This document shows positions 1 through 64,000 of a DNA stretch of 64,000 nucleotides, one piece after another. A program made the translations under genes and the position numbers. This stretch comes from Pseudomonadota bacterium. Lineage in GTDB: Bacteria; CALINM01. The stretch is taken from contig JAOABK010000003.1 of NCBI GenBank assembly GCA_026418415.1, positions 1,685 through 65,684 on the forward strand, in the 5' to 3' direction. The notes beneath the pieces were generated by a model. The model did no database searches. It saw only the letters and a program-made list of their open reading frames with translations, and was not told the origin of the DNA. Every line of letters starts with the position of its first letter. Position 1 is the first letter of the stretch.

Positions 1-1664
1 TCATTTTGCTTCATATTAACTGAAGATTTTTCAATAACAATACCATATTTGTTGTTAAAAATAGACGTTTTCAAAATGTCTATCTTCGAACAATTAACAA
101 TTTCTATTCCCCTTTGTGAATCAGATATAATTGAGTTTGTTATCTTTCCTGTTGAATCCTCCATTTTTATTCCTACCAAAGCGTTTTTTATCTTACCCTT
201 GTTAAACTCTAAATATCCTCTTTTTACACTAATTCCTTCCCAGTTTATACCTTCCCCTTCAGGCATAAATTCTACATACTCATTTTCAGCCTCTATAATA
301 AACTGGCCTTCCACAAGTATGCTTGCTTCTTTTCCCATATATAGAACCGAACCTTCCCCTACTCTTAACTCTATCCCTTTTGGAATAATTAATTTTTCTC
401 TTATTTTATATATTCCCATAAGATATAGGTCTTTATTTAATACTCCATCAATAACAAGGGGATCTTTAAGTATAAGGTGTGCTTTAACTGGCTCAGACAA
501 TTCTGATTCATTACCCGCTAAATCAATTGCTTTTACACGATAGTAATAAGTCTTACCTACTTCAAGTTCTTTATCTTCAAAATAATCATGTTCCACAAAA
601 CCAACTGTTTTATAACCAGAAAGGAGTTGTTCACTTCTCAATATTTCATAACCCCTAAGGTCAGGCGTACCTTTTAAGGGCTCCCATTTTAATATTATTT
701 TATCTGAATAACCTTTAACTTTTATGTTTTTTACAATCGATGGTGATTCTGTATCAATGGTCAACAATCCTGTAACGTCTATCCATCTGTTTTCGTAGCC
801 ACCAGCTCTCTTTAGATAAACTATAATAGGCACATCCTTTACACTATCTCCGTTCATTACTACATACTCACCAGTATAAACGCCAGGTTTTATTTCTCTC
901 ATAATAATCCCTTTTCTAAAATTACCAATATCAAAACTCGCAATCATACCAGAATCACCTTCTAAGCCAACTCTTATAATTTTACCTTTACCAAATGGTG
1001 ATTCTTTGACATTAGTAAGAACTTCTTTAATTGTCGGGAGTTTAAAGGCTTTTGCACCAGTCAGTACAGGGATTTTCTCAGTAATTTTATAACATAACTC
1101 GTTTAGAAGTCTTATTGATTGTATCTCCCTCAAATTTAATGCTGTTGTTACCGCTGTCATAATAGCAGAGAGAGGGGACATAGGAACACCGCCTTCATGG
1201 TATCTCACAGACTCCTTTATTCTAAGCACTTCTTTATTACTTTTAACATTATGCATTATTATTTCGGCTTCAATACCTAATTGAGAATAGGCTACTGCAT
1301 AAATCTTTTGATAATCTGTAACTTTGCCGTATATTAATCCATCACATCCTATTGCATCACAAATTTCCTTTGGTGACAAATCTTTATAAGATTTTCCTTT
1401 ACTTTTCTCTAAGAGATATATTTTTTCATCTACCAATTGAAGTTCCACATTTGTATAGTTTTTGCCAGAAAAATGATTATAAAAAGTCTTCCTTAACTGA
1501 TCAGCAATATTTATATCTTTATCATCACTTTCAAAAGGCAAAATGGCTACAATATGGGGATAATCCTCATCTTTAAGACTCTCTTTTAAATCATTCCCTT
1601 TATCTTGTGTAACAGTGCTACAGGCTATAAACATAAAAAAAATTATAAACAGAGCATTTTTCAT
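1..1664 (-). CDS. Lipoprotein (5'-complete, 3' end runs off window): DUF799/GNA1162-like N-domain + fibronectin-III domain + right-handed beta-helix repeats
   Basis: ATG at 1662-1664 (minus). My own translation gives MKNALFIIFFMFIACS (lipobox), then LPFESDDKD...GCDGLIYGKV (DUF799-like), KVKGYSDKIILKWEPL...YYYRVKAIDLAGNES (FN3), and NKYGIVIEKSSVN beta-helix-like repeats. Absent from ORF track because it lacks an in-window stop. Confidence 0.6.
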   Translation of the reverse strand, partial: MKNALFIIFFMFIACSTVTQDKGNDLKESLKDEDYPHIVAILPFESDDKDINIADQLRKTFYNHFSGKNYTNVELQLVDEKIYLLEKSKGKSYKDLSPKEICDAIGCDGLIYGKVTDYQKIYAVAYSQLGIEAEIIMHNVKSNKEVLRIKESVRYHEGGVPMSPLSAIMTAVTTALNLREIQSIRLLNELCYKITEKIPVLTGAKAFKLPTIKEVLTNVKESPFGKGKIIRVGLEGDSGMIASFDIGNFRKGIIMREIKPGVYTGEYVVMNGDSVKDVPIIVYLKRAGGYENRWIDVTGLLTIDTESPSIVKNIKVKGYSDKIILKWEPLKGTPDLRGYEILRSEQLLSGYKTVGFVEHDYFEDKELEVGKTYYYRVKAIDLAGNESELSEPVKAHLILKDPLVIDGVLNKDLYLMGIYKIREKLIIPKGIELRVGEGSVLYMGKEASILVEGQFIIEAENEYVEFMPEGEGINWEGISVKRGYLEFNKGKIKNALVGIKMEDSTGKITNSIISDSQRGIEIVNCSKIDILKTSIFNNKYGIVIEKSSVNMKQN

Positions 1665-1677
1665 GTTATAACCCCTC

Positions 1678-3780
1678 TTATTTAGTTTTTGCATCAAAAA
1701 CCCCTTGCCATTCAGATTCTGGAGGATTTTTAATGTAGTTCTCACATCTTTCAAGAAATACAAAAGAAGGATAATCATTGAACCTTAAATAAAGCTCTTC
1801 ATATATTTTCTTTGCTTCAAAAAAATCTTTTTTCAAATACAGACTAAATGCTTCTTCATATTTTTTTATAAGCCCATCATCTAAAGTATTTGACAACTCA
1901 TAAATGGATATTGGTATTGTTTTTCCTTTTACCCTTATCACATCTAATTGTCTTATCTTAAATATACTTCTATCTATCTTTTTTGCCGTAAACTCGCTAA
2001 TTATAATATTTGTTCCATAAATTTTGTTCATTCCCTCAAGTCTTGATGCTAAATTTACAGTATCACCAATTGCTGTATAATCAAATCTTATATCTGTACC
2101 CATATTTCCCACTATCACCATACCAGTATTTATACCAATCCCAATATTGATCTCAGGGAAACCTTTATCTTTAAACTCTCTATTTACATCACCAAGTTTT
2201 TCAATCATCATCAAAGCGCTTTTACAACATAAATTCGCATGTTCCTTTAAATCCAAAGGTGCATTAAATAATGCCATAATTGCATCACCTATATACTTGT
2301 CAAGAGTCCCCCCATTTTTCAATATTATATTTGTCATTGGAGAAAGGTAACTATTAAGTAATTGTACAAGAGCTTCAGGTTCCATCTGTTCAGAAAGAGT
2401 TGTAAACCCCCTTATATCTGAAAAAAGAATAGTAACTTCCTTTTTTTGCCCGCCCAATCTTAAGATTTCTGGATTTTTTATAACCTCGTTTACCAATTCT
2501 GGTGAGACGTAGCTGGAAAAAGCCTTTTTTAGAAATCTGGTTTGTCTTTCTTCTACAAGGTTTCTATAAGTTTCACAAAAAAGATAGGTTAACACTATTG
2601 ATAAGAGTGGGTAAAAAATAGAAGTGTTAAATGGCACAATTTGAAAAATATACGAATTCGTAATATAGTAAATTATTAGTAAAACAACAAAAATAATTAA
2701 TCCTACCAATGTCTTGCTTGTCAGGTTCAAAAGAAAAGATAAAATTAATCCCAATGTGACAATAAATAATACATCTATAATCGTAACAATTCCATCTTTA
2801 ATAAGGACATGATTTTTTAAAATATTAGAAGCTACCGTTGCATGTATGAAAATACCAGGTAAAACTGGATTAACAGGGGTAGCTCTTACATCGCCAACTC
2901 CAATCTCTGTAGCGCCTACAAAAACAATGGCATTTTCAAAGATTCTTTCCTCAAGCTTCCGATTAATAACATCCACTGCAGAATAAACTCTAAAACTGTC
3001 AGTTTTATCATAATAATTAATGGTTACCCTTCCGAACTCATCAACAGGAATAATTTTATCACCTAATAAAATTTTTTTTACTCCATAAATTTCTAACTCT
3101 AAAACGATCTCTTGATTGAGAAAGTGTTTTAAAGATGCTAATGCAATAGATGGATAAATAAAACCATTATATTTCAATAGAAGATTTTGTTTTCTAATAA
3201 TACCATCTCTATCAGGAATAATATTAAAGAAACCAGAATAGGAAGATGATTTTTCTATCACTGGTATATTTAACTCAACCCCGTCATAGGATGGTAAATA
3301 AACATCTCTAATGCCCTCACTTGTTTTAATTATTTTGACCCTTTTTGATTCAAATAAAGATTTAATCTCATCATTTAGATTTACTCTCCCTTCTCTAAAA
3401 AAATATCCAAGAACGACATTGTTTTTTCTATTTATCGAATTACTTAAAACACTATCATTAGCTACATTTGAAGATTCAGAAAAAACTATATCAAGAGCTA
3501 TAGTTTGAGCGCCATAATTTCTTATTCTATCAATAAGTTTTGCAATAATCTTTCTATCCCATGGCCACCTACCAAGTTCATTGATACTCTTTTCATCTAT
3601 TGCAACAACAACCACTCGATTATCAAGGTCATTAAAACTTCTTGTTTTAAATCTTACGTCTTTTAACTTAAGTTCAATGGCATCAAAAAAATCTAACTGC
3701 CAGAAATACAGAATTGATGATAGAATTGAAGCTAAAAGGCCGAGAAGAAAAAATATTTTTAGTTTTTTATACTTTTTCAT
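1678..3780 (-). CDS. Class III adenylate/guanylate cyclase with N-terminal CHASE2 sensor domain and TM segments
   Basis: CHASE2-like N-terminus (VVVVAIDEKSINELGRWPWDR), multiple TM helices, cyclase catalytic motifs (FSDIRGFTTLSE...YIGDAIMALF...GINTGMVIVGNMG...DYTAIGDTVNLASRLE). Confidence 0.85.
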   Translation of the reverse strand: MKKYKKLKIFFLLGLLASILSSILYFWQLDFFDAIELKLKDVRFKTRSFNDLDNRVVVVAIDEKSINELGRWPWDRKIIAKLIDRIRNYGAQTIALDIVFSESSNVANDSVLSNSINRKNNVVLGYFFREGRVNLNDEIKSLFESKRVKIIKTSEGIRDVYLPSYDGVELNIPVIEKSSSYSGFFNIIPDRDGIIRKQNLLLKYNGFIYPSIALASLKHFLNQEIVLELEIYGVKKILLGDKIIPVDEFGRVTINYYDKTDSFRVYSAVDVINRKLEERIFENAIVFVGATEIGVGDVRATPVNPVLPGIFIHATVASNILKNHVLIKDGIVTIIDVLFIVTLGLILSFLLNLTSKTLVGLIIFVVLLIIYYITNSYIFQIVPFNTSIFYPLLSIVLTYLFCETYRNLVEERQTRFLKKAFSSYVSPELVNEVIKNPEILRLGGQKKEVTILFSDIRGFTTLSEQMEPEALVQLLNSYLSPMTNIILKNGGTLDKYIGDAIMALFNAPLDLKEHANLCCKSALMMIEKLGDVNREFKDKGFPEINIGIGINTGMVIVGNMGTDIRFDYTAIGDTVNLASRLEGMNKIYGTNIIISEFTAKKIDRSIFKIRQLDVIRVKGKTIPISIYELSNTLDDGLIKKYEEAFSLYLKKDFFEAKKIYEELYLRFNDYPSFVFLERCENYIKNPPESEWQGVFDAKTK

Positions 3781-3786
3781 ACATAC

Positions 3787-4863
3787 TTATTTTAAAAGCT
3801 TGAGTATAGTATCTACATTGCCTATATACCTGCCTTCAGGAAACTCTTTTTTATACTGTAGTAATCTTTCTTTTGCTGAATCAAAAAACTTAAGTTCATA
3901 AAGAGTCATTGCTGTTAAATACAACGCTGTTTCACGTTGTGGCACATTTGGATATTCTTCAAGAATAAGTAAATATTCTGCCAAAGCAGACTCTGCATTT
4001 TTTAAAAATCTCGAATAAACTGCTCCTCTCTCTAATCTTGCATCACTTCTTATTTCGGGATTATCAGTCAAATCTAAGGCAATTTGAAAAACATAAAGTG
4101 CTTCCTCATACCTTCCTGAATCTGCTAAATAATGACCATAATTAATATTCCATCTTGCTATTATATGAGGCAAACTATCTGAAATCTCCCAATCTTTAGG
4201 AGGTTTGGCTGAAGTAATCTCAGAAAAATATTTTTTTGCTGTCTCAAGTGGGGTATTGGGTTCTACCTTTACTGGATCAGTTGGCGTTAATCCTCTTGTA
4301 TTTTGAACCATAGTATCATATGTTAAGAACTTGCCCTGTTCTAACTGCCCATAAATCTCAACAACTCCTTCATTACCAAAAAAGACATTTGCCTCTCCTC
4401 TTGTCATCATCATAAATTCTGTACCCTTTACCCCTGCTACAGCAGTTGGGCTTTTTATTTTAAAATCTACCTTATCTTGTGACATCTTGACTATAGATGC
4501 TCTTAATTTTCCCTGCATCATACTAAATACACCCTTTTTGGTTTTTTTACTAATTAGAAATTCTGTAATTTCCAATTCACTATTATTGGCTATGGTTAGT
4601 TTACTACCATCAACAAAAGTGAGTAATGCCCACCCATCATTACCTGTCTTTATCCAGCTACCAATAGCTAATCGAGAACCCTTTTTTGCTTCCCCATAAA
4701 TAACATTTTTTTTATCCCTAATATGAACAGATCCAGATTTTTCTGATATTAATGCTACATATTCGTTTGCCCAAGATAGGGTTGTATAAAGTTGAAATAT
4801 TATAATAGATATAATTAAAAATTTCCCCATATCCGCCTCCTTCTCTAATAAAATTGATAGCAT
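3787..4863 (-). CDS. FecR-domain protein with C-terminal TPR repeats (typical partner of CHASE2 cyclases)
   Basis: Signal peptide; FecR-like core (GSWIKTGNDGWALLTFVDGSKLTIANNSEL...VAGVKGTEF); TPR-like C-terminus. 6-nt gap to the cyclase gene. Confidence 0.7.
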   Translation of the reverse strand: MLSILLEKEADMGKFLIISIIIFQLYTTLSWANEYVALISEKSGSVHIRDKKNVIYGEAKKGSRLAIGSWIKTGNDGWALLTFVDGSKLTIANNSELEITEFLISKKTKKGVFSMMQGKLRASIVKMSQDKVDFKIKSPTAVAGVKGTEFMMMTRGEANVFFGNEGVVEIYGQLEQGKFLTYDTMVQNTRGLTPTDPVKVEPNTPLETAKKYFSEITSAKPPKDWEISDSLPHIIARWNINYGHYLADSGRYEEALYVFQIALDLTDNPEIRSDARLERGAVYSRFLKNAESALAEYLLILEEYPNVPQRETALYLTAMTLYELKFFDSAKERLLQYKKEFPEGRYIGNVDTILKLLK

Positions 4864-5024
4864 AGGTTGTTATCTTTGAAAAGGTAATTTTTACAATTTT
4901 AATTTTAGTATAAATTACAAAAGAAGATCCGCTTTCAGACAATCATTCACAGGTTAATTTAATAGGTGCCCTATTAGAATTTTTTTCAAAAATAAAAAGC
5001 TCTTGTAAAAGTAAAAACTAATAT

Positions 5025-6233
5025 CTACCTTAATTTACTACTTTGTTTTAAAGATGTTATTAAGGCTTCGAATATATTTAGCCTTTGTTGGTAAATGGGA
5101 ATTAATGTATTTTCGTTAGTCGTGTCTTGCTTGTTTACTAACTTTTGTTGTAATGATAGTTCCAATCTGTTAAGTATTTCGTTTATTTTTATCATTTCCT
5201 TTTCAAAATCTATTAATAATTTTGTTAATTCATCCCTACTTTTTTGTCTTAAATCTTCTGGAAAACTTAAATTTTTAGCCTCGATTAGCATGTTATTGCT
5301 CCAGCGTATTTCTTCTGAATCGTTATAGTTAGAAAGGTATATAAAATACTCAACTCTTGGTAATACATCTTCTCTTACATCAATAGCAATTGGTCTATCA
5401 TTTAAAATCTTTGCACTTACTGCAGTAAGTTTTTTCAAACCTAACTTTTTGGGGGTTGAAACTATTGGCTTCCAACCTTCTTCCTCTTTTATTGCAATAA
5501 CTATGCTCTCTAAGGGGTTTGACAAAATTTTAGGATACTCTTTCCAAAATTGAGCAAGAGCAAGATCATAAACATTTTTACCTTCCTTTGAAGCTTTTTC
5601 TGACTGAGTAAGAGCAACAAATACCCAATAAGGCTCACCATATAAGCTTATCTTATGAATCCTCGCTTTTCTATATTCGTACATATCCTTAAGTTTTTTT
5701 GAATCTTCTTCATTTATTGCTTTTACAGCATATTCAACTATTGTCTGCTCTTCATTGGGCTCAAACTCTTCTCTTGAATGAAAAAGGGGTGCTAAAAAAA
5801 ACCATAGTCCAGGGAAATATTCTGTCCTCTCAAATTTGTAATAGATCTCTTTTTTGGGCAAAGTTGCTATTTTTAAACTGCCCCGACATATATTATATTT
5901 CTCCATCATTGGCACTGGTATAGTCATCAATGAAAATGCTGAAATTAAAGAATATGCTGGATCTGATTGACGAATGTCAGAATCACAGTTCAAATTCAAA
6001 AAAACTGGTAGTGAAGAAAAATCATCATAAAATATATTTGGATAATATTTCCGCGCATTTTCTGTAAAATTATAATTCCAATTATTCTTATTAACTATTA
6101 GAGAAAAAGTTGTATTATCTATTTTCATTTCCTTTTTTGATGGCTCATATTCAAACATACCAGTCTTTGTAACAGTAGCACAGTTGGAAAGGAGTAATAA
6201 TAATATAAAAAGCCAGATAAAATTTCTAATCAT
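5025..6233 (-). CDS. Hypothetical lipoprotein
   Basis: N-terminal signal with lipobox LLSNC; no recognisable catalytic motifs. Confidence 0.5.
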   Translation of the reverse strand: MIRNFIWLFILLLLLSNCATVTKTGMFEYEPSKKEMKIDNTTFSLIVNKNNWNYNFTENARKYYPNIFYDDFSSLPVFLNLNCDSDIRQSDPAYSLISAFSLMTIPVPMMEKYNICRGSLKIATLPKKEIYYKFERTEYFPGLWFFLAPLFHSREEFEPNEEQTIVEYAVKAINEEDSKKLKDMYEYRKARIHKISLYGEPYWVFVALTQSEKASKEGKNVYDLALAQFWKEYPKILSNPLESIVIAIKEEEGWKPIVSTPKKLGLKKLTAVSAKILNDRPIAIDVREDVLPRVEYFIYLSNYNDSEEIRWSNNMLIEAKNLSFPEDLRQKSRDELTKLLIDFEKEMIKINEILNRLELSLQQKLVNKQDTTNENTLIPIYQQRLNIFEALITSLKQSSKLR

Positions 6234-6251
6234 TTTATTACCTCCACCTTA

Positions 6252-7196
6252 TCAAAAATTTCTTTCAATTTTTAATATTTTATCAATTTTATAGTTAAAC
6301 CTTTTTAAATCATCAATATTTTTCAGTTCAAAAATACCAAAATTTTTAGTTAAGAGTACATACAAACTATTATTTTTGAGATAAATCTCTGGTTCTTCTA
6401 TCTGCAAAAACTCTATTGCATAACCATCTTTTATGTACCCAACTCCATGCTTTGTTTTATAAATTAATCCTACATCTTGAGAAAATAACAGTTCAATTAT
6501 CTCTTCACGGGGATGCTCGTAATAAAAGTTCAAATTGCTTCCATTATATTCACTAATCCTTTTACCATGGGCAATATAAATCTTTTTATTCAAACCCGTT
6601 ATCGAATTAATTTTTTCATTTACCTCTGTGATTTTTTCAAAAACCTTTTGCTCCCTATTAAATATATAAACCTCATAAATGCCCCTTTTTTCATTATAAC
6701 CAGAGCCATATAATGAATTTTTATCCCCTATATGGATATCAAAATTTCTTCCTGGTAGTTTAATAATAGGTTTAATATTTAATAAAGGAACAGCGGTATT
6801 TTTTTTTGTTAACTCACCATAGGAGAGATTTTCCTCTTCTAAAAAAACAAGAGAGTCTTGTTCCCATAATAAAAACTTTTTAACTGGCTTATTGGTTTTA
6901 AATAATCCCCCCGTTATAGGGTTCTGAATAATTCTTTTATCAAATAGAATTAATGGATTATTTTTTTTATCAACAATGAATTGTATATTGCTGACTTTTT
7001 GTTCAATCTTCTCGTTTAAGGGAGCCAATATCCAATTAATTTTTATATTACTTTGCTCTGGTAGAATTAAATAAGCCTTTGTGAGTATTTCTACTTTTTC
7101 GGCAATAAGATTTTTAGGAATAAATAGAAATAAAAAAAGTATAAGAAAAACAAATCTTTTTTCTTCAGTTAGCAAATTTATAGCACTCTTACTCAC
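6252..7196 (-). CDS. Hypothetical secreted/membrane-anchored protein
   Basis: Hydrophobic N-terminus (FVFLILFLFLFIP); long ORF with Lys/Ile-rich codon usage consistent with its neighbours; overlaps upstream gene by 8 nt. Confidence 0.45.
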   Translation of the reverse strand: MSKSAINLLTEEKRFVFLILFLFLFIPKNLIAEKVEILTKAYLILPEQSNIKINWILAPLNEKIEQKVSNIQFIVDKKNNPLILFDKRIIQNPITGGLFKTNKPVKKFLLWEQDSLVFLEEENLSYGELTKKNTAVPLLNIKPIIKLPGRNFDIHIGDKNSLYGSGYNEKRGIYEVYIFNREQKVFEKITEVNEKINSITGLNKKIYIAHGKRISEYNGSNLNFYYEHPREEIIELLFSQDVGLIYKTKHGVGYIKDGYAIEFLQIEEPEIYLKNNSLYVLLTKNFGIFELKNIDDLKRFNYKIDKILKIERNF

Positions 7197-8223
7197 CTTT
7201 AAAATACCTGTATAATATTTTCTGAGTCGTCGTCATGCTTTCTTCAAAATCCTTTACAAACTCGTCCTTATTAAAATTAAATCCTAAAACATTCCCAGCC
7301 TGTTCGGTTTCCTCAAGAAATTTATCAACGGAACTAAAAGCAATCTTCGAATAAATTTTTCTTCCTATATCAGAAATACCTGACTGGATTGAGGTCATAG
7401 GTTTACATAACCAGCTAACAGCATAATTTACTGTCTCAACGCCAGCAGATTCCTTTCCCTCTACTGCGCCTGCTACCGCAATTTTCACAATCGGCAGACC
7501 ATGTCCGTAAATCTTTGAACCCCAATCTTTTCCATATTTTTCAGACAATTTCTCAATCACATCTTTACCTGTATCTTCGATTTTCTCTATCGTTTTGTCC
7601 ATAATTACGTTGCCAAAGACACTTGCTATATCGTTAAAAAGGGGCGTCTCATTTTGTTTAAATTTGCTATCTCCTTCCTTATCTTTTTCTCCATCAACAA
7701 CTAATAATGATGCTATCTTTTTATTTCTATTTTTTATCGTTCCTGTATTTGTAGCCCCCTGTTTGTTTATATTACGCCATTTGTTTAAAATCTCAAACCT
7801 TTCTTCTGCCTCTTTTCTTAAACGCTCTTCTTCTAATCTTCTTAACTCCTCTGGGGAAGGACCATATTTTACAGGACTAAAAGCAGACTGAAAAATGGAA
7901 TTAAAAACTGGTTGGAGAATACCCTGAATCATCATTAATTGCATCTGTTGTTGAGTTGTAAATCCTTTCGGTGTTATAGGGATTGATGTAGAGCCACCAC
8001 CTTTAGGAGTGCATACAGGACTTGAGTTTGGACTCGGACAGTAACAATCATGGGTTGCTAAAAAATCTCTCATTTGGACATTAGCTTTCAAAGATTCTAA
8101 TGTCGAATAACAATCTATAACAGCTTTAGGCGTTGGGATTTGAGCATTTGCTAAACTAATAAGGAAAAACATCAATAAAAGGAAAACAATACTTGAACAT
8201 GAAGTAAATTTCCCTACCCCCAT
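7189..8223 (-). CDS. Hypothetical secreted Cys-rich protein with coiled-coil segment
   Basis: Signal peptide ending LANAQ; Cys cluster (CYST...HDCYCPSPNSSPVCTP); EERLRKEAEERFE coiled coil. Confidence 0.45.
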   Translation of the reverse strand: MGVGKFTSCSSIVFLLLMFFLISLANAQIPTPKAVIDCYSTLESLKANVQMRDFLATHDCYCPSPNSSPVCTPKGGGSTSIPITPKGFTTQQQMQLMMIQGILQPVFNSIFQSAFSPVKYGPSPEELRRLEEERLRKEAEERFEILNKWRNINKQGATNTGTIKNRNKKIASLLVVDGEKDKEGDSKFKQNETPLFNDIASVFGNVIMDKTIEKIEDTGKDVIEKLSEKYGKDWGSKIYGHGLPIVKIAVAGAVEGKESAGVETVNYAVSWLCKPMTSIQSGISDIGRKIYSKIAFSSVDKFLEETEQAGNVLGFNFNKDEFVKDFEESMTTTQKILYRYFKGE

Positions 8224-8307
8224 TTAATTATCCTTTTTAGATTTTCTAATTAAATTAATATCATATAACAATTGCATTGAAAAGATGATTTTTAAAAATT
8301 TATGCTT

Positions 8308-8910
8308 TTACTTTGGCTTTATGATATTTAGTTTTAATAAGTCTGTGATAACCTCTACAAGCGGCAAACCAACAACGTTTGTATAGGATCCCTCTATTTT
8401 TTCTATCATAAACAATCCATGCCCCTGAACAGCATAGGCACCTGCTTTATCAAGGGGCTCACCTGTTTTTACATAATTTTCAATTTCTTGCATTTTCATT
8501 CTTTTAAATTTAACCTGAGTTCTAACACTTTTGACGATTTGAATATTTTTTGATGGTACTGCTATGCAATAGGCAGTAAATACAGTGTGCCATTTCCCTT
8601 CAAGTGCTTTCAAAATAGATATCGCTTCTTTCTCATCCCCAGGTTTCTCATAAATTTTCTTTTTTCTCACTACGATTGTATCTGCTGATATAAATGCTCC
8701 ATTTTTGAGACTTAATTTTTCAAGGGTGGTCAAAAGCTTGTTTAATGCTTTCTTCTCTGCATAGTATCTTGGAGACTTAAACTTGAATGTTATTTCTTCA
8801 CCAAAGGGTTTTATTACTTCAAAATTAATGCCTAAGCTTTTTAAAAGTTCTGAACGCCTTGGAGATGAGGAAAGCAAGTATAACGGATAATCACAATTTG
8901 TATAAATCAT
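8308..8910 (-). CDS. maf: Maf-like nucleoside triphosphate pyrophosphatase (septum formation protein Maf)
   Basis: LSSSPRRSELLKSLGINFEV N-terminus and overall Maf-family pattern, ~200 aa. Confidence 0.8.
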   Translation of the reverse strand: MIYTNCDYPLYLLSSSPRRSELLKSLGINFEVIKPFGEEITFKFKSPRYYAEKKALNKLLTTLEKLSLKNGAFISADTIVVRKKKIYEKPGDEKEAISILKALEGKWHTVFTAYCIAVPSKNIQIVKSVRTQVKFKRMKMQEIENYVKTGEPLDKAGAYAVQGHGLFMIEKIEGSYTNVVGLPLVEVITDLLKLNIIKPK

Positions 8911-10460
8911 AAAAACCCTCTTAGGGTCTTTACAATTTCTTCCTTTTTTGAAGTTGAATTAATTTTTAAAAGCCTAAAAGACTGCAATTCCTCAGGTGGT
9001 TCGAACTCCTTTATCTGTCTTTTTAAAATCTCTTCATGGGCATCTGATATATCTTCACCTCTTCTTCTTCTCTCCTCTATTCTTTTGAAAAGCTCTCCTT
9101 CTGGAGCAAAAAAGTTTATAAAGAATGGCTCAAAACCTGCTTCCTCACAAGCTTTTATAACAAGATCTCTCTGCCACCTTTTTAAGAATGTTGCATCAAG
9201 AATAACCTTCCTGCCCCTTTTAATATCTTCTAACATTAGTTCAATCATTGCTTTATATGTTTTAGCAGTCATATCACTGCTGTAAATATCTTGACCAAAG
9301 CCAACATATACATGCTTATCAGGGGTTTGTCCAGCAATCTTTTTTCTTATTTCATCTGAACGAATAACAATGTGGGATTCTAAAAACTCCTTTGCGATTG
9401 TACTTTTACCCGAACCCGAAAGTCCAAAAAAAATTATTGGATTAAACTTATTACTCTCCTTTAAATAACTCTCTGCGAGACTAAAATAATCCCTTGCCTT
9501 TTTTATTATTTTTTGTTTTTTATCATCTTCAGATTGGGTATCTGAAATGAAGCCCTCTACTTTACCCCTCACAACTGCTCTATAGACCTTGTAAAATTTA
9601 ATCAGATCTTCATTTATCGCCTCTTGATAACACTCTTCATAAACTTTTCTAACAATTGATGATAAGTCATATCTTCCATTGAATTCGAGGTCCATAAGTA
9701 AAAAAGATATATCATTCAAAACATCATCAATTCTGAACCTATTATTGAACTCAATGCAATCAAAGATTACCGGTGGGGCAACAAGAGAAATGTGTTGAGA
9801 ATGTAAATCTCCATGTATCTCTTTCACAAAACCCGTTTTCTTTCTGTTGTAAAAGAGCCCCTTTTTTGTTTTTAAAAAATCCCTTGTGTAGGATTTTATT
9901 TTATTATAAGTCTGGTTGTCTATTGTCTTTCCTATGTAAGGTTTTACCTGTTCAAAATTCTCTTCACAGCTAAAAACTGTGTTGCTATAAATACTCATTT
10001 TACCTTTGTAAGGGGGTATGGTTTTATGAAATTCCGCAATATGTTTCGCAACTTTATCGACCACATTATAAAGTACACAACCATTTTGAATTTTATTAAA
10101 AAGTATGGTTTTATCATCAATACGATTCATTTTAATAGCATATTCAACAATTTTTGCCCCTCGACTTTTTTTAAAGGAATATCCTCTATTTGAATAATAT
10201 ATTGGCAAAACCCCAAGATATAAGTCCTTAGATAACCTTGAATTTAATATAACCTCTCTATGGCAGTAAAATCTTCTTCTTTGAAGAGTCGTAAAATCTA
10301 AAAATCCAAAATTAACTGGTTTCTTTATTTTATAAACGTATTCACCAGCGATAAAAACATGGGATATGTGGGTCTCGATATGCTTTATATCCTGAGTTTT
10401 ATGGGAATAACTGGTTGGATCTAAAAAAAAATCAAGTAAAGTTTTTTCTGGATTAAGCAT
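8907..10460 (-). CDS. Bifunctional phosphotransferase-fold (APH-like) / P-loop kinase protein
   Basis: N-terminal kinase-like region (HGDLHSQHISL) and C-terminal Walker A (FFGLSGSGKSTIAKEF); overlaps neighbours by 4 and 8 nt. Confidence 0.55.
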   Translation of the reverse strand: MLNPEKTLLDFFLDPTSYSHKTQDIKHIETHISHVFIAGEYVYKIKKPVNFGFLDFTTLQRRRFYCHREVILNSRLSKDLYLGVLPIYYSNRGYSFKKSRGAKIVEYAIKMNRIDDKTILFNKIQNGCVLYNVVDKVAKHIAEFHKTIPPYKGKMSIYSNTVFSCEENFEQVKPYIGKTIDNQTYNKIKSYTRDFLKTKKGLFYNRKKTGFVKEIHGDLHSQHISLVAPPVIFDCIEFNNRFRIDDVLNDISFLLMDLEFNGRYDLSSIVRKVYEECYQEAINEDLIKFYKVYRAVVRGKVEGFISDTQSEDDKKQKIIKKARDYFSLAESYLKESNKFNPIIFFGLSGSGKSTIAKEFLESHIVIRSDEIRKKIAGQTPDKHVYVGFGQDIYSSDMTAKTYKAMIELMLEDIKRGRKVILDATFLKRWQRDLVIKACEEAGFEPFFINFFAPEGELFKRIEERRRRGEDISDAHEEILKRQIKEFEPPEELQSFRLLKINSTSKKEEIVKTLRGFL

Positions 10461-11055
10461 TTTTTATCCTTATAATCCGTTTTTCTGTAACTATTATATC
10501 CATCTTTTGATCATAGTAACCTAATGGGACCTTTTCTATAATCTGCAATTCAAAAGCTATTCCAATTTTCTTAACCTCAGGTCTTAAATCAGGTAATAAT
10601 CTGTCATAAAAGCCACCGCCATATCCCATTCTACCTCCACTCTCATCAAAGGCACTTCCTGGAACAATAGCACAATCTATATCTTTAACATTAGCACTTT
10701 TGTGGATTTCAGGAGAGGGCTCTAAAATACCATATGCTCCTTCTTTCAATCCCTTTAGATTTTCAACATAGTAAAGCAAGAGTCTTTTATTTTCTACATC
10801 TGTAAGGGGAAGTATAACCTTTTTTTCTTCTTCAAAGCACCTTTCTATTATCGGGATTGTTCTTACCTCACTTCTAAAATTAACAAATAGAAAAATGTTT
10901 TTAGCTAACGTAAATTCACTAATTTTCCAAAGATTATCTTTTATCATACTACTTTTAAAAATAATTTCTTCTTCTGTAAGCTTATCTCTTTCTATTAGAA
11001 TTTTTTTTCTTAGCTCGTTTTTATAAATTTTTAGATTCATTTTGCGCCTCTTCAA
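10453..11055 (-). CDS. 5-formyltetrahydrofolate cyclo-ligase
   Basis: Hallmark GYGGGFYDRLL motif; ~200 aa. Confidence 0.8.
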   Translation of the reverse strand: MKRRKMNLKIYKNELRKKILIERDKLTEEEIIFKSSMIKDNLWKISEFTLAKNIFLFVNFRSEVRTIPIIERCFEEEKKVILPLTDVENKRLLLYYVENLKGLKEGAYGILEPSPEIHKSANVKDIDCAIVPGSAFDESGGRMGYGGGFYDRLLPDLRPEVKKIGIAFELQIIEKVPLGYYDQKMDIIVTEKRIIRIKNA

Positions 11056-11743
11056 TGAACTTTCTTATTGCAGAAACTGCATCTTTACTCATACTGATAA
11101 ATTCTACTCCCATACCAGCTGGATATTTAGATTTTTTCTTATTTTTTTCATCATTAATCCAGACAATTTTAGCCCATGTTTTTATAAGATTGCCTGTATT
11201 AGGTATAAGAAATTTCATTTCCAAAAGTGCACCCTCTTTTAATTGAACATCTCCAGCTAAAAATGCACCGCCCTCGCTTATATCAAGTATTGCACCCTTT
11301 TCCATCTTATCCTCAAAACCATAAAATGCGGGCATATTTATTTTTACTCTTTCTTTTTTTCTCTTATCCAATCTTAGAAACTCATTTACTATTGCTATAA
11401 AATCTTCCCGTGTGAATGGTTTTTTTAATATCCTGTTAACTTCAAGACCTTGAACAATCTTTTTTAGCTCATCATCAATAAATGCAGAAACCAAAACCAC
11501 TGGTATATCTTTAAAGGATTGATCTCCCTTTACTTGCTTAATAAATTCCAGTCCATTCATAACAGGCATTTCATAATCTACAAAAATTAGATCCGGTCTT
11601 ATCACATTAACTATTTCAAGCCCCTCTTTGCCATTAAAGGCAGTAAAGATTTCACAATCAATATTTGATAAGTAGTTTTTCTCTAATTCGAGAAAAAATT
11701 TTACATCGTCAATAAGAAGAATTTTAGAATTCATAGACACCAT
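11021..11743 (-). CDS. Response regulator receiver domain fused to PilZ (c-di-GMP-binding) domain
   Basis: REC motifs (ILLIDD..., DLIFVDYEMPVMNG, KPF) followed by PilZ signature (RKKERVKI...DISEGGAFL). Confidence 0.75.
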   Translation of the reverse strand: MVSMNSKILLIDDVKFFLELEKNYLSNIDCEIFTAFNGKEGLEIVNVIRPDLIFVDYEMPVMNGLEFIKQVKGDQSFKDIPVVLVSAFIDDELKKIVQGLEVNRILKKPFTREDFIAIVNEFLRLDKRKKERVKINMPAFYGFEDKMEKGAILDISEGGAFLAGDVQLKEGALLEMKFLIPNTGNLIKTWAKIVWINDEKNKKKSKYPAGMGVEFISMSKDAVSAIRKFIEEAQNESKNL

Positions 11744-11801
11744 TATATTTTATTTTAGCCATTCAAACAAGAACGTTTGATTTGTAAAAGAAAACCCTAA
11801 T

Positions 11802-12608
11802 TTATTTACTTTGTCTTATCAGCATACTCAGTATAAGGATAAGAAGATTAATCAAAACAATTGTCGCTCCTGTAGGTAGATTTAAAGCAAATGAAACAAC
11901 AATGCCAGACAAAACTGATAGAATGCTAAAAAAACAGGATATGATAATTGAGGATTTAAAACTTTTTGCAAATTGAAGAGCTGAGACATTAGGTAAGATT
12001 AGAAAAGAGGAAACAAGCATTATCCCAATTATTTTCATGGATAAAACAACAGTTAAAGAAGTAAGCAAAATTAGTATCCCGTTAATCATTTTTGTATTGA
12101 TACCCGATACTTTTGCTAACTCTTCATCAAAAGTAGAAGAAATCAATTTATTATAAAGTGCAATTATGAAGCCAATTACTATTAGAGAAAGTAAAATAGA
12201 TAAAATCATCTCTTCAAAGGAAATTGTTAGAATATTACCAAAAAGGAAACTAAATAAATCTACATTAAACCCCCCTGCTATACTTGCCATGATAATTCCC
12301 AAAGAAATTCCTGCTGATGAGACAATACCAATTGCTGTATCGCCGGATAACTTGGTTTTATCTATAAGTTTGAGTATTCCTAAACCACTTATTAGTGTTA
12401 CTGGTATTGCCATATAAAGGGGATACATTTGCAAAAGTAATCCCAACGCAACCCCACTTAAAGTTACATGTGCAAGTCCATCACCTATTAAAGAAAGCCT
12501 TCTTAATACAAGAAATATACCCAAGGATGAACATAAAATAGCAATAAAAACACCTGTGATTATTGCTCTTTGAATGAAACCAAAATTGAGTAGCTCAATT
12601 ACATCCAT
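11802..12608 (-). CDS. znuB: Zn/Mn ABC transporter permease (ABC-3 family)
   Basis: Polytopic membrane protein with ZnuB-like N-terminus (GIFLVLRRLSLIGDGLAHVTLSGVALGLL). Confidence 0.8.
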   Translation of the reverse strand: MDVIELLNFGFIQRAIITGVFIAILCSSLGIFLVLRRLSLIGDGLAHVTLSGVALGLLLQMYPLYMAIPVTLISGLGILKLIDKTKLSGDTAIGIVSSAGISLGIIMASIAGGFNVDLFSFLFGNILTISFEEMILSILLSLIVIGFIIALYNKLISSTFDEELAKVSGINTKMINGILILLTSLTVVLSMKIIGIMLVSSFLILPNVSALQFAKSFKSSIIISCFFSILSVLSGIVVSFALNLPTGATIVLINLLILILSMLIRQSK

Positions 12609-12707
12609 TTCTTACTCCAGGCTTTAATCAATCCTATCTCATCTTATTATTAAAATGTAAAAAAATTTTATCCTTGGAGCTATATTCTAATTAATTCTCA
12701 TCTACTA

Positions 12708-13445
12708 TTAATGCCTATGACATATAATATGTTGTGAACCATACCCAAAATAATCGGACATTTTCTCAGACTTACAAAAATCATCAAAAGTCCCAAAAAA
12801 TATTATTTTTCTATCAAAATACATAAGTTTTTTTGCATACCTTCCAGCATTGCCAGTATCATGGGTTACAAGAATTATTGTGACACCTTTATCTGAATTG
12901 AGATGCCTTAATACCTCAAAAAATCTTTCTCTCGTCTCTGGATCCAAAGCAGTTGTTGGCTCATCAAGTATAAGGATTTCTGGATCTCCAACAAGTGCTC
13001 TTGATATTAAAACTCTTTGAAGCTGGCCACCCGAAAGCTCTGTAATATTTTTATCTCTAAGTTCTAATATTCCAAGCATTTCAAGAGCTTCATCAACTTT
13101 TTCATAATCCTCCTTTTTAAATCTTACAAAACTCTTACTAACCAACCCAAGGGCAACTATTTCTTTAACAGTAGCTGGAAAAAAGGGGCTTAAATTAATT
13201 TTCTGGGGGACATATCCAATTCTATTCCAATCTAAAAATGACTCGATGGGTACATTAAATAATTTAACCTCTCCCTCATCTTTTTTTACTAAATTTAACA
13301 TAGCCTTAAGTAATGTGCTCTTACCTGAGCCATTAGGACCTGATAGAGCAACATAATCCCCTGCTTCTATAGCAAAGGATACGTCTAAAAAAATATTAAC
13401 ATCTTCGTATTTTACTGCTAAATTTTTTACCTCTATTACTGGCAT
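12708..13445 (-). CDS. znuC: Zn/Mn ABC transporter ATP-binding protein
   Basis: Walker A GPNGSGKST, signature LSGGQLQRV, Walker B ILILDEPT; His-rich C-terminus. Confidence 0.8.
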   Translation of the reverse strand: MPVIEVKNLAVKYEDVNIFLDVSFAIEAGDYVALSGPNGSGKSTLLKAMLNLVKKDEGEVKLFNVPIESFLDWNRIGYVPQKINLSPFFPATVKEIVALGLVSKSFVRFKKEDYEKVDEALEMLGILELRDKNITELSGGQLQRVLISRALVGDPEILILDEPTTALDPETRERFFEVLRHLNSDKGVTIILVTHDTGNAGRYAKKLMYFDRKIIFFGTFDDFCKSEKMSDYFGYGSQHIICHRH

Positions 13446-14374
13446 TCTAAACCCATTCTAAACTGCTTTAAATTGTTTTCCATTATTTCTAAAAAACTAA
13501 TACCCCTATCTAAGTCATCTTTAGAGACATTATGGGCGGGATTAATTTTTAACAAAGATACACCAGCTTCCATTGATAAAACATTCGCTATACGAGGTGA
13601 CATTAGTTCTTCATAAAATACATATTTAATATTGTGCTTTTTTATACTATCAATCATTTCTGCAATTCTTTTTGGTGTGGGCTCTTCATCGGGTGATAAA
13701 CCCTGATAGGCAGAAATATATTTCAAACCATAACGCTCAGTGAGATACCCAAAAGCAAAATGTCCAGCATGGTAAAAATATTTATTTTTACAGTTTTTTA
13801 GTCCCTGTTTATATTTCTCATCAATTATATCTAAGGCTTTTTTGTAAGAATTAGCGTTTTCTATATAAAACTCCCTGTTTAAAACATCCTTAGCAATCAC
13901 CCCTTCTAATATATTATCAATCATAACTTTAGCATTTTCAAAATCTAACCAGATATGGGGATCTATCTCATGATTGTGAAAGTGGCCATTATGTGAGAAA
14001 GTATCCTCTTTTTTAGCAATTCGTCTTTTTAAAACTCCCCTGCTTGTATCAATAACAAGGAGTTTTTTATTATCCGTGCTTCTTATAATTTTTTCCGCCC
14101 ACCTTTCCATCTCTTTACCAGTATAAACAAATATATCAGCCCTGCTAATTTTCACAATATCTTCTGGTTTGGGTTCAAAATTGTGGGCATCAACCCCCGG
14201 CGGAAGAAGCAGTTCAACTCTAACTTTATCTTTACCAATATGTTTACAAAAATCATAGAGAGGAAAAAGGGTTGTAATAATTAATATTCTATTGTCAGGA
14301 GCAATTTTTTTTTGATCCTTACAACAAAAAAGCAGTAATAATAGGATAATTAGAAATAAGGACCTAAATTTCAT
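13436..14374 (-). CDS. znuA: Periplasmic metal (Zn)-binding protein, ABC-3 SBP family
   Basis: Signal peptide; ZnuA/TroA-like motifs; His-rich loop SHNGHFHNHEIDPHIWLD. Confidence 0.8.
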   Translation of the reverse strand: MKFRSLFLIILLLLLFCCKDQKKIAPDNRILIITTLFPLYDFCKHIGKDKVRVELLLPPGVDAHNFEPKPEDIVKISRADIFVYTGKEMERWAEKIIRSTDNKKLLVIDTSRGVLKRRIAKKEDTFSHNGHFHNHEIDPHIWLDFENAKVMIDNILEGVIAKDVLNREFYIENANSYKKALDIIDEKYKQGLKNCKNKYFYHAGHFAFGYLTERYGLKYISAYQGLSPDEEPTPKRIAEMIDSIKKHNIKYVFYEELMSPRIANVLSMEAGVSLLKINPAHNVSKDDLDRGISFLEIMENNLKQFRMGLECQ

Positions 14375-14816
14375 TATTCTTTACTATTACCCCCTGATCT
14401 TTATTTAAACAATTACTACAAAACCCATTTACTTGAAAAAGATGAGAAATTATAGATCCTTTCAATATTTCCCTGACAAATTCCACTATTTTTATCTCTG
14501 GACAGTAATCAATATCATAGACCCTTTTGCAGGACAGGCAAACAAAATGGTGGTGATGATTTTTATTATTGCAAAGATAATAATAGAGTTGTCTATCGGT
14601 GTGAATTACTCTAAATATTACACCACCTTCAGCCATCTCCTCTAAATTTCTATATACTGTTGGTAGCCCAATCTTTTTAAATTTTATTTTCATCTCTTTC
14701 CAGATCTCTTCGGGGCTCATAAAATAACGCCTCTTTCCAAGGATATTCAAGATTTCAAGTCTTTTTGGAGTAACCTTAAGCTTTAGATTTCTAAGTATAT
14801 GAGAATAATTATTCAT
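14364..14816 (-). CDS. zur: Fur-family metalloregulator, probably Zur
   Basis: Fur-like HTH (KVTPKRLEILNIL), HHHH and CxxC metal motifs; first gene of the znu operon. Confidence 0.75.
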   Translation of the reverse strand: MNNYSHILRNLKLKVTPKRLEILNILGKRRYFMSPEEIWKEMKIKFKKIGLPTVYRNLEEMAEGGVIFRVIHTDRQLYYYLCNNKNHHHHFVCLSCKRVYDIDYCPEIKIVEFVREILKGSIISHLFQVNGFCSNCLNKDQGVIVKNNEI

Positions 14817-14935
14817 AGGCTTTAAATGAAAATTATTTTTATTTATATCATAAATAAATGAAATGTCAATATTTTTTGAGATTAAAACTTCCCCAAGCCA
14901 AATAATAAGAATTTTGTTAACGAAGATTTTTTAAT

Positions 14936-15286
14936 TTGTTATATGATATTTACATGCCCATACCATTAAAAATAGTTATAACACTCTTAATAATTATGCT
15001 TGCTTCAGAATTAGGAAAAAGATTGCCCCATCTGAGTGGTCTTATAGCTACTATGCCAATCACCACACTTTTGGTTCTCCTATGGCTAAATTACGAAACA
15101 GGAACTAACTATCAGATTTTAACTAAATTCACGTTAGCGGTAATTTTTGGTATTTTCCCAAGCATTTTCTTTTTCATAGTACTTTATTTTTGCTTTTTAA
15201 AGGGATTTTCTTTTTATATATCTCTATTTTTTGCCTTTCTCGTATGGGGCTTTGGTGCTATTATTCATCAGTTTTTTTTGAGGTAA
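14936..15286 (+). CDS. Small integral membrane protein (4 predicted TM)
   Basis: 116 aa, strongly hydrophobic throughout; the only long + strand ORF here. Confidence 0.4.
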   Translation: MLYDIYMPIPLKIVITLLIIMLASELGKRLPHLSGLIATMPITTLLVLLWLNYETGTNYQILTKFTLAVIFGIFPSIFFFIVLYFCFLKGFSFYISLFFAFLVWGFGAIIHQFFLR

Positions 15287-16901
15287 TCTTAAATTTTTGT
15301 AAAAACCAAGGCACTATCATAACTAAAGATATTATTAGTATTGAAATGATGAGAGGGAAAAAATTGCCAGTAGAAATTAGTTGAAAAATACTACTGCCAA
15401 AATATACATAAGCAATGCAAGCAGGTAACATAAATATAAATGATGCAATAACATAATGGATGAATTTAACAGGCGTTATACCAAATAGATAGTTCAAAAC
15501 TGGGAAGGGAAAAATAGGAATGATTCTTGTAAAAGCAACAACCTTCCAGCCATTTTTATCCACAAGATCTTTTAGTCTTTTCCATCTTTTTACTCCGAAA
15601 AGTTTTTTAACATAATCATGGAATATATACCTTGAAAGCAAAAAGGGTATAGAACATCCAATAGTTGCTCCCGATATGGCAAATATAACCCCTAAGACTG
15701 GTCCCCAAATTATTCCTGATAATATGGTTAGAAGGAGGCTTGGAAAAAAGAAGGTTGGTCCAATAGAATAAATTAAAAGATAAACCACTGGTGCAAGAAT
15801 CTTTGAGCTCCTTACTAAATTAAGAATTCTTTCAATGGTAATTAATCCTGTCTTTTCAAGATTATAAACAAGTATGCTCCCCAAAATAATAATCATTAAT
15901 ACAAAAATTTTAAAAAAATTTAGTTTTGAGAGTGTTGCCACCAATATTTGGTTTATTAATTTATGAGCTTCTCCTATAGGTTTCTTTAAATCAATGCCTA
16001 AAATGTTTTCATAAATATGTTTAGAAGGCAGATTTCTTTTCATAAACCTATTTCTACATCCCATGCATGATGTAAGAACTGGGGTTGAGTTTGCATGGAT
16101 ATTATTCAAAAACTCTTGAGCCACCTCTTTATCTAATCTATTCGCCAAGCCTCCAAGGCCACAGCATCTGGGGTTATCAATTTTCCCAACAATTGTTTTT
16201 TTAAAACTCATCTCTATGTTTACCTTAATCTCATTATTTACAAAGTTGGGACAAGGATTATGTAATATAAAACCCTTTTCCTCATCCGATACATCTTCTT
16301 CAGTAACTAATTCTGATACATGAATTAATTCAAATTCAGGTAAATATTCTTTAAAAATCTTCTTACAGTTAGCACAGGCAAAAATTATTTTTGAAACACC
16401 TGCATTCTCAAGTTTTTCAGACAAAGATTTAGAAAAATCTCGAAGTGCGGACAAATCACCATTTTGCCACATGGGATCACCACAACAATGGATAGCAAGA
16501 CCAACCTTCGATCCAATTTTTTTTTCAATCCAGTTTTTTAAGCCAAATACTAATTTTCTGCCCAAGGAAATAAGTGAACAGCCGGGGAAAAAAATCGTTT
16601 CCCTATCTTCAATATGCTGGAACGGGAAAGAGCTTAATCTATTTGCATATCTTCTTGAACCAATTATCCCTTCAATAATAGGTTTCGTTAGGGTCCCTTC
16701 CTTTATCAGAATACTTTTAACTTCATAAATAGCCTTTGATGGCTCGATATCTAATGGACAAGCCCTATCGCAAAGCCGACAATTGGTACATATAAAAGCA
16801 GATTTATCTTTTTTTAGATATATCTCCTTAGGATATCCATATTTTTTCAAATAGGGACAAACAAGGCATGAGCCACAAAGTGTACACTCTAAAATCTTCA
16901 C
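15261..16901 (-). CDS. Fusion protein: 2x[4Fe-4S] ferredoxin + two CCG domains (HdrD/GlcF/GlpC-like) fused to a C-terminal DedA/TVP38/TMEM64 membrane domain
   Basis: CTLCGSCLVCP and CTNCRLCDRACP clusters; CCG motifs (FFPGCSLIS...CCGDPMW, HNPCPNF...CCGLGG); C-terminal multi-TM DedA-like region (RYIFHDYVKKLFG...FTRIIPIFPF). ORF track starts it at 16955 (TTG). I place the start at GTG 16899-16901, preceded by GGGAG SD and overlapping the upstream TGA stop (GTGA coupling). Confidence 0.6.
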   Translation of the reverse strand: MKILECTLCGSCLVCPYLKKYGYPKEIYLKKDKSAFICTNCRLCDRACPLDIEPSKAIYEVKSILIKEGTLTKPIIEGIIGSRRYANRLSSFPFQHIEDRETIFFPGCSLISLGRKLVFGLKNWIEKKIGSKVGLAIHCCGDPMWQNGDLSALRDFSKSLSEKLENAGVSKIIFACANCKKIFKEYLPEFELIHVSELVTEEDVSDEEKGFILHNPCPNFVNNEIKVNIEMSFKKTIVGKIDNPRCCGLGGLANRLDKEVAQEFLNNIHANSTPVLTSCMGCRNRFMKRNLPSKHIYENILGIDLKKPIGEAHKLINQILVATLSKLNFFKIFVLMIIILGSILVYNLEKTGLITIERILNLVRSSKILAPVVYLLIYSIGPTFFFPSLLLTILSGIIWGPVLGVIFAISGATIGCSIPFLLSRYIFHDYVKKLFGVKRWKRLKDLVDKNGWKVVAFTRIIPIFPFPVLNYLFGITPVKFIHYVIASFIFMLPACIAYVYFGSSIFQLISTGNFFPLIISILIISLVMIVPWFLQKFKITSKKTDE

Positions 16902-18694
16902 AAACTTATACTCCCAAAACAAGATGAACCCCTTTTTGCTGTACAGGCATAACAATATTCAGAAGTAATAATTTTTCTTCCCTTTAGTTCCTCAAAGGAC
17001 CCTATTTTATTTATATGGGATACTTTCAATCCTGAGGCATTATTAAAATCACAATCATAAATAGTTCCGTCAAATCCAATGTTTACAAGATTTTTGCACA
17101 TAAGCCCTTTTATATTTTCCCTATTAAAATTTGATGCTAATAAAAACATATATTTATCATAGAGATTACTTAACTTAAGATTTTCCTCAAATCTTCCGAG
17201 AGGCACATTTGTTATCGAAATAAGTTTATTAAATTTAATTCCCAAATCGCTTTTAAGCGCTTTTTCAAATTTTTGATAACTTTCTTCCGAGGGAAGTTCA
17301 AAATTAACAGGATTATAAACAATATTTAGCTCAAATTTTTCACCAAATCCTATACGATTGAGTTTTTTTAGCATTTTTATTGAATCTTCAAAAGATCCCT
17401 TTCCCCTTTGCCTTTCGAATTCAGTCATATCAAAGGATGGAAAAGATACATAAAGTGCCACCCTTGAATCGCTTAATCTTTCCAACAACTCTTCTCTAAC
17501 TAACAAAGCGGTTAGATTAGTTCTAAAAATTATCTTTGGAAAATACTCCTTAGCCTTATCTAATAGAAAACTGATATGGGGGTTTAATTCTGGTGCACCT
17601 CCAGTAATATCGATTATCTCATATTTATTAATATCAATAAGTTGAAAAAGTCTTTCCATCGTTACCAATTCCATCACCCTATTATCATAAGGATTTGCAG
17701 AGAGATGGCAGTGGCTACAAGTTTGATTACATACTCCACCCACATTAATTTGTATGACCCTTATCTCTTCTTTTTTTAACTCTATCTTATTTTTTCTTAT
17801 ATTTTCTTCGAAAGAGACATAAACATTATTATTACCACAGCAATCAAAATACTTCACAATCTTCTCGCCCTTATAAGCAGAAACGGTTATAGAGAAAAAA
17901 TTTATATCCTCAACAACTCTCCAAGGCTCAGATTCTTTCTTTATTACTACCACATCTTTAAATCCCGCTTCTCTGAAGGCATTGATAAAGTCTTTTTCTT
18001 CTAACGCCCCTGATATGCATCCAGACCATAGTTCGGGATCTTCCTTTAAATATGGAGGGACTTTTTTATCAGATACAATATCACTTATTACCGCCCTACC
18101 ATTCTTTTTTAGCACTCTATATATTTCTCTAAAAAGCTCTTTTTTATCCTCATCTCTCACAAGATTAAGAACACAGTTGGATACCACAACATCAATACTA
18201 TCATTTTTAATTAGTGGACTTTCCCTTTCTAACTCTCTTATTGTGAACTCAAGATTAATGTAGTCTTCAATATTTCTGATTGGGTTTTCCTTTAAATAAT
18301 TTTCTAATTTTTCTAAATCAAGCCTTAAATTCTGTATTCTACCCCTTCTGAACTCAAAATTTTTATACCCCAATTTTTCTGCCAAATGATTTTCATATTT
18401 TCTTGCAAGATTTAACATCTCTGTATTCATATCAACACCTATTACCTTTCCTTCTTTACCCACTATCTGAGCAATAATATAAACTAACTTACCGCCACCA
18501 GAGCCTAAATCAAGCACTGTCTCTCCTTCTAATATATATGCAGAAGGATCACCACAACCATAATCCTTCTCTATTATCTCTTGAGGAATAATCTTTAGTA
18601 ATTCATTGTCATATTTTGTAGGACAACAAAGAGTTAAATCCTTTATTTGTGAAGCTTTTTTATATCTTTCATAAACCATTCTTTCTTGATCCAT
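16898..18694 (-). CDS. Fused arsenite S-adenosylmethionine methyltransferase (ArsM-like) / radical SAM protein (ArsS-like, arsenosugar-type rSAM with Cys-rich C-terminus)
   Basis: N-half: ArsM motifs YGCGDPSAYILEGETVLDLGSGGG, SNCVLNLV (As-binding Cys), WSGCISGA. C-half: radical SAM CNQTCSHC in the context IQINVGGV...; Cys-rich tail (CYAC...SSCFG). Single uninterrupted 598-aa ORF. Confidence 0.65.
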   Translation of the reverse strand: MDQERMVYERYKKASQIKDLTLCCPTKYDNELLKIIPQEIIEKDYGCGDPSAYILEGETVLDLGSGGGKLVYIIAQIVGKEGKVIGVDMNTEMLNLARKYENHLAEKLGYKNFEFRRGRIQNLRLDLEKLENYLKENPIRNIEDYINLEFTIRELERESPLIKNDSIDVVVSNCVLNLVRDEDKKELFREIYRVLKKNGRAVISDIVSDKKVPPYLKEDPELWSGCISGALEEKDFINAFREAGFKDVVVIKKESEPWRVVEDINFFSITVSAYKGEKIVKYFDCCGNNNVYVSFEENIRKNKIELKKEEIRVIQINVGGVCNQTCSHCHLSANPYDNRVMELVTMERLFQLIDINKYEIIDITGGAPELNPHISFLLDKAKEYFPKIIFRTNLTALLVREELLERLSDSRVALYVSFPSFDMTEFERQRGKGSFEDSIKMLKKLNRIGFGEKFELNIVYNPVNFELPSEESYQKFEKALKSDLGIKFNKLISITNVPLGRFEENLKLSNLYDKYMFLLASNFNRENIKGLMCKNLVNIGFDGTIYDCDFNNASGLKVSHINKIGSFEELKGRKIITSEYCYACTAKRGSSCFGSISL

Positions 18695-18706
18695 ATAATA
18701 CCCCTT

Positions 18707-19378
18707 TTATTTATAAAATTTGATTAGTTTCTCTGGTTTGAATCCTGCCAAGAAAAGAATAACTATAAAAACATTTTTAAGACTATGAAGTATTGGATAA
18801 AAAAGTCCACCTTTTTCAATTCTTCTTGATGAGACCAGTACTTCTTTATTAATCATCTTAACTTTTCCAGCCTTTCTTAGCCTTAAAATAAGGTCTAAAT
18901 CCTCAAGAAAGGGGTAATTTTTTATACCACCAATAACCCTCAAAATTTCTTTTTTAAAAAAAATCGCCTGATCTCCATAGGGAAGATAATGTAACTTGGA
19001 ACGAATATTAGCAAATATCTCAACTAATTTCACAAAAAAATTATTTGATAGATACTTTAATCTGAAAAAACCTGCAATTTCATTGTCCTTTAATTCAAAA
19101 TCCTTTAAGGTAACCTCTTTAGATAAAATAGTATCAGCATGAAGAACTAATATAATATCTCCTTGAGCATTTTCAATGCCCTTATTAATTTGTAATCCCC
19201 TTCCTTTAGGTGAATTAATTATTTTACAATTAAACTTTTTTGCTATATCGATTGTGTTATCTGTGCTTCCACCATCTATAACAATAACTTCATAAGGCTT
19301 TAGATCCTGCAATCGTTGTAATGTCTTCTCTAAAAAAAGGGCTTCATTATAGACTGGAATTATAATAGATAATCTCAT
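18707..19378 (-). CDS. Small GT-A/family-2 glycosyltransferase-like transferase (resembles the 'rSAM/selenodomain-associated transferase 2' group)
   Basis: LSIIIPVYNE, DxD-like VIVIDGGSTD, ~220 aa single domain; immediately upstream of the ArsM/ArsS fusion. Confidence 0.6.
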   Translation of the reverse strand: MRLSIIIPVYNEALFLEKTLQRLQDLKPYEVIVIDGGSTDNTIDIAKKFNCKIINSPKGRGLQINKGIENAQGDIILVLHADTILSKEVTLKDFELKDNEIAGFFRLKYLSNNFFVKLVEIFANIRSKLHYLPYGDQAIFFKKEILRVIGGIKNYPFLEDLDLILRLRKAGKVKMINKEVLVSSRRIEKGGLFYPILHSLKNVFIVILFLAGFKPEKLIKFYK

Positions 19379-19381
19379 TTA

Positions 19382-19792
19382 TTATAGACACATCTCTTTA
19401 TAAGGAAATTCCTGAATACCACCTTCGAGTATATATAGTCTTTTTTCCTCTATTCCTCTACTTCTCATATATTCATAAGTATTTTTTGCCGCACCACCAC
19501 CTCTTGGACAAACTATAACAATTTCTAAGTTATCTGACTTTACCTTTTCTACTATCCTATCTAATTTTGCCTTATCCTGATCGCTCTTTACAGGATATGC
19601 CCCAGTAGCAATAGATCCCTTTAAGTGCTTTTTATTAAAGTCTTCATCTTTTTGAACATCAATTATATGGATTTTTTTACCACTATCCACCCATTTTTTT
19701 AACACCTCTGCTTTCAGATAGTTATAGTTTTGTGCCTCTAAACTATTAATAAAAAAAACCAGAAAAAATAAAACAAATAATATCCTTTGCAT
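19382..19792 (-). CDS. Secreted rhodanese-domain sulfurtransferase-like protein
   Basis: Signal peptide; single rhodanese fold with active-site Cys loop VIVCPRGGGAAK. Confidence 0.65.
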   Translation of the reverse strand: MQRILFVLFFLVFFINSLEAQNYNYLKAEVLKKWVDSGKKIHIIDVQKDEDFNKKHLKGSIATGAYPVKSDQDKAKLDRIVEKVKSDNLEIVIVCPRGGGAAKNTYEYMRSRGIEEKRLYILEGGIQEFPYKEMCL

Positions 19793-19801
19793 TATTCCTC
19801 C

Positions 19802-20446
19802 TTACTTAAGCTTATAAATCAAAATAACTGGATAACCATCTTTTGCTGGTAGAATCATATCATTTCCCCGAAAGTAGGAGTTTGGAGTAATAAATCTCTG
19901 AATAGAATTTGTCATTGGATAATTTGCATTACTTGTTATTGAAATCCAGCAACTTTCAAGACAGGTAATACACCCTGTTTTCTGTTCTTCTGAAGCTAAT
20001 CTATTTCCACCAAATTTAATTCTGAAACCCCTTCCAGAGGAATCTTTAAAAATATTTTCTAATTGATACTCCTTACCATTAACAATAGCTGTAACTATAA
20101 GTTCATCGCCTTCTACATATTTGCCCACACTATCTTTATTGAGATTGTTGCCTGGTTTTGCACCGATCTTAATTAGGGCATCATAAAAATCAAGTTGATT
20201 ACAATAGGCTTTTAAAATAGCCCTGTCACCGAATCTCCCATCTTTGAAAACTACTCCCCAATGGACAGTTGGCTGGTAAAGGTGCATAACATTTACTTCT
20301 GTATATATAAGAACCGCTTTATTTCTTTCATCAATTATTAAAGGTTTTTCCTTTATGGGAAGTACATTTAAAGAAACAGAAAAAGCTTTTGAACAAAGAA
20401 AAACAAGAATAAACAAAAAAACCTTACTCGTCTTTACCATAACCAA
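19802..20446 (-). CDS. Hypothetical secreted protein with CxxCxxxC motif
   Basis: Signal peptide; conserved-looking core with TGCITCLESC motif; first gene of the minus-strand operon. Confidence 0.4.
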   Translation of the reverse strand: MVMVKTSKVFLFILVFLCSKAFSVSLNVLPIKEKPLIIDERNKAVLIYTEVNVMHLYQPTVHWGVVFKDGRFGDRAILKAYCNQLDFYDALIKIGAKPGNNLNKDSVGKYVEGDELIVTAIVNGKEYQLENIFKDSSGRGFRIKFGGNRLASEEQKTGCITCLESCWISITSNANYPMTNSIQRFITPNSYFRGNDMILPAKDGYPVILIYKLK

Positions 20447-20517
20447 TTTTCTTGATGATTTTAATTAATGAGAAAATCAGTAGTCAAATCGGAAATATTA
20501 ATTAAAATATTTTTTTT

Positions 20518-20534
20518 TATAGATATTATCTATA
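20518..20534. promoter_or_regulatory. Perfect 8-1-8 palindrome TATAGATA-T-TATCTATA in a divergent promoter region (candidate operator)
   Basis: Read directly: tatagatattatctata; lies in the ~180-bp AT-rich gap between divergent operons. Confidence 0.35.
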
Positions 20535-20628
20535 GAAAATTAAATTAAAATAGTCTCAAATTTTTGACAAAATATTTAAAATCTTTTTTTGTATACATTT
20601 TTTTTATTTAGAAATTATAATATAGTGA

Positions 20629-21870
20629 GTGAAGATAAAAGTCTTTTTTATCAAAAATAGTCATAATTTCTATAGTTTAGCTACTCTTCTTTCCGCAGTA
20701 GAGAACTTACAAAATATCTATCCTGAAATAATCCCCTATGCCTTCTTAATAGACCTGAATATTAAAAACCTTCCCTATGATAAAATTATTTTTTGTTTTT
20801 CCTATAACACAATTTCTTTCTATAGTGAATATGATGAGCTAAAAAAAACTATTAAGAATTACAAGAGTGATAAAACTTATTTTCTCGCAGGCGGTCCTCA
20901 CCCTTCTGCTAAGCCTGAAGAATTACTAAATATGGGATTTAATACCGTCATAATAGGTGAGGGGGAACAAGCAATTATTGATTATCTCCAAATGCTGAAA
21001 AATAATATAAATCCACCAAGGATATTAAGAAAACAAGTTTCAGAGTTAGACTATTTCCCTTCTTTCCCATGCAAGTCTTTTACTTACAAACCAATAGAAA
21101 TTTCAAGAGGCTGTCCTTACGGTTGTTACTTTTGCCAGACTACCTATCTTTTTTCGAAAAAAATGAAACATAGAAGCATAGAAAATATCAAGTCCCACGT
21201 TACTAACGCCTTCGAAAGAGGCATTAAAGACTTTAGATTTATTACACCAAATGCTTTGGGTTATGAAAGTCATGGCAACAAACCAAATACAAAGGCAATA
21301 AAAACCCTACTTTCTTCAATCAGAGATATTATTAAAGATAAAGGGCGAATCTTTTTTGGTACCTTTCCTTCTGAGGTTAGACCTGAGTTTCTAAATGAAG
21401 AAGTTTTGAAAATTTTAAAAGATCATGTTGATAACAAAAGAATTCATATTGGTTTGCAATCGGGTAGTGAATCGATGCTAAAAAAATCTCATCGGGGGCA
21501 TACTGTATCAGACGTTGAAAAGGCAATAGAAGTTTGTATTAAAACTGGTTTTGAAATAGATATTGATATAATATTAGGCATGCCAAATGAAACACAAGTT
21601 GATATGGAAAGGACTATGGATTTTATAAAAAAATATGCAAGTGAAAAGTTAAGTTTTCATGTTCATTACTTTATCCCATTACCAGGGACCCCTTGGTCAG
21701 ACTATCCTCCCACCCCGCTTCCTGAACAATTTAAAAAGGAACTCGAAGTATTAGTCGGAAAAGGAAGGCTTTGGGGGGCATGGAAACGTCAAATGGAGTA
21801 TTTTAAGCTAATTGAAACAAAAAAAACTTTTAATATTAATGAATTAGATTTAAAATTAACCTCATGTTAG
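20629..21870 (+). CDS. B12-binding-domain / radical SAM protein
   Basis: N-terminal Rossmann-like B12-binding-type region; radical SAM CxxxCxxC (CPYGCYFC). Confidence 0.6.
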   Translation: MKIKVFFIKNSHNFYSLATLLSAVENLQNIYPEIIPYAFLIDLNIKNLPYDKIIFCFSYNTISFYSEYDELKKTIKNYKSDKTYFLAGGPHPSAKPEELLNMGFNTVIIGEGEQAIIDYLQMLKNNINPPRILRKQVSELDYFPSFPCKSFTYKPIEISRGCPYGCYFCQTTYLFSKKMKHRSIENIKSHVTNAFERGIKDFRFITPNALGYESHGNKPNTKAIKTLLSSIRDIIKDKGRIFFGTFPSEVRPEFLNEEVLKILKDHVDNKRIHIGLQSGSESMLKKSHRGHTVSDVEKAIEVCIKTGFEIDIDIILGMPNETQVDMERTMDFIKKYASEKLSFHVHYFIPLPGTPWSDYPPTPLPEQFKKELEVLVGKGRLWGAWKRQMEYFKLIETKKTFNINELDLKLTSC

Positions 21871-23879
21871 AAAAGATTAAAATTAAAAAGCCTATTTTGC
21901 ATATTTCTTTGTATATACTCTGCATAGCTATGTTTGCTCAATTTTCTCTAAGCCTTATTCTAAATGTTGTTGGATACTATTTTGATATGAAGGAGACAAT
22001 TAGAAAAACTGGGGAATCAAAAATAGATAAAATAAACAATTTTATTGAAAGAATTGTTTCCCTGGGAGTACCCATAAACGAAATTGCACAATTAAATCAA
22101 GAGTTAGAAAAAGAAGTAAAGGATGACGTATTTCAATTTTTCACTGTAGTAGATGAAAATAATAATATCCTCTATCACAGCGATCCAATAGTGGTAGGAA
22201 CAAAATTCCCTATCGAACAAAATAAATTAGAGGCAAAGAGAGAATTAAAAGTAACAATATTTCCCTATAACGATGTTTTTCTTATTTCAAAACCAATTTA
22301 CGATTATAAAAAGACAAAAGTTGGCTTCATAATTGCAGCATATTCTCCAAACATAATCTATAAGAAAGTCTTCTGGGTTTTCTTAAGAGCCTCCTTTGCT
22401 TCATTTATAACTGGAATTTTTGGTATTGCTTTAATAGTTTACTTTTATAAAAAACAGATTCAAAAACCTTTAACTACATTGTTAGAAGGGCTTGAAAAAT
22501 TTAAAGAAGGTAAATTTGAAGAAATTCCAATAGTAGATGAAGATACTGAAATCAGTGCGATCATCTCTTCAATTAACAATATGGTAACAACTCTAAAAAA
22601 GACCTTTATAGAAAAAGAAACTCTTCTAAATAAACTAAAAAATGAAGAGGAAAAATTAAGAAAAATTATAGAAAAAACTGAAATGGGAATAGCGGTAATA
22701 AAAAATGATAAATTTGTATTTGCAAATCCTGGTTTTTTAAAAATATTAAAAATAGATTATACCTATCATTTAATTGGCAAGAGTATATACGATTTTTTCT
22801 CGCCCAGTGAAAGATTTTATTTTCGTGAAGCCTTCAATGAAGTATTAGAAACAGGACAGAAAAAAACTTTTGACACTGTTAAAATGTATGATGCACAAAA
22901 TAATGAAATCTTTTGTTCTCTGGAAGCTTCGATTCTTGAAACTTCAGAATGGGGCAAAAAACTTCTTAATCTTACCTTCCAAGATATAACAGAGAAAGTA
23001 TATTTTATGGAAGAACTAAAATCCAAAAATAAAGAGTTAGAGCAACTCATTGAAAAATATAAGTCAACACAGTTAGCTCTTCAAATAGCAAACGAAAAAT
23101 TAGAAAATGCATTGACAGCTGTAGAAAAGGCAAATGAAGAGCTCAAGAAGATTGATAATATGAAAGATGTTTTCTTCTCAACAATAACTCATGAATTAAA
23201 AACACCTCTTTCCCTAATTCATGGTTATATAAGCATTTTAAAATCTGATAGTAATGTTAAAGCATCAAATATGACGCTTGATATTGTAAATGCCATCGAA
23301 AGAGGAGCAAAAAGACTAACAAGCCTGACTGAAGAAATAATGGAGCTTATGAAAATCAGGTCTGGCAAACTGGTTCTTAATCCGACGCTAACCTATTTAA
23401 AATTTATAATAAACCCTCTAATAAATGAGTTAGATCCTCTATTGAAATCAAAAAATTTACATATTGAATTATACAACATTGAACAAATGCCCATGATCAG
23501 TTTAGATACAAAGAAGTTTGAAACTGCATTAAGAAATATAATCGTAAATAGTATAAAATATTGTAAAGAAAACGGAAAAATCATTATAAACGCCACACAA
23601 GAAAATATAGACGATAAAAAGTTTATCAAAATAGCCATTTCAGATGAGGGGTGCGGGATCTCTCCTTTTAATATAGAAAAGATTTTTACCGAGTTCTTTA
23701 CATTACCTCCACCTCAATCTGGAAAGGAACTTCCAATTAGAGGAACTGGTTTAGGCTTATCAATAGCAAAGGGTATAATAGAAGCCCATGGCGGTAAAAT
23801 ATGGGCAGAAAGCCCTGGCTATGATCCAGAAAACAATCCAGGTACAACCTTTTTTATAACAATTCCTATTATTGATTAA
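21864..23879 (+). CDS. Sensor histidine kinase (2 TM periplasmic sensor, HAMP-like, PAS, HisKA, HATPase_c)
   Basis: H-box HELKTPLSLIHGY; G-boxes GTGLGLSIAKGIIEAHGG; TM segments; PAS-like region. No cognate response regulator adjacent. Confidence 0.8.
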   Translation: MLEKIKIKKPILHISLYILCIAMFAQFSLSLILNVVGYYFDMKETIRKTGESKIDKINNFIERIVSLGVPINEIAQLNQELEKEVKDDVFQFFTVVDENNNILYHSDPIVVGTKFPIEQNKLEAKRELKVTIFPYNDVFLISKPIYDYKKTKVGFIIAAYSPNIIYKKVFWVFLRASFASFITGIFGIALIVYFYKKQIQKPLTTLLEGLEKFKEGKFEEIPIVDEDTEISAIISSINNMVTTLKKTFIEKETLLNKLKNEEEKLRKIIEKTEMGIAVIKNDKFVFANPGFLKILKIDYTYHLIGKSIYDFFSPSERFYFREAFNEVLETGQKKTFDTVKMYDAQNNEIFCSLEASILETSEWGKKLLNLTFQDITEKVYFMEELKSKNKELEQLIEKYKSTQLALQIANEKLENALTAVEKANEELKKIDNMKDVFFSTITHELKTPLSLIHGYISILKSDSNVKASNMTLDIVNAIERGAKRLTSLTEEIMELMKIRSGKLVLNPTLTYLKFIINPLINELDPLLKSKNLHIELYNIEQMPMISLDTKKFETALRNIIVNSIKYCKENGKIIINATQENIDDKKFIKIAISDEGCGISPFNIEKIFTEFFTLPPPQSGKELPIRGTGLGLSIAKGIIEAHGGKIWAESPGYDPENNPGTTFFITIPIID

Positions 23880-25242
23880 AGATATTTATTAAAGTTTTAG
23901 CAATTATTGGTATTTCCTCATCCCTAACTGTTCTAAAATCAATTATGCAGGCCTGTTCTTTTCTTCTTGCAACTATAGGTGGACTGGAATGTAAAAGCCT
24001 TAACACCAAATCCTCTTCTGATATAAGGGGATGCTTAATCCTTAAAACACAGGTTTTCAATTCAACCCCTGGAAGACTTCCACCACCTGGAGCTGAATAA
24101 TCTGTTGTTAATTGGAAAAATTCTTTATCTATCTTAGATCTTAATAGCTTTAATAATCTTTTACCACGCTTTGTTATAACTTCGATTGGTTCTAAAAGCA
24201 TACTCAATACAGGAGAGTAACCATATGCGCTTATAGACAAATAACTAAAGAGTCTTTCTAAATAATATAAAGTAAATTTATCGGGTCTAAGAGCTCTATA
24301 CATAGGATTTTTTTTCATCAATTCTATTAAATCCTTTCTTCCTACGATTATTCCAGCCTGAGTGCCTCCTAAAAGTTTGTCACCACTAAAAGATATTATA
24401 TCAACACCCTTTTTAACTTCTTCATCTATTATTGGTTCGGCATTACTAATGTTTTTTATAACTGAAATCGCACCACTTCCCTCATCAAAGTAAAGGGGTA
24501 AATTATATCTTCTTGATAACTCAACCAGTTGTGTAGTTGAAACTTCTTCCACAAATCCTTTCAGGACAAAATTGCTTCTATGAACCTTTAAAATTAATCC
24601 CGTATTGTCATTTATTGCCCTTTCATAATCAATAGGCTTGGTTTTATTTGTTGTTCCAACCTCTTTCAATATTGCTCCCGATGCCTTCATTATTTCTGGT
24701 ACTCTAAAAGAGCCACCAATTTCAACAAGTTCCCCCCTGGACACTATAACTTCTTTGCCCTGTGCTAAGGTATTTAATACTAAAAGACACGCTGAAGCAT
24801 TATTATTAACTACAAGAATATCCTCTGCACCAAACAAATCTGGTTTTAGATGCTTTAGACGAGAACCTCTTTTCCCTTCTACCAGATCAAATTCAAGATC
24901 TGAATAGTTACAAAGAAGAGGCTTTATCTCATCTATTATCTTTTCAGAAAGTGGAGCTCTGCCTAAATTTGTATGGATTACCGTTCCGGTGGCATTAATA
25001 ACCCTCTTTATCTTTGGAGATGATATCTTTCCTATAAATTTTTTCAAATTATCAGTAAAATTTACATTTGAAAATAGATCTTCTTTTTCTTCAAAAGTAC
25101 CATTTTTTATCGACTCTCTTTGCTCATCAAGCATAAGAGTAATTGCTCTTTTTACAATTTCCTTTGGAAAATCAATACCCTCTTTCTCTGCCCTTTCTAA
25201 AAGTATGTCCATCTTTGGTAAATAATCTTTAAATTTATTCAT
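23869..25242 (-). CDS. selA: L-seryl-tRNA(Sec) selenium transferase
   Basis: SelA motifs INATGTVIHTNLGRAPL, VSRGELVEIGGSFRVPEIM, PLP-Lys region FSGDKLLGG; ~457 aa. Confidence 0.85.
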   Translation of the reverse strand: MNKFKDYLPKMDILLERAEKEGIDFPKEIVKRAITLMLDEQRESIKNGTFEEKEDLFSNVNFTDNLKKFIGKISSPKIKRVINATGTVIHTNLGRAPLSEKIIDEIKPLLCNYSDLEFDLVEGKRGSRLKHLKPDLFGAEDILVVNNNASACLLVLNTLAQGKEVIVSRGELVEIGGSFRVPEIMKASGAILKEVGTTNKTKPIDYERAINDNTGLILKVHRSNFVLKGFVEEVSTTQLVELSRRYNLPLYFDEGSGAISVIKNISNAEPIIDEEVKKGVDIISFSGDKLLGGTQAGIIVGRKDLIELMKKNPMYRALRPDKFTLYYLERLFSYLSISAYGYSPVLSMLLEPIEVITKRGKRLLKLLRSKIDKEFFQLTTDYSAPGGGSLPGVELKTCVLRIKHPLISEEDLVLRLLHSSPPIVARRKEQACIIDFRTVRDEEIPIIAKTLINIFNQ

Positions 25243-26408
25243 AGCTCTATTTTTTCCATTTGACTTAAAACATATTTTCTAATGTGGTTATCATCGGGCA
25301 GATCACAAACTACCTCACCTTTATCAATTAAAACTTTAAGTATATTATCAGTATCACCACCACATTTACATCTTTTCTTAATCCCCATAGGGACTACAAG
25401 ATCATTCTGACATAACTTACATCTTAGAACATCTTTTCTCCCCGAATGCTTACCCCTTTTTGCACAAAGTACACCTTCCACTTCCACAATGTCCATTGAA
25501 AAATCAATTGTAGAAGCTGAGCTTATTGCAGTGCCTACACCATAGCCATCGCAAAACTCATTTAAATTTTTAATTTTCTCTTCATTTATGCCACCTGAAA
25601 CCATAATCTTGACCCTTTCAAAGCCTCTTATATTCAGTTCCCATCTTACCTCATCAAGAAGCCCCTTAAAATCTCCTCTTCTTGAACCCGGTGTATCAAG
25701 CCTTATTCCATATAGTTTTTCCTTAAGAGCCTCTGCTACCCTAATGGCTTCAAACTTCTCATCTAAAAAGGTATCTATTAAAACTATTCTTGGAACCTCT
25801 GGTGGTATGATTTTATCGAAGGCTTTACTCGCTTCAACTGTATCACCAAAAATTAGTATTAAAGCATGGGGCATTGTACCTGTTGGTTTAATTCCCAAAA
25901 GATCAGCAGAAAGAATAGTTGATACACCATCACAACCACCAATATAGGCACTTCTCTCTATCATAGGAGCTATTGATGGATGCATTCGCCTCGTGCCAAA
26001 ACTTATCACTGGTCTGTGTTCAGCGGCTTTTTTACACCTTGCTGATTTTGTTGCAATACCAGAAGATTGACATATAAAACCAAGCAATGCTGTTTCATAA
26101 ATCCCAAAATCTAAATAATTACCAACAACTTCCATCACAGGTGTCCATGATCTAAATATAGTTCCCTCTGGAAATGCTCTTAATGTTATTTTTTTACCCT
26201 TTAGAAGATTTATTACCTCTTTAAGCCCTGTAAAAACACCAAAATCAGTTCCTTCTGGAAAACCTTTTACTATAAATTCTGCTGAAACAATCTTGTGAAT
26301 CCCATAGGCACTAAGTACCTGTTTTGTTCTTTCAAAATAAATATCTGTTACAAGCCCCTCTTTTATCTCCTCCTCTGTTGCAATAAAAAAATCTCTCTCC
26401 TTTTTCAT
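25239..26408 (-). CDS. Nicotinate phosphoribosyltransferase (archaeal/short type) with C-terminal Zn-ribbon
   Basis: NAPRTase-family motifs (FGTRR, TMPHALIL, SGGINE) and terminal CKLC...CKCGG. Confidence 0.7.
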   Translation of the reverse strand: MKKERDFFIATEEEIKEGLVTDIYFERTKQVLSAYGIHKIVSAEFIVKGFPEGTDFGVFTGLKEVINLLKGKKITLRAFPEGTIFRSWTPVMEVVGNYLDFGIYETALLGFICQSSGIATKSARCKKAAEHRPVISFGTRRMHPSIAPMIERSAYIGGCDGVSTILSADLLGIKPTGTMPHALILIFGDTVEASKAFDKIIPPEVPRIVLIDTFLDEKFEAIRVAEALKEKLYGIRLDTPGSRRGDFKGLLDEVRWELNIRGFERVKIMVSGGINEEKIKNLNEFCDGYGVGTAISSASTIDFSMDIVEVEGVLCAKRGKHSGRKDVLRCKLCQNDLVVPMGIKKRCKCGGDTDNILKVLIDKGEVVCDLPDDNHIRKYVLSQMEKIEL

Positions 26409-26929
26409 ATTAATTCTGCCCCTAATACATACTTCATGTCTTTGTAAATATAGGCTTTGTCTTCCTCATTCAACGCAGATACCCCATCTTTTATAACATA
26501 GACACGCAATCCTCTAAGAGTTGCCTCCATAGCACAAAAATATACACAAATATTTAGTACACATCCAGTTAAGTATAAATCAGTTATTCCTAATCTCTTC
26601 AAAAGCTCCTCTAATTCTGTTTTATAAAAGCTTGAATATGTTGTTTTCTTTACAATAAACTCACTTTCAGAATCAAGTTTTGGTTTTAAATCCTCAACTA
26701 TCTCAGCACCCCAACTCCCAGATACAGCATGAGCAGGCCATTTTTTAAATTCTACATCATCGGGGCTATGGTTATCACAGATATATATTATGTAATCATT
26801 GTTTTTTCGAAATTTTTCTAACCATTCACTAATAACTGGAATAATTTTTTCGTTCTCTGGCACAAATAAAGAGCCCTCTTTTCTTGAAAAGTCATTTAAC
26901 ATATCTATTATTAGCAAAGCCTTTTTCAT
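26405..26929 (-). CDS. pncA: Isochorismatase-family hydrolase, probably nicotinamidase
   Basis: LLIIDMLNDF (Asp), catalytic Cys in LTGCVLNICV; adjacent to NAPRTase. Confidence 0.7.
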   Translation of the reverse strand: MKKALLIIDMLNDFSRKEGSLFVPENEKIIPVISEWLEKFRKNNDYIIYICDNHSPDDVEFKKWPAHAVSGSWGAEIVEDLKPKLDSESEFIVKKTTYSSFYKTELEELLKRLGITDLYLTGCVLNICVYFCAMEATLRGLRVYVIKDGVSALNEEDKAYIYKDMKYVLGAELI

Positions 26930-27094
26930 TATTTAAAACACCCTAACTGACATTCAATTATCTTTATGCCCAATTCATTTGCCATATTACCAATATCCTT
27001 GAGGGATACATTATTTTCTTCTGAAATTTTGAAAGCAAGTTTACAAGGAAGTTTTTTATCCTTAGCCTTTTCCAAAAGTAAAGCTTTTAAACTA
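26921..27094 (-). CDS. Small hypothetical protein (57 aa) with C-terminal ECQLGCF motif; below ORF-track length cutoff
   Basis: My translation: MDRDSLKALLLEKAKDKKLPCKLAFKISEENNVSLKDIGNMANELGIKIIECQLGCFK; fills the gap between pncA and rsmI. Confidence 0.35.
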
Positions 27095-27097
27095 TCC

Positions 27098-27934
27098 CTA
27101 TCCATTTTTTACCTCCTGCCAGATTTTATACAATTGATTTCTCCTAACATTTTTCAACTCCTCAAACCTGAGTAAATCTTTAAAACTATATCCCGCTCTC
27201 AATTTTTCTCTAACAAAGTCCTTAATAAAATTAACATCAAGAGTACCTTTCAAATTATCATCTTTGGCCCCTTCAACAATTAATGTAACTTCTCCCTTTA
27301 ACTCTCCAAGATTTGGTAAGATTTCCTCTATATATCCAATTCTTAGCTCTTCAAAATATTTTGTCAACTCCCTTGCAATACAAACCTTTCTATTGCCAAA
27401 ATATTTTAAGATCTGCTCAAGATTTTCACCCAAATCCCTTCCTGGAACAAAAAAGACAATAGTATGGGGTAAATTTTTTATTTGTAAAAGCCTTTTTTCC
27501 CTTTCTCCTCTTTTTTTTGGCAAAAAACCCTCAAAGATGAACCTATCTCCTATAAAACCAGAAACTGAAAGGGCTGAGGTAACCGAAGATGGACCTGGAA
27601 TGGAAACAACTTTAATACCCCTCTCATGTGCTTTACTTACAATTATTGCACCGGGATCTGAAATCAAAGGTGTACCTGCATCAGTTATTAATGCTAAGTT
27701 CTTTCCCTCTTCCAACAAGGATAAAATTTTATCGGATTTTTCTTTCTCTTTAGGTTTGTAATAAGAATAAAGAGGTTTTTTTATCCCATATTTTTCAAGG
27801 ATTATAACCGATTTCTTTGTATCTTCACAAATTATTGCATCAACCTCTTTAAGTACCCTTAATGCCCTAATGGAAATATCTTCTAAATTTCCAATTGGTG
27901 TTCCAACTACATATAGAATGCCTTTTTCTTTCAT
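27098..27934 (-). CDS. rsmI: 16S rRNA (cytidine1402-2'-O)-methyltransferase
   Basis: N-terminus GILYVVGTPIGNLEDISIRALRVLKEVD typical of RsmI. Confidence 0.8.
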   Translation of the reverse strand: MKEKGILYVVGTPIGNLEDISIRALRVLKEVDAIICEDTKKSVIILEKYGIKKPLYSYYKPKEKEKSDKILSLLEEGKNLALITDAGTPLISDPGAIIVSKAHERGIKVVSIPGPSSVTSALSVSGFIGDRFIFEGFLPKKRGEREKRLLQIKNLPHTIVFFVPGRDLGENLEQILKYFGNRKVCIARELTKYFEELRIGYIEEILPNLGELKGEVTLIVEGAKDDNLKGTLDVNFIKDFVREKLRAGYSFKDLLRFEELKNVRRNQLYKIWQEVKNG

Positions 27935-30186
27935 CTTTGTTTTTTGAATTTACATCCCCTTTTAGGGCATTTATAAATAGGCACCTTTTTTTCTATTGAT
28001 TCAACTAAATAGGGATTCCCGCACTCAGGACATGGTTCATTATAGGGCTTTTGATTACTAATAAACTTACATGAAGGATAGGCACTGCAACCATAAAAGG
28101 TTTTGCCTTTCTTGTTTTTCCTTTCTATCAAAGGGGAGTTACAAAGAGGACAACTAATCTCAAGCTTGATCGATTCTGTATATTTGCAATCAGGATACCT
28201 TTCACAAGCTAAAAAATTACTATATTTACCCCTTTTAATTATCAAATCAGCACCACATTCTGGGCATTTTTTCCCTGATTTTTCATTTTGTTTAATAATA
28301 ACAATCTTACCTTCCTTGTCCTTTTCAAAGTTTTTAATATTCTTACAATCAGGATAACCACTGCAAGCAAGAAACTCTTTGCCATTTTTATATTTTATAA
28401 CCATGGGCTTACCACAAACATCGCAAACCACATCAGTAGCAATTCCTGTCTTTTTTAAATTAGCCATAGTTTTAAAGGCATTATCAAGGGCTAATACAAA
28501 TTTTTTATAAAAATCTTCAACAATCTTATTCCACTTAACCTTTCCTTCTTCTACTTCATCGAGCTGTTGTTCCATCTTTGCGGTAAAATCAACATTTATG
28601 ACATCTGGAAAGCCTTGGACAAGTAAATCTGAAACTGTACATCCTAATTCAGTTGGATAAAATTTACCATCAATAATCTTCACATACTCTTTTTCAATCA
28701 GTGTGGATATAATTGTTGCATAAGTACTTGGTCTACCAATCCCGTCTTCTTCTAATTCCTTTACAATTGTTGCTTCTGTGAATCTGGGTGGAGGAGAGGT
28801 AAAGTTTTGCTCTGGTAAAATTTCTTTTAAAACTAATGAAGTATTTTCTTCGACTTGTGGTAATTTTTCCTCACCTTCATCACTATTTTCACCTTTTTCT
28901 TCTGATTCAATATATACAGCAAGAAAACCAGGAAATTTTAAGGTCAGTCCCTTGACTCTAAACAAAAACTTTTCTTTCTCCCTATCAACTATCTCATATA
29001 TAGTCTGGTTGTACTCGGCATCTTTCATCTGACAGGCAACAAATCTATCAAAAATCATCTTATACAGTGCATACTGATCCTTTGTAAGATACTCTTTGAC
29101 CTTTTCTGGTTCTAACTCCAAAGAAGTAGGTCTAATACACTCATGGGCCTCTTGAGCAGTTTTTTTGCCCTCAAACTGCCTGGGTTTTTCAGAAAGATAC
29201 TCATCACCATATTTTTGCTTTATGTATGCCCTTACAGACTCTATTGCTTCATTTGAAATCCTTGGCGAATCTGTTCTCATATAGGTTATAAGCCCTTGTC
29301 TTCCCATATCACCAAGGTCAATACCTTCATACAACATCTGTGCCAACATCATGGTTTTTTTCGTAGAAAATGATAGCTTTCTTACCCCTTCTTGTTGTAA
29401 TGTGCTTGTTATAAAGGGGGTGGGAGCACTTTTTTTACGAGGCTTTTCAATTTTATTTTTTAGATAAAAGCTACTTTGTTTTATCTCTTCAACAACCTGG
29501 TCAGTCGCTTCTTTGTTTGCTAAATTACACTTTTTCCCATCTATTTCTTCTAACTTAGCTTTAAGTATATTTTCTTTATCATCTATGAAAGTTCCTTTTA
29601 TAATCCAATATTCTTTAGGGACAAAGTTCTTAATTTCCCTTTCTCTTTCACAAATTATTCTTAATGCTACAGATTGTACTCTACCTGCAGAAAGTCCTGT
29701 TTTAACCTTTTTCCAGAGTATGGGACTAATCTTGTAACCCACAAGCCTGTCGAGAACCCTTCTTGACTTTTGAGCATCATATTTGTTTTCATCAAGATCT
29801 GTTGGATTTTGAAAAGCCCTTTTAATCGCCTCTTTAGTTACTTCATAAAAAAGTACCCTTTTTATATTCTTCTTCAAATCCTTAAGCTCTTCAGCTACAT
29901 GAAAAGCAATAGCCTCTCCTTCTCTGTCAGGGTCTGAAGCAATATAAATATTTTCAACATCCTTTGCATATTTTTTAAGATCTGCAATTACCTTCTTTGC
30001 CTTTGGCAGGTTTACATATGTAGGATGGAAACCCTTCTCAATATCTACACCAAGCGTTCTTTCTGGTAAATCTTTTATATGACCATAAGTAGCAACCACC
30101 TTACAGTTACTACCTAAATACTTCTCTATAGTCTTAGCCTTAGCGGGAGACTCCACCACTACAAGGCTTTTATCCATATTTAACAA
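27931..30186 (-). CDS. topA: DNA topoisomerase I with C-terminal zinc-ribbon repeats
   Basis: Toprim and Topo IA core motifs, catalytic Tyr region, multiple C4 zinc ribbons at the C-terminus. Confidence 0.9.
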   Translation of the reverse strand: MLNMDKSLVVVESPAKAKTIEKYLGSNCKVVATYGHIKDLPERTLGVDIEKGFHPTYVNLPKAKKVIADLKKYAKDVENIYIASDPDREGEAIAFHVAEELKDLKKNIKRVLFYEVTKEAIKRAFQNPTDLDENKYDAQKSRRVLDRLVGYKISPILWKKVKTGLSAGRVQSVALRIICEREREIKNFVPKEYWIIKGTFIDDKENILKAKLEEIDGKKCNLANKEATDQVVEEIKQSSFYLKNKIEKPRKKSAPTPFITSTLQQEGVRKLSFSTKKTMMLAQMLYEGIDLGDMGRQGLITYMRTDSPRISNEAIESVRAYIKQKYGDEYLSEKPRQFEGKKTAQEAHECIRPTSLELEPEKVKEYLTKDQYALYKMIFDRFVACQMKDAEYNQTIYEIVDREKEKFLFRVKGLTLKFPGFLAVYIESEEKGENSDEGEEKLPQVEENTSLVLKEILPEQNFTSPPPRFTEATIVKELEEDGIGRPSTYATIISTLIEKEYVKIIDGKFYPTELGCTVSDLLVQGFPDVINVDFTAKMEQQLDEVEEGKVKWNKIVEDFYKKFVLALDNAFKTMANLKKTGIATDVVCDVCGKPMVIKYKNGKEFLACSGYPDCKNIKNFEKDKEGKIVIIKQNEKSGKKCPECGADLIIKRGKYSNFLACERYPDCKYTESIKLEISCPLCNSPLIERKNKKGKTFYGCSAYPSCKFISNQKPYNEPCPECGNPYLVESIEKKVPIYKCPKRGCKFKKQR

Positions 30187-30620
30187 TCCTTTTTCAGGTT
30201 AAAAGCTTTGTAGTTAGCAAGGGCTTCCTCTGCCCATTCTTTCCTGCAGAAACGTAAAATCCTATCATTGGCTATAAGATCCCAGATATCTAATTTTGCT
30301 TTATTGTGACTAAATATTATATACCTAAGAAGGTCATCAACATAATCTTCATTTATAAAACCCATATCCATAAGAGATTTTAAATAATTATACGCAGACT
30401 CAGTACAAAAGATTTCTTTGTAAGAGTCTTTTAAATCCAGATCTCCCTCTAAGAATACATTTTTTTGGTAGGAATCAATCCAAGTAATTGCCTCTTCAAT
30501 CTCATCGTGATTATAACCTTCCATTATCAACTCATCAAAAATCTCTTCTGTGATAAGTGCACTCTCTTCCATTACTCTTTGAGAAATAAATTTAATAATC
30601 TCAAAAACCCTGTAATTCAC
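30180..30620 (-). CDS. smg: Smg protein (DUF494)
   Basis: ~146 aa acidic protein in the conserved dprA-smg-topA position. Confidence 0.65.
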   Translation of the reverse strand: MNYRVFEIIKFISQRVMEESALITEEIFDELIMEGYNHDEIEEAITWIDSYQKNVFLEGDLDLKDSYKEIFCTESAYNYLKSLMDMGFINEDYVDDLLRYIIFSHNKAKLDIWDLIANDRILRFCRKEWAEEALANYKAFNLKKDC

Positions 30621-30622
30621 TT

Positions 30623-31660
30623 CTAACTCCTTATTTTAGTATAACTTTTCCCGGGTAAAGCCCTGATCAAACCCTTTAACTCTAACTGAAGCAAAAAGTT
30701 TGCCAGTGTCGAAGGTCCTTTGTCAAGCAAAAAACACAAAGTATCGAAATTTACTGGTTCTTCTCCTATATTGGACAAAATTTCTTCTTCCTCCTTTGAA
30801 AGGTTTACCAAGGGATGTTTTTTTGTTTCATCCTTTAAAAGTTGGGGGAAAACATCTTCGATTATATCTTTTCCAGAAGTTGCAATTTTAGCACCATTTT
30901 TAATAAGGATATTGTTGCCTTTAGAGTTTTTTTCCAGAGGCGTTCTTGGGATGGCAAATAATTCTCTGCTCTGTTCAATCGCAAACCTTGCTGTTATTAG
31001 TGAACCACTTCTTTCTCCTGATTCAACAACTAAAACAGCCTTAGAAAGACCACTAATAATCCTATTTCGCCTTGGAAAATTTTGGGGCAATGCAGGAGTT
31101 CCTAAAGGAAATTCAGAAAAGATACATCCCTGTTTGATAACTTTATTAAAGAGATCTCTATTTGAAGAAGGATATATAATGTCGATTCCACAGCCAAGTA
31201 CTCCTATGGTTCTTAATCCATATTCAATTGCTTTATTTTGGGCAATTGAGTCAACCCCCCTTGCAAGTCCACTTACAATACATATTGGAAGATCTTGAAA
31301 ATCCTTAATATAACTATCAACTATGTCAATACTTTTTAAAGATGCATCCCTTGATCCAACAAAGGCTATTGCATTCTCATCTAAGTCTAAATACTCTCCT
31401 TTATAAAATAAAATTGGTGGTGGGTAGTCTATATTTTTTAACATTTTTGGGTAATCTTCCTCTAAAAGTGATGTTACTTTTATTGATTCTCCTTTCATTT
31501 TTTTCAGATAATTTTTCCCTCTTTCGATATCATCATTGCTAAACTTATTACTAACAAATTCTTCTAATTCTTTTATAGTTGAGGCTTTTCTAAATACTTC
31601 ATAAAGCTCCTTTTCTTTAAGTTTTATAGAACATAAAATATAAAGTAATTCTTTGCTCAT
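30623..31660 (-). CDS. dprA: DNA processing protein DprA (Smf)
   Basis: Rossmann-like DprA core (FVGSRDAS...IVSGLARGVDS...GCGIDIIYP...NFPRRNRIISGLS). Confidence 0.85.
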   Translation of the reverse strand: MSKELLYILCSIKLKEKELYEVFRKASTIKELEEFVSNKFSNDDIERGKNYLKKMKGESIKVTSLLEEDYPKMLKNIDYPPPILFYKGEYLDLDENAIAFVGSRDASLKSIDIVDSYIKDFQDLPICIVSGLARGVDSIAQNKAIEYGLRTIGVLGCGIDIIYPSSNRDLFNKVIKQGCIFSEFPLGTPALPQNFPRRNRIISGLSKAVLVVESGERSGSLITARFAIEQSRELFAIPRTPLEKNSKGNNILIKNGAKIATSGKDIIEDVFPQLLKDETKKHPLVNLSKEEEEILSNIGEEPVNFDTLCFLLDKGPSTLANFLLQLELKGLIRALPGKSYTKIRS

Positions 31661-31786
31661 AGGTTTTTATTTGTTATCATTAAGGATAAATTATGTCAAG
31701 GAATAATGTTTGTTCAAAAATTAAATCTTCACAATTTCTACAAAAATTTTTAATAAACTTATCATAATTTTAAGGGAGGACAGGTT

Positions 31787-31993
31787 ATGAAAGTTTTTCT
31801 AAATTATTTTATTATGCTCACAATGCTTGTTTCCTCAGCAATAACAATAAAACTTAATTATGACCCTAAAAAAGGATATAGCTACACAATAACAGGACCA
31901 AATGCTGAAGAGGTAATAGATGCAGAGATTAAAATTAAAAATTATATTAGGAAAGGAAAAATACCAGTAAAGCAAAATGATGAAAAAAAATAA
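31787..31993 (+). CDS. Small secreted Lys-rich protein (68 aa)
   Basis: Signal-peptide-like N-terminus; SD-like aagggagga upstream; directly precedes the TolC/MFP/ABC exporter operon. Confidence 0.4.
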   Translation: MKVFLNYFIMLTMLVSSAITIKLNYDPKKGYSYTITGPNAEEVIDAEIKIKNYIRKGKIPVKQNDEKK

Positions 31994-32036
31994 TTTACAT
32001 CTAAGCAACTAAAAATTAAAATCAAAAAGGTGATTT

Positions 32037-33311
32037 ATGAGTCATTTTAAAATTAGGTCTATTTTATTAATAATTTTTTTACTTTTCCCCTTTTATCTCC
32101 AAGCCTATACTTTAGAAGAATTAATTAAGTTAGGCACAAAAAGCTATCCCTTACTACAACAACAAAAGCTAATTGTTTCTTCAGAAAAAGAAAGATATAA
32201 AGCATCCTTTGATCCCTACTATCCTACTCTTGACTTCTCATTAGGTTATACAAACTACCTTCAATCAAGATTGAATCCTCAACTCGATGATAAAAACTTT
32301 TATAGTGGTTCCTTTTCTTTAGGATATACCCTTTTCAACGAAAAGAGAGCCCCAGCAAAGGAAATTAAAAAATATACCTTTATGATTGAAGAAAATATTT
32401 ACAAGGGCCTTGAAAAAGATCTTGTGAAATATATAAAGGATTTATATTTCAAGATATTGGCAGAAAAAAAGAAGTTAGAATCTCGTAAGGAAACATTACA
32501 TTCCGCAAAGCGATCCCTTGATCTTGCTTCCGCAAAAAAAGATGTTGGTATTGCAAGACTCGCCGAAGTATACCAAGCAAATGTTAGATATGAAAATGCT
32601 AAGTTAAATATAATTGAAACAGAGAATAATCTAAAAAAATTGCTATATGAACTCTCAAGTATAATTGATAAAGATATAACTGAAAAAGACATAGAAGGAG
32701 AACTTAATCCTACCCTTATACCTTTTCCAGAAGAAGATTTAGCAAACATAGCTTTAGAAAGAAGAGAAGAGATTATCAGAGAAAAACTAACATTTAAAAG
32801 CCTCGAAGAGGAGAGAAAAATTGTTAAATCAGAATTTTATCCTACTGCACAAACCTTTCTTACCTATAGAAGAAGCGATGGTAGTTTTGTGCCTCCACCA
32901 TCAAAAGAAGAAACCCGTCTTGATATTGTATTAAACTGGAATATTTTTTCAGGCCCTGGAAAATTCCACAATTTAAAAGCATCGGACTATAATTTATCTG
33001 CCCAAAAAAAGAGAATAGAAGATGTTATTAGAAATATAAAACTCGATGTAAAAAAAATACTTGCAGATTTTCATACTGCAACTGAACAGATAAAAGCATC
33101 AGAAGCACTTCTAAAGTCAGCAAAACAAAACTTTGATCAAGCATATGAAGAATATAGAATTGGTAAGGGCGATATTTTGTCATTAATACAATCTGAAATA
33201 GATCTTGCCAATGCAAAGGAAAATTATATAACTACAATTTTAAATCAGAACCTTGCTAAGAATATATTAGAAAGGACCTTAGGAATAAACAGTTTTGAGG
33301 AGCTAAAATGA
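32037..33311 (+). CDS. TolC-family outer membrane efflux protein
   Basis: Signal peptide; two OEP-type repeats. Confidence 0.75.
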   Translation: MSHFKIRSILLIIFLLFPFYLQAYTLEELIKLGTKSYPLLQQQKLIVSSEKERYKASFDPYYPTLDFSLGYTNYLQSRLNPQLDDKNFYSGSFSLGYTLFNEKRAPAKEIKKYTFMIEENIYKGLEKDLVKYIKDLYFKILAEKKKLESRKETLHSAKRSLDLASAKKDVGIARLAEVYQANVRYENAKLNIIETENNLKKLLYELSSIIDKDITEKDIEGELNPTLIPFPEEDLANIALERREEIIREKLTFKSLEEERKIVKSEFYPTAQTFLTYRRSDGSFVPPPSKEETRLDIVLNWNIFSGPGKFHNLKASDYNLSAQKKRIEDVIRNIKLDVKKILADFHTATEQIKASEALLKSAKQNFDQAYEEYRIGKGDILSLIQSEIDLANAKENYITTILNQNLAKNILERTLGINSFEELK

Positions 33312-34561
33312 ATAAAAAACTAAAAATAGCATTACCTTTAGTAATACTCTTAGTGATTGGGATTCTTACTTATTTTTTCTTTTTCAGAGAAAAAAAGCAA
33401 GAAATTACATATACCCCTGCTACAGTAACAAGGGGTGATATTACAAGAATTGTAGAGGTTACAGGTATTATAAAACCTCAGGTAGGTGCTCAAGTAAAAG
33501 TAGGTACAAGAGCTACAGGAACATTGATAAAATTACGTTATCAAGTAGGTGACTATGTCAAAAAGGGTGAACTTATTGCTCTAATTGATGATAGACAGAT
33601 TCTTTCTGATTTAGATAATGCAAAGGCTTCCCTAAAATATGCTGAGGATAATTACAAGCTCATTAAAGATACCTACCCTTTAAAGATAGCAGAACAGGAA
33701 GCAACTTTAAAGAGTTTGAATGCCCAAAAAGAATATGCAACAACAAATCTAAATAGACAACTCGAACTTTTTAAAAGAGGGTTCGCAACACAAGATGAGA
33801 TTGATAGAGCAAAGAAAGAGGCAGATGTGGCAGTTTCAAATTATGAACAGGCATTAACAACCTTAAAAAGGTTAAAAGAGGAATATCAAAGACAGTTAGA
33901 ATTGGCCCAATCAAATATTGATCAAGCACAGGCAAGAATTAAAAACTTAGAAGTAAACCTAACATATACAAGAATATATTCACCAATTAATGGTATTGTT
34001 TCTCAAGTGGCAACACAGGAAGGAGAAACTGTCGTTGCTGGTCTATCAGCGCCTAATCTAATTACCCTCTTAGATCCAAATCTTCTTGAAATTTGGATTT
34101 ATGTTGATGAAACAGATATAGGCAAAGTTAAAGTAGGACTTCCAATAGAATATAAAGTAGATGCTTATAGAGATAAGGTGTTTCAGGGTACAATTTCTGC
34201 TATATACCCACAACCAGAGATAAAGGATAATATTGTTTACTATTTAGCAACAGTTAAAATAAAGCCAGAGGATGCAAAATTCTTAAGACCTGAAATGACA
34301 ACTCATGTCAAAATTTTCACAGAAACCAAGAAAAATGTATTACTGGTTCCAAATCCAGCAGTTAAATTTGAAAAGGGAGAATATATAGTTTTTATACCCA
34401 AGGGAAAAGCGGCTGAACCAGTTCCAGTTAAAGTAGGCATACGAGATGAAAAAATGACCGAAATCATCTCTGGATTAAAAGAAAATGACAAAATACTTAT
34501 AGAGAAAAAGCCAATTCCCCAGATCCCGGTAAGCAACCAACCACAGCAGGGTAGAAGGTGA
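33308..34561 (+). CDS. Periplasmic adaptor / membrane fusion protein (HlyD/MacA family)
   Basis: N-terminal TM, coiled-coil hairpin, beta-barrel and lipoyl-like segments. Confidence 0.75.
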   Translation: MNKKLKIALPLVILLVIGILTYFFFFREKKQEITYTPATVTRGDITRIVEVTGIIKPQVGAQVKVGTRATGTLIKLRYQVGDYVKKGELIALIDDRQILSDLDNAKASLKYAEDNYKLIKDTYPLKIAEQEATLKSLNAQKEYATTNLNRQLELFKRGFATQDEIDRAKKEADVAVSNYEQALTTLKRLKEEYQRQLELAQSNIDQAQARIKNLEVNLTYTRIYSPINGIVSQVATQEGETVVAGLSAPNLITLLDPNLLEIWIYVDETDIGKVKVGLPIEYKVDAYRDKVFQGTISAIYPQPEIKDNIVYYLATVKIKPEDAKFLRPEMTTHVKIFTETKKNVLLVPNPAVKFEKGEYIVFIPKGKAAEPVPVKVGIRDEKMTEIISGLKENDKILIEKKPIPQIPVSNQPQQGRR

Positions 34562-35235
34562 TGGAAAATATCCCTATTATAGAGTTAAAAGAAATAAGAA
34601 AGAGTTTTTTTATAGGAAATAGAGAAATAGAAGTACTCAAAGGTATTAACATAAAGATTTACGAAAAGGAATCAATCGCAATTATAGGTCAATCTGGCTC
34701 TGGTAAAACTACTCTCATGAATATTATTGGTTGTATGGATAGAGCTACCTCTGGTACATATTTATTTAAAGGTAAAGACATTACCACATTCAATGATGAT
34801 GAATTATCCTCATTCAGAAATGAGAGCATTGGATTTGTATTTCAACAGTTTCATTTAATTCCCTATATAAATGCCCTTGATAATGTTATATTACCAACCA
34901 TTTATTCAAAAAAAAATATTGATAATGTTAAACAAAAAGCAATTTCCCTTTTAACTGAATTGGGAATGCATGATAGGATTTATAATAAACCAACCCAACT
35001 TTCTGGAGGTCAACAACAAAGGGTTGCAATAGCAAGAGCCTTGATTAATGATCCAGAGATAATTTTAGCAGATGAACCAACTGGCGCACTTGATACAAAG
35101 ACTTCTTCAGAAATAATGGATATTCTTACTTCGCTAAATGAAAAGGGAAAAACAATTATAATAATAACCCATGAACAGGAAATAGCAAATCGTTGTAAAA
35201 AAATTATTAGAATATCCGATGGCAAAATTGTTTAA
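34558..35235 (+). CDS. ABC transporter ATP-binding protein (MacB/LolD-type)
   Basis: Walker A GQSGSGKTT, signature LSGGQQQRV, Walker B ILADEPT. Confidence 0.85.
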   Translation: MMENIPIIELKEIRKSFFIGNREIEVLKGINIKIYEKESIAIIGQSGSGKTTLMNIIGCMDRATSGTYLFKGKDITTFNDDELSSFRNESIGFVFQQFHLIPYINALDNVILPTIYSKKNIDNVKQKAISLLTELGMHDRIYNKPTQLSGGQQQRVAIARALINDPEIILADEPTGALDTKTSSEIMDILTSLNEKGKTIIIITHEQEIANRCKKIIRISDGKIV

Positions 35236-36448
35236 AATATATAAATTACGTCTTTTCAATCAGGCTTTAAAAGCAATAATATCCTATCCTTTAAGGAGTT
35301 TTTTTTGTCTTATTGGAATATCCTTAGGCATTTTATCAATTACCCTAATTATCGCATCTATAGAGGGGGCTAATAAAAAGGCTTTACAACTATTTAGCGA
35401 TTTTGGCCCCGATGCAATACTTATTTTTAGTGGTTCAGAACAATTGAGATCCGCAAGAATAAGAATTAATACCCTTACCTTTGACGATATGGAAGCTATT
35501 AGAAATCATATTATTGGTTGTTATGAAACAATACCAATGATACCTGTTAGAAATATGACTGTTGCTTACGGCGACAAAAAATGGAGAACCCTTGGTATAG
35601 GAAGTACAACTGAATACTTTACATCTTGGGGATGGAGAATAAGCGATGGAAATAGCTTCAGTGAAGAGGACATAGAAGAATTTAACAATGTTGCAGTAAT
35701 AGGACAGGAGATAGTAAAACAGGTATTTAATGGTGATCCCCAATCGGCAATAGGAAAAACAATCTTACTAAATAATAAGCCCTTCTACATCGCTGGGGTT
35801 TTAAAAGAGAGGGGAATTTCCTTTGGTAGCATGGTACTTGATGACAGAATTATAATGCCAATTACCACAGTTATGCGAGAATTATTAAATGAAAGAAAAT
35901 ATATAGGCGCAATAAGGGCAAGATTCTATGGTGATTTAAATTCAAGGATTGAAGATGTAGTTTCACTGCTTAGAGAAAGACATGGATTGAAAGGAGAAAT
36001 GCCGAATGACTTCACAATTAGAACCGCTGAAGACGCAAAGCAGTTTTTACTGGTTTTACAGGGAACCCTTGTTTTATTTTTAGGGATTACTGGAAGTATC
36101 TCATTAGTAGTAGGCGGGTTTGTAATGGCAAATCTTTTTATGATTTCTGTGCAAGAAAGAAGTTCTGAAATTGGTATTAGACGCGCCTTCGGAGCAAAAA
36201 AGAATCATATAATAACCCAGATATTGCTTGAATGTGTAATAATTGCACTTGCTGGAAGTTTAATTGGATTAATACTTTCCTTTATTGCTGGGAAATTAAT
36301 TCTTGCTTATACAACAATCCCCATATCCTTTTCCTATAAAGTATTCTGGATAACAGCTTTAGTAGCCACCATTGTTGGCGTTATTTCTGGATTGTATCCT
36401 GCAAAAAGGGCAGCATCACTAAATCCAGTGGAGGCGCTATTTGCTTAG
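35219..36448 (+). CDS. ABC transporter permease, FtsX/MacB-type (periplasmic domain + 4 TM)
   Basis: N-terminal TM, large periplasmic domain, C-terminal FtsX-like 3-TM bundle. Confidence 0.75.
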   Translation: MAKLFKIYKLRLFNQALKAIISYPLRSFFCLIGISLGILSITLIIASIEGANKKALQLFSDFGPDAILIFSGSEQLRSARIRINTLTFDDMEAIRNHIIGCYETIPMIPVRNMTVAYGDKKWRTLGIGSTTEYFTSWGWRISDGNSFSEEDIEEFNNVAVIGQEIVKQVFNGDPQSAIGKTILLNNKPFYIAGVLKERGISFGSMVLDDRIIMPITTVMRELLNERKYIGAIRARFYGDLNSRIEDVVSLLRERHGLKGEMPNDFTIRTAEDAKQFLLVLQGTLVLFLGITGSISLVVGGFVMANLFMISVQERSSEIGIRRAFGAKKNHIITQILLECVIIALAGSLIGLILSFIAGKLILAYTTIPISFSYKVFWITALVATIVGVISGLYPAKRAASLNPVEALFA

Positions 36449-37667
36449 AAGTATTAAAATAAATCTCCTATTGGTAATAAAAAACCTCCATACCCATAAA
36501 ATAAGAACGCTACTCTCTATACTTGGTATTGCTTTTGGTACAATATCACTTGTAGTTGTATCAAATATTACAGAAATGATGAAAAAAAAGGTAGCTATAG
36601 AAGCTGAAAAGTATGGAAAAAACTTAGTCATTGTCTCAGCTGGAACTTCTCTGACGCCTGGAAGGGGTAGAACGATTTTCTTGCCTGCTAAAACTTTAAA
36701 AGAATCAGATGCTAAAGAAGTAAAACTCTCCATACCAAATGTTATGGATGTATCTCCATCTTTTTCAAAATCCTTCCCCCTTCGATATAAGGAATCAAGG
36801 GTAACAGCAAATGCAATAGGTATCTCAAAAAATTATAATCAACTACGTAATATAAAAATTTACCTGGGCAGGTATTTTATCGATTCTGAATTTGATAACA
36901 ACGAGAAAAAAGTGATTCTTGGATATAAAATTTATGAAAACCTATTTGGCAAAGAGGACCCCTTAGGGAAATATGTACTCCTTTTTCGCGCACCATTAGA
37001 AGTAGTAGGGGTATTAGAGCCGATGGGAGTCGACTTGACTGGAAATGATCAGGATAACCAGATACTAATTCCATATAGCACTATGATAAGAAGAATACTC
37101 AATGTTGATTATATTACAACTTTTTACGTGCAGGTATCAGATTCTAAATTCCTTAATCAAAGTAAAGAGGAAATTACAAAACTACTGAGAATAAGACATA
37201 AAATTCAAAAAGGACAAAGGGATGATTTTTTTGTAAGAGCAATTACTGATCTTGTATCTATTAAAGATGAAGCAACAACACTTGTAAATGATTTAGGAAA
37301 TACCGCATCAATACTTTCCTTTTCAATTGGTGGCCTTGGCATATTAGCAATTATGATGATGACAGTAGCAGAAAGAAAACGAGAAATTGGAATTAGACGT
37401 GCTTGTGGTGCTACTAAAAAAGATATAATATTACAATTTTTATTAGAAGCACTTTTTCTTACCATTTCTGGTTCTATTTTAGGAATTTTTGTAGCTTCAT
37501 TAGTTACTTTGATAATTAGTCACTATGCTTTATACCCACTTGCCTTTTCAGTTATGTCTATCTTTATTTCTATTATCCTATCCTTTTGCCTTGGAATATT
37601 TGCAGGGCTTTATCCAGCGAAAAAGGCTTCTGATGTAGACCCAATAAAGGCATTATACGAGGTTTAA
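36441..37667 (+). CDS. Second FtsX/MacB-type ABC permease
   Basis: Same architecture as the preceding gene (GIRRACGATKKDI). Confidence 0.75.
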   Translation: MLRSIKINLLLVIKNLHTHKIRTLLSILGIAFGTISLVVVSNITEMMKKKVAIEAEKYGKNLVIVSAGTSLTPGRGRTIFLPAKTLKESDAKEVKLSIPNVMDVSPSFSKSFPLRYKESRVTANAIGISKNYNQLRNIKIYLGRYFIDSEFDNNEKKVILGYKIYENLFGKEDPLGKYVLLFRAPLEVVGVLEPMGVDLTGNDQDNQILIPYSTMIRRILNVDYITTFYVQVSDSKFLNQSKEEITKLLRIRHKIQKGQRDDFFVRAITDLVSIKDEATTLVNDLGNTASILSFSIGGLGILAIMMMTVAERKREIGIRRACGATKKDIILQFLLEALFLTISGSILGIFVASLVTLIISHYALYPLAFSVMSIFISIILSFCLGIFAGLYPAKKASDVDPIKALYEV

Positions 37668-38228
37668 AGTTTTAAGAAAATTTTCTAAAACTTCTTTAAG
37701 TAGAGGAATATACCTTTCTTTTGTCAATTTTTTCTCAACTGCGTACATAAATACACCCCTAAGGATGCCACCAAGAATATAACCATATAACTCAGCTTTT
37801 ACATCATCATTATTCATTAATTTTTCAAGGATATCTTTTCTTGATTTAGTCATTTCTTCGTGAATTTTAGTTAGTTTTTCAACAAATTCTATCTCACCAT
37901 ACCCTTCTCTGAAAATAAGAAGGGTTGTTTTATAATTTTCCATAAAATAGTTAAAGAGATTTAGTTCCTTTTTTATCAATAGATCAGAGTAATCTTTATA
38001 TAAATAGTTTTCTTCAAAAAGAATTTTATAAACATCTTTGTGAAATTCATTGATTATTTCAGCAAGAATATCCTTTTTGCTTTCAAAATGAAGATAATAA
38101 GTCCCCTGACAAACACCAGCTTTTTTTACTATATCAGATACCTTTGACAGGAAATATCCTTTTTCAGAAAAAACATCTTTACCTATATTTATTAATTCTT
38201 CTTTAGTTATGATTCTTTTTTTGCGCAT
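37653..38228 (-). CDS. TetR-family transcriptional regulator
   Basis: N-terminal HTH (GYFLSKVSDIVKKAGVCQGTYYLHFESK); convergent with the efflux operon. Confidence 0.75.
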   Translation of the reverse strand: MRKKRIITKEELINIGKDVFSEKGYFLSKVSDIVKKAGVCQGTYYLHFESKKDILAEIINEFHKDVYKILFEENYLYKDYSDLLIKKELNLFNYFMENYKTTLLIFREGYGEIEFVEKLTKIHEEMTKSRKDILEKLMNNDDVKAELYGYILGGILRGVFMYAVEKKLTKERYIPLLKEVLENFLKTLNLV

Positions 38229-38282
38229 TTATATAGTTAATATAATAAGTTAACAAAAATTTTTTGGGTAGTTTTTTTTAAG

Positions 38283-38310
38283 AGAGGGCTGGTTTTTAAC
38301 CAGCCCTAAT
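38283..38310 (-). terminator. Stem-loop terminator candidate downstream of the cytochrome/porin operon
   Basis: GGGCTGG-ttttaa-CCAGCCC hairpin read directly; on the minus strand it is followed by TCTCTT then an A-run (weak U-tract). Confidence 0.4.
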
Positions 38311-38316
38311 GATGTA

Positions 38317-38640
38317 TTAGCAACCTGCAGTTCGGAGGAGGGATTTACTTACGTTTTTGCCATCCTTTACTTCATATCTACAACGAACCTCATCACCTTC
38401 CCTGATTTTATAGCTCTTGAATTTGTCTAAAGTCTCATCGTCATATACATAAACTTCAATAACATTTTGAGTTTTATTATCTTTAATACCAACAACTGCA
38501 GACTTCCCATCGGTGGCTAACTCTATTTTTACCACTTCACCAACAATCTTTTTAGCTTCTTCGGCTCTAACAGAACTGACATTTAAAGCCATAATAAATG
38601 TAACCAGTCCAATTAATAATAAACATACGGTTTTTTTCAT
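38317..38640 (-). CDS. Small secreted protein (107 aa)
   Basis: Signal peptide ending VRAEE; last gene of the cytochrome operon. Confidence 0.45.
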   Translation of the reverse strand: MKKTVCLLLIGLVTFIMALNVSSVRAEEAKKIVGEVVKIELATDGKSAVVGIKDNKTQNVIEVYVYDDETLDKFKSYKIREGDEVRCRYEVKDGKNVSKSLLRTAGC

Positions 38641-38655
38641 AAAATACTCCTTTTT

Positions 38656-40164
38656 TTAAAAATGTACCTCAAATGTTGCATATATATTTGTAGCTTTTTC
38701 AATTGGCGACATCATCTGTGCATTCATAGGATTATCAAGGGCATCAATATCAACTGGCGCACCCACCCAGTTATTACTTCCAGTGTAATCAAACTGATAG
38801 TATTGATAGCCTAACTTAAAAAATGCTTTTGCGTTAAATGATGATATTGCCTTCTGTTTAATTTCCTGAATGATGTAGGCTTCATAAACATTTCCCCTTG
38901 TACCTAACTTGCTTGTCCATATATCATCTGCTGCTGGTGCAAAGGTTATCCAATTTTTCGTTCCGTGGTTATATTCAAGTCCTATTTTAGTGCCCGTTGA
39001 TTCAATGTCATATCTTCCACCTAAATATATAGCATATCCAGTTTTAGAATTTTTGTTTTCCATAGGATTTAAAAGAAGCCCAGTACCAAAGGGGCCTGAT
39101 TTTTCATGAGGATCTGTAATACTTGCTGCAGCACTTACAAACCAGTTGAGGCTACCTGCACCTACATTCTTAACTTTACCAAGAACAGTTGCACCATACC
39201 AATCGATGTTGCCCAAAGATGTTGTTGTTGGTCCTGTAGGAAATCCGGGGAATACTTCTTTCATAACAGGTGCATCAAAAATATTCATACCTCTATTCCA
39301 TTGTAAGAAAACTGTTAACTTTTCAGTATCATAGGGTACTAACTGAACACCAAACATATCAGTATCATCTAAACTATTTGTTGCGGTCTGAAATCCACTT
39401 TCAAAGCCTCTACCATAACAAATTTTAACATAAGCACCTGGCAGAGCTTCGATGTCTGGAGCATAACCTAATGTCATTCCATCAAATGCATAATCAACCA
39501 AAAGTGCAGGAGTTCCACTTACATCTGGTTTTGGTGCATTTTGTTTTAAATGTGTGGGAATACCACCAGTAGACGGTCTTCTACCTACAGAAAACCATAA
39601 AGGCTGTCCAAGAATATTGTTCCATGTAGCATATGCGGTATCTACATAAAGGGTATTGTCATTGGGAATATGCCCTACTATGCCATCAAAAACACCTGCT
39701 CTGTCGGCAAAAAATGGTCCCAAAACAGCGCTTGAATCTTGAGCACCACTTACCTTATTCATAACCAATCTTGCTGTTACTGAAACATCCTGAGTTGCTT
39801 TAATTTTCAAGTTAAGACCAAACCTATTAGTATAAAGAGAGTCATTCTCAACTGTCTGTTTAGCCATTGGAATTGGAACAAAGGGATTAATTGGATTAAA
39901 CTGCCAGTAATTGGGCATATCAGCTCTCAATACATCAACACGAAATCTGTAATCACCACCTAACGTAAACCATTTTGAGATGTTAGTGCTTTCTGTCTTT
40001 TCAATTCTTTTTTGTTGATCCTGCAGCTGCTTTTTCAATGTTTCAATCTCTTTCTGTAGATTCTCGATCTTCTTTTCAATAGCTTCTTGAGCATTAGCAC
40101 TTCCAATCATTAATAAAATAACCGCTATTGAACTAAGTTTTTTCAAAAACCCCTTTAGCTTCAT
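38656..40164 (-). CDS. Putative outer-membrane beta-barrel (porin-like) protein with N-terminal coiled coil
   Basis: Signal peptide ending ANAQE; coiled coil (IENLQKEIETLKKQLQDQQKRIEK); alternating amphipathic beta-strand pattern; C-terminal ...FEVHF. Confidence 0.55.
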   Translation of the reverse strand: MKLKGFLKKLSSIAVILLMIGSANAQEAIEKKIENLQKEIETLKKQLQDQQKRIEKTESTNISKWFTLGGDYRFRVDVLRADMPNYWQFNPINPFVPIPMAKQTVENDSLYTNRFGLNLKIKATQDVSVTARLVMNKVSGAQDSSAVLGPFFADRAGVFDGIVGHIPNDNTLYVDTAYATWNNILGQPLWFSVGRRPSTGGIPTHLKQNAPKPDVSGTPALLVDYAFDGMTLGYAPDIEALPGAYVKICYGRGFESGFQTATNSLDDTDMFGVQLVPYDTEKLTVFLQWNRGMNIFDAPVMKEVFPGFPTGPTTTSLGNIDWYGATVLGKVKNVGAGSLNWFVSAAASITDPHEKSGPFGTGLLLNPMENKNSKTGYAIYLGGRYDIESTGTKIGLEYNHGTKNWITFAPAADDIWTSKLGTRGNVYEAYIIQEIKQKAISSFNAKAFFKLGYQYYQFDYTGSNNWVGAPVDIDALDNPMNAQMMSPIEKATNIYATFEVHF

Positions 40165-40282
40165 AATACCTCCTTTTATTATATTATTAACTTTAATTCT
40201 ATATTTAAGTTAACCATTCGTAAAGCAATTTAATTAATATTTTCTCATTTTAATTTTTGTTATTATATAACGTAACATTTTA

Positions 40283-41728
40283 TTAATTTTTCTTCCCTTC
40301 GGTTTTCTGTACTTCCTTTTTGCTATTTATTAGTTCAGATCTGGTACCAAATTTCATTGGATCACCCTTGTAACCCAATGCCTTCCAGTCAAGCCTCTTC
40401 CCTCCCATATGGCATTCGTCACATCTGAGGGCTTTCTCTTTTGGAGCTACCTCATGATTAATACTTCCATAAAAGGCGGTTTCAACAAATTCATATTTTC
40501 CACTGAATGGAAGTTGTGAACCTAAGGCGCCTTCTACAAGTGCTTTTTCCCAGTTATGATGGCTCCATAAGCCTTTGTAAAGTTTAGGTATCAGTAAATA
40601 CTTGTATTCACTATCCATAGGTTGCTTACCAGTATGGACTTTAAAAGGATAAATTTTGGCATTCCTATCCATAATATTTCCAACGGGCTTTGAAATATAG
40701 ACAACATCTTTAGGATTGGAAATTTTATCGCCCTTTAGATATCTTTCTATTTTTCCATTGTACCATGCATATGTAGGCTTGACATTCATTGCCCATTCAA
40801 ATGTACCCTTATGTTTTACATAGGTTTCCCTTCCAAACTGTTCTTCTGGTTCAATATCCTTTCCTACTGTTGACCAATCCCATCTCATCTTTGTTGGCTT
40901 AGCTTTTGCAAAATAGGGGATATGGCAAGTCTGACAGGCTACAGTATTCAAATGTTTATCAATTATTTTACCTGACTTACTTTCAGCATGGGGTTTTTTA
41001 TGGCAGTCTTCACAGCTAACCCTTCCCTCATTTGTCGCTAAAAACGTTGAAGCACCTGAAATCTTATGCTCATTAGTTACATGACATGCCTGGCAAGTCA
41101 TATCAGCAACACCACCCATATGAACATCATGTTCCCTTTTCGGTTTTACAAGAGAACTATCTAAATCACCATGTTTGACCCCTTCTCCACCGCCACCATA
41201 AAAATGGCAGACTCCACAGTTTTCTCTTTTAGGTTTACCAACACTTTGAGCAACTTTTGTAAGTGACATAATACCTTTATCAATTAATGTTTTATCAGGT
41301 TCTCCAGAAAGCCCCTTTTGATAATTTCCTTCCCTTGCATGACAAATAAGACAGTCTATTTTTTCTTTATTGCTAAAATCGAATGTGTTATCCTTCCAGC
41401 CATAGCCGGGATGACACTTTGTACAGAACTCTGCATTACTACACTTATCTCCACCTTCTATGGATATGCAGAAATTGTTAATAAGATTGCTCTTACCATA
41501 CTCTTCCTTAGAATTTTCTTTCCCCTTAACTGTTCTTGGAACTCCTTTCCATTTCCAGTGAGACGTTTTGATAAAATCACTCGCTTGCTTATCATGGCAC
41601 TCCAAACATGCCTTTGTTACTTCTTCTCCACTTTTAAAAGGACCAGTAATAAACTTTGAATGATCTTCAGCAATTGCTAAATAAGCCCCGATAAGGACTA
41701 TAGCTAAACCCCAAAAAAACCTTTTCAT
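40283..41728 (-). CDS. Periplasmic octaheme c-type cytochrome
   Basis: Signal peptide; eight CxxCH motifs (CLECH, CTKCH, CLICH, CGVCH, CQACH, CEDCH, CQTCH, CDECH) in 481 aa. Confidence 0.8.
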   Translation of the reverse strand: MKRFFWGLAIVLIGAYLAIAEDHSKFITGPFKSGEEVTKACLECHDKQASDFIKTSHWKWKGVPRTVKGKENSKEEYGKSNLINNFCISIEGGDKCSNAEFCTKCHPGYGWKDNTFDFSNKEKIDCLICHAREGNYQKGLSGEPDKTLIDKGIMSLTKVAQSVGKPKRENCGVCHFYGGGGEGVKHGDLDSSLVKPKREHDVHMGGVADMTCQACHVTNEHKISGASTFLATNEGRVSCEDCHKKPHAESKSGKIIDKHLNTVACQTCHIPYFAKAKPTKMRWDWSTVGKDIEPEEQFGRETYVKHKGTFEWAMNVKPTYAWYNGKIERYLKGDKISNPKDVVYISKPVGNIMDRNAKIYPFKVHTGKQPMDSEYKYLLIPKLYKGLWSHHNWEKALVEGALGSQLPFSGKYEFVETAFYGSINHEVAPKEKALRCDECHMGGKRLDWKALGYKGDPMKFGTRSELINSKKEVQKTEGKKN

Positions 41729-41965
41729 AATACAACCTCCATTATATATTAATTTCTTTATACTTCTATATGTTAAAATTTAAATTATATAATGTCAATA
41801 TAAAATTTATTTTTTTTAATTTTTTTGTTTTAAATTTACTAAATTGTTGAAAGCGTTACTTTTATCTATAGTTTTGTTCCCAATCATAAAAACTTAATGG
41901 TTCTTATTAATTTTAAATCCATTCCATATAATCTACATTTCTTGATTTAAGATGGGATAAAATTC

Positions 41966-41996
41966 TTGACATCTACTACTAAAATTAGAGTATAAT
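41966..41996 (+). promoter_or_regulatory. Sigma70-like promoter for tRNA-Met
   Basis: TTGACA (41966-41971), 19-nt spacer, TATAAT (41991-41996); tRNA begins 10 nt downstream. Confidence 0.5.
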
Positions 41997-42006
41997 TAAG
42001 CTTTAA

Positions 42007-42080
42007 GGGCTCATAGCTCAGCTTGGTAGAGCCACCGGCTCATAACCGGTCGGTCCCTGGTTCGAATCCAGGTGAGCCCA
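42007..42080 (+). tRNA. tRNA-Met(CAU) elongator type (could be tRNA-Ile2 if lysidinylated)
   Basis: Cloverleaf folded by eye: acceptor GGGCTCA/TGAGCCC, anticodon stem ACCGG/CCGGT, loop CTCATAA (anticodon CAT), T-arm CCTGG-TTCGAAT-CCAGG. G1-C72 paired, so not initiator. No encoded CCA. Confidence 0.85.
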
Positions 42081-42150
42081 CTAACTTTATTATCTATGGC
42101 TTTTTTATTTATAAATATGTTGCATATAGGCGTTTTTATTAAGCAAAAAA

Positions 42151-43233
42151 ATGGATATTACCGTTAAAGATATATATGATGCTATCAATAGTTTTGCTCC
42201 ATTCATCTTACAAGAATCTTGGGATAACTCAGGTTTACAGATAGGTAACTTAGATGATAAAATTAGGAACCCTGTTATCTGTTTAGATGTTACTCATGAT
42301 GCCATAAATACTGCACTAAAACTGAAATCTAATCTTATAATCTCACATCATCCTTTGTTTTTTAAGCCCTTAAAGTCAATAGATAGAAAAAATAAAAGTT
42401 TAGATGCAATCTTATCTAATAACATTAATATAATTTCGGCACATACTAACTTCGATGTAATCCCCGATGGGGTTAGCTATTGCTTAGCAGAAAAAATTGG
42501 ATTAAAAAATACAAAAATTCTTGCGCCTCTCGAAGAGCAAAAGTTTTATAAATTAAGCTTCTTTATTACAGAGAAGGATAAAGATAGTATACTTAAAGAA
42601 CTTTTCACAGATGGTGTAGGAGAATTTCTAAGATATGAAGATTGTGCTTTTTCCTCAAAGGGCGTTGGACAATTTAAACCAAAGGATAAAGCAAAACCTT
42701 ATGTTGAGAAAGAATCATTTTCAGAAGTTAGGGTTGAGTTTATTGTAAGAAAGGATAAATTAAAGGAATGCATAAAAAAATTGAAAAAAATTCATCCCTA
42801 TGATGAAGTAGCCTTTGATGTTTTTGAAGAAAAAGTTAACCCTCTTGAACTCGGCTATGGAGTTATTGGAAATATTTCTAATGCAAAAAAATTATATCTG
42901 ATTTTAAATGAGGTTAAAGATTTTTTAGGCATAAACAAAGTTAAATTTAAAGGCGATCTAAATAGAAAAATAAAGACAATCGCCGTTTGTGGCGGATCTG
43001 GATCATCATTTATCCTAAACGCAATTAAAGAAGGGGCGGATTTATATATAACTGGTGATCTTAAATATCATGATGTTCTTGAGCACTCTGATAAAATAAT
43101 ACTTGCCGATGTGGGACATAGAGCTTCAGAGATTCCCGCATTAGAGAGGTTAAGAAAAAAATTAGAGGGTATCTTTAATAAAATTAATTTCAACGTTTTT
43201 ATTGAGAATAATGATTTTTATCAATATATTTAA
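42151..43233 (+). CDS. Nif3-family dinuclear metal centre protein
   Basis: Nif3/YqfO signature (ISHHPLFF, ISAHTNFD, C-terminal HxxxE region); ~360 aa with insert domain. Confidence 0.8.
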   Translation: MDITVKDIYDAINSFAPFILQESWDNSGLQIGNLDDKIRNPVICLDVTHDAINTALKLKSNLIISHHPLFFKPLKSIDRKNKSLDAILSNNINIISAHTNFDVIPDGVSYCLAEKIGLKNTKILAPLEEQKFYKLSFFITEKDKDSILKELFTDGVGEFLRYEDCAFSSKGVGQFKPKDKAKPYVEKESFSEVRVEFIVRKDKLKECIKKLKKIHPYDEVAFDVFEEKVNPLELGYGVIGNISNAKKLYLILNEVKDFLGINKVKFKGDLNRKIKTIAVCGGSGSSFILNAIKEGADLYITGDLKYHDVLEHSDKIILADVGHRASEIPALERLRKKLEGIFNKINFNVFIENNDFYQYI

Positions 43234-43244
43234 AGGAGGAAACA

Positions 43245-43976
43245 TTGAAAGATACAATAGCAGCCCTATGGGGTCTACAAAAGCTTGATTTAGAAATAAT
43301 TGAATTTGACAAAAGGTTAGGAGAACTTCCTTGTAAAAAACAAATTTTACTTGAAAAAATTAGGGAAATTGAAGAGCAGGGTAAAAAAAAGAAAGAAGAG
43401 CTAATCTCAATAGAAGATGAAAAAAATAAATTAGAAAAAGAAATAGAAGAAGAAGCTAATAAAATTAAAACTGTGGAGAGTAGGCTTGGTTTCATCAGAA
43501 ATCCAAAAGAATATCAAGAAGTCAGAAAAAAGGTCGAATTAGCAAAAAAGGCAAATAAATTAAGGGAAGATGAGGTTCTAAAAAAAATGGAACAAATAGA
43601 AGCAATTAATAGAGAATTAGAAACACTTATCCCAAAAATCGAAGAGGAAACAAAAAAAATATATGAAAATTTAAAGATATATGAAGAGGAGGAGTTAAAG
43701 CTTAAAGATGATAGAGATATACTGCTCTCAAGAAGAGAAGTATACATATCTAAAATTCCCGATGATATTTACAAAAAATATGAAACAATAAGAGCAAAAA
43801 GTAGAGGAATTGGAGTAAGTCAGGCGAAAAATGAATCCTGTGAAGGATGTTTTATGAATTTACCACCCCAACTCTATAATTTAATACTGAAAGGAGATAA
43901 TCTATATAATTGCCCCTATTGTCAGAGATTCCTCGTTTACATACCAGAGCCAGAAGAAGAAACTCAAGAAGAATAA
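43245..43976 (+). CDS. Coiled-coil protein with C-terminal C4 zinc ribbon (COG1579 family, conserved partner of nif3)
   Basis: Long coiled coil; CEGC...CPYC zinc ribbon at the C-terminus. Confidence 0.7.
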   Translation: MKDTIAALWGLQKLDLEIIEFDKRLGELPCKKQILLEKIREIEEQGKKKKEELISIEDEKNKLEKEIEEEANKIKTVESRLGFIRNPKEYQEVRKKVELAKKANKLREDEVLKKMEQIEAINRELETLIPKIEEETKKIYENLKIYEEEELKLKDDRDILLSRREVYISKIPDDIYKKYETIRAKSRGIGVSQAKNESCEGCFMNLPPQLYNLILKGDNLYNCPYCQRFLVYIPEPEEETQEE

Positions 43977-44017
43977 AAATATTTTTTCTCTTATTCTTAA
44001 ATTCTATATAATATAAA

Positions 44018-44384
44018 TTGAGCAGGGGATACGGCTACTCCCAAATAGGGAGAGGAAAGTCCGGGCTCCAGAGGGCAGAGTGCTTCCTAACGGGAAGTTT
44101 CGGCGACGAAAGGAAAGTGCCACAGAAAACATACCGCCTTGCAATATTGCAAGGTAAGGGTGAAAAGGCGAGGTAAGAGCTCACCGCTCCAATGGTGACA
44201 TTGGAGGCATGGCAAACCCCACTCGGAGCAAGACCAAATAGGCATTGTAGCGCATATGCGCTGGCTTCTGCCCGAAGCCCTCTTTATAAGAGGCAATGCG
44301 GGTAGGTTGCATGAGATAGCTTGCAAAAGCTATCCTTAGATAAATGGCCGTACTCGACAGAACCCGGCTTATACCTCTGCTCAA
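44018..44384 (+). ncRNA. rnpB: RNase P RNA, bacterial type A
   Basis: Universally conserved segments GGAAAGTCCGGGCTCC and ACAGAACCCGGCTTA present. P1 pairing between 5' TTGAGCAG and 3' CTGCTCAA. TATAAT at 44007-44012 just upstream. GC-rich island in AT-rich DNA. ORF-track ORFs 44087-44326 and 44181-44450 (minus) are spurious. Confidence 0.9.
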
Positions 44385-44393
44385 AATAAAAAT

Positions 44394-45206
44394 ATGAAAG
44401 ATTTCTTTAAAGAATTTCTCATATACTTTGATGAAAACACTTCTATACATCCATTTATAGCAAAGATAAATAATTTATCGTTCATAATTAAAAGGCATAA
44501 TGTCCTATCAATATTTGCAAAAAGCTTTAAAGAGGAACAAAAAATAAAAAAACTTATTACTGGCTTCAACTTTAAAGAATTTTTATTAAGAAAAGAGGAA
44601 ATACCAAATCAAAATCTAAAAGAAATTAAAATTGAAAATTTTATAATCAAAAGGGCTGGAAAAATTTGTAATAAGAGTATTTTTATCTCCCCAGGTATTG
44701 CTTTTGGTTATGACCACCCCGCCACAATTTTAACAGCAAAGAAACTTATACAAAATAGCCATTTATTCTATTCTCAAAGAGTACTTGATGTAGGTATAGG
44801 CTCTGGCATACTATCAATAATAATGGCTAAAAAAGGGGCTAACAAAATAATTGCAATAGATATTTGTCCCTTTGTAGTCAAAGAAGCCTTGAAAAACATA
44901 CGAAAAAATCGTATTCGGTTCAAAAAAATTAAAGTCTTGCTAAAAGATATTACCCAGCTAAGGAAAAAGTTTTCCTTTATAGTTGCGAATGTGCCAATAA
45001 ATGTTCATTTATTAGTTGCAAGCAAAATTAAAAGCTTGATATCCAAAGATGGAGCAGTTCTATTGGGTGGTATTTTAAAGAACGAAGTAAAAGTTATAGA
45101 AGAAGCTTATAATGAATTTAAAATAACAGATTTTAGTCTATTAGAAGATTGGGCAACAATTTTGTTAAAACCAAACACAAACAATAAAGCTTTTTTTCAT
45201 AGATAG
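44394..45206 (+). CDS. SAM-dependent methyltransferase, ribosomal protein L11 methyltransferase (PrmA)-like
   Basis: PrmA-like AFGYDHPAT (compare AFGTGxHxTT), SAM motif VLDVGIGSGILSI. Confidence 0.55.
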   Translation: MKDFFKEFLIYFDENTSIHPFIAKINNLSFIIKRHNVLSIFAKSFKEEQKIKKLITGFNFKEFLLRKEEIPNQNLKEIKIENFIIKRAGKICNKSIFISPGIAFGYDHPATILTAKKLIQNSHLFYSQRVLDVGIGSGILSIIMAKKGANKIIAIDICPFVVKEALKNIRKNRIRFKKIKVLLKDITQLRKKFSFIVANVPINVHLLVASKIKSLISKDGAVLLGGILKNEVKVIEEAYNEFKITDFSLLEDWATILLKPNTNNKAFFHR

Positions 45207-45244
45207 TTCTTTACAATATATATTTATAATTTTAAAATTGAAAC

Positions 45245-46342
45245 ATGTTTAGAGACCTTAGACATTCCTACGCTATTATTGATTTAAAAGCTTTAGAGAA
45301 TAATATAAATGAGATCAAGAGAATTGCAGGCAAAAGGAAAATAATTTCTATAATAAAAGACAATGCCTACGGGCATGGAGCACTCAAAACAATTGAGATA
45401 ATAGATAATTTTTCTGATTTATACGGAGTTGCAAATATTAAAGAGGCTTTGCGTTTGAGAAGATACACCGACAAGCCCTTTCTTATATTAGGTGGTTTTT
45501 TTCCGAATGAGGTAAAACATTTTGATAATAATCTAATGCCAGTAGTTTACGATCTTGAAAGCCTGAATATGCTATCAAAAACAGAAAAACCATTAAATAT
45601 TCACCTTGAGTTTGACACAGGCATGGGTAGAACTGGGTTTAGTTTCGATGAAATATACTCTATTGAAAAAATTTTAAAAACATCAAAAAAGTTAAAAATT
45701 AAAGGGGTAATGGCTCACTTAGCCTGTGCAGAAAGTGATGAAACCTACACAAAAAAACAAATAAATAGATTTTACAGTATTATTGAAAAACTTAAAAAAT
45801 CTGGTATAAATTTTGATGATGCCCATATCTCAAACAGTGCTGGTATGTTTTATGAATTGGATGATGTAATTAATGCGGTTAGGCCGGGAATAATGATTTA
45901 CGGTAGTTATCCATCCTCAAAATATAAAAAATTGATTAATTTAAAGCCTGTAATGACATTTAAAGGGCAGATTATATATATTAAAAGTGTTGAGAAAAAT
46001 ACCCCTATAAGCTATGGTTGCACTTTCAAAACAACAAAGAAAAGCTTGATTGCTACCGTTTCTGCTGGTTACGGAGATGGATACCCAAGAAATCTTTCCA
46101 ACAAAGGATTGGTTTATATAGAGGGCAAGGGATTAGCACCTGTAGTAGGAACGGTTTGCATGGATATGTTCATGATTGATATAACAAATATACCAAATGT
46201 AAATAGAGGGGATAGTGTTGTTCTATGGGGTGAGGGGCATGAGGAAGTTCATCCCGATAGAGTTGCAAAAAGGGCTGATACAATATCCTATGAACTATTT
46301 TGTCATTTATCTGAAAGGGTTAAAAAGGTATATAAAAGATAG
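45245..46342 (+). CDS. alr: Alanine racemase
   Basis: PLP-Lys motif IIKDNAYGHGA; ~365 aa, two-domain Alr pattern. Confidence 0.85.
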   Translation: MFRDLRHSYAIIDLKALENNINEIKRIAGKRKIISIIKDNAYGHGALKTIEIIDNFSDLYGVANIKEALRLRRYTDKPFLILGGFFPNEVKHFDNNLMPVVYDLESLNMLSKTEKPLNIHLEFDTGMGRTGFSFDEIYSIEKILKTSKKLKIKGVMAHLACAESDETYTKKQINRFYSIIEKLKKSGINFDDAHISNSAGMFYELDDVINAVRPGIMIYGSYPSSKYKKLINLKPVMTFKGQIIYIKSVEKNTPISYGCTFKTTKKSLIATVSAGYGDGYPRNLSNKGLVYIEGKGLAPVVGTVCMDMFMIDITNIPNVNRGDSVVLWGEGHEEVHPDRVAKRADTISYELFCHLSERVKKVYKR

Positions 46343-46345
46343 TAT

Positions 46346-47116
46346 ATGAATAGAATAATTGAATGGCTTGGGAAAACATTTATTGATTTTTTATCAGAAG
46401 CAGGAAGGATGCTCCTTTTGTTAATAGAGGTAGTTAAGCAAACTATTAAACCACCTCTAAAGTTAGAAAGGATTTTTATCCAGATGGAGTTTATTGGTGT
46501 TAAATCCCTTTTTGTAGTCATCCTTGTTAGTTTATTTACAGGTATGGTATTAGCCTTACAAACCTACACTGGCTTTAGAAGATTTAGTGCTGAGAGTATG
46601 GTTGGAGCAATTGTTGCACTAAGCCTTTGTAGAGAGTTAGGGCCAGTTTTAACAAGTATCATGGTTACAGCAAGGGCTGGTTCAGCTATGGCTGCAGAAA
46701 TTGGAACAATGAGGGTAACTGAGCAGATAGATGCATTAACAGTAATGGCTGTTAATCCAGTAAAATATTTAATAGTACCAAGAATCCTCGCCTCTGTATT
46801 AGTAATCCCTGTACTTACAATAATTTCTGATTACACAGGTATAGTTGGTGGATATATAGTGGGGGTCAAACTTCTCAATATAAATGAAGGCGTTTACATA
46901 AATAGAACTATTGACCTTTTAGAGATGAGCGATATTTTTAATGGGCTTTTTAAATCGGTCGTTTTTGCACTCCTGCTCTCACTAATTGGATGCTATAAAG
47001 GTTATTATACAAAAGGTGGGGCAAGAGGGGTTGGAAAGGCAACTACAGAAGCAGTTGTTCTTTCCTGTGTTGTAATCTTTATTGCAGATTATATACTAAC
47101 ATCCTTTTTATTTTAA
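46346..47116 (+). CDS. mlaE: Mla (phospholipid ABC) transporter permease
   Basis: MlaE/Ttg2B family multi-TM protein, ~256 aa. Confidence 0.8.
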   Translation: MNRIIEWLGKTFIDFLSEAGRMLLLLIEVVKQTIKPPLKLERIFIQMEFIGVKSLFVVILVSLFTGMVLALQTYTGFRRFSAESMVGAIVALSLCRELGPVLTSIMVTARAGSAMAAEIGTMRVTEQIDALTVMAVNPVKYLIVPRILASVLVIPVLTIISDYTGIVGGYIVGVKLLNINEGVYINRTIDLLEMSDIFNGLFKSVVFALLLSLIGCYKGYYTKGGARGVGKATTEAVVLSCVVIFIADYILTSFLF

Positions 47117-47118
47117 CT

Positions 47119-47886
47119 ATGGAAGATAACATTATAAAGATAAGAAAACTCAGCAAGAGATTTGGCACACAAGAGGTTCTTAAGGAACTTGATTTAGATA
47201 TTCCAAAGGGACAAATAACTGTCATTATTGGTAGGAGTGGTGGCGGTAAAAGTGTACTATTAAAACACATCATTGGACTATTAAAACCCGATAGCGGAGA
47301 AATACTAATAGATGGGATAGATATTGCCAAAGAACCAGAAGATAAATTAAACGAAGTAAGAAAAAGATTTGGCATGCTCTTTCAGGAAGGAGCTCTTTTT
47401 GATTCAATGACCATAGAAGAAAATGTCGCCTTTCCACTGTTAGAACACACAAATTTATCTGATAAAGAGATTGAAGAAAGGACAAAAGAAGTTCTTGCCA
47501 TGGTCGGTCTAATAGGAGCAGAAAAGAAATACCCATCAGAAATTTCTGGTGGCATGAGAAAAAGGGCTGGTCTTGCAAGGGCAATAATTGCTAAACCAGA
47601 TATTATACTTTTTGATGAACCAACAAGTGGATTAGATCCTATAATGTCAGCCCATATTGATAATCTTATCGTTGATATTCAAAAAAGATTAAATGTAACT
47701 TGTATTATTATAAGCCATGATATACAATCTACTTTTAGGATAGCTCATAAGATTGCCATGTTATACGATGGTAAAATAATTGCTGAAGGAACACCAGATG
47801 TTATGAGAACAATTGATAATCCTTACTTAAGACAGTTTATAGAAGGGTCTTCACAAGGACCTATTCAGGTGGTGGATAATGAATAA
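47119..47886 (+). CDS. mlaF: Mla transporter ATP-binding protein
   Basis: Walker A GRSGGGKS, signature ISGGMRKRAG, Walker B ILFDEPTSGLD. Confidence 0.8.
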   Translation: MEDNIIKIRKLSKRFGTQEVLKELDLDIPKGQITVIIGRSGGGKSVLLKHIIGLLKPDSGEILIDGIDIAKEPEDKLNEVRKRFGMLFQEGALFDSMTIEENVAFPLLEHTNLSDKEIEERTKEVLAMVGLIGAEKKYPSEISGGMRKRAGLARAIIAKPDIILFDEPTSGLDPIMSAHIDNLIVDIQKRLNVTCIIISHDIQSTFRIAHKIAMLYDGKIIAEGTPDVMRTIDNPYLRQFIEGSSQGPIQVVDNE

Positions 47887-49330
47887 GGCATTATCTTCAG
47901 AGTTTAAAGTAGGTATCTTTGTTATAATTGGTTGCATAATACTTGTTTATATGTCTCTTAAAGTAGGAAAGTTCAAACTTTTTGGTGGTGGTAAGACATA
48001 TGAAGTGAGTGTTCTTTTTGATAACACCGAGGGTTTAGATAAAGGTGGTTCGGTTCAGATTTCTGGTGTAACAATAGGAAGGGTCAAAGATATAAAACTC
48101 GAGGGGAAGAAGGCAAGGGTTATACTTGAATTGGGCGAAGATGTGATACTAAAAAAGGATGCCTACGCAACGATTAAAACAAAGGGAGTATTAGGAGAAA
48201 AGTTTGTCGAGCTATATCCAGGGGATGCTGATGAGAGAATCCCAAAAGGCGGAGAAATTCTTTATGTAAAAAAGACTATGGACATAGATAAGCTCCTTGC
48301 TTCAGTTGATACAGTTATGGAAGACATAAAAGCAGTAACAATAAATCTTAGAAAAACCTTAGGCGGGGATGAGGGAGAGCTTGCCCTTAAAGGTATAAGA
48401 GATAATCTTTATGAACTTACAGTAAACATTAATAAACTTGTACGTAAAAATGATGAAAGCCTTACAAACACAGTCAAAAACTTAGAAAAATTCTCTATGG
48501 TTCTTGCTGAAAAAACTCCCGAACTCTCTGAAGAGTTAAAAGAGATAACAAGAAATCTCAAAGATATGCTAAAAGAAAACAGAGGAGATGTAAGAGAAAG
48601 TATAGAAAATATTAAAAAAGCATCTGAGAGGCTTGATCAAACTCTCGCATCAATTAAAAGTGTATCCGATAAAATTGACAAGGGAGAAGGTACTCTTGGA
48701 AAACTTATAAATGAAGACTCTGTTCATGAAAACATAAATAAAACCCTTAGTGGGGTCAACAAGATGCTTAACAAAGCTGATTCTTTAAGAACATTCTTCG
48801 AATTTAAATCCGAGTATTTACAAAGGCTAAGTGATGCACGTTCTCAGGTAAATCTAAAAATTTATCCAAAAACCGATTACTTCTATATGATTGGTGGTGT
48901 AGATAGCCCTAAAGGAAGGCTTTCGAGAAAAACTGAAAGGGTAACTGGATTAGCAATGCCAGTAATAACAACAACTGAAACTGAGAAAGAAAGGACTGTT
49001 CTTATAAACGCCCAGATAGGTAAAAGATTTCACGATGTAGAGATTCGAGGAGGGCTCTTTGAATCCACCGGTGGACTTGGAATCGATTGGTATACCCATA
49101 ATGATAAGTTTAAACATACCTTTGAAATATACGATTTCGATAAGAAATACAATCCCAATATTAAAATCGGCACAAACTACAACTTATTTAAATACTTTTT
49201 CCTTTCGGCAGGTATAGATGATCTTGTTAGCGATAGGAAAAGAAGGAGTGTTTATTTAGGTGCTGGAATTAAGTTCGAAGATGAAGATATTAAATATTTA
49301 CTAACCTCTGCCCCCCTTCCTACAAAATGA
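47879..49330 (+). CDS. mlaD: MCE-domain protein (MlaD-like) with long C-terminal coiled-coil extension
   Basis: N-terminal TM, MCE domain (VLFDNTEGLDKGGSVQISGVTIGRV), long helical C-terminus; its stop overlaps the selD start (ATGA). Confidence 0.75.
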   Translation: MNKALSSEFKVGIFVIIGCIILVYMSLKVGKFKLFGGGKTYEVSVLFDNTEGLDKGGSVQISGVTIGRVKDIKLEGKKARVILELGEDVILKKDAYATIKTKGVLGEKFVELYPGDADERIPKGGEILYVKKTMDIDKLLASVDTVMEDIKAVTINLRKTLGGDEGELALKGIRDNLYELTVNINKLVRKNDESLTNTVKNLEKFSMVLAEKTPELSEELKEITRNLKDMLKENRGDVRESIENIKKASERLDQTLASIKSVSDKIDKGEGTLGKLINEDSVHENINKTLSGVNKMLNKADSLRTFFEFKSEYLQRLSDARSQVNLKIYPKTDYFYMIGGVDSPKGRLSRKTERVTGLAMPVITTTETEKERTVLINAQIGKRFHDVEIRGGLFESTGGLGIDWYTHNDKFKHTFEIYDFDKKYNPNIKIGTNYNLFKYFFLSAGIDDLVSDRKRRSVYLGAGIKFEDEDIKYLLTSAPLPTK

Positions 49331-50361
49331 GCAATTTAGATAAGAAAATTAATCTTTTAGAGTATGCAACCTCAGCAGGTTGAGCTGCAAAAGTAGGTCC
49401 GGCGGACCTAAAAAGACTAATGGAATCTCTAACTATTAAAAAAGACGAGAGAGTTATAATAGGCCCAGAAAATTCGGATGACTCTGCTGTAGTTATAGCA
49501 GGAAAAGAGACAATTCTTCAAACAGTTGATATTATAACACCAATAATTGAAGATCCTTTTATCTTTGGTCAGATTTCAGCAACAAATGCCCTTTCAGACA
49601 TTTATGCTATGGGTGGAAAACCAGTTAGTGTACTTAATATTGCTTGCTTTCCCATAGACTGTCTTGACCTTGAAATTCTTAAAGAGATTTTTCTTGGCGG
49701 TTTATCAAAGATAGAAGAAGCGAATGCAGTGCTTGTAGGTGGACATACAATAACTGATAAAGAAATAAAGTATGGGCTGTCTGTTATAGGCATAAAAGGG
49801 GAAAACCTTTATCATAACGCTATTGCGAGAGAGAATCTTGATATTATTTTAACAAAGCCTATTGGTGGTGGCATAATTAGCACCGCTCTTAAAGCAGAAA
49901 TGATTGAAAAAGAACATAGAGAAGAGTTTATTAAGTATCTGACAAGGTTAAACAAATATTCTGCAGAAATTGCAGAAAAAGTTGGAATAATTACCATGAC
50001 TGACATAACAGGGTTTGGGCTTTTAGGACACCTTATAGAAGTTTTAAAAGCAAGCGGTATATCTGCAAAAATATTTAAAGAGAATATTCCCTTTATGAAT
50101 GGTTTTGATCAATATATATCTTATGGACTGATACCCGCAGGAGCATATAGAAATAAAGAATTTGTCGAATCCTACGCAGAAGGGGAACGGGACTGGATTT
50201 TAAAACTCTCAGCTCCAGAAACTTCAGGCGGTCTTTTGATTTTCTGTAGCAAAGAAAATACAAAAGAGTTAATAGATAAAATCAGGGAGAAGGGTGACGA
50301 AAGGGTAACAAAGATTGGTGAGACAACAAAATTAGAGAGTAAATATGTTTATTTGTGTTAA
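49327..50361 (+). CDS. selD: Selenide, water dikinase (selenophosphate synthetase), a selenoprotein with in-frame UGA (Sec) at 49381-49383
   Basis: ORF track begins at an internal Met (49420). The upstream in-frame sequence ATG...LLEYATSAG-TGA-AAKVGPADLKRLM aligns with the SelD N-terminal Cys/Sec loop (E. coli ...HGAGCGCKISPKVL). SECIS-like hairpin follows 10 nt after the UGA. Body has SelD motifs (NALSDIYAMGGKP, LVGGHT). Confidence 0.8.
49394..49411 (+). promoter_or_regulatory. SECIS-like hairpin for selD UGA recoding
   Basis: TAGGTCC-GGCG-GGACCTA perfect 7-bp stem starting 10 nt 3' of the UGA. Confidence 0.55.
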
Positions 50362-50362
50362 T

Positions 50363-50935
50363 TCAAGATTTATTTAATAAATCTTTTCCAATAATAGACA
50401 ATTGCTTTAAATCTTCCCAGATATCATATCCAAGGTTATCTAATACAATTTCTTTTAACCTTTCCAATCTAATCTTTCCACTTTCTAAAACTAATATTAT
50501 GTCTAATAAATCTTTATTTCGCCCAGCAAAAATTTTCATAATAACAATGAATTCTGGATAAACTATTTTTACTTTAATATCATCCCAATTTAAATAAATG
50601 AAATTATCTAACGCCTCTTCTTCCCAGCTATTATATGCTAAAAGAATATCAAAACAGAATCCTTCTTTAACAACCTTTACGGTACTTATCCCATATCCCC
50701 CTAAGCCACCAACAACAAAGTCAGAATCATTTAAATGGGACTTAAAGTTCTCTAAATCATAGGGATATAATAATATATCAAGATCTTCAAAAGTTGGCAA
50801 CCTACCGTCAACAAATAAACCAACTCCCCAGCCACCCACAAGAGCATAATTAAAGGGTTCAGCAATTTTAAAAAACTCCCTAATTGTGTTTTCTCTCCCT
50901 GACAAACTTACAAAATGAAACCACTTTTCTAACAT
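50363..50935 (-). CDS. Nucleotidyltransferase-fold (minimal NTase-like) protein
   Basis: GGWGVGLF...FEDLDILL pattern resembling the GS...DxD NTase motif; 190 aa. Confidence 0.4.
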   Translation of the reverse strand: MLEKWFHFVSLSGRENTIREFFKIAEPFNYALVGGWGVGLFVDGRLPTFEDLDILLYPYDLENFKSHLNDSDFVVGGLGGYGISTVKVVKEGFCFDILLAYNSWEEEALDNFIYLNWDDIKVKIVYPEFIVIMKIFAGRNKDLLDIILVLESGKIRLERLKEIVLDNLGYDIWEDLKQLSIIGKDLLNKS

Positions 50936-51369
50936 AAAATGGCTCCTTTTTCTAAATTTTTTGCTGTAAAAGTTCTATTTCATGAAGACACAGAAGGGGA
51001 AAGAAATAATAGAAAGATACCCTAATGATTAAAATTAATGCAAAATAAACTATATCAAATTTATAACATCCTTTAAATCATTATAGTACTCCTATTGTAT
51101 CCACTGATTTGAAATTTCTTTTAGACAAAAATTCAAAATAAGGTATTATCAGAAAGTGCCCACAATACAAAATGTTCCAAGTGAGATATTGATAATAAAA
51201 GTAAGATCAGATATTTAGCAAAACCAAAAACTGAATTTGCAAATTAATTAAATCAAATTCTACATTATTTAAAAATTTAATCTTGAAATGTTAAAGCATA
51301 ATGGATAAATTTATATTATACAAATTTTTCTCTAAAAAGTCAAAATATTTTTAACTACAAGATAATTTT

Positions 51370-52887
51370 TTACCTTTCTTCTGTTGCCTTAGCAATCTTT
51401 TTTAATAAGCTTAACCCTCTATCAATTAGTTCTTTATCATCTTTATTTTTAAGGTATAAAGTTTGATAGGATTCGTAAAGCCACTGTGTTATCTCTTCCT
51501 TCAAATCCACAGGTAGATATGTTTTATCAAGAGCATTTCTTACTTTTGATGGTGATGATAATAGAAGTTCTTCATTTGTAATCTTTTCTAAAGCTATTAA
51601 GATAGAACGCTGTACCGATGAGAGATTTAAACTTCCTTCACTTTTCTTAGATTCTTCTTTTAATTCTTTTCTTTGAGTTTTTTTGCTTCTTACATAAAGT
51701 ACTATCGTTGTTATTGTGACAAATACAAAAAATCCTAAAAATAAATAAAAATCGTAATCAGGTCTTATTCTTATATTTAGATTTTTTTCGTAATCTTCTT
51801 TTTCTTTTGATACTGGATTGCTTGGTATATGCACTTTTACTGTTCTAGTAAAAGATGATAGATTTTTAAAAGAATTGTTAATAGGATTGAATATTTGTAA
51901 TGAAGGGGTTTTGATTGTATAAACACCATCTGAAGGGGGGATAAAAAAATATGTGAAATTATTATTTCCCCTATACTCTGGGAATTTACTAAAATAGTCT
52001 TTTTTATCTTCCTTTAAAAAAACCTCTACACTTGGTGATACCTCTAAATTTATTGGTTTTATTTGCTCTAAAAACCCAGTTCCACTTACACTTATGTCAA
52101 TTTGTACTGCATTATTTTCAGTAGCGGTATAGGGATTTATCTTTATTGAATAGTCACCTATCAGGAATTTTTCTTCTCCCTGTTTTATCTCCTTAACATC
52201 AAATTTGAGCGTACTCGTTGAGAACATAAGCTCTTTATTTAAAAAATTTTTAACAGCAATCTTTAAAGGAGCTAAATTATATTTGCCTTCTTTTGTGAAT
52301 ATTGCTGAATAAATAATCTCTCTTCTGCCATCCTTTTTTAATCTTTCTTCTACCTTTTCAACTATTACACCTTCCCAGCCTGGCCAAAAAATATTCATTT
52401 CTTTTATTGTTGAGGGAACATCAACTATTAAATAAGCAGGCATATATTTGTAAAAATCTTTGTGTGGTATAATTGTATAGAATTTAGGAGGGGCGTCTTG
52501 GGATTTCTGTTTAACATCGTTAAAAACTATATTTTCATCATCTCTAACCTCTATGCTTACTTTATTAACGGAAACTGAGCCACCTAAAAGATCATGAAAG
52601 ACAAAGGGACCCAATTCATATCTCCCCTCCTTTTCAAAAATACAGTATAGGTCTAATCTATTAAGATATTGCCCCTTAAAAGTTGTTGTTAGTAATTGAT
52701 TTACTATCAGACTATTTTCTGGTGAAAGAAAAATTGGAGTACTTTTTATAGGATTTTCAGTATTAAAATTTAAAGTTATTTTGGTCAATCTGTTTGTGAT
52801 TGTAGTGTTAATTTCCTGAGCAAAAAGAAAACTTGGGATTATTAGATAAATTAAAAAAAGGATTCTTTTTAAGACATGGGACATCAA
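51370..52887 (-). CDS. Hypothetical signal-peptide protein with one C-terminal TM and Lys-rich cytoplasmic tail (BatD-like topology)
   Basis: Signal peptide, ~370-aa exoplasmic region, single TM (LFLGFFVFVTITTIVLYV), ~110-aa cytoplasmic tail. Confidence 0.4.
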   Translation of the reverse strand: MMSHVLKRILFLIYLIIPSFLFAQEINTTITNRLTKITLNFNTENPIKSTPIFLSPENSLIVNQLLTTTFKGQYLNRLDLYCIFEKEGRYELGPFVFHDLLGGSVSVNKVSIEVRDDENIVFNDVKQKSQDAPPKFYTIIPHKDFYKYMPAYLIVDVPSTIKEMNIFWPGWEGVIVEKVEERLKKDGRREIIYSAIFTKEGKYNLAPLKIAVKNFLNKELMFSTSTLKFDVKEIKQGEEKFLIGDYSIKINPYTATENNAVQIDISVSGTGFLEQIKPINLEVSPSVEVFLKEDKKDYFSKFPEYRGNNNFTYFFIPPSDGVYTIKTPSLQIFNPINNSFKNLSSFTRTVKVHIPSNPVSKEKEDYEKNLNIRIRPDYDFYLFLGFFVFVTITTIVLYVRSKKTQRKELKEESKKSEGSLNLSSVQRSILIALEKITNEELLLSSPSKVRNALDKTYLPVDLKEEITQWLYESYQTLYLKNKDDKELIDRGLSLLKKIAKATEER

Positions 52888-52907
52888 AAATAGTATATAT
52901 GAAAAAA

Positions 52908-53765
52908 TTAGTTATTCAAATTGTCTTGTTTTTCCGATAGAAGGGTTTTTAATTTTTTAAGAGCCTTTTCTTCAATCTGTCTTACCCTCTCTCTCGTAAT
53001 GCCTAATTCATCTCCAACTTCTTGCAAAGTTTTAGGATTTTCATCGAGGATCCTTCTTTCTATAACAAATCTTTCCTTTTCGTTTAGTTTCGAAAGAGCA
53101 TCTTTAATACGTTGAGCATTATAAAGCCTCTCGTCTTCCTCTTCTAATTTCTCTGCATAATTTTCCCGTGTATCTGGTATAACATCGAGAAGTTTTTGCT
53201 CAGTTTCAGGTGAAGTATACTCTAAAGAAAAGTCCCTTCCAGAAAGCCTCAGCTCCATCTCTGTTACTTCTACTGGTTTTACATCAAGGATCTCTGCTAT
53301 GGCTTCAACAGTTGGTCCTTCTATGTTTTTTTGCTCCAGCTCTCGTTTAATTTTACCTAAGTTATAAAAAAGCTTTCTTTGATTCTGGGTTGTGCCAACC
53401 TTTATAAGGCTATAATTGTTCATGATATAAGCCTGAATATAGGCTCTAATCCACCAAACAGCATAGGATATCAATCTATAATTCTTATAGGGGTTAAATT
53501 TTTTTACAGCCATCATTAATCCAATTGTACCTTCCTGAATTAAGTCCATAATATTAAAACCATATTCCGCATACTCATGAGCAATCTTAACTACAAACCT
53601 AAGATTTGCTGTAACAAGAGTCTTTGCTAAATCAACATCCTTTGTTTCGTAATACTTTATTGCAATTCTTCTTTCCTCTTCTGGTGAAAGAACAGGGTAG
53701 GACTGTATCTCCTTAAGATATAACTCTAACTCTGTAGGTTTTTGAATCTGTAATTCCTTTGTCAA
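52908..53765 (-). CDS. rpoH: RNA polymerase sigma factor, RpoH (sigma-32)-like
   Basis: Sigma70 regions 2-4 (FVVKIAHEY, DLIQEGTIGLM, region 4 HTH); RpoH-box-like QRKLFYNLGKIKREL. ORF track start is GTG 53789; I prefer TTG 53763-53765 preceded by GGAGGA SD. Confidence 0.65.
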   Translation of the reverse strand: MTKELQIQKPTELELYLKEIQSYPVLSPEEERRIAIKYYETKDVDLAKTLVTANLRFVVKIAHEYAEYGFNIMDLIQEGTIGLMMAVKKFNPYKNYRLISYAVWWIRAYIQAYIMNNYSLIKVGTTQNQRKLFYNLGKIKRELEQKNIEGPTVEAIAEILDVKPVEVTEMELRLSGRDFSLEYTSPETEQKLLDVIPDTRENYAEKLEEEDERLYNAQRIKDALSKLNEKERFVIERRILDENPKTLQEVGDELGITRERVRQIEEKALKKLKTLLSEKQDNLNN

Positions 53766-53782
53766 TTTTAATCCTCCAAAAA

Positions 53783-53809
53783 TTAGCACTCAAAGGGGTT
53801 AAGTGCTAA
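53783..53809. promoter_or_regulatory. CIRCE element (HrcA operator) in the leader of the rpoH-like gene
   Basis: TTAGCACTC-AAAGGGGTT-AAGTGCTAA read directly; matches consensus TTAGCACTC-N9-GAGTGCTAA with one mismatch; ~18 nt upstream of the proposed rpoH start. Confidence 0.7.
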
Positions 53810-53927
53810 TTAAAATATAATCTTGCTTTTCTATTTTGTCAACATAACCATTTTTAAATTTATCATCTTATTATAGACAATTTTACACAAAAAAGATAAA
53901 ATTTATTAAAAACAGGGGGGATACTTT

Positions 53928-54932
53928 ATGGCAATAGATAACCAAAAAGCAAAAGCTCTGGAGGCAACCCTTTCTCAGATAGAAAAGCAGTTTGGAAAAG
54001 GTTCTATAATGAAATTAGGGGAAAAGAAACAGGAAACGATAGATGTAATCCCCACAGGCTCTATTGGGCTTGATTTAGCATTAGGAGTTGGAGGTGTTCC
54101 AAGGGGCAGGATTGTTGAGATCTATGGACCAGAGTCATCTGGTAAGACCACTCTTTGTCTCCATATAATTGCTGAAGCGCAGAAAAAAGGAGGTATAGCA
54201 GCATTTATTGATGCAGAACATGCCCTTGATGTAAACTATGCCCGCTCATTAGGTGTAAATACCGATGACTTATTAATTTCCCAGCCTGATACTGGAGAAC
54301 AGGCATTAGAAATAGCAGATTATTTAGTTAGAAGCAATGCAGTAGATGTTATAGTTATAGACTCTGTTGCTGCATTAGTTCCAAAAGCAGAGATTGAAGG
54401 TGAGATGGGAGATGCCCATATGGGGCTTCAGGCGAGGTTAATGTCACAGGCTTTAAGAAAGCTTACTGCAAATATATCAAAGACCGGTACAACAGTAATT
54501 TTTACAAACCAGATACGCATGAAAATAGGTGTTTTCTTTGGTAATCCTGAAACCACAACCGGTGGTTATGCTCTAAAATTTTATGCATCAGTTAGAATGG
54601 ATATAAGACCTGTTGGCCCAATTAAAGAGGGGAATGACAAGATCGGAACAAGAACTAAGGTTAAAGTTGTGAAAAACAAAGTGGCTCCTCCCTTTAGAGA
54701 GGCTGAGTTTGATATCCTATACGGTGTGGGAATTTCAAGGGAAGGAGAGGTCATCGATTTAGGTTCAGATCTTGGCATAATTGAAAAAAGCGGTGCATGG
54801 TATTCCTACAAGGGAGAGAGAATAGGTCAAGGAAAAGAGAATGCCAAACAATATCTCAAGGAACATCCTGATATTTTAGTAGAGATAGAAAATATGATTT
54901 TAGAAAAATTTGGGCTTCCAAAGAGGAGTTAA
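53928..54932 (+). CDS. recA: Recombinase A
   Basis: Walker [11 protein letters not shown]1/L2 loops, FIDAEHALD; unmistakable. Confidence 0.95.
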
Positions 54933-54934
54933 CT

Positions 54935-56092
54935 TTGACACCTAAAGAAAAGCTTGATGAAATTTTGAAGGTGGCTGTTAAAGTAGGTGCTTCGGATATA
55001 CACCTAAAACCTGGTAAACCACCAATTTTCAGAATTGATGATAAACTAACGAGTTTAAAAAACGCTCCCGTTCTTAGCTTTCAGGAAGCAAGTGAGATGC
55101 TATTTAGCATGCTCTCTGAAAAACAGAAAGAGGAATTTGAAAAAAGAATGGACATGGATTTTGCTTACAGTGTCTCTGGAATTGGCAGATTTAGGGTAAA
55201 TCTTTATAAACAGAGGGGTTCTCCCTGCGCAGTTATGAGAGCAATACCCTTTAACATAAAAACAGTTAAAGAACTGAATTTACCGCCAATACTTGAAAAA
55301 ATTGCATCAGAAAGAAGGGGACTAATACTTGTAACGGGAACAACAGGGTCTGGTAAATCAACAACTCTTGCTTCTATGATTGATTATATGAATAATAATT
55401 TTAACTACAATATAATAACAATAGAAGACCCTATAGAATTCCTTTTTAGAGATAATAAATGTATCATAAATCAAAGAGAAGTTGGTTTTGACACCCTTTC
55501 CTTTAGCAATGCCCTTCGTGCAGCACTTAGGCAGGATCCCGATGTTATATTTGTTGGTGAAATGAGAGACATGGAGACCATAGAGATTGCTCTTACTGCT
55601 GCAGAAACTGGACATCTGGTTTTAAGCACCTTACATACCCTTGACGCTACAGAGACAGTAAATAGGATAATTGGTATTTTTCCTCCCCATCAACAACAAC
55701 AAATAAGGTATCAGCTTTCCGCTACAATAAAGGCGGTCATATCACAAAGGCTTGTTCCTAAAATTGATGGAAGAGGGAGAGTTCCTGCTGTTGAAATTAT
55801 GATCGCAACGAATAGGATAAAAGAATATATAGAAGATCCAGAAAAAACAAAATTGATAAGACAAGCTATTTCTGAAGGGCATTCTGTATATGGCATGCAG
55901 ACCTTTGATCAGAGCCTTCTTGATCTTTGCAAGAAAAAACTAATTACCTATGAAGAGGGGCTTAAGAACGCAACAAGTCCATCGGATTTTGCTCTTGCCA
56001 TGAGTGGTATTGATACCTCTTCAGACAAAACACAATGGCAGAAAGAAAGTCAACAAGAGCAAGAAGGAACTCCGAAAATAGAGAAGTTTTAA
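54935..56092 (+). CDS. pilT: Type IV pilus retraction ATPase PilT (twitching motility protein)
   Basis: GTTGSGKSTT Walker A, PilT-type Asp box and His box, AIRNxLR-like region. Confidence 0.85.
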   Translation: MTPKEKLDEILKVAVKVGASDIHLKPGKPPIFRIDDKLTSLKNAPVLSFQEASEMLFSMLSEKQKEEFEKRMDMDFAYSVSGIGRFRVNLYKQRGSPCAVMRAIPFNIKTVKELNLPPILEKIASERRGLILVTGTTGSGKSTTLASMIDYMNNNFNYNIITIEDPIEFLFRDNKCIINQREVGFDTLSFSNALRAALRQDPDVIFVGEMRDMETIEIALTAAETGHLVLSTLHTLDATETVNRIIGIFPPHQQQQIRYQLSATIKAVISQRLVPKIDGRGRVPAVEIMIATNRIKEYIEDPEKTKLIRQAISEGHSVYGMQTFDQSLLDLCKKKLITYEEGLKNATSPSDFALAMSGIDTSSDKTQWQKESQQEQEGTPKIEKF

Positions 56093-56520
56093 TCTGGAAT
56101 TATGCCTGCGACCTTTTAAGTAGGCGTATTTATTCAGAAAGGGAACTCCAAAACAAGTTACAAAAAAGGTATCCTCAAGATACAGAAATAGTAAATACCA
56201 TAATAGAAAAGCTAAAATATTACAAATATCTTAACGATTCCGAAAATGCAAAAATTTTAATTGAGCACCTTAAAAACAAAGGTTATGGTCCAAGGTATAT
56301 CACGAGCTATCTTTTAAGAAAAGGGTTTGTTGACATAAACTGGGATGTAAATTATGATTACAACATGATGAAAAAATGGTATGAAAAGAAAAGGGGTAAC
56401 GAAAAAATTAGAGATTTAAAAACCTTTAGAAAAATGTATAATTACCTTCTAAGCAAAGGTTTTTTATCAGAAGAAATTATAGAATTTTTAAAAGGATGGA
56501 CAGATTATGAAAGGGAGTGA
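56035..56520 (+). CDS. recX: RecA regulator RecX
   Basis: RecX-like three-helix repeats (YACDLLSRRIYSERELQNKLQKRY...); ORF-track start overlaps the pilT 3' end by 58 nt, so the true start is uncertain. Confidence 0.65.
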   Translation: MAERKSTRARRNSENREVLIWNYACDLLSRRIYSERELQNKLQKRYPQDTEIVNTIIEKLKYYKYLNDSENAKILIEHLKNKGYGPRYITSYLLRKGFVDINWDVNYDYNMMKKWYEKKRGNEKIRDLKTFRKMYNYLLSKGFLSEEIIEFLKGWTDYERE

Positions 56521-59134
56521 GATAAGAAAAAAGTTCCTTGATTATTTTGCAGGGCATTATCATCAGGTAGTAAAAAGTTCAAGCCTCGTTCCAAAAAACG
56601 ATCCAACCCTTCTTTTTACAAATGCTGGCATGAACCAGTTTAAAGATTGTTTTTTAGGGATTGAGAAAAGATCTTATAAAAGGGCTTGCAGTGTACAAAA
56701 ATGTGTAAGAGCAGGAGGAAAGCATAACGACCTTGAAAACGTTGGATATACAGCAAGACATCATACATTTTTTGAAATGCTTGGTAATTTCTCCTTTGGT
56801 GACTATTTCAAAAAGGATGCTATCTTTTATGGCTGGGATTTTTTAACAAGAGAAATGGGGCTTCCAAAGGAAAAACTTTGGGTAACTATTTATAAAGATG
56901 ATGATGAGGCTTTTGAACTATGGCAAGAGGTTGCAGGGGTTAAACCTGAAAGAATAGTTAGACTTGGAGAAAAGGATAATTTCTGGGCAATGGGCGATGA
57001 AGGCCCTTGCGGTCCCTGTTCTGAAATTATTATTGATCAGGGAGAACACGTTGGGTGTGGAAGTAAAGATTGCGCTGTTGGATGTGATTGCGATAGATTT
57101 CTTGAATTATGGAATTTAGTTTTCATGCAATATAATAGATTTAAAGATGGAACTCTTGAACCACTACCTAACCCAAGCATTGATACAGGAATGGGACTGG
57201 AAAGAATAACCGCTGTAATTCAAGGAAAACCTTCTAATTTTGAAACCGATTTGTTATTCCCCTATATTGAAAAAATGGCTAAACTTGCAGGAGTTGAATA
57301 CGGTCGGGATAAAAAAATAGATGTCCATCTAAGGGTAATAGCAGACCATATAAGGGCTATGACCTTTCTTATTTCAGATGGTGTTTTCCCCTCAAATGAA
57401 GGCAGGGGTTATGTTTTAAGACGCATTATGAGAAGGGCAATAAGGCATGCAAAGATGCTTGGTTTTGATAAGCCAGTGCTTTTCAATTTAACAGAAGAAG
57501 TGGTCAGAGTAATGAAAGATGCCTACCCTGAGCTTTCTGATACAATAGAGCTTGTTAAAAAGGTTGTTCATAATGAAGAAGAACGCTTTTTTGAGACCCT
57601 TGATAGTGGATTAAAGATTCTTTTTGAACATCTCGAAAAAATGAAGAAAAAAGGGGAGAAGGTCTTTTCTGGAGAAATTGCTTTCAAGCTCTATGATACC
57701 TATGGATTCCCAATTGATCTTACACAGGATATTTTAAGGGAGCAGAATATTCAAGTTGATATGGCTGAGTTTGAAAACTTCATGGAAAAACAAAGAGAAA
57801 CTGCAAGAAAACATTGGAAGGGAGAAGAAGAAGCAATAGATAGCATTTACAAGAGCCTTGCTCAGGAAATAAAAGTGGATTTTGTAGGATACGATACCCT
57901 TGTAGGTGAAGGTAAAGTAATTAAATTAATACAAAATGGTTTTACGGTAAAAGAGATGTTAGAGGGTGAAGAAGGTGAGATAATCACAGATAGAACTCCC
58001 TTTTATGGTGAATCAGGTGGTCAGGTAGGAGATGTTGGTACCATTGAATCAGACAACTTCATCTTTGAAGTTACTGATACAAAAAGATTTAGCGATTTGA
58101 TAATACATCGTGGGAAGGTGTTAAAGGGAGCAATAAAGGAAAATGACAAATGCCTCTTACGAGTAAAAGACGACTTAAGAGATAATACAATGTCACATCA
58201 TACTGCAACCCACTTATTACAGTCTGCATTACAAAAGGTTTTAGGTCCCCATGTAAAGCAAGCGGGTAGTTTGGTAACCCCTGATAGATTAAGGTTTGAT
58301 TTTACTCATTTTGCTCAGGTAACAAAAGAAGAATTAAACACCATAGAAGAGCTTGTAAATCAGTGGATTAGAGAAAACAGAAAAGTCCATATAGATTATT
58401 TGCCCTATGATGAAGCTATAAAAAAGGGTGCGATGGCAATTTTCGGCGAAAAATACGGCGATATAGTCCGACTCGTAGAAGTTGAGGGCGTAAGCAAAGA
58501 ATTATGTGGTGGTACCCATCAAAAATACACAGGCAACATAGGTGTTTTTAAAATTGTCTCCGAAGAGAGTGTTGCTTCTGGTGTGCGACGTATTGAAGCA
58601 TGCGCTGGATTGGCAGGAATGAAATTTATAAAAGAGAGAGAATCTCTTATTGAAAGATGTTCTTTAGCACTCAAAACTAGTCCTCAGGATTTAGAAGCGA
58701 AATTAGAAAGAATGCTAAAAAGGGAAAAAGAACTTGAAAGGGAGCTTGAATCTCTAAAATCACGCCTCTTAAAATATGAACTACAAGAAGCGATAAAAAT
58801 AAAAACATTATCAAAGGGTATTAAACTTGTTACCGCTGAAGTTAAGGTTAGTAATGCTGAAGAGATGAGAAATGTCCTGGACAGTATAAAAAACAAACAC
58901 ATAGATTCAATTATTTTTATTTTAGCATCTATGGAGGAAAAAAATAGTTGTTTACTTTATGTACCCGATAATTTGACAGATAATTACGATGCAGGAAAGT
59001 TACTACAGGATATAACAAAACCGTTAGGTGGTAGAGGTGGTGGGAAAAAGGGTCTGGCACAGGGTGGATTCCCAAAAGAAGTTGCCTTCGAAAAAATTGT
59101 TAATACATTATTTGATATGCTGGAGCAAAAATAA
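56507..59134 (+). CDS. alaS: Alanine--tRNA ligase
   Basis: Class II aaRS motifs, editing domain HxxxH/CxxxH, C-terminal DHHA1; 875 aa. Confidence 0.95.
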   Translation: MKGSEIRKKFLDYFAGHYHQVVKSSSLVPKNDPTLLFTNAGMNQFKDCFLGIEKRSYKRACSVQKCVRAGGKHNDLENVGYTARHHTFFEMLGNFSFGDYFKKDAIFYGWDFLTREMGLPKEKLWVTIYKDDDEAFELWQEVAGVKPERIVRLGEKDNFWAMGDEGPCGPCSEIIIDQGEHVGCGSKDCAVGCDCDRFLELWNLVFMQYNRFKDGTLEPLPNPSIDTGMGLERITAVIQGKPSNFETDLLFPYIEKMAKLAGVEYGRDKKIDVHLRVIADHIRAMTFLISDGVFPSNEGRGYVLRRIMRRAIRHAKMLGFDKPVLFNLTEEVVRVMKDAYPELSDTIELVKKVVHNEEERFFETLDSGLKILFEHLEKMKKKGEKVFSGEIAFKLYDTYGFPIDLTQDILREQNIQVDMAEFENFMEKQRETARKHWKGEEEAIDSIYKSLAQEIKVDFVGYDTLVGEGKVIKLIQNGFTVKEMLEGEEGEIITDRTPFYGESGGQVGDVGTIESDNFIFEVTDTKRFSDLIIHRGKVLKGAIKENDKCLLRVKDDLRDNTMSHHTATHLLQSALQKVLGPHVKQAGSLVTPDRLRFDFTHFAQVTKEELNTIEELVNQWIRENRKVHIDYLPYDEAIKKGAMAIFGEKYGDIVRLVEVEGVSKELCGGTHQKYTGNIGVFKIVSEESVASGVRRIEACAGLAGMKFIKERESLIERCSLALKTSPQDLEAKLERMLKREKELERELESLKSRLLKYELQEAIKIKTLSKGIKLVTAEVKVSNAEEMRNVLDSIKNKHIDSIIFILASMEEKNSCLLYVPDNLTDNYDAGKLLQDITKPLGGRGGGKKGLAQGGFPKEVAFEKIVNTLFDMLEQK

Positions 59135-59136
59135 TC

Positions 59137-60108
59137 ATGGAAGCAAAAGTTTTTGTTACTCGCGGAGGTTATCCAGAATGTATCCATAGATTTCACATAG
59201 TAATTGTGGATAAAGAGGGAAAAAAAGTATTTGAGCGAGGCGACAAAAATTTTCTTACCTGTCTTCGTTCATCAGCAAAGCCTTTTCAGGCATTAACAGC
59301 TCTAAGAGCAGGAATTGTTGAAAAATATGGGTTAACAGATGAAGAAATAGCAATCTTAACTGGATCAATAAATGCCGAGCCTTTTCAAGTAGAGACAGTA
59401 AGAAGCATTTTGACAAAAGGGGGCTTAGACGAAGGATATCTCCAATGCGGCGCTCAATACCCAAGTCACAAATTAACTGCTGAAAAACTAAAAAAAGAGA
59501 ACAAACCAGCCCTTGCTATTTATCATAACTGTTCGGCTAAACATTCAGGAATGCTTCTTGCCTGCAAAGCAAAGGGATATCCACTGGAAAACTATCTTGA
59601 TTTCGAACACCCCTATCAGATGGAAATTCTTAATACTGTTTCTGAATTTACTCAATTGGCAATAGAGGATATAAAGATTGTAATTGATGGCTGTGGAGCA
59701 CCTGTTTTTTTTATGCCCCTGATAAATCTTGCGATTGGATATAAAAACCTTGCAATATCAAAAGACCCTTATGTTCTAAAATTGATTAGTTCCGTTTACA
59801 ATCACCCTCTCATGATTGCTGGTAATGAAAGACTATGTTCAGATATTATTAAAATAACAGAGGGAAGAATATTTGCAAAAATAGGAGCAGATGGCGTCTA
59901 CTCTGCTTTTAATAGAGATACAAAAGAAGGACTGGCAATGAAAGTAGAAGATGGAGCAGTAAGACCATTATATGTTATGTTTACCCAACTACTTAAAGAA
60001 CTGGGATGGATAACGGAAAGTGAGCATCAATCACTCAGCAAATATTGGAAAGTAGTGGTAAAAAACTCAAAAAATTTCATTGTTGGTGAATACTTAGCAA
60101 AAATTTAA
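59137..60108 (+). CDS. Asparaginase II family protein (PF06089-type)
   Basis: NCSAKHSGML and overall ~323-aa pattern of the Rhizobium-type asparaginase family. Confidence 0.6.
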   Translation: MEAKVFVTRGGYPECIHRFHIVIVDKEGKKVFERGDKNFLTCLRSSAKPFQALTALRAGIVEKYGLTDEEIAILTGSINAEPFQVETVRSILTKGGLDEGYLQCGAQYPSHKLTAEKLKKENKPALAIYHNCSAKHSGMLLACKAKGYPLENYLDFEHPYQMEILNTVSEFTQLAIEDIKIVIDGCGAPVFFMPLINLAIGYKNLAISKDPYVLKLISSVYNHPLMIAGNERLCSDIIKITEGRIFAKIGADGVYSAFNRDTKEGLAMKVEDGAVRPLYVMFTQLLKELGWITESEHQSLSKYWKVVVKNSKNFIVGEYLAKI

Positions 60109-60120
60109 TAGGAGAGAAAG

Positions 60121-60561
60121 ATGTTTAATCAAAAGAAGCAAGAAAAGTTAGCAATAAACAATGAAAAAACAAAGCCATCTGTTGAAGTTCTTACCTTTTT
60201 AGGAATGGGTACAGAGTTTAAGGGTAAGATTATCTTTCAAGGAACACTAAGAATTGATGGATTGGTTGAAGGCGAGATAGAGGGAAATGATACCCTAACT
60301 CTTGGAGAAAACGGCATAGTAAAGGGGGTATGCAAAGTTGGCAAAGCAGTTATATCAGGAAAGTTTAGGGGTGATCTTTTTGTTGATGAAAAAATCATTT
60401 TAAAAAGCAATGCAGATGTAGAGGGAAAGATCGTTACCCCCTCTTTAATTATCGAGGAGGGTGCTCATTTCAATGGCACCTGTAGGATGGTGGAACCAAA
60501 AAGCAGGGAAGTGAATAAAGAACTTGAAAATGAAGAAAGTCAAGAAATAGTTAGGGTCTAA
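60121..60561 (+). CDS. Bactofilin (polymer-forming cytoskeletal protein)
   Basis: Repetitive beta-helix pattern (IDGLVEGEIEGNDTLTLGENGIVKGVCKVGKAVISGKFRGDL...). Confidence 0.7.
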   Translation: MFNQKKQEKLAINNEKTKPSVEVLTFLGMGTEFKGKIIFQGTLRIDGLVEGEIEGNDTLTLGENGIVKGVCKVGKAVISGKFRGDLFVDEKIILKSNADVEGKIVTPSLIIEEGAHFNGTCRMVEPKSREVNKELENEESQEIVRV

Positions 60562-61238
60562 TGCAAGAATCTCTTCAAATTAAGGCTATGTTTGATAACA
60601 TAGCCAGTAAATATGATTTCTTAAACCATCTACTTTCTTTAGGACAAGACTTTTATTGGCGAAGTGTTATGGCAAGGGAGCTTTATCCCTTAAGAGAAAA
60701 TAGCCTCGTTTGCGACTTGGCTACTGGCACAGGTGATAGTGCAAAGGTAATAGCCAAAAGGGGATTTAAAGTCATAGGGGTAGATTTAAGCACAAAAATG
60801 CTTGATATATCAAGAAAAAAGCTTTCTAATTTACCGTTTATTCCTTCTGTTGGTTCTGCATATGAACTACCTTTTAAAGATGAGTCATTTGATGCTATCA
60901 CGTGCTCTTTTGGTATTAGAAATATGCACTCCTATGATATTGCTTTAAAAGAAATAAGAAGAATATTGAAGAAAGGAGGGAAAGCAATTTTTCTTGAATT
61001 TACTATTCCACAAAACTTCATTAAACCAGCCTATGAGTTTTATATGAAATATATTTTACCTAACATCGCCGGCCTTTTTTCAAAGAAAGATGCCTATGAA
61101 TATTTATATGATTCTATAAAAAACTTTCCCGATCCTGACAGATTCGCCAATATGTTAATAGACGCTGGATTTGTTGGAGTGAAACAAATTCCCTTGAGTT
61201 TTGGAACAGTTTTCGTACATAAAGCATTCAGATTTTAA
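60561..61238 (+). CDS. ubiE: Demethylmenaquinone/ubiquinone C-methyltransferase (UbiE/MenG)
   Basis: N-terminal FDNIASKYDFLNHLLSLGQDFYWR and SAM motif DLATGTGD. Confidence 0.75.
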   Translation: MQESLQIKAMFDNIASKYDFLNHLLSLGQDFYWRSVMARELYPLRENSLVCDLATGTGDSAKVIAKRGFKVIGVDLSTKMLDISRKKLSNLPFIPSVGSAYELPFKDESFDAITCSFGIRNMHSYDIALKEIRRILKKGGKAIFLEFTIPQNFIKPAYEFYMKYILPNIAGLFSKKDAYEYLYDSIKNFPDPDRFANMLIDAGFVGVKQIPLSFGTVFVHKAFRF

Positions 61239-61260
61239 CTATTTTTAAGGCATTTTTTTA

Positions 61261-62388
61261 TTGATTTTAAAACATTTTTTTGTTATTGTTGGTAAGATGA
61301 AAAAAATAGCGAGTTTTATATTTATTATATTACTGACTTTTTTAATCCCTTCGATTGTTTTATCAGCAGAAAAAAAGGTTACTTCAAGAACAAAGAAAGA
61401 AAAAATTTCTAAAAAACAAACCAGCAATCAGGAAAAAAATATAATTAATCATAAAGTTCGAAAAGGCGATACTCCAGCTAAGATTTCAAGGCAATATGGA
61501 GTTTCCCTTGAAGAAATTTTAAAGGTTAACGAAGGAATAAATCCAAAAAATCTGAAAGTAGGTAGCATTATTAAGGTACCATTAAAACAATCTGCAAAAT
61601 TAACAAAGAACAATCCACAAGAAAAGACGGTTTATGTAGTAAAGAAAGGCGACACCTTATACTCTATTTCTAAAAAATTTAGCATCAGTATTGATGAAAT
61701 TAAAAAGCTAAATAACATAAAAGATAACACTCTAACAGCTGGTACACAGCTTGTTTTGAAAAAGGATTATCTTGTTTATAAACCAAAAAATAAAAAAGAG
61801 ATAAATTATACACTCAGAGATGAAGTAGATGAAGATGATGGGGAATCAGAAGAAGGTGAAGAAGTAGATTTGCAAATTGCAGAAAGAGAAAAAGATTTAA
61901 ACATTGAAAATAGAAGTATAGATTATGAAAACATTAAATACACACTCACAGATAACGATGTTAATAAACTTATTGCATCGGCACTTGATTACCTCGGTGC
62001 TTCTTATAAGTATGGTGGCAATCAGCCTGCCTCAATTGACTGTTCAGCTTTTGTAAAAAGAGTATTTAATGAAGTAAAAATCCCCTTACCAAGGACTTCG
62101 AGAGAACAATATGAGTTAGGCGTGGAAGTACCTCTAAACCAGCTTTCAGAAGGAGACTTACTATTTTTTACAAGAAAAAAACGAATTGGTCATGTGGGGA
62201 TATATATAGGGGATGATAAGTTTATTCATGCTGCAGGTAAAGGTAAGGGAGTAATTATATCATCCATGAACACTCCTTATTTCAAAAAGACTTTCGTTGG
62301 GGCTAAAAGAATTTTTATTAAAGAAAGTGATAAAGCCAGTCTTAATGGTAAAAAGCTTAGTTTAGCTGAAAAACCATTGATAAACTAA
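61261..62388 (+). CDS. Secreted LysM (x2) + NlpC/P60 peptidoglycan endopeptidase
   Basis: Signal peptide; two LysM repeats (HKVRKGDTPAKISRQYGVS, YVVKKGDTLYSISKKFSIS); NlpC/P60 Cys-His (DCSAFVKRVF...GHVGIYIGD). Confidence 0.8.
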   Translation: MILKHFFVIVGKMKKIASFIFIILLTFLIPSIVLSAEKKVTSRTKKEKISKKQTSNQEKNIINHKVRKGDTPAKISRQYGVSLEEILKVNEGINPKNLKVGSIIKVPLKQSAKLTKNNPQEKTVYVVKKGDTLYSISKKFSISIDEIKKLNNIKDNTLTAGTQLVLKKDYLVYKPKNKKEINYTLRDEVDEDDGESEEGEEVDLQIAEREKDLNIENRSIDYENIKYTLTDNDVNKLIASALDYLGASYKYGGNQPASIDCSAFVKRVFNEVKIPLPRTSREQYELGVEVPLNQLSEGDLLFFTRKKRIGHVGIYIGDDKFIHAAGKGKGVIISSMNTPYFKKTFVGAKRIFIKESDKASLNGKKLSLAEKPLIN

Positions 62389-63339
62389 ACTTACAATCAT
62401 CGTTCCAGTAATACACACAAAAAGATAATAAAAGATTACACGTTTTTTAAACATAGTAAAGAATACTGCCATTACCGGTATTGCCGTTACCGGTCCTCCT
62501 ATTAGAAAGGCAAGAGCTGAACCGTTGCTTATGCCCTTCTCAACTAAACTATAAAGCATTGCGGAAGCAGTAATCTGGTTTACATATAAAGGTATTGAAA
62601 ATATTGTAACTAAAAAGATATTTTTCACACTACCTTCGCTCAAGTATTTGGAAATCCACTCTGCTGGAACGTATTTTAGTATAAGAATTTCAAAAAATAT
62701 TCCAATTAAAACATATTTTCCGATTCTCAATGTGCCTTCATAAAATTTTGCAAAAAAAATGAGTAACTTATTTTTTGTCTTTGCTTCTACTGTATGGCTA
62801 AATTGCTTGTGGCAACTACATCTTAACTCTTCAATTGGAAAATCAGGATCATGAAAATCCATATCATGGGGTATCTCTTGTAGTTTTAGTATTTGATCAT
62901 GCTTAAAATATTTCTTTTCTAACAATAAAGTTAAAAACCCAGCATAGAGCCCCATAAAAGTTGCAGAAAAAGTTTTTGCGAGTGCCCACTTAGTTCCTAA
63001 TTCCCACTGAGTCAGTGTATATCCAGCTGGGCTAAGCAATGGAGAAGAGATAACAAGAGTCATCATTATTGAAAAAGGCACACCAGCAAATAAAAGCCCT
63101 AACGAGAGGGGTAGTACTCCACATGCACAAAGAGGGCTAATAAGACCAAGAATAGTAGCAATAACTACAGATAGAGCTCCGTATCTATGAATGGTTTGTT
63201 TAATTTTTATATGCCATTTAAATGTTCTAATAATGGCTTCAGAAGCAACCCCGGCAATAAAATAGGGCAAAACAGAAATAAACTCTGCATAGTAATCTTT
63301 AATAAAGTCTATTATATGTTGAACTATGTCCATAGGCAT
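62362..63339 (-). CDS. DUF318/YraQ-family permease (ArsP-like organoarsenical efflux permease family)
   Basis: 8 TM; conserved CxC in SPLCACGVLP (compare ArsP TPFCSCS); cytoplasmic Cys/His-rich insert (HDMDFHDPDFPIEELRCSCHKQFSH). Confidence 0.5.
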   Translation of the reverse strand: MPMDIVQHIIDFIKDYYAEFISVLPYFIAGVASEAIIRTFKWHIKIKQTIHRYGALSVVIATILGLISPLCACGVLPLSLGLLFAGVPFSIMMTLVISSPLLSPAGYTLTQWELGTKWALAKTFSATFMGLYAGFLTLLLEKKYFKHDQILKLQEIPHDMDFHDPDFPIEELRCSCHKQFSHTVEAKTKNKLLIFFAKFYEGTLRIGKYVLIGIFFEILILKYVPAEWISKYLSEGSVKNIFLVTIFSIPLYVNQITASAMLYSLVEKGISNGSALAFLIGGPVTAIPVMAVFFTMFKKRVIFYYLFVCITGTMIVSLVYQWFFS

Positions 63340-63493
63340 TATAATTTAGCATAAAATATGCCCAAAAAGTAGTTGAAAAGTTATGTTTTTTTCGCAAAAA
63401 TTAGGCAAAGCTCTGACAGTTGACAGTTTTTTACCATTAATAATTTTAAGGTTTATTTAATTCTTTCTTTAGGAATCCACGAAATTATTTTAG

Positions 63494-63567
63494 CTGGGGC
63501 GGGAGGCATCGAACCTCCAAACTCCAGAGTCAAAGTCTGGTGGCTTTACCAATTCGCCTACGCCCCA
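63494..63567 (-). tRNA. tRNA-Gln(UUG)
   Basis: Reverse complement TGGGGCG-TA-GGCG...CCAGA-CTTTGAC-TCTGG...GGAGG-TTCGATG-CCTCC-CGCCCCA-G: U1-A72 pair and G73 discriminator typical of tRNA-Gln; anticodon TTG. Confidence 0.8.
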
Positions 63568-64000
63568 AAGGTTTTGCAAGTAAATATTCTATAGTTTGTA
63601 AATTTTTCTTTAGTTTTTAACTCAGCGCTTCTAATTAATCCCTCTTCAAAAATTCCAAAAACAGAAGAACCACTTCCAGTCATCATTACCTTTTTTGCTC
63701 CTAAAGAGGTCATAAAATCCTTTATTTCAATTATAGCAGGAAACTCCTTTTTAACCACATCCTCAAGATCGTTTCGCATTATTTCGAGCAGTTTATTCTC
63801 ATCAATAATTGAAATATTTAAGATACTATTGCGTTCATTTTTTGTCAATGGTAATTTTACTTTACTGTAAGCCCAGGCAGTTGAAATAGTAAAATCTGGA
63901 ACAATTAATAAAAAATTAAGTTCTGGGAATTTTGTAAAGGGATAAACCTTCTCCCCTATTCCTTTAACTATTGCGGGCTTGTTATATAGAAAAAAAGGGA
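63558..64000 (-). CDS. ispE: 4-diphosphocytidyl-2-C-methyl-D-erythritol kinase, C-terminal part (5' end outside window)
   Basis: GHMP-kinase C-terminal motif MTGSGSSVFG; the reading frame stays open upstream of the ORF-track TTG to the window edge. Last codons overlap the tRNA-Gln 5' end. Confidence 0.65.
   Translation of the reverse strand, partial: PFFLYNKPAIVKGIGEKVYPFTKFPELNFLLIVPDFTISTAWAYSKVKLPLTKNERNSILNISIIDENKLLEIMRNDLEDVVKKEFPAIIEIKDFMTSLGAKKVMMTGSGSSVFGIFEEGLIRSAELKTKEKFTNYRIFTCKTFGA

Follow-up and report, generated by a model that had tools for sequence, protein, structure and literature searches.

The gene at 49327-50361 (plus strand) of the 64-kb stretch of DNA that was analysed, here called the window, very likely encodes a full-length SelD (selenide, water dikinase) that carries a selenocysteine (Sec) residue, specified by UGA at codon 19, in its N-terminal active-site loop, with a hairpin 3′ of this codon acting as the SECIS element. 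The call is correct and well supported, but it is ordinary and of low novelty, because no bacterial selenoproteins are more widespread than SelD and FdhA (PMC1794560).

Gene model and homology of SelD

The ATG at 49327-49329 opens one continuous reading frame, in which 18 sense codons (MSNLDKKINLLEYATSAG) are followed by an in-frame TGA at 49381-49383 (codon 19). Past the TGA, the frame reads AAKVGPADLKRLM..., joins the ORF that begins with ATG 49420 in the mechanically generated ORF list, and ends with the TAA at 50359-50361. The full coding sequence thus comprises 344 codons, including one Sec-UGA, and the stop codon. The initial annotation had placed the start of selD at ATG 49327 and the UGA in frame with the 49420 ORF, and the translation, with its single TGA, agrees with both. 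The internal ATG at 49420-49422 (Met32), i.e. the start given by a stop-to-stop ORF finder, is not the real start. The true start lies 93 bases upstream of it, and the ORF-finder version of SelD has 313 aa, without the loop that bears Sec and Lys.

It had also been claimed that the extended N-terminus aligns to SelD and that the UGA falls in the Gly-rich Cys/Sec loop of this family. The comparison with TIGR00476 supported the first of these claims. The match reached 315.9 bits (cut-off 125), and residues 10-311 corresponded to positions 2-310 of the 311 profile positions, so that it spans the UGA. The PurM-like two-domain architecture was recovered as well, with PF00586 (AIRS) at residues 51-156 (76 bits) and PF02769 (AIRS_C) at residues 173-341 (61.5 bits). 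SelD of Aquifex aeolicus (2yye) matched the window product with E = 1.5e-70; in the local match, SSGCAAKVGPGDL of 2yye stands opposite SAG[U]AAKVGPADL of the window, and U falls on the Cys of 2yye. The second claim was borne out by the alignment to E. coli SelD (3u0o), in which U19 occupies the column of Cys17 and K22 that of Lys20, a residue that we take to be essential. The codon for Lys22 of the Gly-rich loop (AAA, 49390-49392, plus strand) lies upstream of the ORF-finder start, and the loop with both Sec/Cys and Lys is present only if selD starts at 49327 and not at 49420. Five further residues, i.e. D52, D68, N87, D91, and D226, are invariant in an alignment of 22 sequences; from the structure papers on the E. 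coli and A. aeolicus enzymes, we assume that they form the metal/ATP site. The predicted activity of the window SelD is the synthesis of selenophosphate from selenide and ATP.

Conservation of the UGA codon

For comparison, we collected 89 distinct related selD loci, i.e. nine loci of the nearest relatives (L001-L005, L008-L010, and L012; L011 repeats L010 over this stretch) and 80 further metagenome loci, after removal of duplicates. The column of the UGA contains TGA in 75 loci (Sec-type) and TGC or TGT in the other 14 (Cys-type). Homologs without TGA always have Cys at this position, never Trp or Gly. All nine nearest relatives have the TGA, and it is preceded by a conserved coding N-terminus. 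Both flanks of the UGA are conserved at the protein level, with the pattern 'L(T/L)xxxxxxG' before it and 'AxK.GP' after it, and two positions of the AAR column that corresponds to Lys22 are invariant in 75/75 Sec-type loci. The closest public SelD sequences are at most 79% identical to the window product and all stem from uncultured organisms, while a scan of genome contigs yielded only relatives with identities of at most 57%.

Structure of the downstream hairpin

The putative SECIS hairpin occupies 49394-49410 (plus strand). Its 5′ arm TAGGTCC (49394-49400) and its 3′ arm GGACCTA (49404-49410) form a perfect stem of 7 bp without a bulge, closed by the apical loop GGC (49401-49403). The UGA is separated from the stem by 10 nt and from the loop by 17 nt. 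The perfect 7-bp stem 10 nt after the UGA is as described in the initial annotation; the loop, given there as GGCG, has only 3 nt, because the motif as described would comprise 18 nt, in contrast to the 17 nt in the sequence.

The folded segment has a minimum free energy (MFE) of -9.5 kcal/mol and contains no other hairpin; the hairpin alone has -8.7 kcal/mol. Folding by itself goes only weakly beyond chance (z = -1.69), as 14/200 dinucleotide shuffles fold as well, and the evidence for a hairpin beyond chance is comparative. According to the published bSECIS model (PMC13188914), such elements have a loop of 3-9 nt, a stem of 4-16 bp, a UGA-to-loop distance of 16-37 nt, a G in the first two loop positions with the pattern G[G|U]N, and an MFE of at most -7.5 kcal/mol. 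In a scripted test, the window hairpin conformed to all of these constraints (GGC, 3 nt, 7 bp, 17 nt, -9.5/-8.7 kcal/mol). Searches against Rfam, with the whole window at the gathering threshold and with 49250-49550 at a permissive E-value, retrieved no SECIS or tRNA-Sec family. Two sub-threshold matches at 49250-49550, to the COG3860 RNA and to a lncRNA, were regarded as chance. A 4-bp helix with the UGA in its loop was dropped, as it seemed, by eye, not to be conserved in the sequences of the relatives.

Selection on the hairpin at the RNA level

To estimate how specific the hairpin is for Sec codons, the Sec-type and the Cys-type loci were compared. A stem of at least 6 bp that starts 8-20 nt after the codon was found in 52/75 Sec-type loci, but in only 2/14 Cys-type loci (Fisher p = 1.7e-4). 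For stems of at least 5 bp in the register of the window, the respective values were 41/75 and 1/14 (p = 8e-4). In the scripted bSECIS test, 35/75 Sec-type loci and 1/14 Cys-type loci conformed to the model, compared with 47/1149 (4.1%) of the control windows drawn from within these genes (p = 1.5e-24). Roughly one in two Sec-type loci fails this strict scripted model, among them the closest relatives of the window, the hairpins of which have 5-nt loops and energies of about -6.7 kcal/mol. The expectation that the hairpin is of the kind found in bacterial SECIS elements holds: the window hairpin fits the published model, and the enrichment is specific to Sec codons.

The stem lies within the conserved coding motif VGPxDL, and part of its conservation is thus due to protein constraint. 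Synonymous positions were analysed with the peptide GPxDL held constant. Sec-type genes use GGU in 35/37, CCG in 34/37, and GAC in 37/37 cases, whereas the fractions for the Cys-type genes are 1/5, 1/5, and 3/5, respectively. The codons that make up the stem and the loop are rare in the genes of the window, where CCG represents 3.9% of the Pro codons, GCG 6.3% of the Ala codons, and GAC 14.8% of the Asp codons. Where the peptide differs, the hairpin is re-formed in another register from another sequence, e.g. in L004, L005, L017, L043, and L058.

Covariation in the fixed register of the window showed no excess, with 73.1% of the positions paired compared with 72.2% in column shuffles. Double changes occurred in only 1/7 stem pairs (8 cells), and 39/500 shuffles reached the same value. 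RNAalifold returned an empty consensus for all 75 Sec-type segments, as the hairpins are spread over two or more registers. The MFE of the whole segments did not separate the Sec-type from the Cys-type loci (p = 0.12); the z-score relative to shuffled sequences did (p = 0.009). As covariation does not exceed that of the shuffles, the case rests on the contrast between Sec-type and Cys-type loci and on the tests at synonymous sites. These comparisons of sequences indicate that the hairpin is selected as RNA in the Sec-type genes, and not in the Cys-type genes, and that it is probably not a mere by-product of coding.

Genomic context and Sec machinery

As the initial annotation had noted, selA, encoding L-seryl-tRNA(Sec) selenium transferase, is also present in the window, 24 kb from selD (23869-25242, minus strand). 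It is full length and matches TIGR00474 with 498.2 bits (cut-off 267.9), residues 8-451 corresponding to positions 4-453 of the 455 profile positions. We know of no role of selA outside Sec synthesis. SelD is itself a selenoprotein in many organisms, and SelA together with SelD is accepted as marking the use of Sec (PMC12013277). With a Sec-containing SelD, the uncultured low-GC (~32%) bacterium is very probably Sec-decoding, and other selenoprotein genes in its genome therefore need UGA-aware tools.

No SelB model matched any of the 43 window ORFs that were scanned against NCBIfam, which include all ORFs of at least 400 aa in the window except for the alaS-syntenic 56507-59134, and selU/ybbB gave no match among the scanned ORFs either. 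A tRNA-Sec was not detected in the 64-kb window by ARAGORN and Rfam, which found only tRNA-Met and tRNA-Gln, and the flanks of eight related loci contained neither selB nor tRNA-Sec.

Directly upstream of selD are three genes similar to mlaE, mlaF, and mlaD (46346-47116, 47119-47886, and 47879-49330; all plus strand), identified by MlaD/MCE models and by the Pfam labels in L008-L012. Together with selD, they form a tightly packed unit on one strand, the order of which is kept in the relatives L008-L012. The ATG of selD (49327-49329) overlaps the TGA (49328-49330) of the 483-aa MlaD-family ORF in an ATGA motif at 49327-49330 (plus strand), and in L008-L012 it either overlaps the stop codon of the MlaD-family gene or lies within 6 nt of it. 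This arrangement suggests translational coupling of selD to the mlaD-like gene. No outstanding promoter-like or terminator-like site was found at the mlaD-selD junction.

Alternative explanations for the UGA codon

One alternative is that the UGA is decoded without SelB and SECIS, either by near-cognate read-through with Trp or Cys or in a reassigned code (table 4 or 25), and that the hairpin is a by-product of VGPxDL coding. Several observations are compatible with it: pairs in the fixed register show no significant covariation, the window yielded neither selB nor selC, and some public protein calls have W at the Sec column (P0024, P0025, P0037, and others; for P0025, the W corresponds to TGA in the DNA). 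However, 11/55 long ORFs in the window terminate with TGA, and apart from selD, no long ORF has a TGA in frame. When the window was screened for other TGA-split genes, once with a minimum total length of 150 codons and once with a minimum of 60 codons located for the most part outside long ORFs, none besides selD emerged. UGA is thus not reassigned, because it serves as a regular terminator and selD is the sole TGA-split gene. The candidate at 54797/54869 was rejected, as it falls within the 3′ end of recA but in a different frame, and relatives show a normal start of the syntenic gene; candidates in the gaps between genes overlap the RNase P RNA or a tRNA. Further findings also argue against this alternative: homologs without TGA have Cys, the stem-forming synonymous codons, rare in this genome, are nearly fixed in Sec-type genes only, a differing peptide goes along with a hairpin in another register, and selA is intact. 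We therefore consider decoding of this kind to be very unlikely.

A second alternative, which we judge to be still less probable, regards the UGA as a genuine stop codon. The 18 codons would then be untranslated or a tiny leader, and SelD would be the 313-aa protein starting at ATG 49420, or else the gene would be a pseudogene. This is what the stop-to-stop ORF finder reports, and the closest public homologs were all called in the same N-truncated form, with 312-322 aa; TGA is also a normal stop elsewhere in the window. However, the Gly-rich loop bearing Sec/Cys and Lys would be missing from the 313-aa form. Across 75 loci, the 18 codons before the UGA vary at synonymous sites while their peptide is conserved, and they align from profile position 2. 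Neither the 313-aa nor the full-length SelD is present in the protein collection, although RecA from the same contig is. Such an absence could point to a pseudogene, but it fits equally well with a U-containing product that was dropped, and a single TGA exactly at the Cys column in dozens of lineages is not expected for pseudogenes. Selenocysteine at codon 19 of selD remains the preferred reading, and the public calls, truncated in the closest homologs and with W at the Sec site in others, illustrate the earlier warning that naive ORF callers split such genes.

An assembly or sequencing error of TGC or TGT is practically negligible: the window does seem to stem from a metagenome-assembled genome (the RecA encoded there shows 100% identity to an NCBI protein labelled 'MAG: Proteobacteria bacterium'), but the same TGA occurs in independent assemblies of relatives with 64-79% SelD identity and in 60-odd further unrelated metagenome contigs, and an accompanying hairpin is not expected from an error.

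For annotation, 49327-50361, with codon 19 read as Sec, is the correct selD model in this organism and in its relatives. Without the catalytic loop, the 313-aa version would be annotated as truncated or inactive, and many SelD entries in public protein collections are N-truncated or have W at the Sec site.

Proposed mechanism and comparison with known systems

Translation of selD would start at ATG 49327, probably coupled to termination at the upstream mlaD-like gene via the ATGA overlap. For a ribosome that arrives at the UGA, the hairpin of 17 nt that begins 10 nt further on would serve as a bacterial SECIS, while doubling as the coding sequence for V-G-P-A-D-L. By analogy with the mechanism established in E. 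coli, SelB is expected to bind to the hairpin, selenium to be actually incorporated, and selB and selC to be present in this genome. SelD produces the selenium donor that its own synthesis requires, and its production would therefore depend on the selenium supply with positive feedback. This feedback is a logical consequence, and the regulation itself is hypothetical. That Sec-containing SelD is autoregulated by selenium has long been hypothesised (Guimaraes et al. 1996, as cited in PMC1717018). No new question is opened by the window gene, as the literature has included both Sec-SelD and the idea that it links the pathway to the supply of selenium since 1996.

Sec-containing SelD occurs in Haemophilus influenzae, A. 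aeolicus, and many Deltaproteobacteria and Clostridia. The window protein does not differ in kind from the bacterial Sec-SelD proteins (TIGR00476): it shares their family and length, the G-U-A-A-K loop about 20 residues from the start, and a hairpin within the coding sequence just downstream. Its loop sequence is nearly identical to that of A. aeolicus SelD (PDB 2yye/2zod). The Cys-containing SelD of E. coli (3u0o) has the same fold family and the same register of the catalytic loop, but genes of this type have TGC or TGT in place of TGA, and no hairpin is selected for 3′ of this codon. The described arrangements of selD, i.e. selD-selA-selB-selC or selD-ybbB (PMC1794560), differ from that in the window, where selD ends an mlaEFD-like operon.

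Like the SECIS elements of E. coli fdhF and fdnG, the window hairpin is a stem-loop directly 3′ of the UGA inside the ORF, with a small apical loop that starts with G. In contrast to the fdhF element of about 40 nt, it is much shorter and has a perfect stem of 7 bp without a bulged U. Its 3-nt loop is at the lower limit of the bSECIS model, and its sequence does not resemble the E. coli elements, as is usual according to the cited review. One could speculate, although we think it unlikely, that the GGUCCGG(N)GACC mini-hairpin represents a distinct, SelD-specific minimal class of SECIS, perhaps for a divergent SelB, and that translational coupling firmly ties selD to the mlaEFD lipid-transport operon in this lineage, which could then reflect a functional or regulatory link and not an accident of gene order. 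The GGUCCGG(N)GACC hairpin, with 17 nt, a loop of 3-5 nt, and no bulge, is found nearly letter for letter in about half of the Sec-type selD genes, which stem from very different metagenomes.

An in-frame UGA codon in selD

Direct reading of positions 49100-50500, together with translation, places the start codon of the selenophosphate synthetase gene selD at ATG 49327(+). It is followed by 18 sense codons, MSNLDKKINLLEYATSAG (translation of 49327-50361), an in-frame TGA as codon 19 (49381-49383) and the continuation AAKVGPADLKRLMESL..., which is open until the TAA at 50359-50361. The initial annotation had claimed such a frame, running from ATG 49327 through the UGA and missed by the ORF track, and this was exact, with a single frame up to the TAA. 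The mechanical ORF list has selD begin at ATG 49420, yielding 313 aa. The ATG at 49327 shares bases with the TGA stop codon (49328-49330) of the upstream 483-aa ORF, in the form ATGA.

For a profile search of the 344-aa product, Cys was put in place of the UGA. The product matched TIGR00476 with 315.9 bits (cut-off 125), residues 10-311 corresponding to profile positions 2-310 of 311, so that the proposed alignment of the extended N-terminus to the SelD family holds from profile position 2 onwards. Both the AIRS and the AIRS_C domains were found. The best match among solved structures was SelD of Aquifex aeolicus (2yye/2zod, E = 1.5e-70), in which SSGCAAKVGPGDL aligns with SAG[U]AAKVGPADL of the window protein. 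For E. coli SelD (3u0o, E = 8e-64), Cys17 occupies the UGA column and Lys20 corresponds to Lys22. Judged by these matches, the product extended to 49327 is SelD. We take Sec19 and Lys22 to belong to the mobile N-terminal catalytic loop that is established for Cys17 and Lys20 of E. coli; the Sec/Lys loop is wholly missing from the 313-aa version.

TGA is the stop codon of 11 of the 55 long ORFs, and a scan of the window for ORFs joined across one TGA revealed selD as the only credible case with a total of at least 150 codons. Therefore, UGA is not reassigned, and recoding is site-specific. Joined ORFs of at least 60 codons mostly outside long ORFs included no credible case in the window. The other candidates were normal TGA stop codons with only a few codons behind them, lay in another frame of recA, or lay over the RNase P RNA or a tRNA.

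Conservation of the UGA codon and errors in public SelD entries

A scan of the genome collection retrieved selD relatives of at most 57% identity. The five Sec-type relatives (L001-L005) all have TGA at the aligned column, and two remoter relatives have TGC. Closer SelD homologs, up to 79% identical, were found in the protein database, and four of their loci were fetched (L008-L012, L011 repeating L010 over selD; 64-79% SelD identity). All share with the window the gene order mlaE-mlaF-mlaD-selD, the context G-TGA-GCN-GCN-AAR and an AGGTCC...GACCT hairpin, and each selD ATG overlaps the mlaD stop codon or is at most 6 nt away from it. Another 80 loci came from a metagenome search that used a SelD alignment, and after de-duplication the aligned column contained TGA in 75 loci (Sec-type) and TGC or TGT in 14 (Cys-type).

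The initial annotation had warned that ORF callers split genes of this kind. Indeed, all closer homologs in the protein database are called with 312-322 aa, their N-terminal ends cut just past the UGA. Public calls of Sec-type SelD are systematically wrong in this manner (P0001-P0023 of the protein collection). A second type of error is a full-length entry with W at the Sec column (P0024, P0025, P0037, P0093, P0103 and P0120). The W of P0025 is TGA in the DNA (L093:340-342), and the contig was therefore translated with a UGA=Trp code. RecA of the window's genome is present in the protein collection, while SelD is absent in both truncated and full-length form, consistent with annotation of the gene as a pseudogene or with removal of a U-containing product.

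The window selD, 79% identical to the closest public SelD, is a further case of the already known Sec-containing SelD, from an uncultured, low-GC lineage (window GC ~32%). Correction of the annotation is the main use of the result. The nearest named relatives of RecA (53928-54932(+)) are from Desulfuromonas, Geothermobacter and Myxococcaceae; identities are only ~74-76%, and the lineage is therefore poorly placed. The conserved placement of selD as the last gene of an mlaEFD-like operon (mlaE-mlaF-mlaD-selD, 46346-50361(+)) is mildly unusual and differs from the literature arrangements selD-selA-selB-selC or selD-ybbB.

The hairpin downstream of the UGA codon

The hairpin consists of the 5′ arm TAGGTCC (49394-49400(+)), the loop GGC (49401-49403) and the 3′ arm GGACCTA (49404-49410), i.e. 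seven perfect pairs and a loop of 3 nt. The distances from the UGA are 10 nt to the stem and 17 nt to the loop. The perfect 7-bp stem 10 nt past the UGA was thus described correctly in the initial annotation; the loop, given as GGCG, was one base too long. Apart from this slip, the selD observation as a whole is confirmed, and the interpretation of selD as a selenoprotein gene is supported. The ViennaRNA fold of the segment is exactly this hairpin (−9.5 kcal/mol). Compared with dinucleotide shuffles, z is −1.69, and 14 of 200 shuffles fold equally well, so that folding alone is suggestive and not significant.

The published constraints for bacterial SECIS (bSECIS) elements are an apical loop of 3-9 nt, an upper stem of 4-16 bp, a G as the first or second nucleotide of the loop or as both (typically G[G|U]N), 16-37 nt between UGA and loop, and an MFE of at most −7.5 kcal/mol (2026 review, PMC13188914). 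The window hairpin, claimed to be of this type, agrees with every one of them (3-nt loop, 7 bp, GGC, 17 nt, and −9.5 kcal/mol for the segment or −8.7 for the hairpin alone), and its very compact form is mildly unusual. No Rfam model matches the region. A stricter scripted version, which demands a contiguous stem and evaluates the energy of only the hairpin, was passed by 35 of 75 Sec-type and 1 of 14 Cys-type loci, versus 47 of 1149 control windows (4.1%) within the same genes (p = 1.5e-24 against controls). The window's closest relatives do not pass, as their hairpins are less stable owing to a 5-nt loop (~−6.7 kcal/mol).

Contiguous stems of at least 6 bp, beginning 8-20 nt past the codon and with loops of 3-9 nt, occur in 52/75 Sec-type versus 2/14 Cys-type loci (Fisher p = 1.7e-4). 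When the register is fixed to that of the window and the minimum stem length is 5 bp, the values are 41/75 and 1/14 (p = 8e-4). Synonymous sites were compared only among loci encoding G-P-x-D-L, so that the peptide is constant. GGU is used in 35/37 Sec-type versus 1/5 Cys-type loci, CCG in 34/37 versus 1/5, and GAC in 37/37 versus 3/5; these are precisely the synonymous choices that give the GGUCC/GGACC pairing and a G in the loop. Three codons that are rare in the window's genes, CCG (3.9% of Pro), GCG (6.3% of Ala) and GAC (14.8% of Asp), all occur in the hairpin. At the window's codon frequencies, a 7-bp stem made up entirely of Watson-Crick pairs has a probability of ~1.4e-4, or ~7e-3 if G-U pairs are permitted. 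Where the peptide differs, the hairpin is rebuilt from other sequence, often 3 nt further along, e.g. AUCCAG/CUGGAU (L004), GGUCUGC/GCAGACC (L005), CGCCAA/UUGGCG (L017) and GUCCAGC/GCUGGAC (L058).

In-register pairing is not enriched relative to column shuffles (73.1% versus 72.2%), and compensatory double changes occur at only one pair (8 cells; 39 of 500 shuffles get as far). RNAalifold found no consensus structure over all 75 Sec-type sequences. The MFE of the whole segment does not separate Sec-type from Cys-type loci (p = 0.12), whereas the shuffle z-score does (p = 0.009). The pattern is not textbook covariation. Our reading is that selection acts for a hairpin at this position and that, since the stem falls within a conserved peptide, most loci satisfy it with the same conserved sequence.

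Selenocysteine machinery and proposed mechanism

The selA gene claimed for the window is present in full length (23869-25242(−); TIGR00474, 498 bits, cut-off 267.9). ARAGORN and Rfam detected no tRNA-Sec in the window, the only tRNAs being tRNA-Met and tRNA-Gln, nor was one found in the sequences flanking eight related loci. An NCBIfam scan of 43 ORFs of the window, among them every ORF of at least 400 aa except 56507-59134 (syntenic with alaS of L008, one of the closer relatives), gave no match to a SelB model. Joint occurrence of SelA and SelD is accepted in the literature as marking Sec use in cases where no SelB is detected (PMC12013277).

The mechanism that we propose follows the E. coli paradigm for Sec decoding (summarised in PMC9312934). 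Termination at the mlaD-like gene and translation of selD are probably coupled through their shared ATGA; between the two genes, no promoter-like or terminator-like site stands out. The hairpin with its GGC loop, 10 nt past the UGA, would serve as the binding site of SelB loaded with GTP and Sec-tRNA(Sec), and the bound complex would decode codon 19 as Sec. The ribosome would then melt the hairpin and read it as V-G-P-A-D-L. SelD synthesis would depend on its own product and on the selenium supply, because SelD makes the selenophosphate needed by SelA for Sec-tRNA(Sec). Whether this dependence of Sec-containing SelD is an autoregulatory mechanism was asked by Guimaraes et al. 1996 (PNAS 93:15086), as cited in PMC1717018.

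Other features of the window

An arsenosugar-type cluster (15261-19378(−)) comprises a TIGR04283 arsenosugar glycosyltransferase (18707-19378), a single 598-aa ORF (16898-18694) in which an ArsM-like methyltransferase (NF040538, 306 bits) is fused with a domain of the ArsS radical-SAM "(seleno)protein" family (TIGR04167, 309.6 bits), and a 564-aa ORF (15261-16955) with a partial match to NF045663, a family named for its proximity to selenoprotein genes. None of the cluster's ORFs has an in-frame TGA. An octaheme c-type cytochrome of the tetrathionate reductase family (40283-41728(−); TIGR04315, 576.8 bits) hints at anaerobic sulfur-compound respiration. The only structured RNAs identified by Rfam and ARAGORN are a full-length bacterial type A RNase P RNA (44019-44387(+), 310 bits), tRNA-Met(CAT) (42007-42081(+)) and tRNA-Gln(TTG) (63493-63567(−)).

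A stretch of 1.1 kb (544-1677) has no ORF of at least 120 aa on either strand, the longest being 74 aa. It adjoins a gene for a 700-aa membrane protein (1678-3780(−)) without an NCBIfam match, the C-terminal part of which looks like a nucleotide cyclase. The two conserved genes that come next after selD, on the other strand, have no assigned function. The first (50363-50935(−), 190 aa) has a sub-threshold DUF6036 match and a counterpart in L008 only, and the second (51370-52887(−), 505 aa) has a marginal BatD-domain match and is syntenic in all near relatives.

Follow-up and report, generated by a model that had tools for sequence, protein, structure and literature searches.

A CIRCE palindrome at the predicted promoter of an rpoH-family sigma factor gene from an uncultured, AT-rich bacterium, and its recurrence among related loci

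The stretch of DNA analysed here (64,000 nucleotides, hereafter the window) carries a CIRCE palindrome directly in front of a gene for an RpoH-family sigma factor, and this palindrome is, with high probability, a working operator for the repressor HrcA at the sigma-70-type promoter of rpoH. The sequence, position and conservation of the site predict HrcA binding at CIRCE, heat induction of the gene and the point at which its transcription starts. The features are listed below in the direction of rpoH transcription.

53837..53842, minus strand: -35 hexamer TTGACA of the predicted sigma-70-type promoter (promoter scan, 11/12)
53814..53819, minus strand: -10 hexamer TATATT, separated from the -35 by a 17-nt spacer (promoter scan)
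53813-53810, minus strand: gap of 4 nt between the -10 and CIRCE
53783..53809, minus strand: putative CIRCE operator (17/18 consensus match, sole copy in the window, conserved position in relatives)
53809-53801, minus strand (gene strand): left arm of CIRCE, TTAGCACTT
53800-53792, minus strand (gene strand): spacer of CIRCE, AACCCCTTT
53791-53783, minus strand (gene strand): right arm of CIRCE, GAGTGCTAA
53782-53778, minus strand: gap of 5 nt between CIRCE and the Shine-Dalgarno sequence
53772..53777, minus strand: Shine-Dalgarno sequence GGAGGA, 6 nt 5' of the TTG (direct reading; a GGAGG is likewise placed in the closest relative, L001)
53763..53765, minus strand: TTG start codon of rpoH (TTG at the equivalent position in L001)
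52908..53765, minus strand: rpoH coding sequence, 285 aa plus stop (sigma-32 family profile matches)

On the plus strand, positions 53783-53809 read TTAGCACTCAAAGGGGTTAAGTGCTAA. Against the consensus used, TTAGCACTC-N9-GAGTGCTAA, the site agreed at 17 of the 18 arm positions with a spacer of exactly 9 nt, reproducing the match count and the N9 spacing claimed in a preliminary description of this DNA; the departing arm position is the innermost base, where the gene strand has T instead of C. No other match with three or fewer mismatches was found in the 64-kb window, where the runner-up CIRCE-like sites had 5-6 mismatches, and 100 dinucleotide-preserving shuffles yielded a mean of 0.01 matches at the same threshold. 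The chance expectation for a site with at most one mismatch, calculated from the base composition (32.6% GC), was 3.7e-5 per 64 kb. The CIRCE at 53783-53809 is therefore real, and chance is excluded.

Profile matches identify the minus-strand gene at 52908-53765 as an RpoH-family sigma factor, a sigma-32 homologue. Its product scored 307.9 bits against NF005143 (sigma-32 subfamily; curated cut-off 241) and 316.9 bits against TIGR02392 (proteobacterial RpoH equivalog), just under the cut-off of 323.1, and the scores obtained with the RpoS and RpoD models were far under their own cut-offs. Sigma-70 regions 1.2, 2, 3 and 4 were all present, with PF00140, PF04542, PF04539 and PF04545 above their cut-offs. 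The RpoH box, located between regions 2 and 3, has the consensus Q(R/K)(K/R)LFFNLR; the ORF contains QRKLFYNLG, identical at 7 of the 9 positions, plus a conservative change of F to Y. The motif QRKLFYNL had already been reported as the mark of an RpoH-like sigma factor, and both its presence in the ORF and the family assignment, with NF005143 above its cut-off, were borne out.

In the list of ORFs the gene starts at a GTG (53789-53787), which falls within the right arm of CIRCE; this had been pointed out before, together with the proposal that the true start is a downstream TTG, preceded by GGAGGA and about 18 nt from the operator. The GTG was indeed located in the right arm, 17 nt were counted between the end of that arm (53783) and the TTG (53765-53763), and GGAGGA was found at 53777-53772. 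Were the ORF to begin at GTG 53789, the right arm would be coding and the palindrome incidental. This GTG is in frame within the window and opens the longest ORF, but it has no ribosome-binding site of its own, whereas GGAGGA stands 6 nt before the TTG. In L001 the GTG in CIRCE lies 23 nt upstream of the TTG and out of frame, reading GTG CTA ATT TTA GGA GGC TAA, so that translation from it would stop after 6 codons, while GGAGG and the TTG are placed as in the window. Two other relatives (L002 and L003) start with ATG codons 20-22 nt past CIRCE. The frame and stop in L001, its GGAGG and TTG, and the two downstream ATGs thus support the TTG as the start of rpoH and the repeat as non-coding, and a start at the GTG is extremely improbable.

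The TTGACA-17-TATATT arrangement received the top promoter score of the region in the promoter scan, and CIRCE is placed between its -10 box and the ribosome-binding site of rpoH. With the transcription start set about 7 nt after the -10, rpoH is predicted to be transcribed from near A53807, within the left arm of CIRCE; given this start, the operator would span roughly -2 to +25 and the rpoH leader would measure about 42 nt. CIRCE follows the promoter after 4 nt, so that the predicted start of transcription falls within the operator. A CIRCE at or just past the -10 of a housekeeping-sigma promoter, as found here for a start position that is predicted, is the classical placement of HrcA on such promoters. 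A second promoter-like site lying within CIRCE (53793-53765, 9/12) was discarded: its start would fall at or past the start codon, and it had no comparative support. Upstream of the -35, reading by eye revealed no sigma-32-type autoregulatory promoter (CTTGAAA...CCCCAT).

A single scan of species-representative genomes provided 80 loci encoding relatives of the window RpoH, mostly metagenome-assembled genomes (MAGs) titled Thermodesulfobacteriota, Deltaproteobacteria, Geobacter/Desulfuromonadales or Syntrophaceae, with one cultured member, Pelotalea chapellei DSM 13688. CIRCE (three or fewer mismatches) was present just upstream of rpoH in 63/80 loci, 34 of the sites being perfect, at 43-107 nt upstream of the start of the tblastn match, which usually began at residue 13; the palindrome thus precedes a heat-shock gene at a conserved orthologous position. 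In 1.08 Mb of flanking sequence no other CIRCE was detected, with about 0.3 expected by chance. Scoring covered 63 sites, from 62 loci and the window; in 60 of them CIRCE followed the end of the best sigma-70-type promoter at a distance of 0-6 nt, and the -35 was conserved in the relatives as TTGACA or TTGACT. A promoter score of at least 10/12 was reached in 31/62 loci; the corresponding figures were 2.3% for upstream regions after shuffling and 0.3% for 70-mers drawn at random from these loci. These results suggest that the promoter-CIRCE-rpoH arrangement is widespread among the relatives, and its recurrence supports the hierarchical reading of the preliminary description, in which HrcA controls RpoH.

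The information content was 1.2-2.0 bits per position in the CIRCE arms and about 0 in the spacer; the arm values are partly imposed by the selection threshold, which leaves the contrast between arms and spacer unaffected. Arms that are near-invariant around a spacer free to vary indicate a protein operator. Alternatively, the main role of the repeat could lie in the rpoH mRNA, where it would form a 5'-terminal hairpin that affects stability or serves as a thermometer. Folding of the leader gave a stem of 11 bp, built from the repeat together with two neighbouring spacer bases (centroid -11.9 kcal/mol, z = -2.4), and the arm mismatch becomes a U-G wobble in RNA, leaving the stem intact. However, across the 63 loci the arms hold the consensus without covariation, and in 17 Geobacter-type loci a left arm TTAGCAGTC stands opposite an unchanged right arm GAGTGCTAA, which breaks one hairpin pair; what is conserved is therefore the sequence and not the pairing, the signature of a protein-binding operator. 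A transcription start within the left arm, as predicted, would moreover shorten the stem. An RNA thermometer was rejected as the main mechanism, given that no base of the Shine-Dalgarno sequence is paired in the centroid structure, in spite of the stable hairpin, and an Rfam scan of 53400-54000 found no family match beyond a miRNA at chance level (E = 0.8). With a free ribosome-binding site, no Rfam match and non-covarying arms, any effect at the RNA level is at most secondary, beside operator function, and a hairpin as the principal role of the repeat is very unlikely.

The asymmetric CIRCE with TTAGCAGTC (C7 to G) is a lineage-specific operator variant of Geobacter/Desulfuromonadales-type loci (L018, L020, L024-L027, L030, L039, L042, L044, L045, L049, L055, L057, L060, L064 and L073). 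Its distance to the downstream rpoH match is about 80-100 nt in these loci, and the -10 box abuts the operator or is 1 nt away.

At the three-mismatch threshold, 17/80 related rpoH loci had no CIRCE upstream, indicating that the wiring of HrcA to rpoH is not universal. Among the loci without CIRCE (L016, L046, L051, L052, L054, L056, L058, L059, L061-L063, L066, L067, L072, L074, L075 and L080) are unclassified 'bacterium' MAGs that form a coherent group, with the match beginning at residue 16, as well as Bdellovibrionales, Myxococcales, Gammaproteobacteria, Acetobacteraceae and Omnitrophota.

None of hrcA, groESL and dnaK was found within the 64-kb window. When E. coli GroEL and DnaK were searched with tblastn against the window and the 80 loci, one weak DnaK-like match was obtained (L029); an approximate B. 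subtilis HrcA query gave no match in the same set, a result that carries little weight. The absence of hrcA from the window would also be expected of a relic site, that is, of a genome which had lost hrcA and transcribed rpoH constitutively from the sigma-70 promoter, and some delta-proteobacteria, e.g. D. psychrophila, are without HrcA/CIRCE (PMC545781). However, at a GC content of 32.6% a match of 17/18 would erode fast unless selection maintained it, and L001, with 88% RpoH identity the closest relative, likewise retains 17/18; its spacer differs, and its mismatch falls in the opposite arm. We accordingly give a relic a very low probability; the presence of hrcA in the source genome is predicted from the conservation of the operator.

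The rpoH gene is divergent from recA (53928-54932, plus strand) across a 162-bp intergenic region (53766-53927). Because this region is common to both genes, CIRCE might be thought to regulate recA and not rpoH, but the best promoter candidate on the recA side (53874-53902) has CIRCE about 65 nt upstream of it. Furthermore, recA adjoins rpoH in the window and L001 only, whereas a further 62 loci have CIRCE at rpoH; CIRCE thus travels with rpoH, whatever the upstream neighbour, and control of recA in place of rpoH has next to no probability.

Taking CIRCE as the HrcA operator of rpoH, the regulation would proceed as follows. In the absence of stress, GroEL/GroES would keep the HrcA dimer active, and active HrcA, bound over the rpoH transcription start, would block RNA polymerase. 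Unfolded proteins would titrate GroE and HrcA would come off the DNA, allowing rpoH to be transcribed, so that sigma-32 would rise and its regulon be switched on. HrcA would then stand above RpoH in a two-tier heat-shock cascade, sensing chaperone availability and setting the level of sigma-32, and the two classical heat-shock systems would probably be arranged in series, not in parallel, in the uncultured source lineage. The dependence on GroE would hold at rpoH by analogy with the Bacillus and Chlamydia paradigm, in which repression by HrcA/CIRCE is relieved by heat shock via GroE titration (PMC7053576, PMC8762339).

The groESL and hrcA-grpE-dnaKJ operons of Bacillus subtilis, Chlamydia and many other organisms have the same 9-N9-9 palindrome, at or just past the -10 or the start of a housekeeping-sigma promoter, whereas in the window a regulator, the sigma factor, takes the place of a chaperone operon as the target, so that the output would be a cascade instead of direct chaperone induction. 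With E. coli the likeness lies in the gene product, sigma-32, under chaperone-mediated feedback. Control of rpoH in E. coli is mainly translational, through an mRNA thermosensor, and post-translational, through DnaK/GroE and FtsH; the gene has several promoters, of the sigma-70 and sigma-E types, and E. coli is not known to have HrcA/CIRCE. The window differs from it in a predicted transcriptional repressor site at a single recognisable promoter.

The arrangement itself has a precedent. In a CIRCE-profile search of delta-proteobacterial genomes, Rodionov et al. 2004 (PMC545781) listed TTAGCACTC-N9-GAGTGCTAA at -51 of rpoH in G. sulfurreducens (Table 8), which encodes hrcA and has CIRCE also at hrcA-grpE-dnaKJ and groESL. 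The preliminary description had set the window site apart from the usual direct control of groESL/dnaK by HrcA; rpoH as the target stood, but the case proved less exceptional than that description suggested, in view of this prediction for G. sulfurreducens in 2004 (PMC545781). In both cases CIRCE precedes the rpoH start codon by a few tens of nt, at -51 in G. sulfurreducens and, in the window, with the operator starting 44 nt ahead of the TTG, and the lineage is that of the former Deltaproteobacteria. G. sulfurreducens RpoH was reportedly the subject of experiments by Ueki and Lovley in 2007, with rpoH said to be heat-inducible from an RpoD-type promoter carrying CIRCE. In contrast to Geobacter, the source of the window is uncultured and AT-rich (32.6% GC), and its RpoH shares about 50% identity with those of Geobacter-type loci; in contrast to G. 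sulfurreducens in particular, the window has a single mismatch, at an innermost arm position, TTG as the start codon, a very short leader (about 42 nt, predicted) and recA as a divergent neighbour.

The window site is thus a further instance of an arrangement already predicted in Geobacter, differing from it in detail only, and for this reason it opens no new question; the gain is one of annotation, in that the rpoH start codon is fixed and a promoter and an operator are identified. The breadth of the arrangement may exceed the published record, as an extension and not as a new kind of system. The loci that carried CIRCE were titled Geobacter/Desulfuromonadales, Syntrophaceae and various Thermodesulfobacteriota, together with unclassified relatives. 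It is possible, albeit doubtful, that control of rpoH by HrcA is no peculiarity of Geobacter but ancestral and near-standard in a large part of the former Deltaproteobacteria. If so, the fixed geometry, with the -10 ending 0-6 nt before CIRCE, would place the entire sigma-32 regulon under a repressor that senses GroE and acts as its master switch, a breadth of wiring whose systematic documentation may perhaps be absent from the literature.

As for the remaining genes, a minus-strand gene for a 505-aa protein with a BatD-like domain (51370-52887) lies on the rpoH strand, beginning 20 nt past the stop of that gene, and the two may be co-transcribed; a weak promoter-like site, at 52919-52892, extends across the rpoH stop. 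Beyond the gap between rpoH and recA, the plus strand carries a cluster (53928-59134) of recA, a PilT-like ATPase (T2SSE), recX and alaS, in which the PilT-like gene and the listed recX ORF share 58 nt at the end of the former, so that the true recX start may be further downstream. At 38656-41728 on the minus strand, the ORF translations contain a 481-aa protein rich in CxxCH haem-binding motifs, adjoined by a 502-aa ORF with a signal-peptide-like N-terminus, a pairing that could be connected with extracellular or periplasmic electron transfer.
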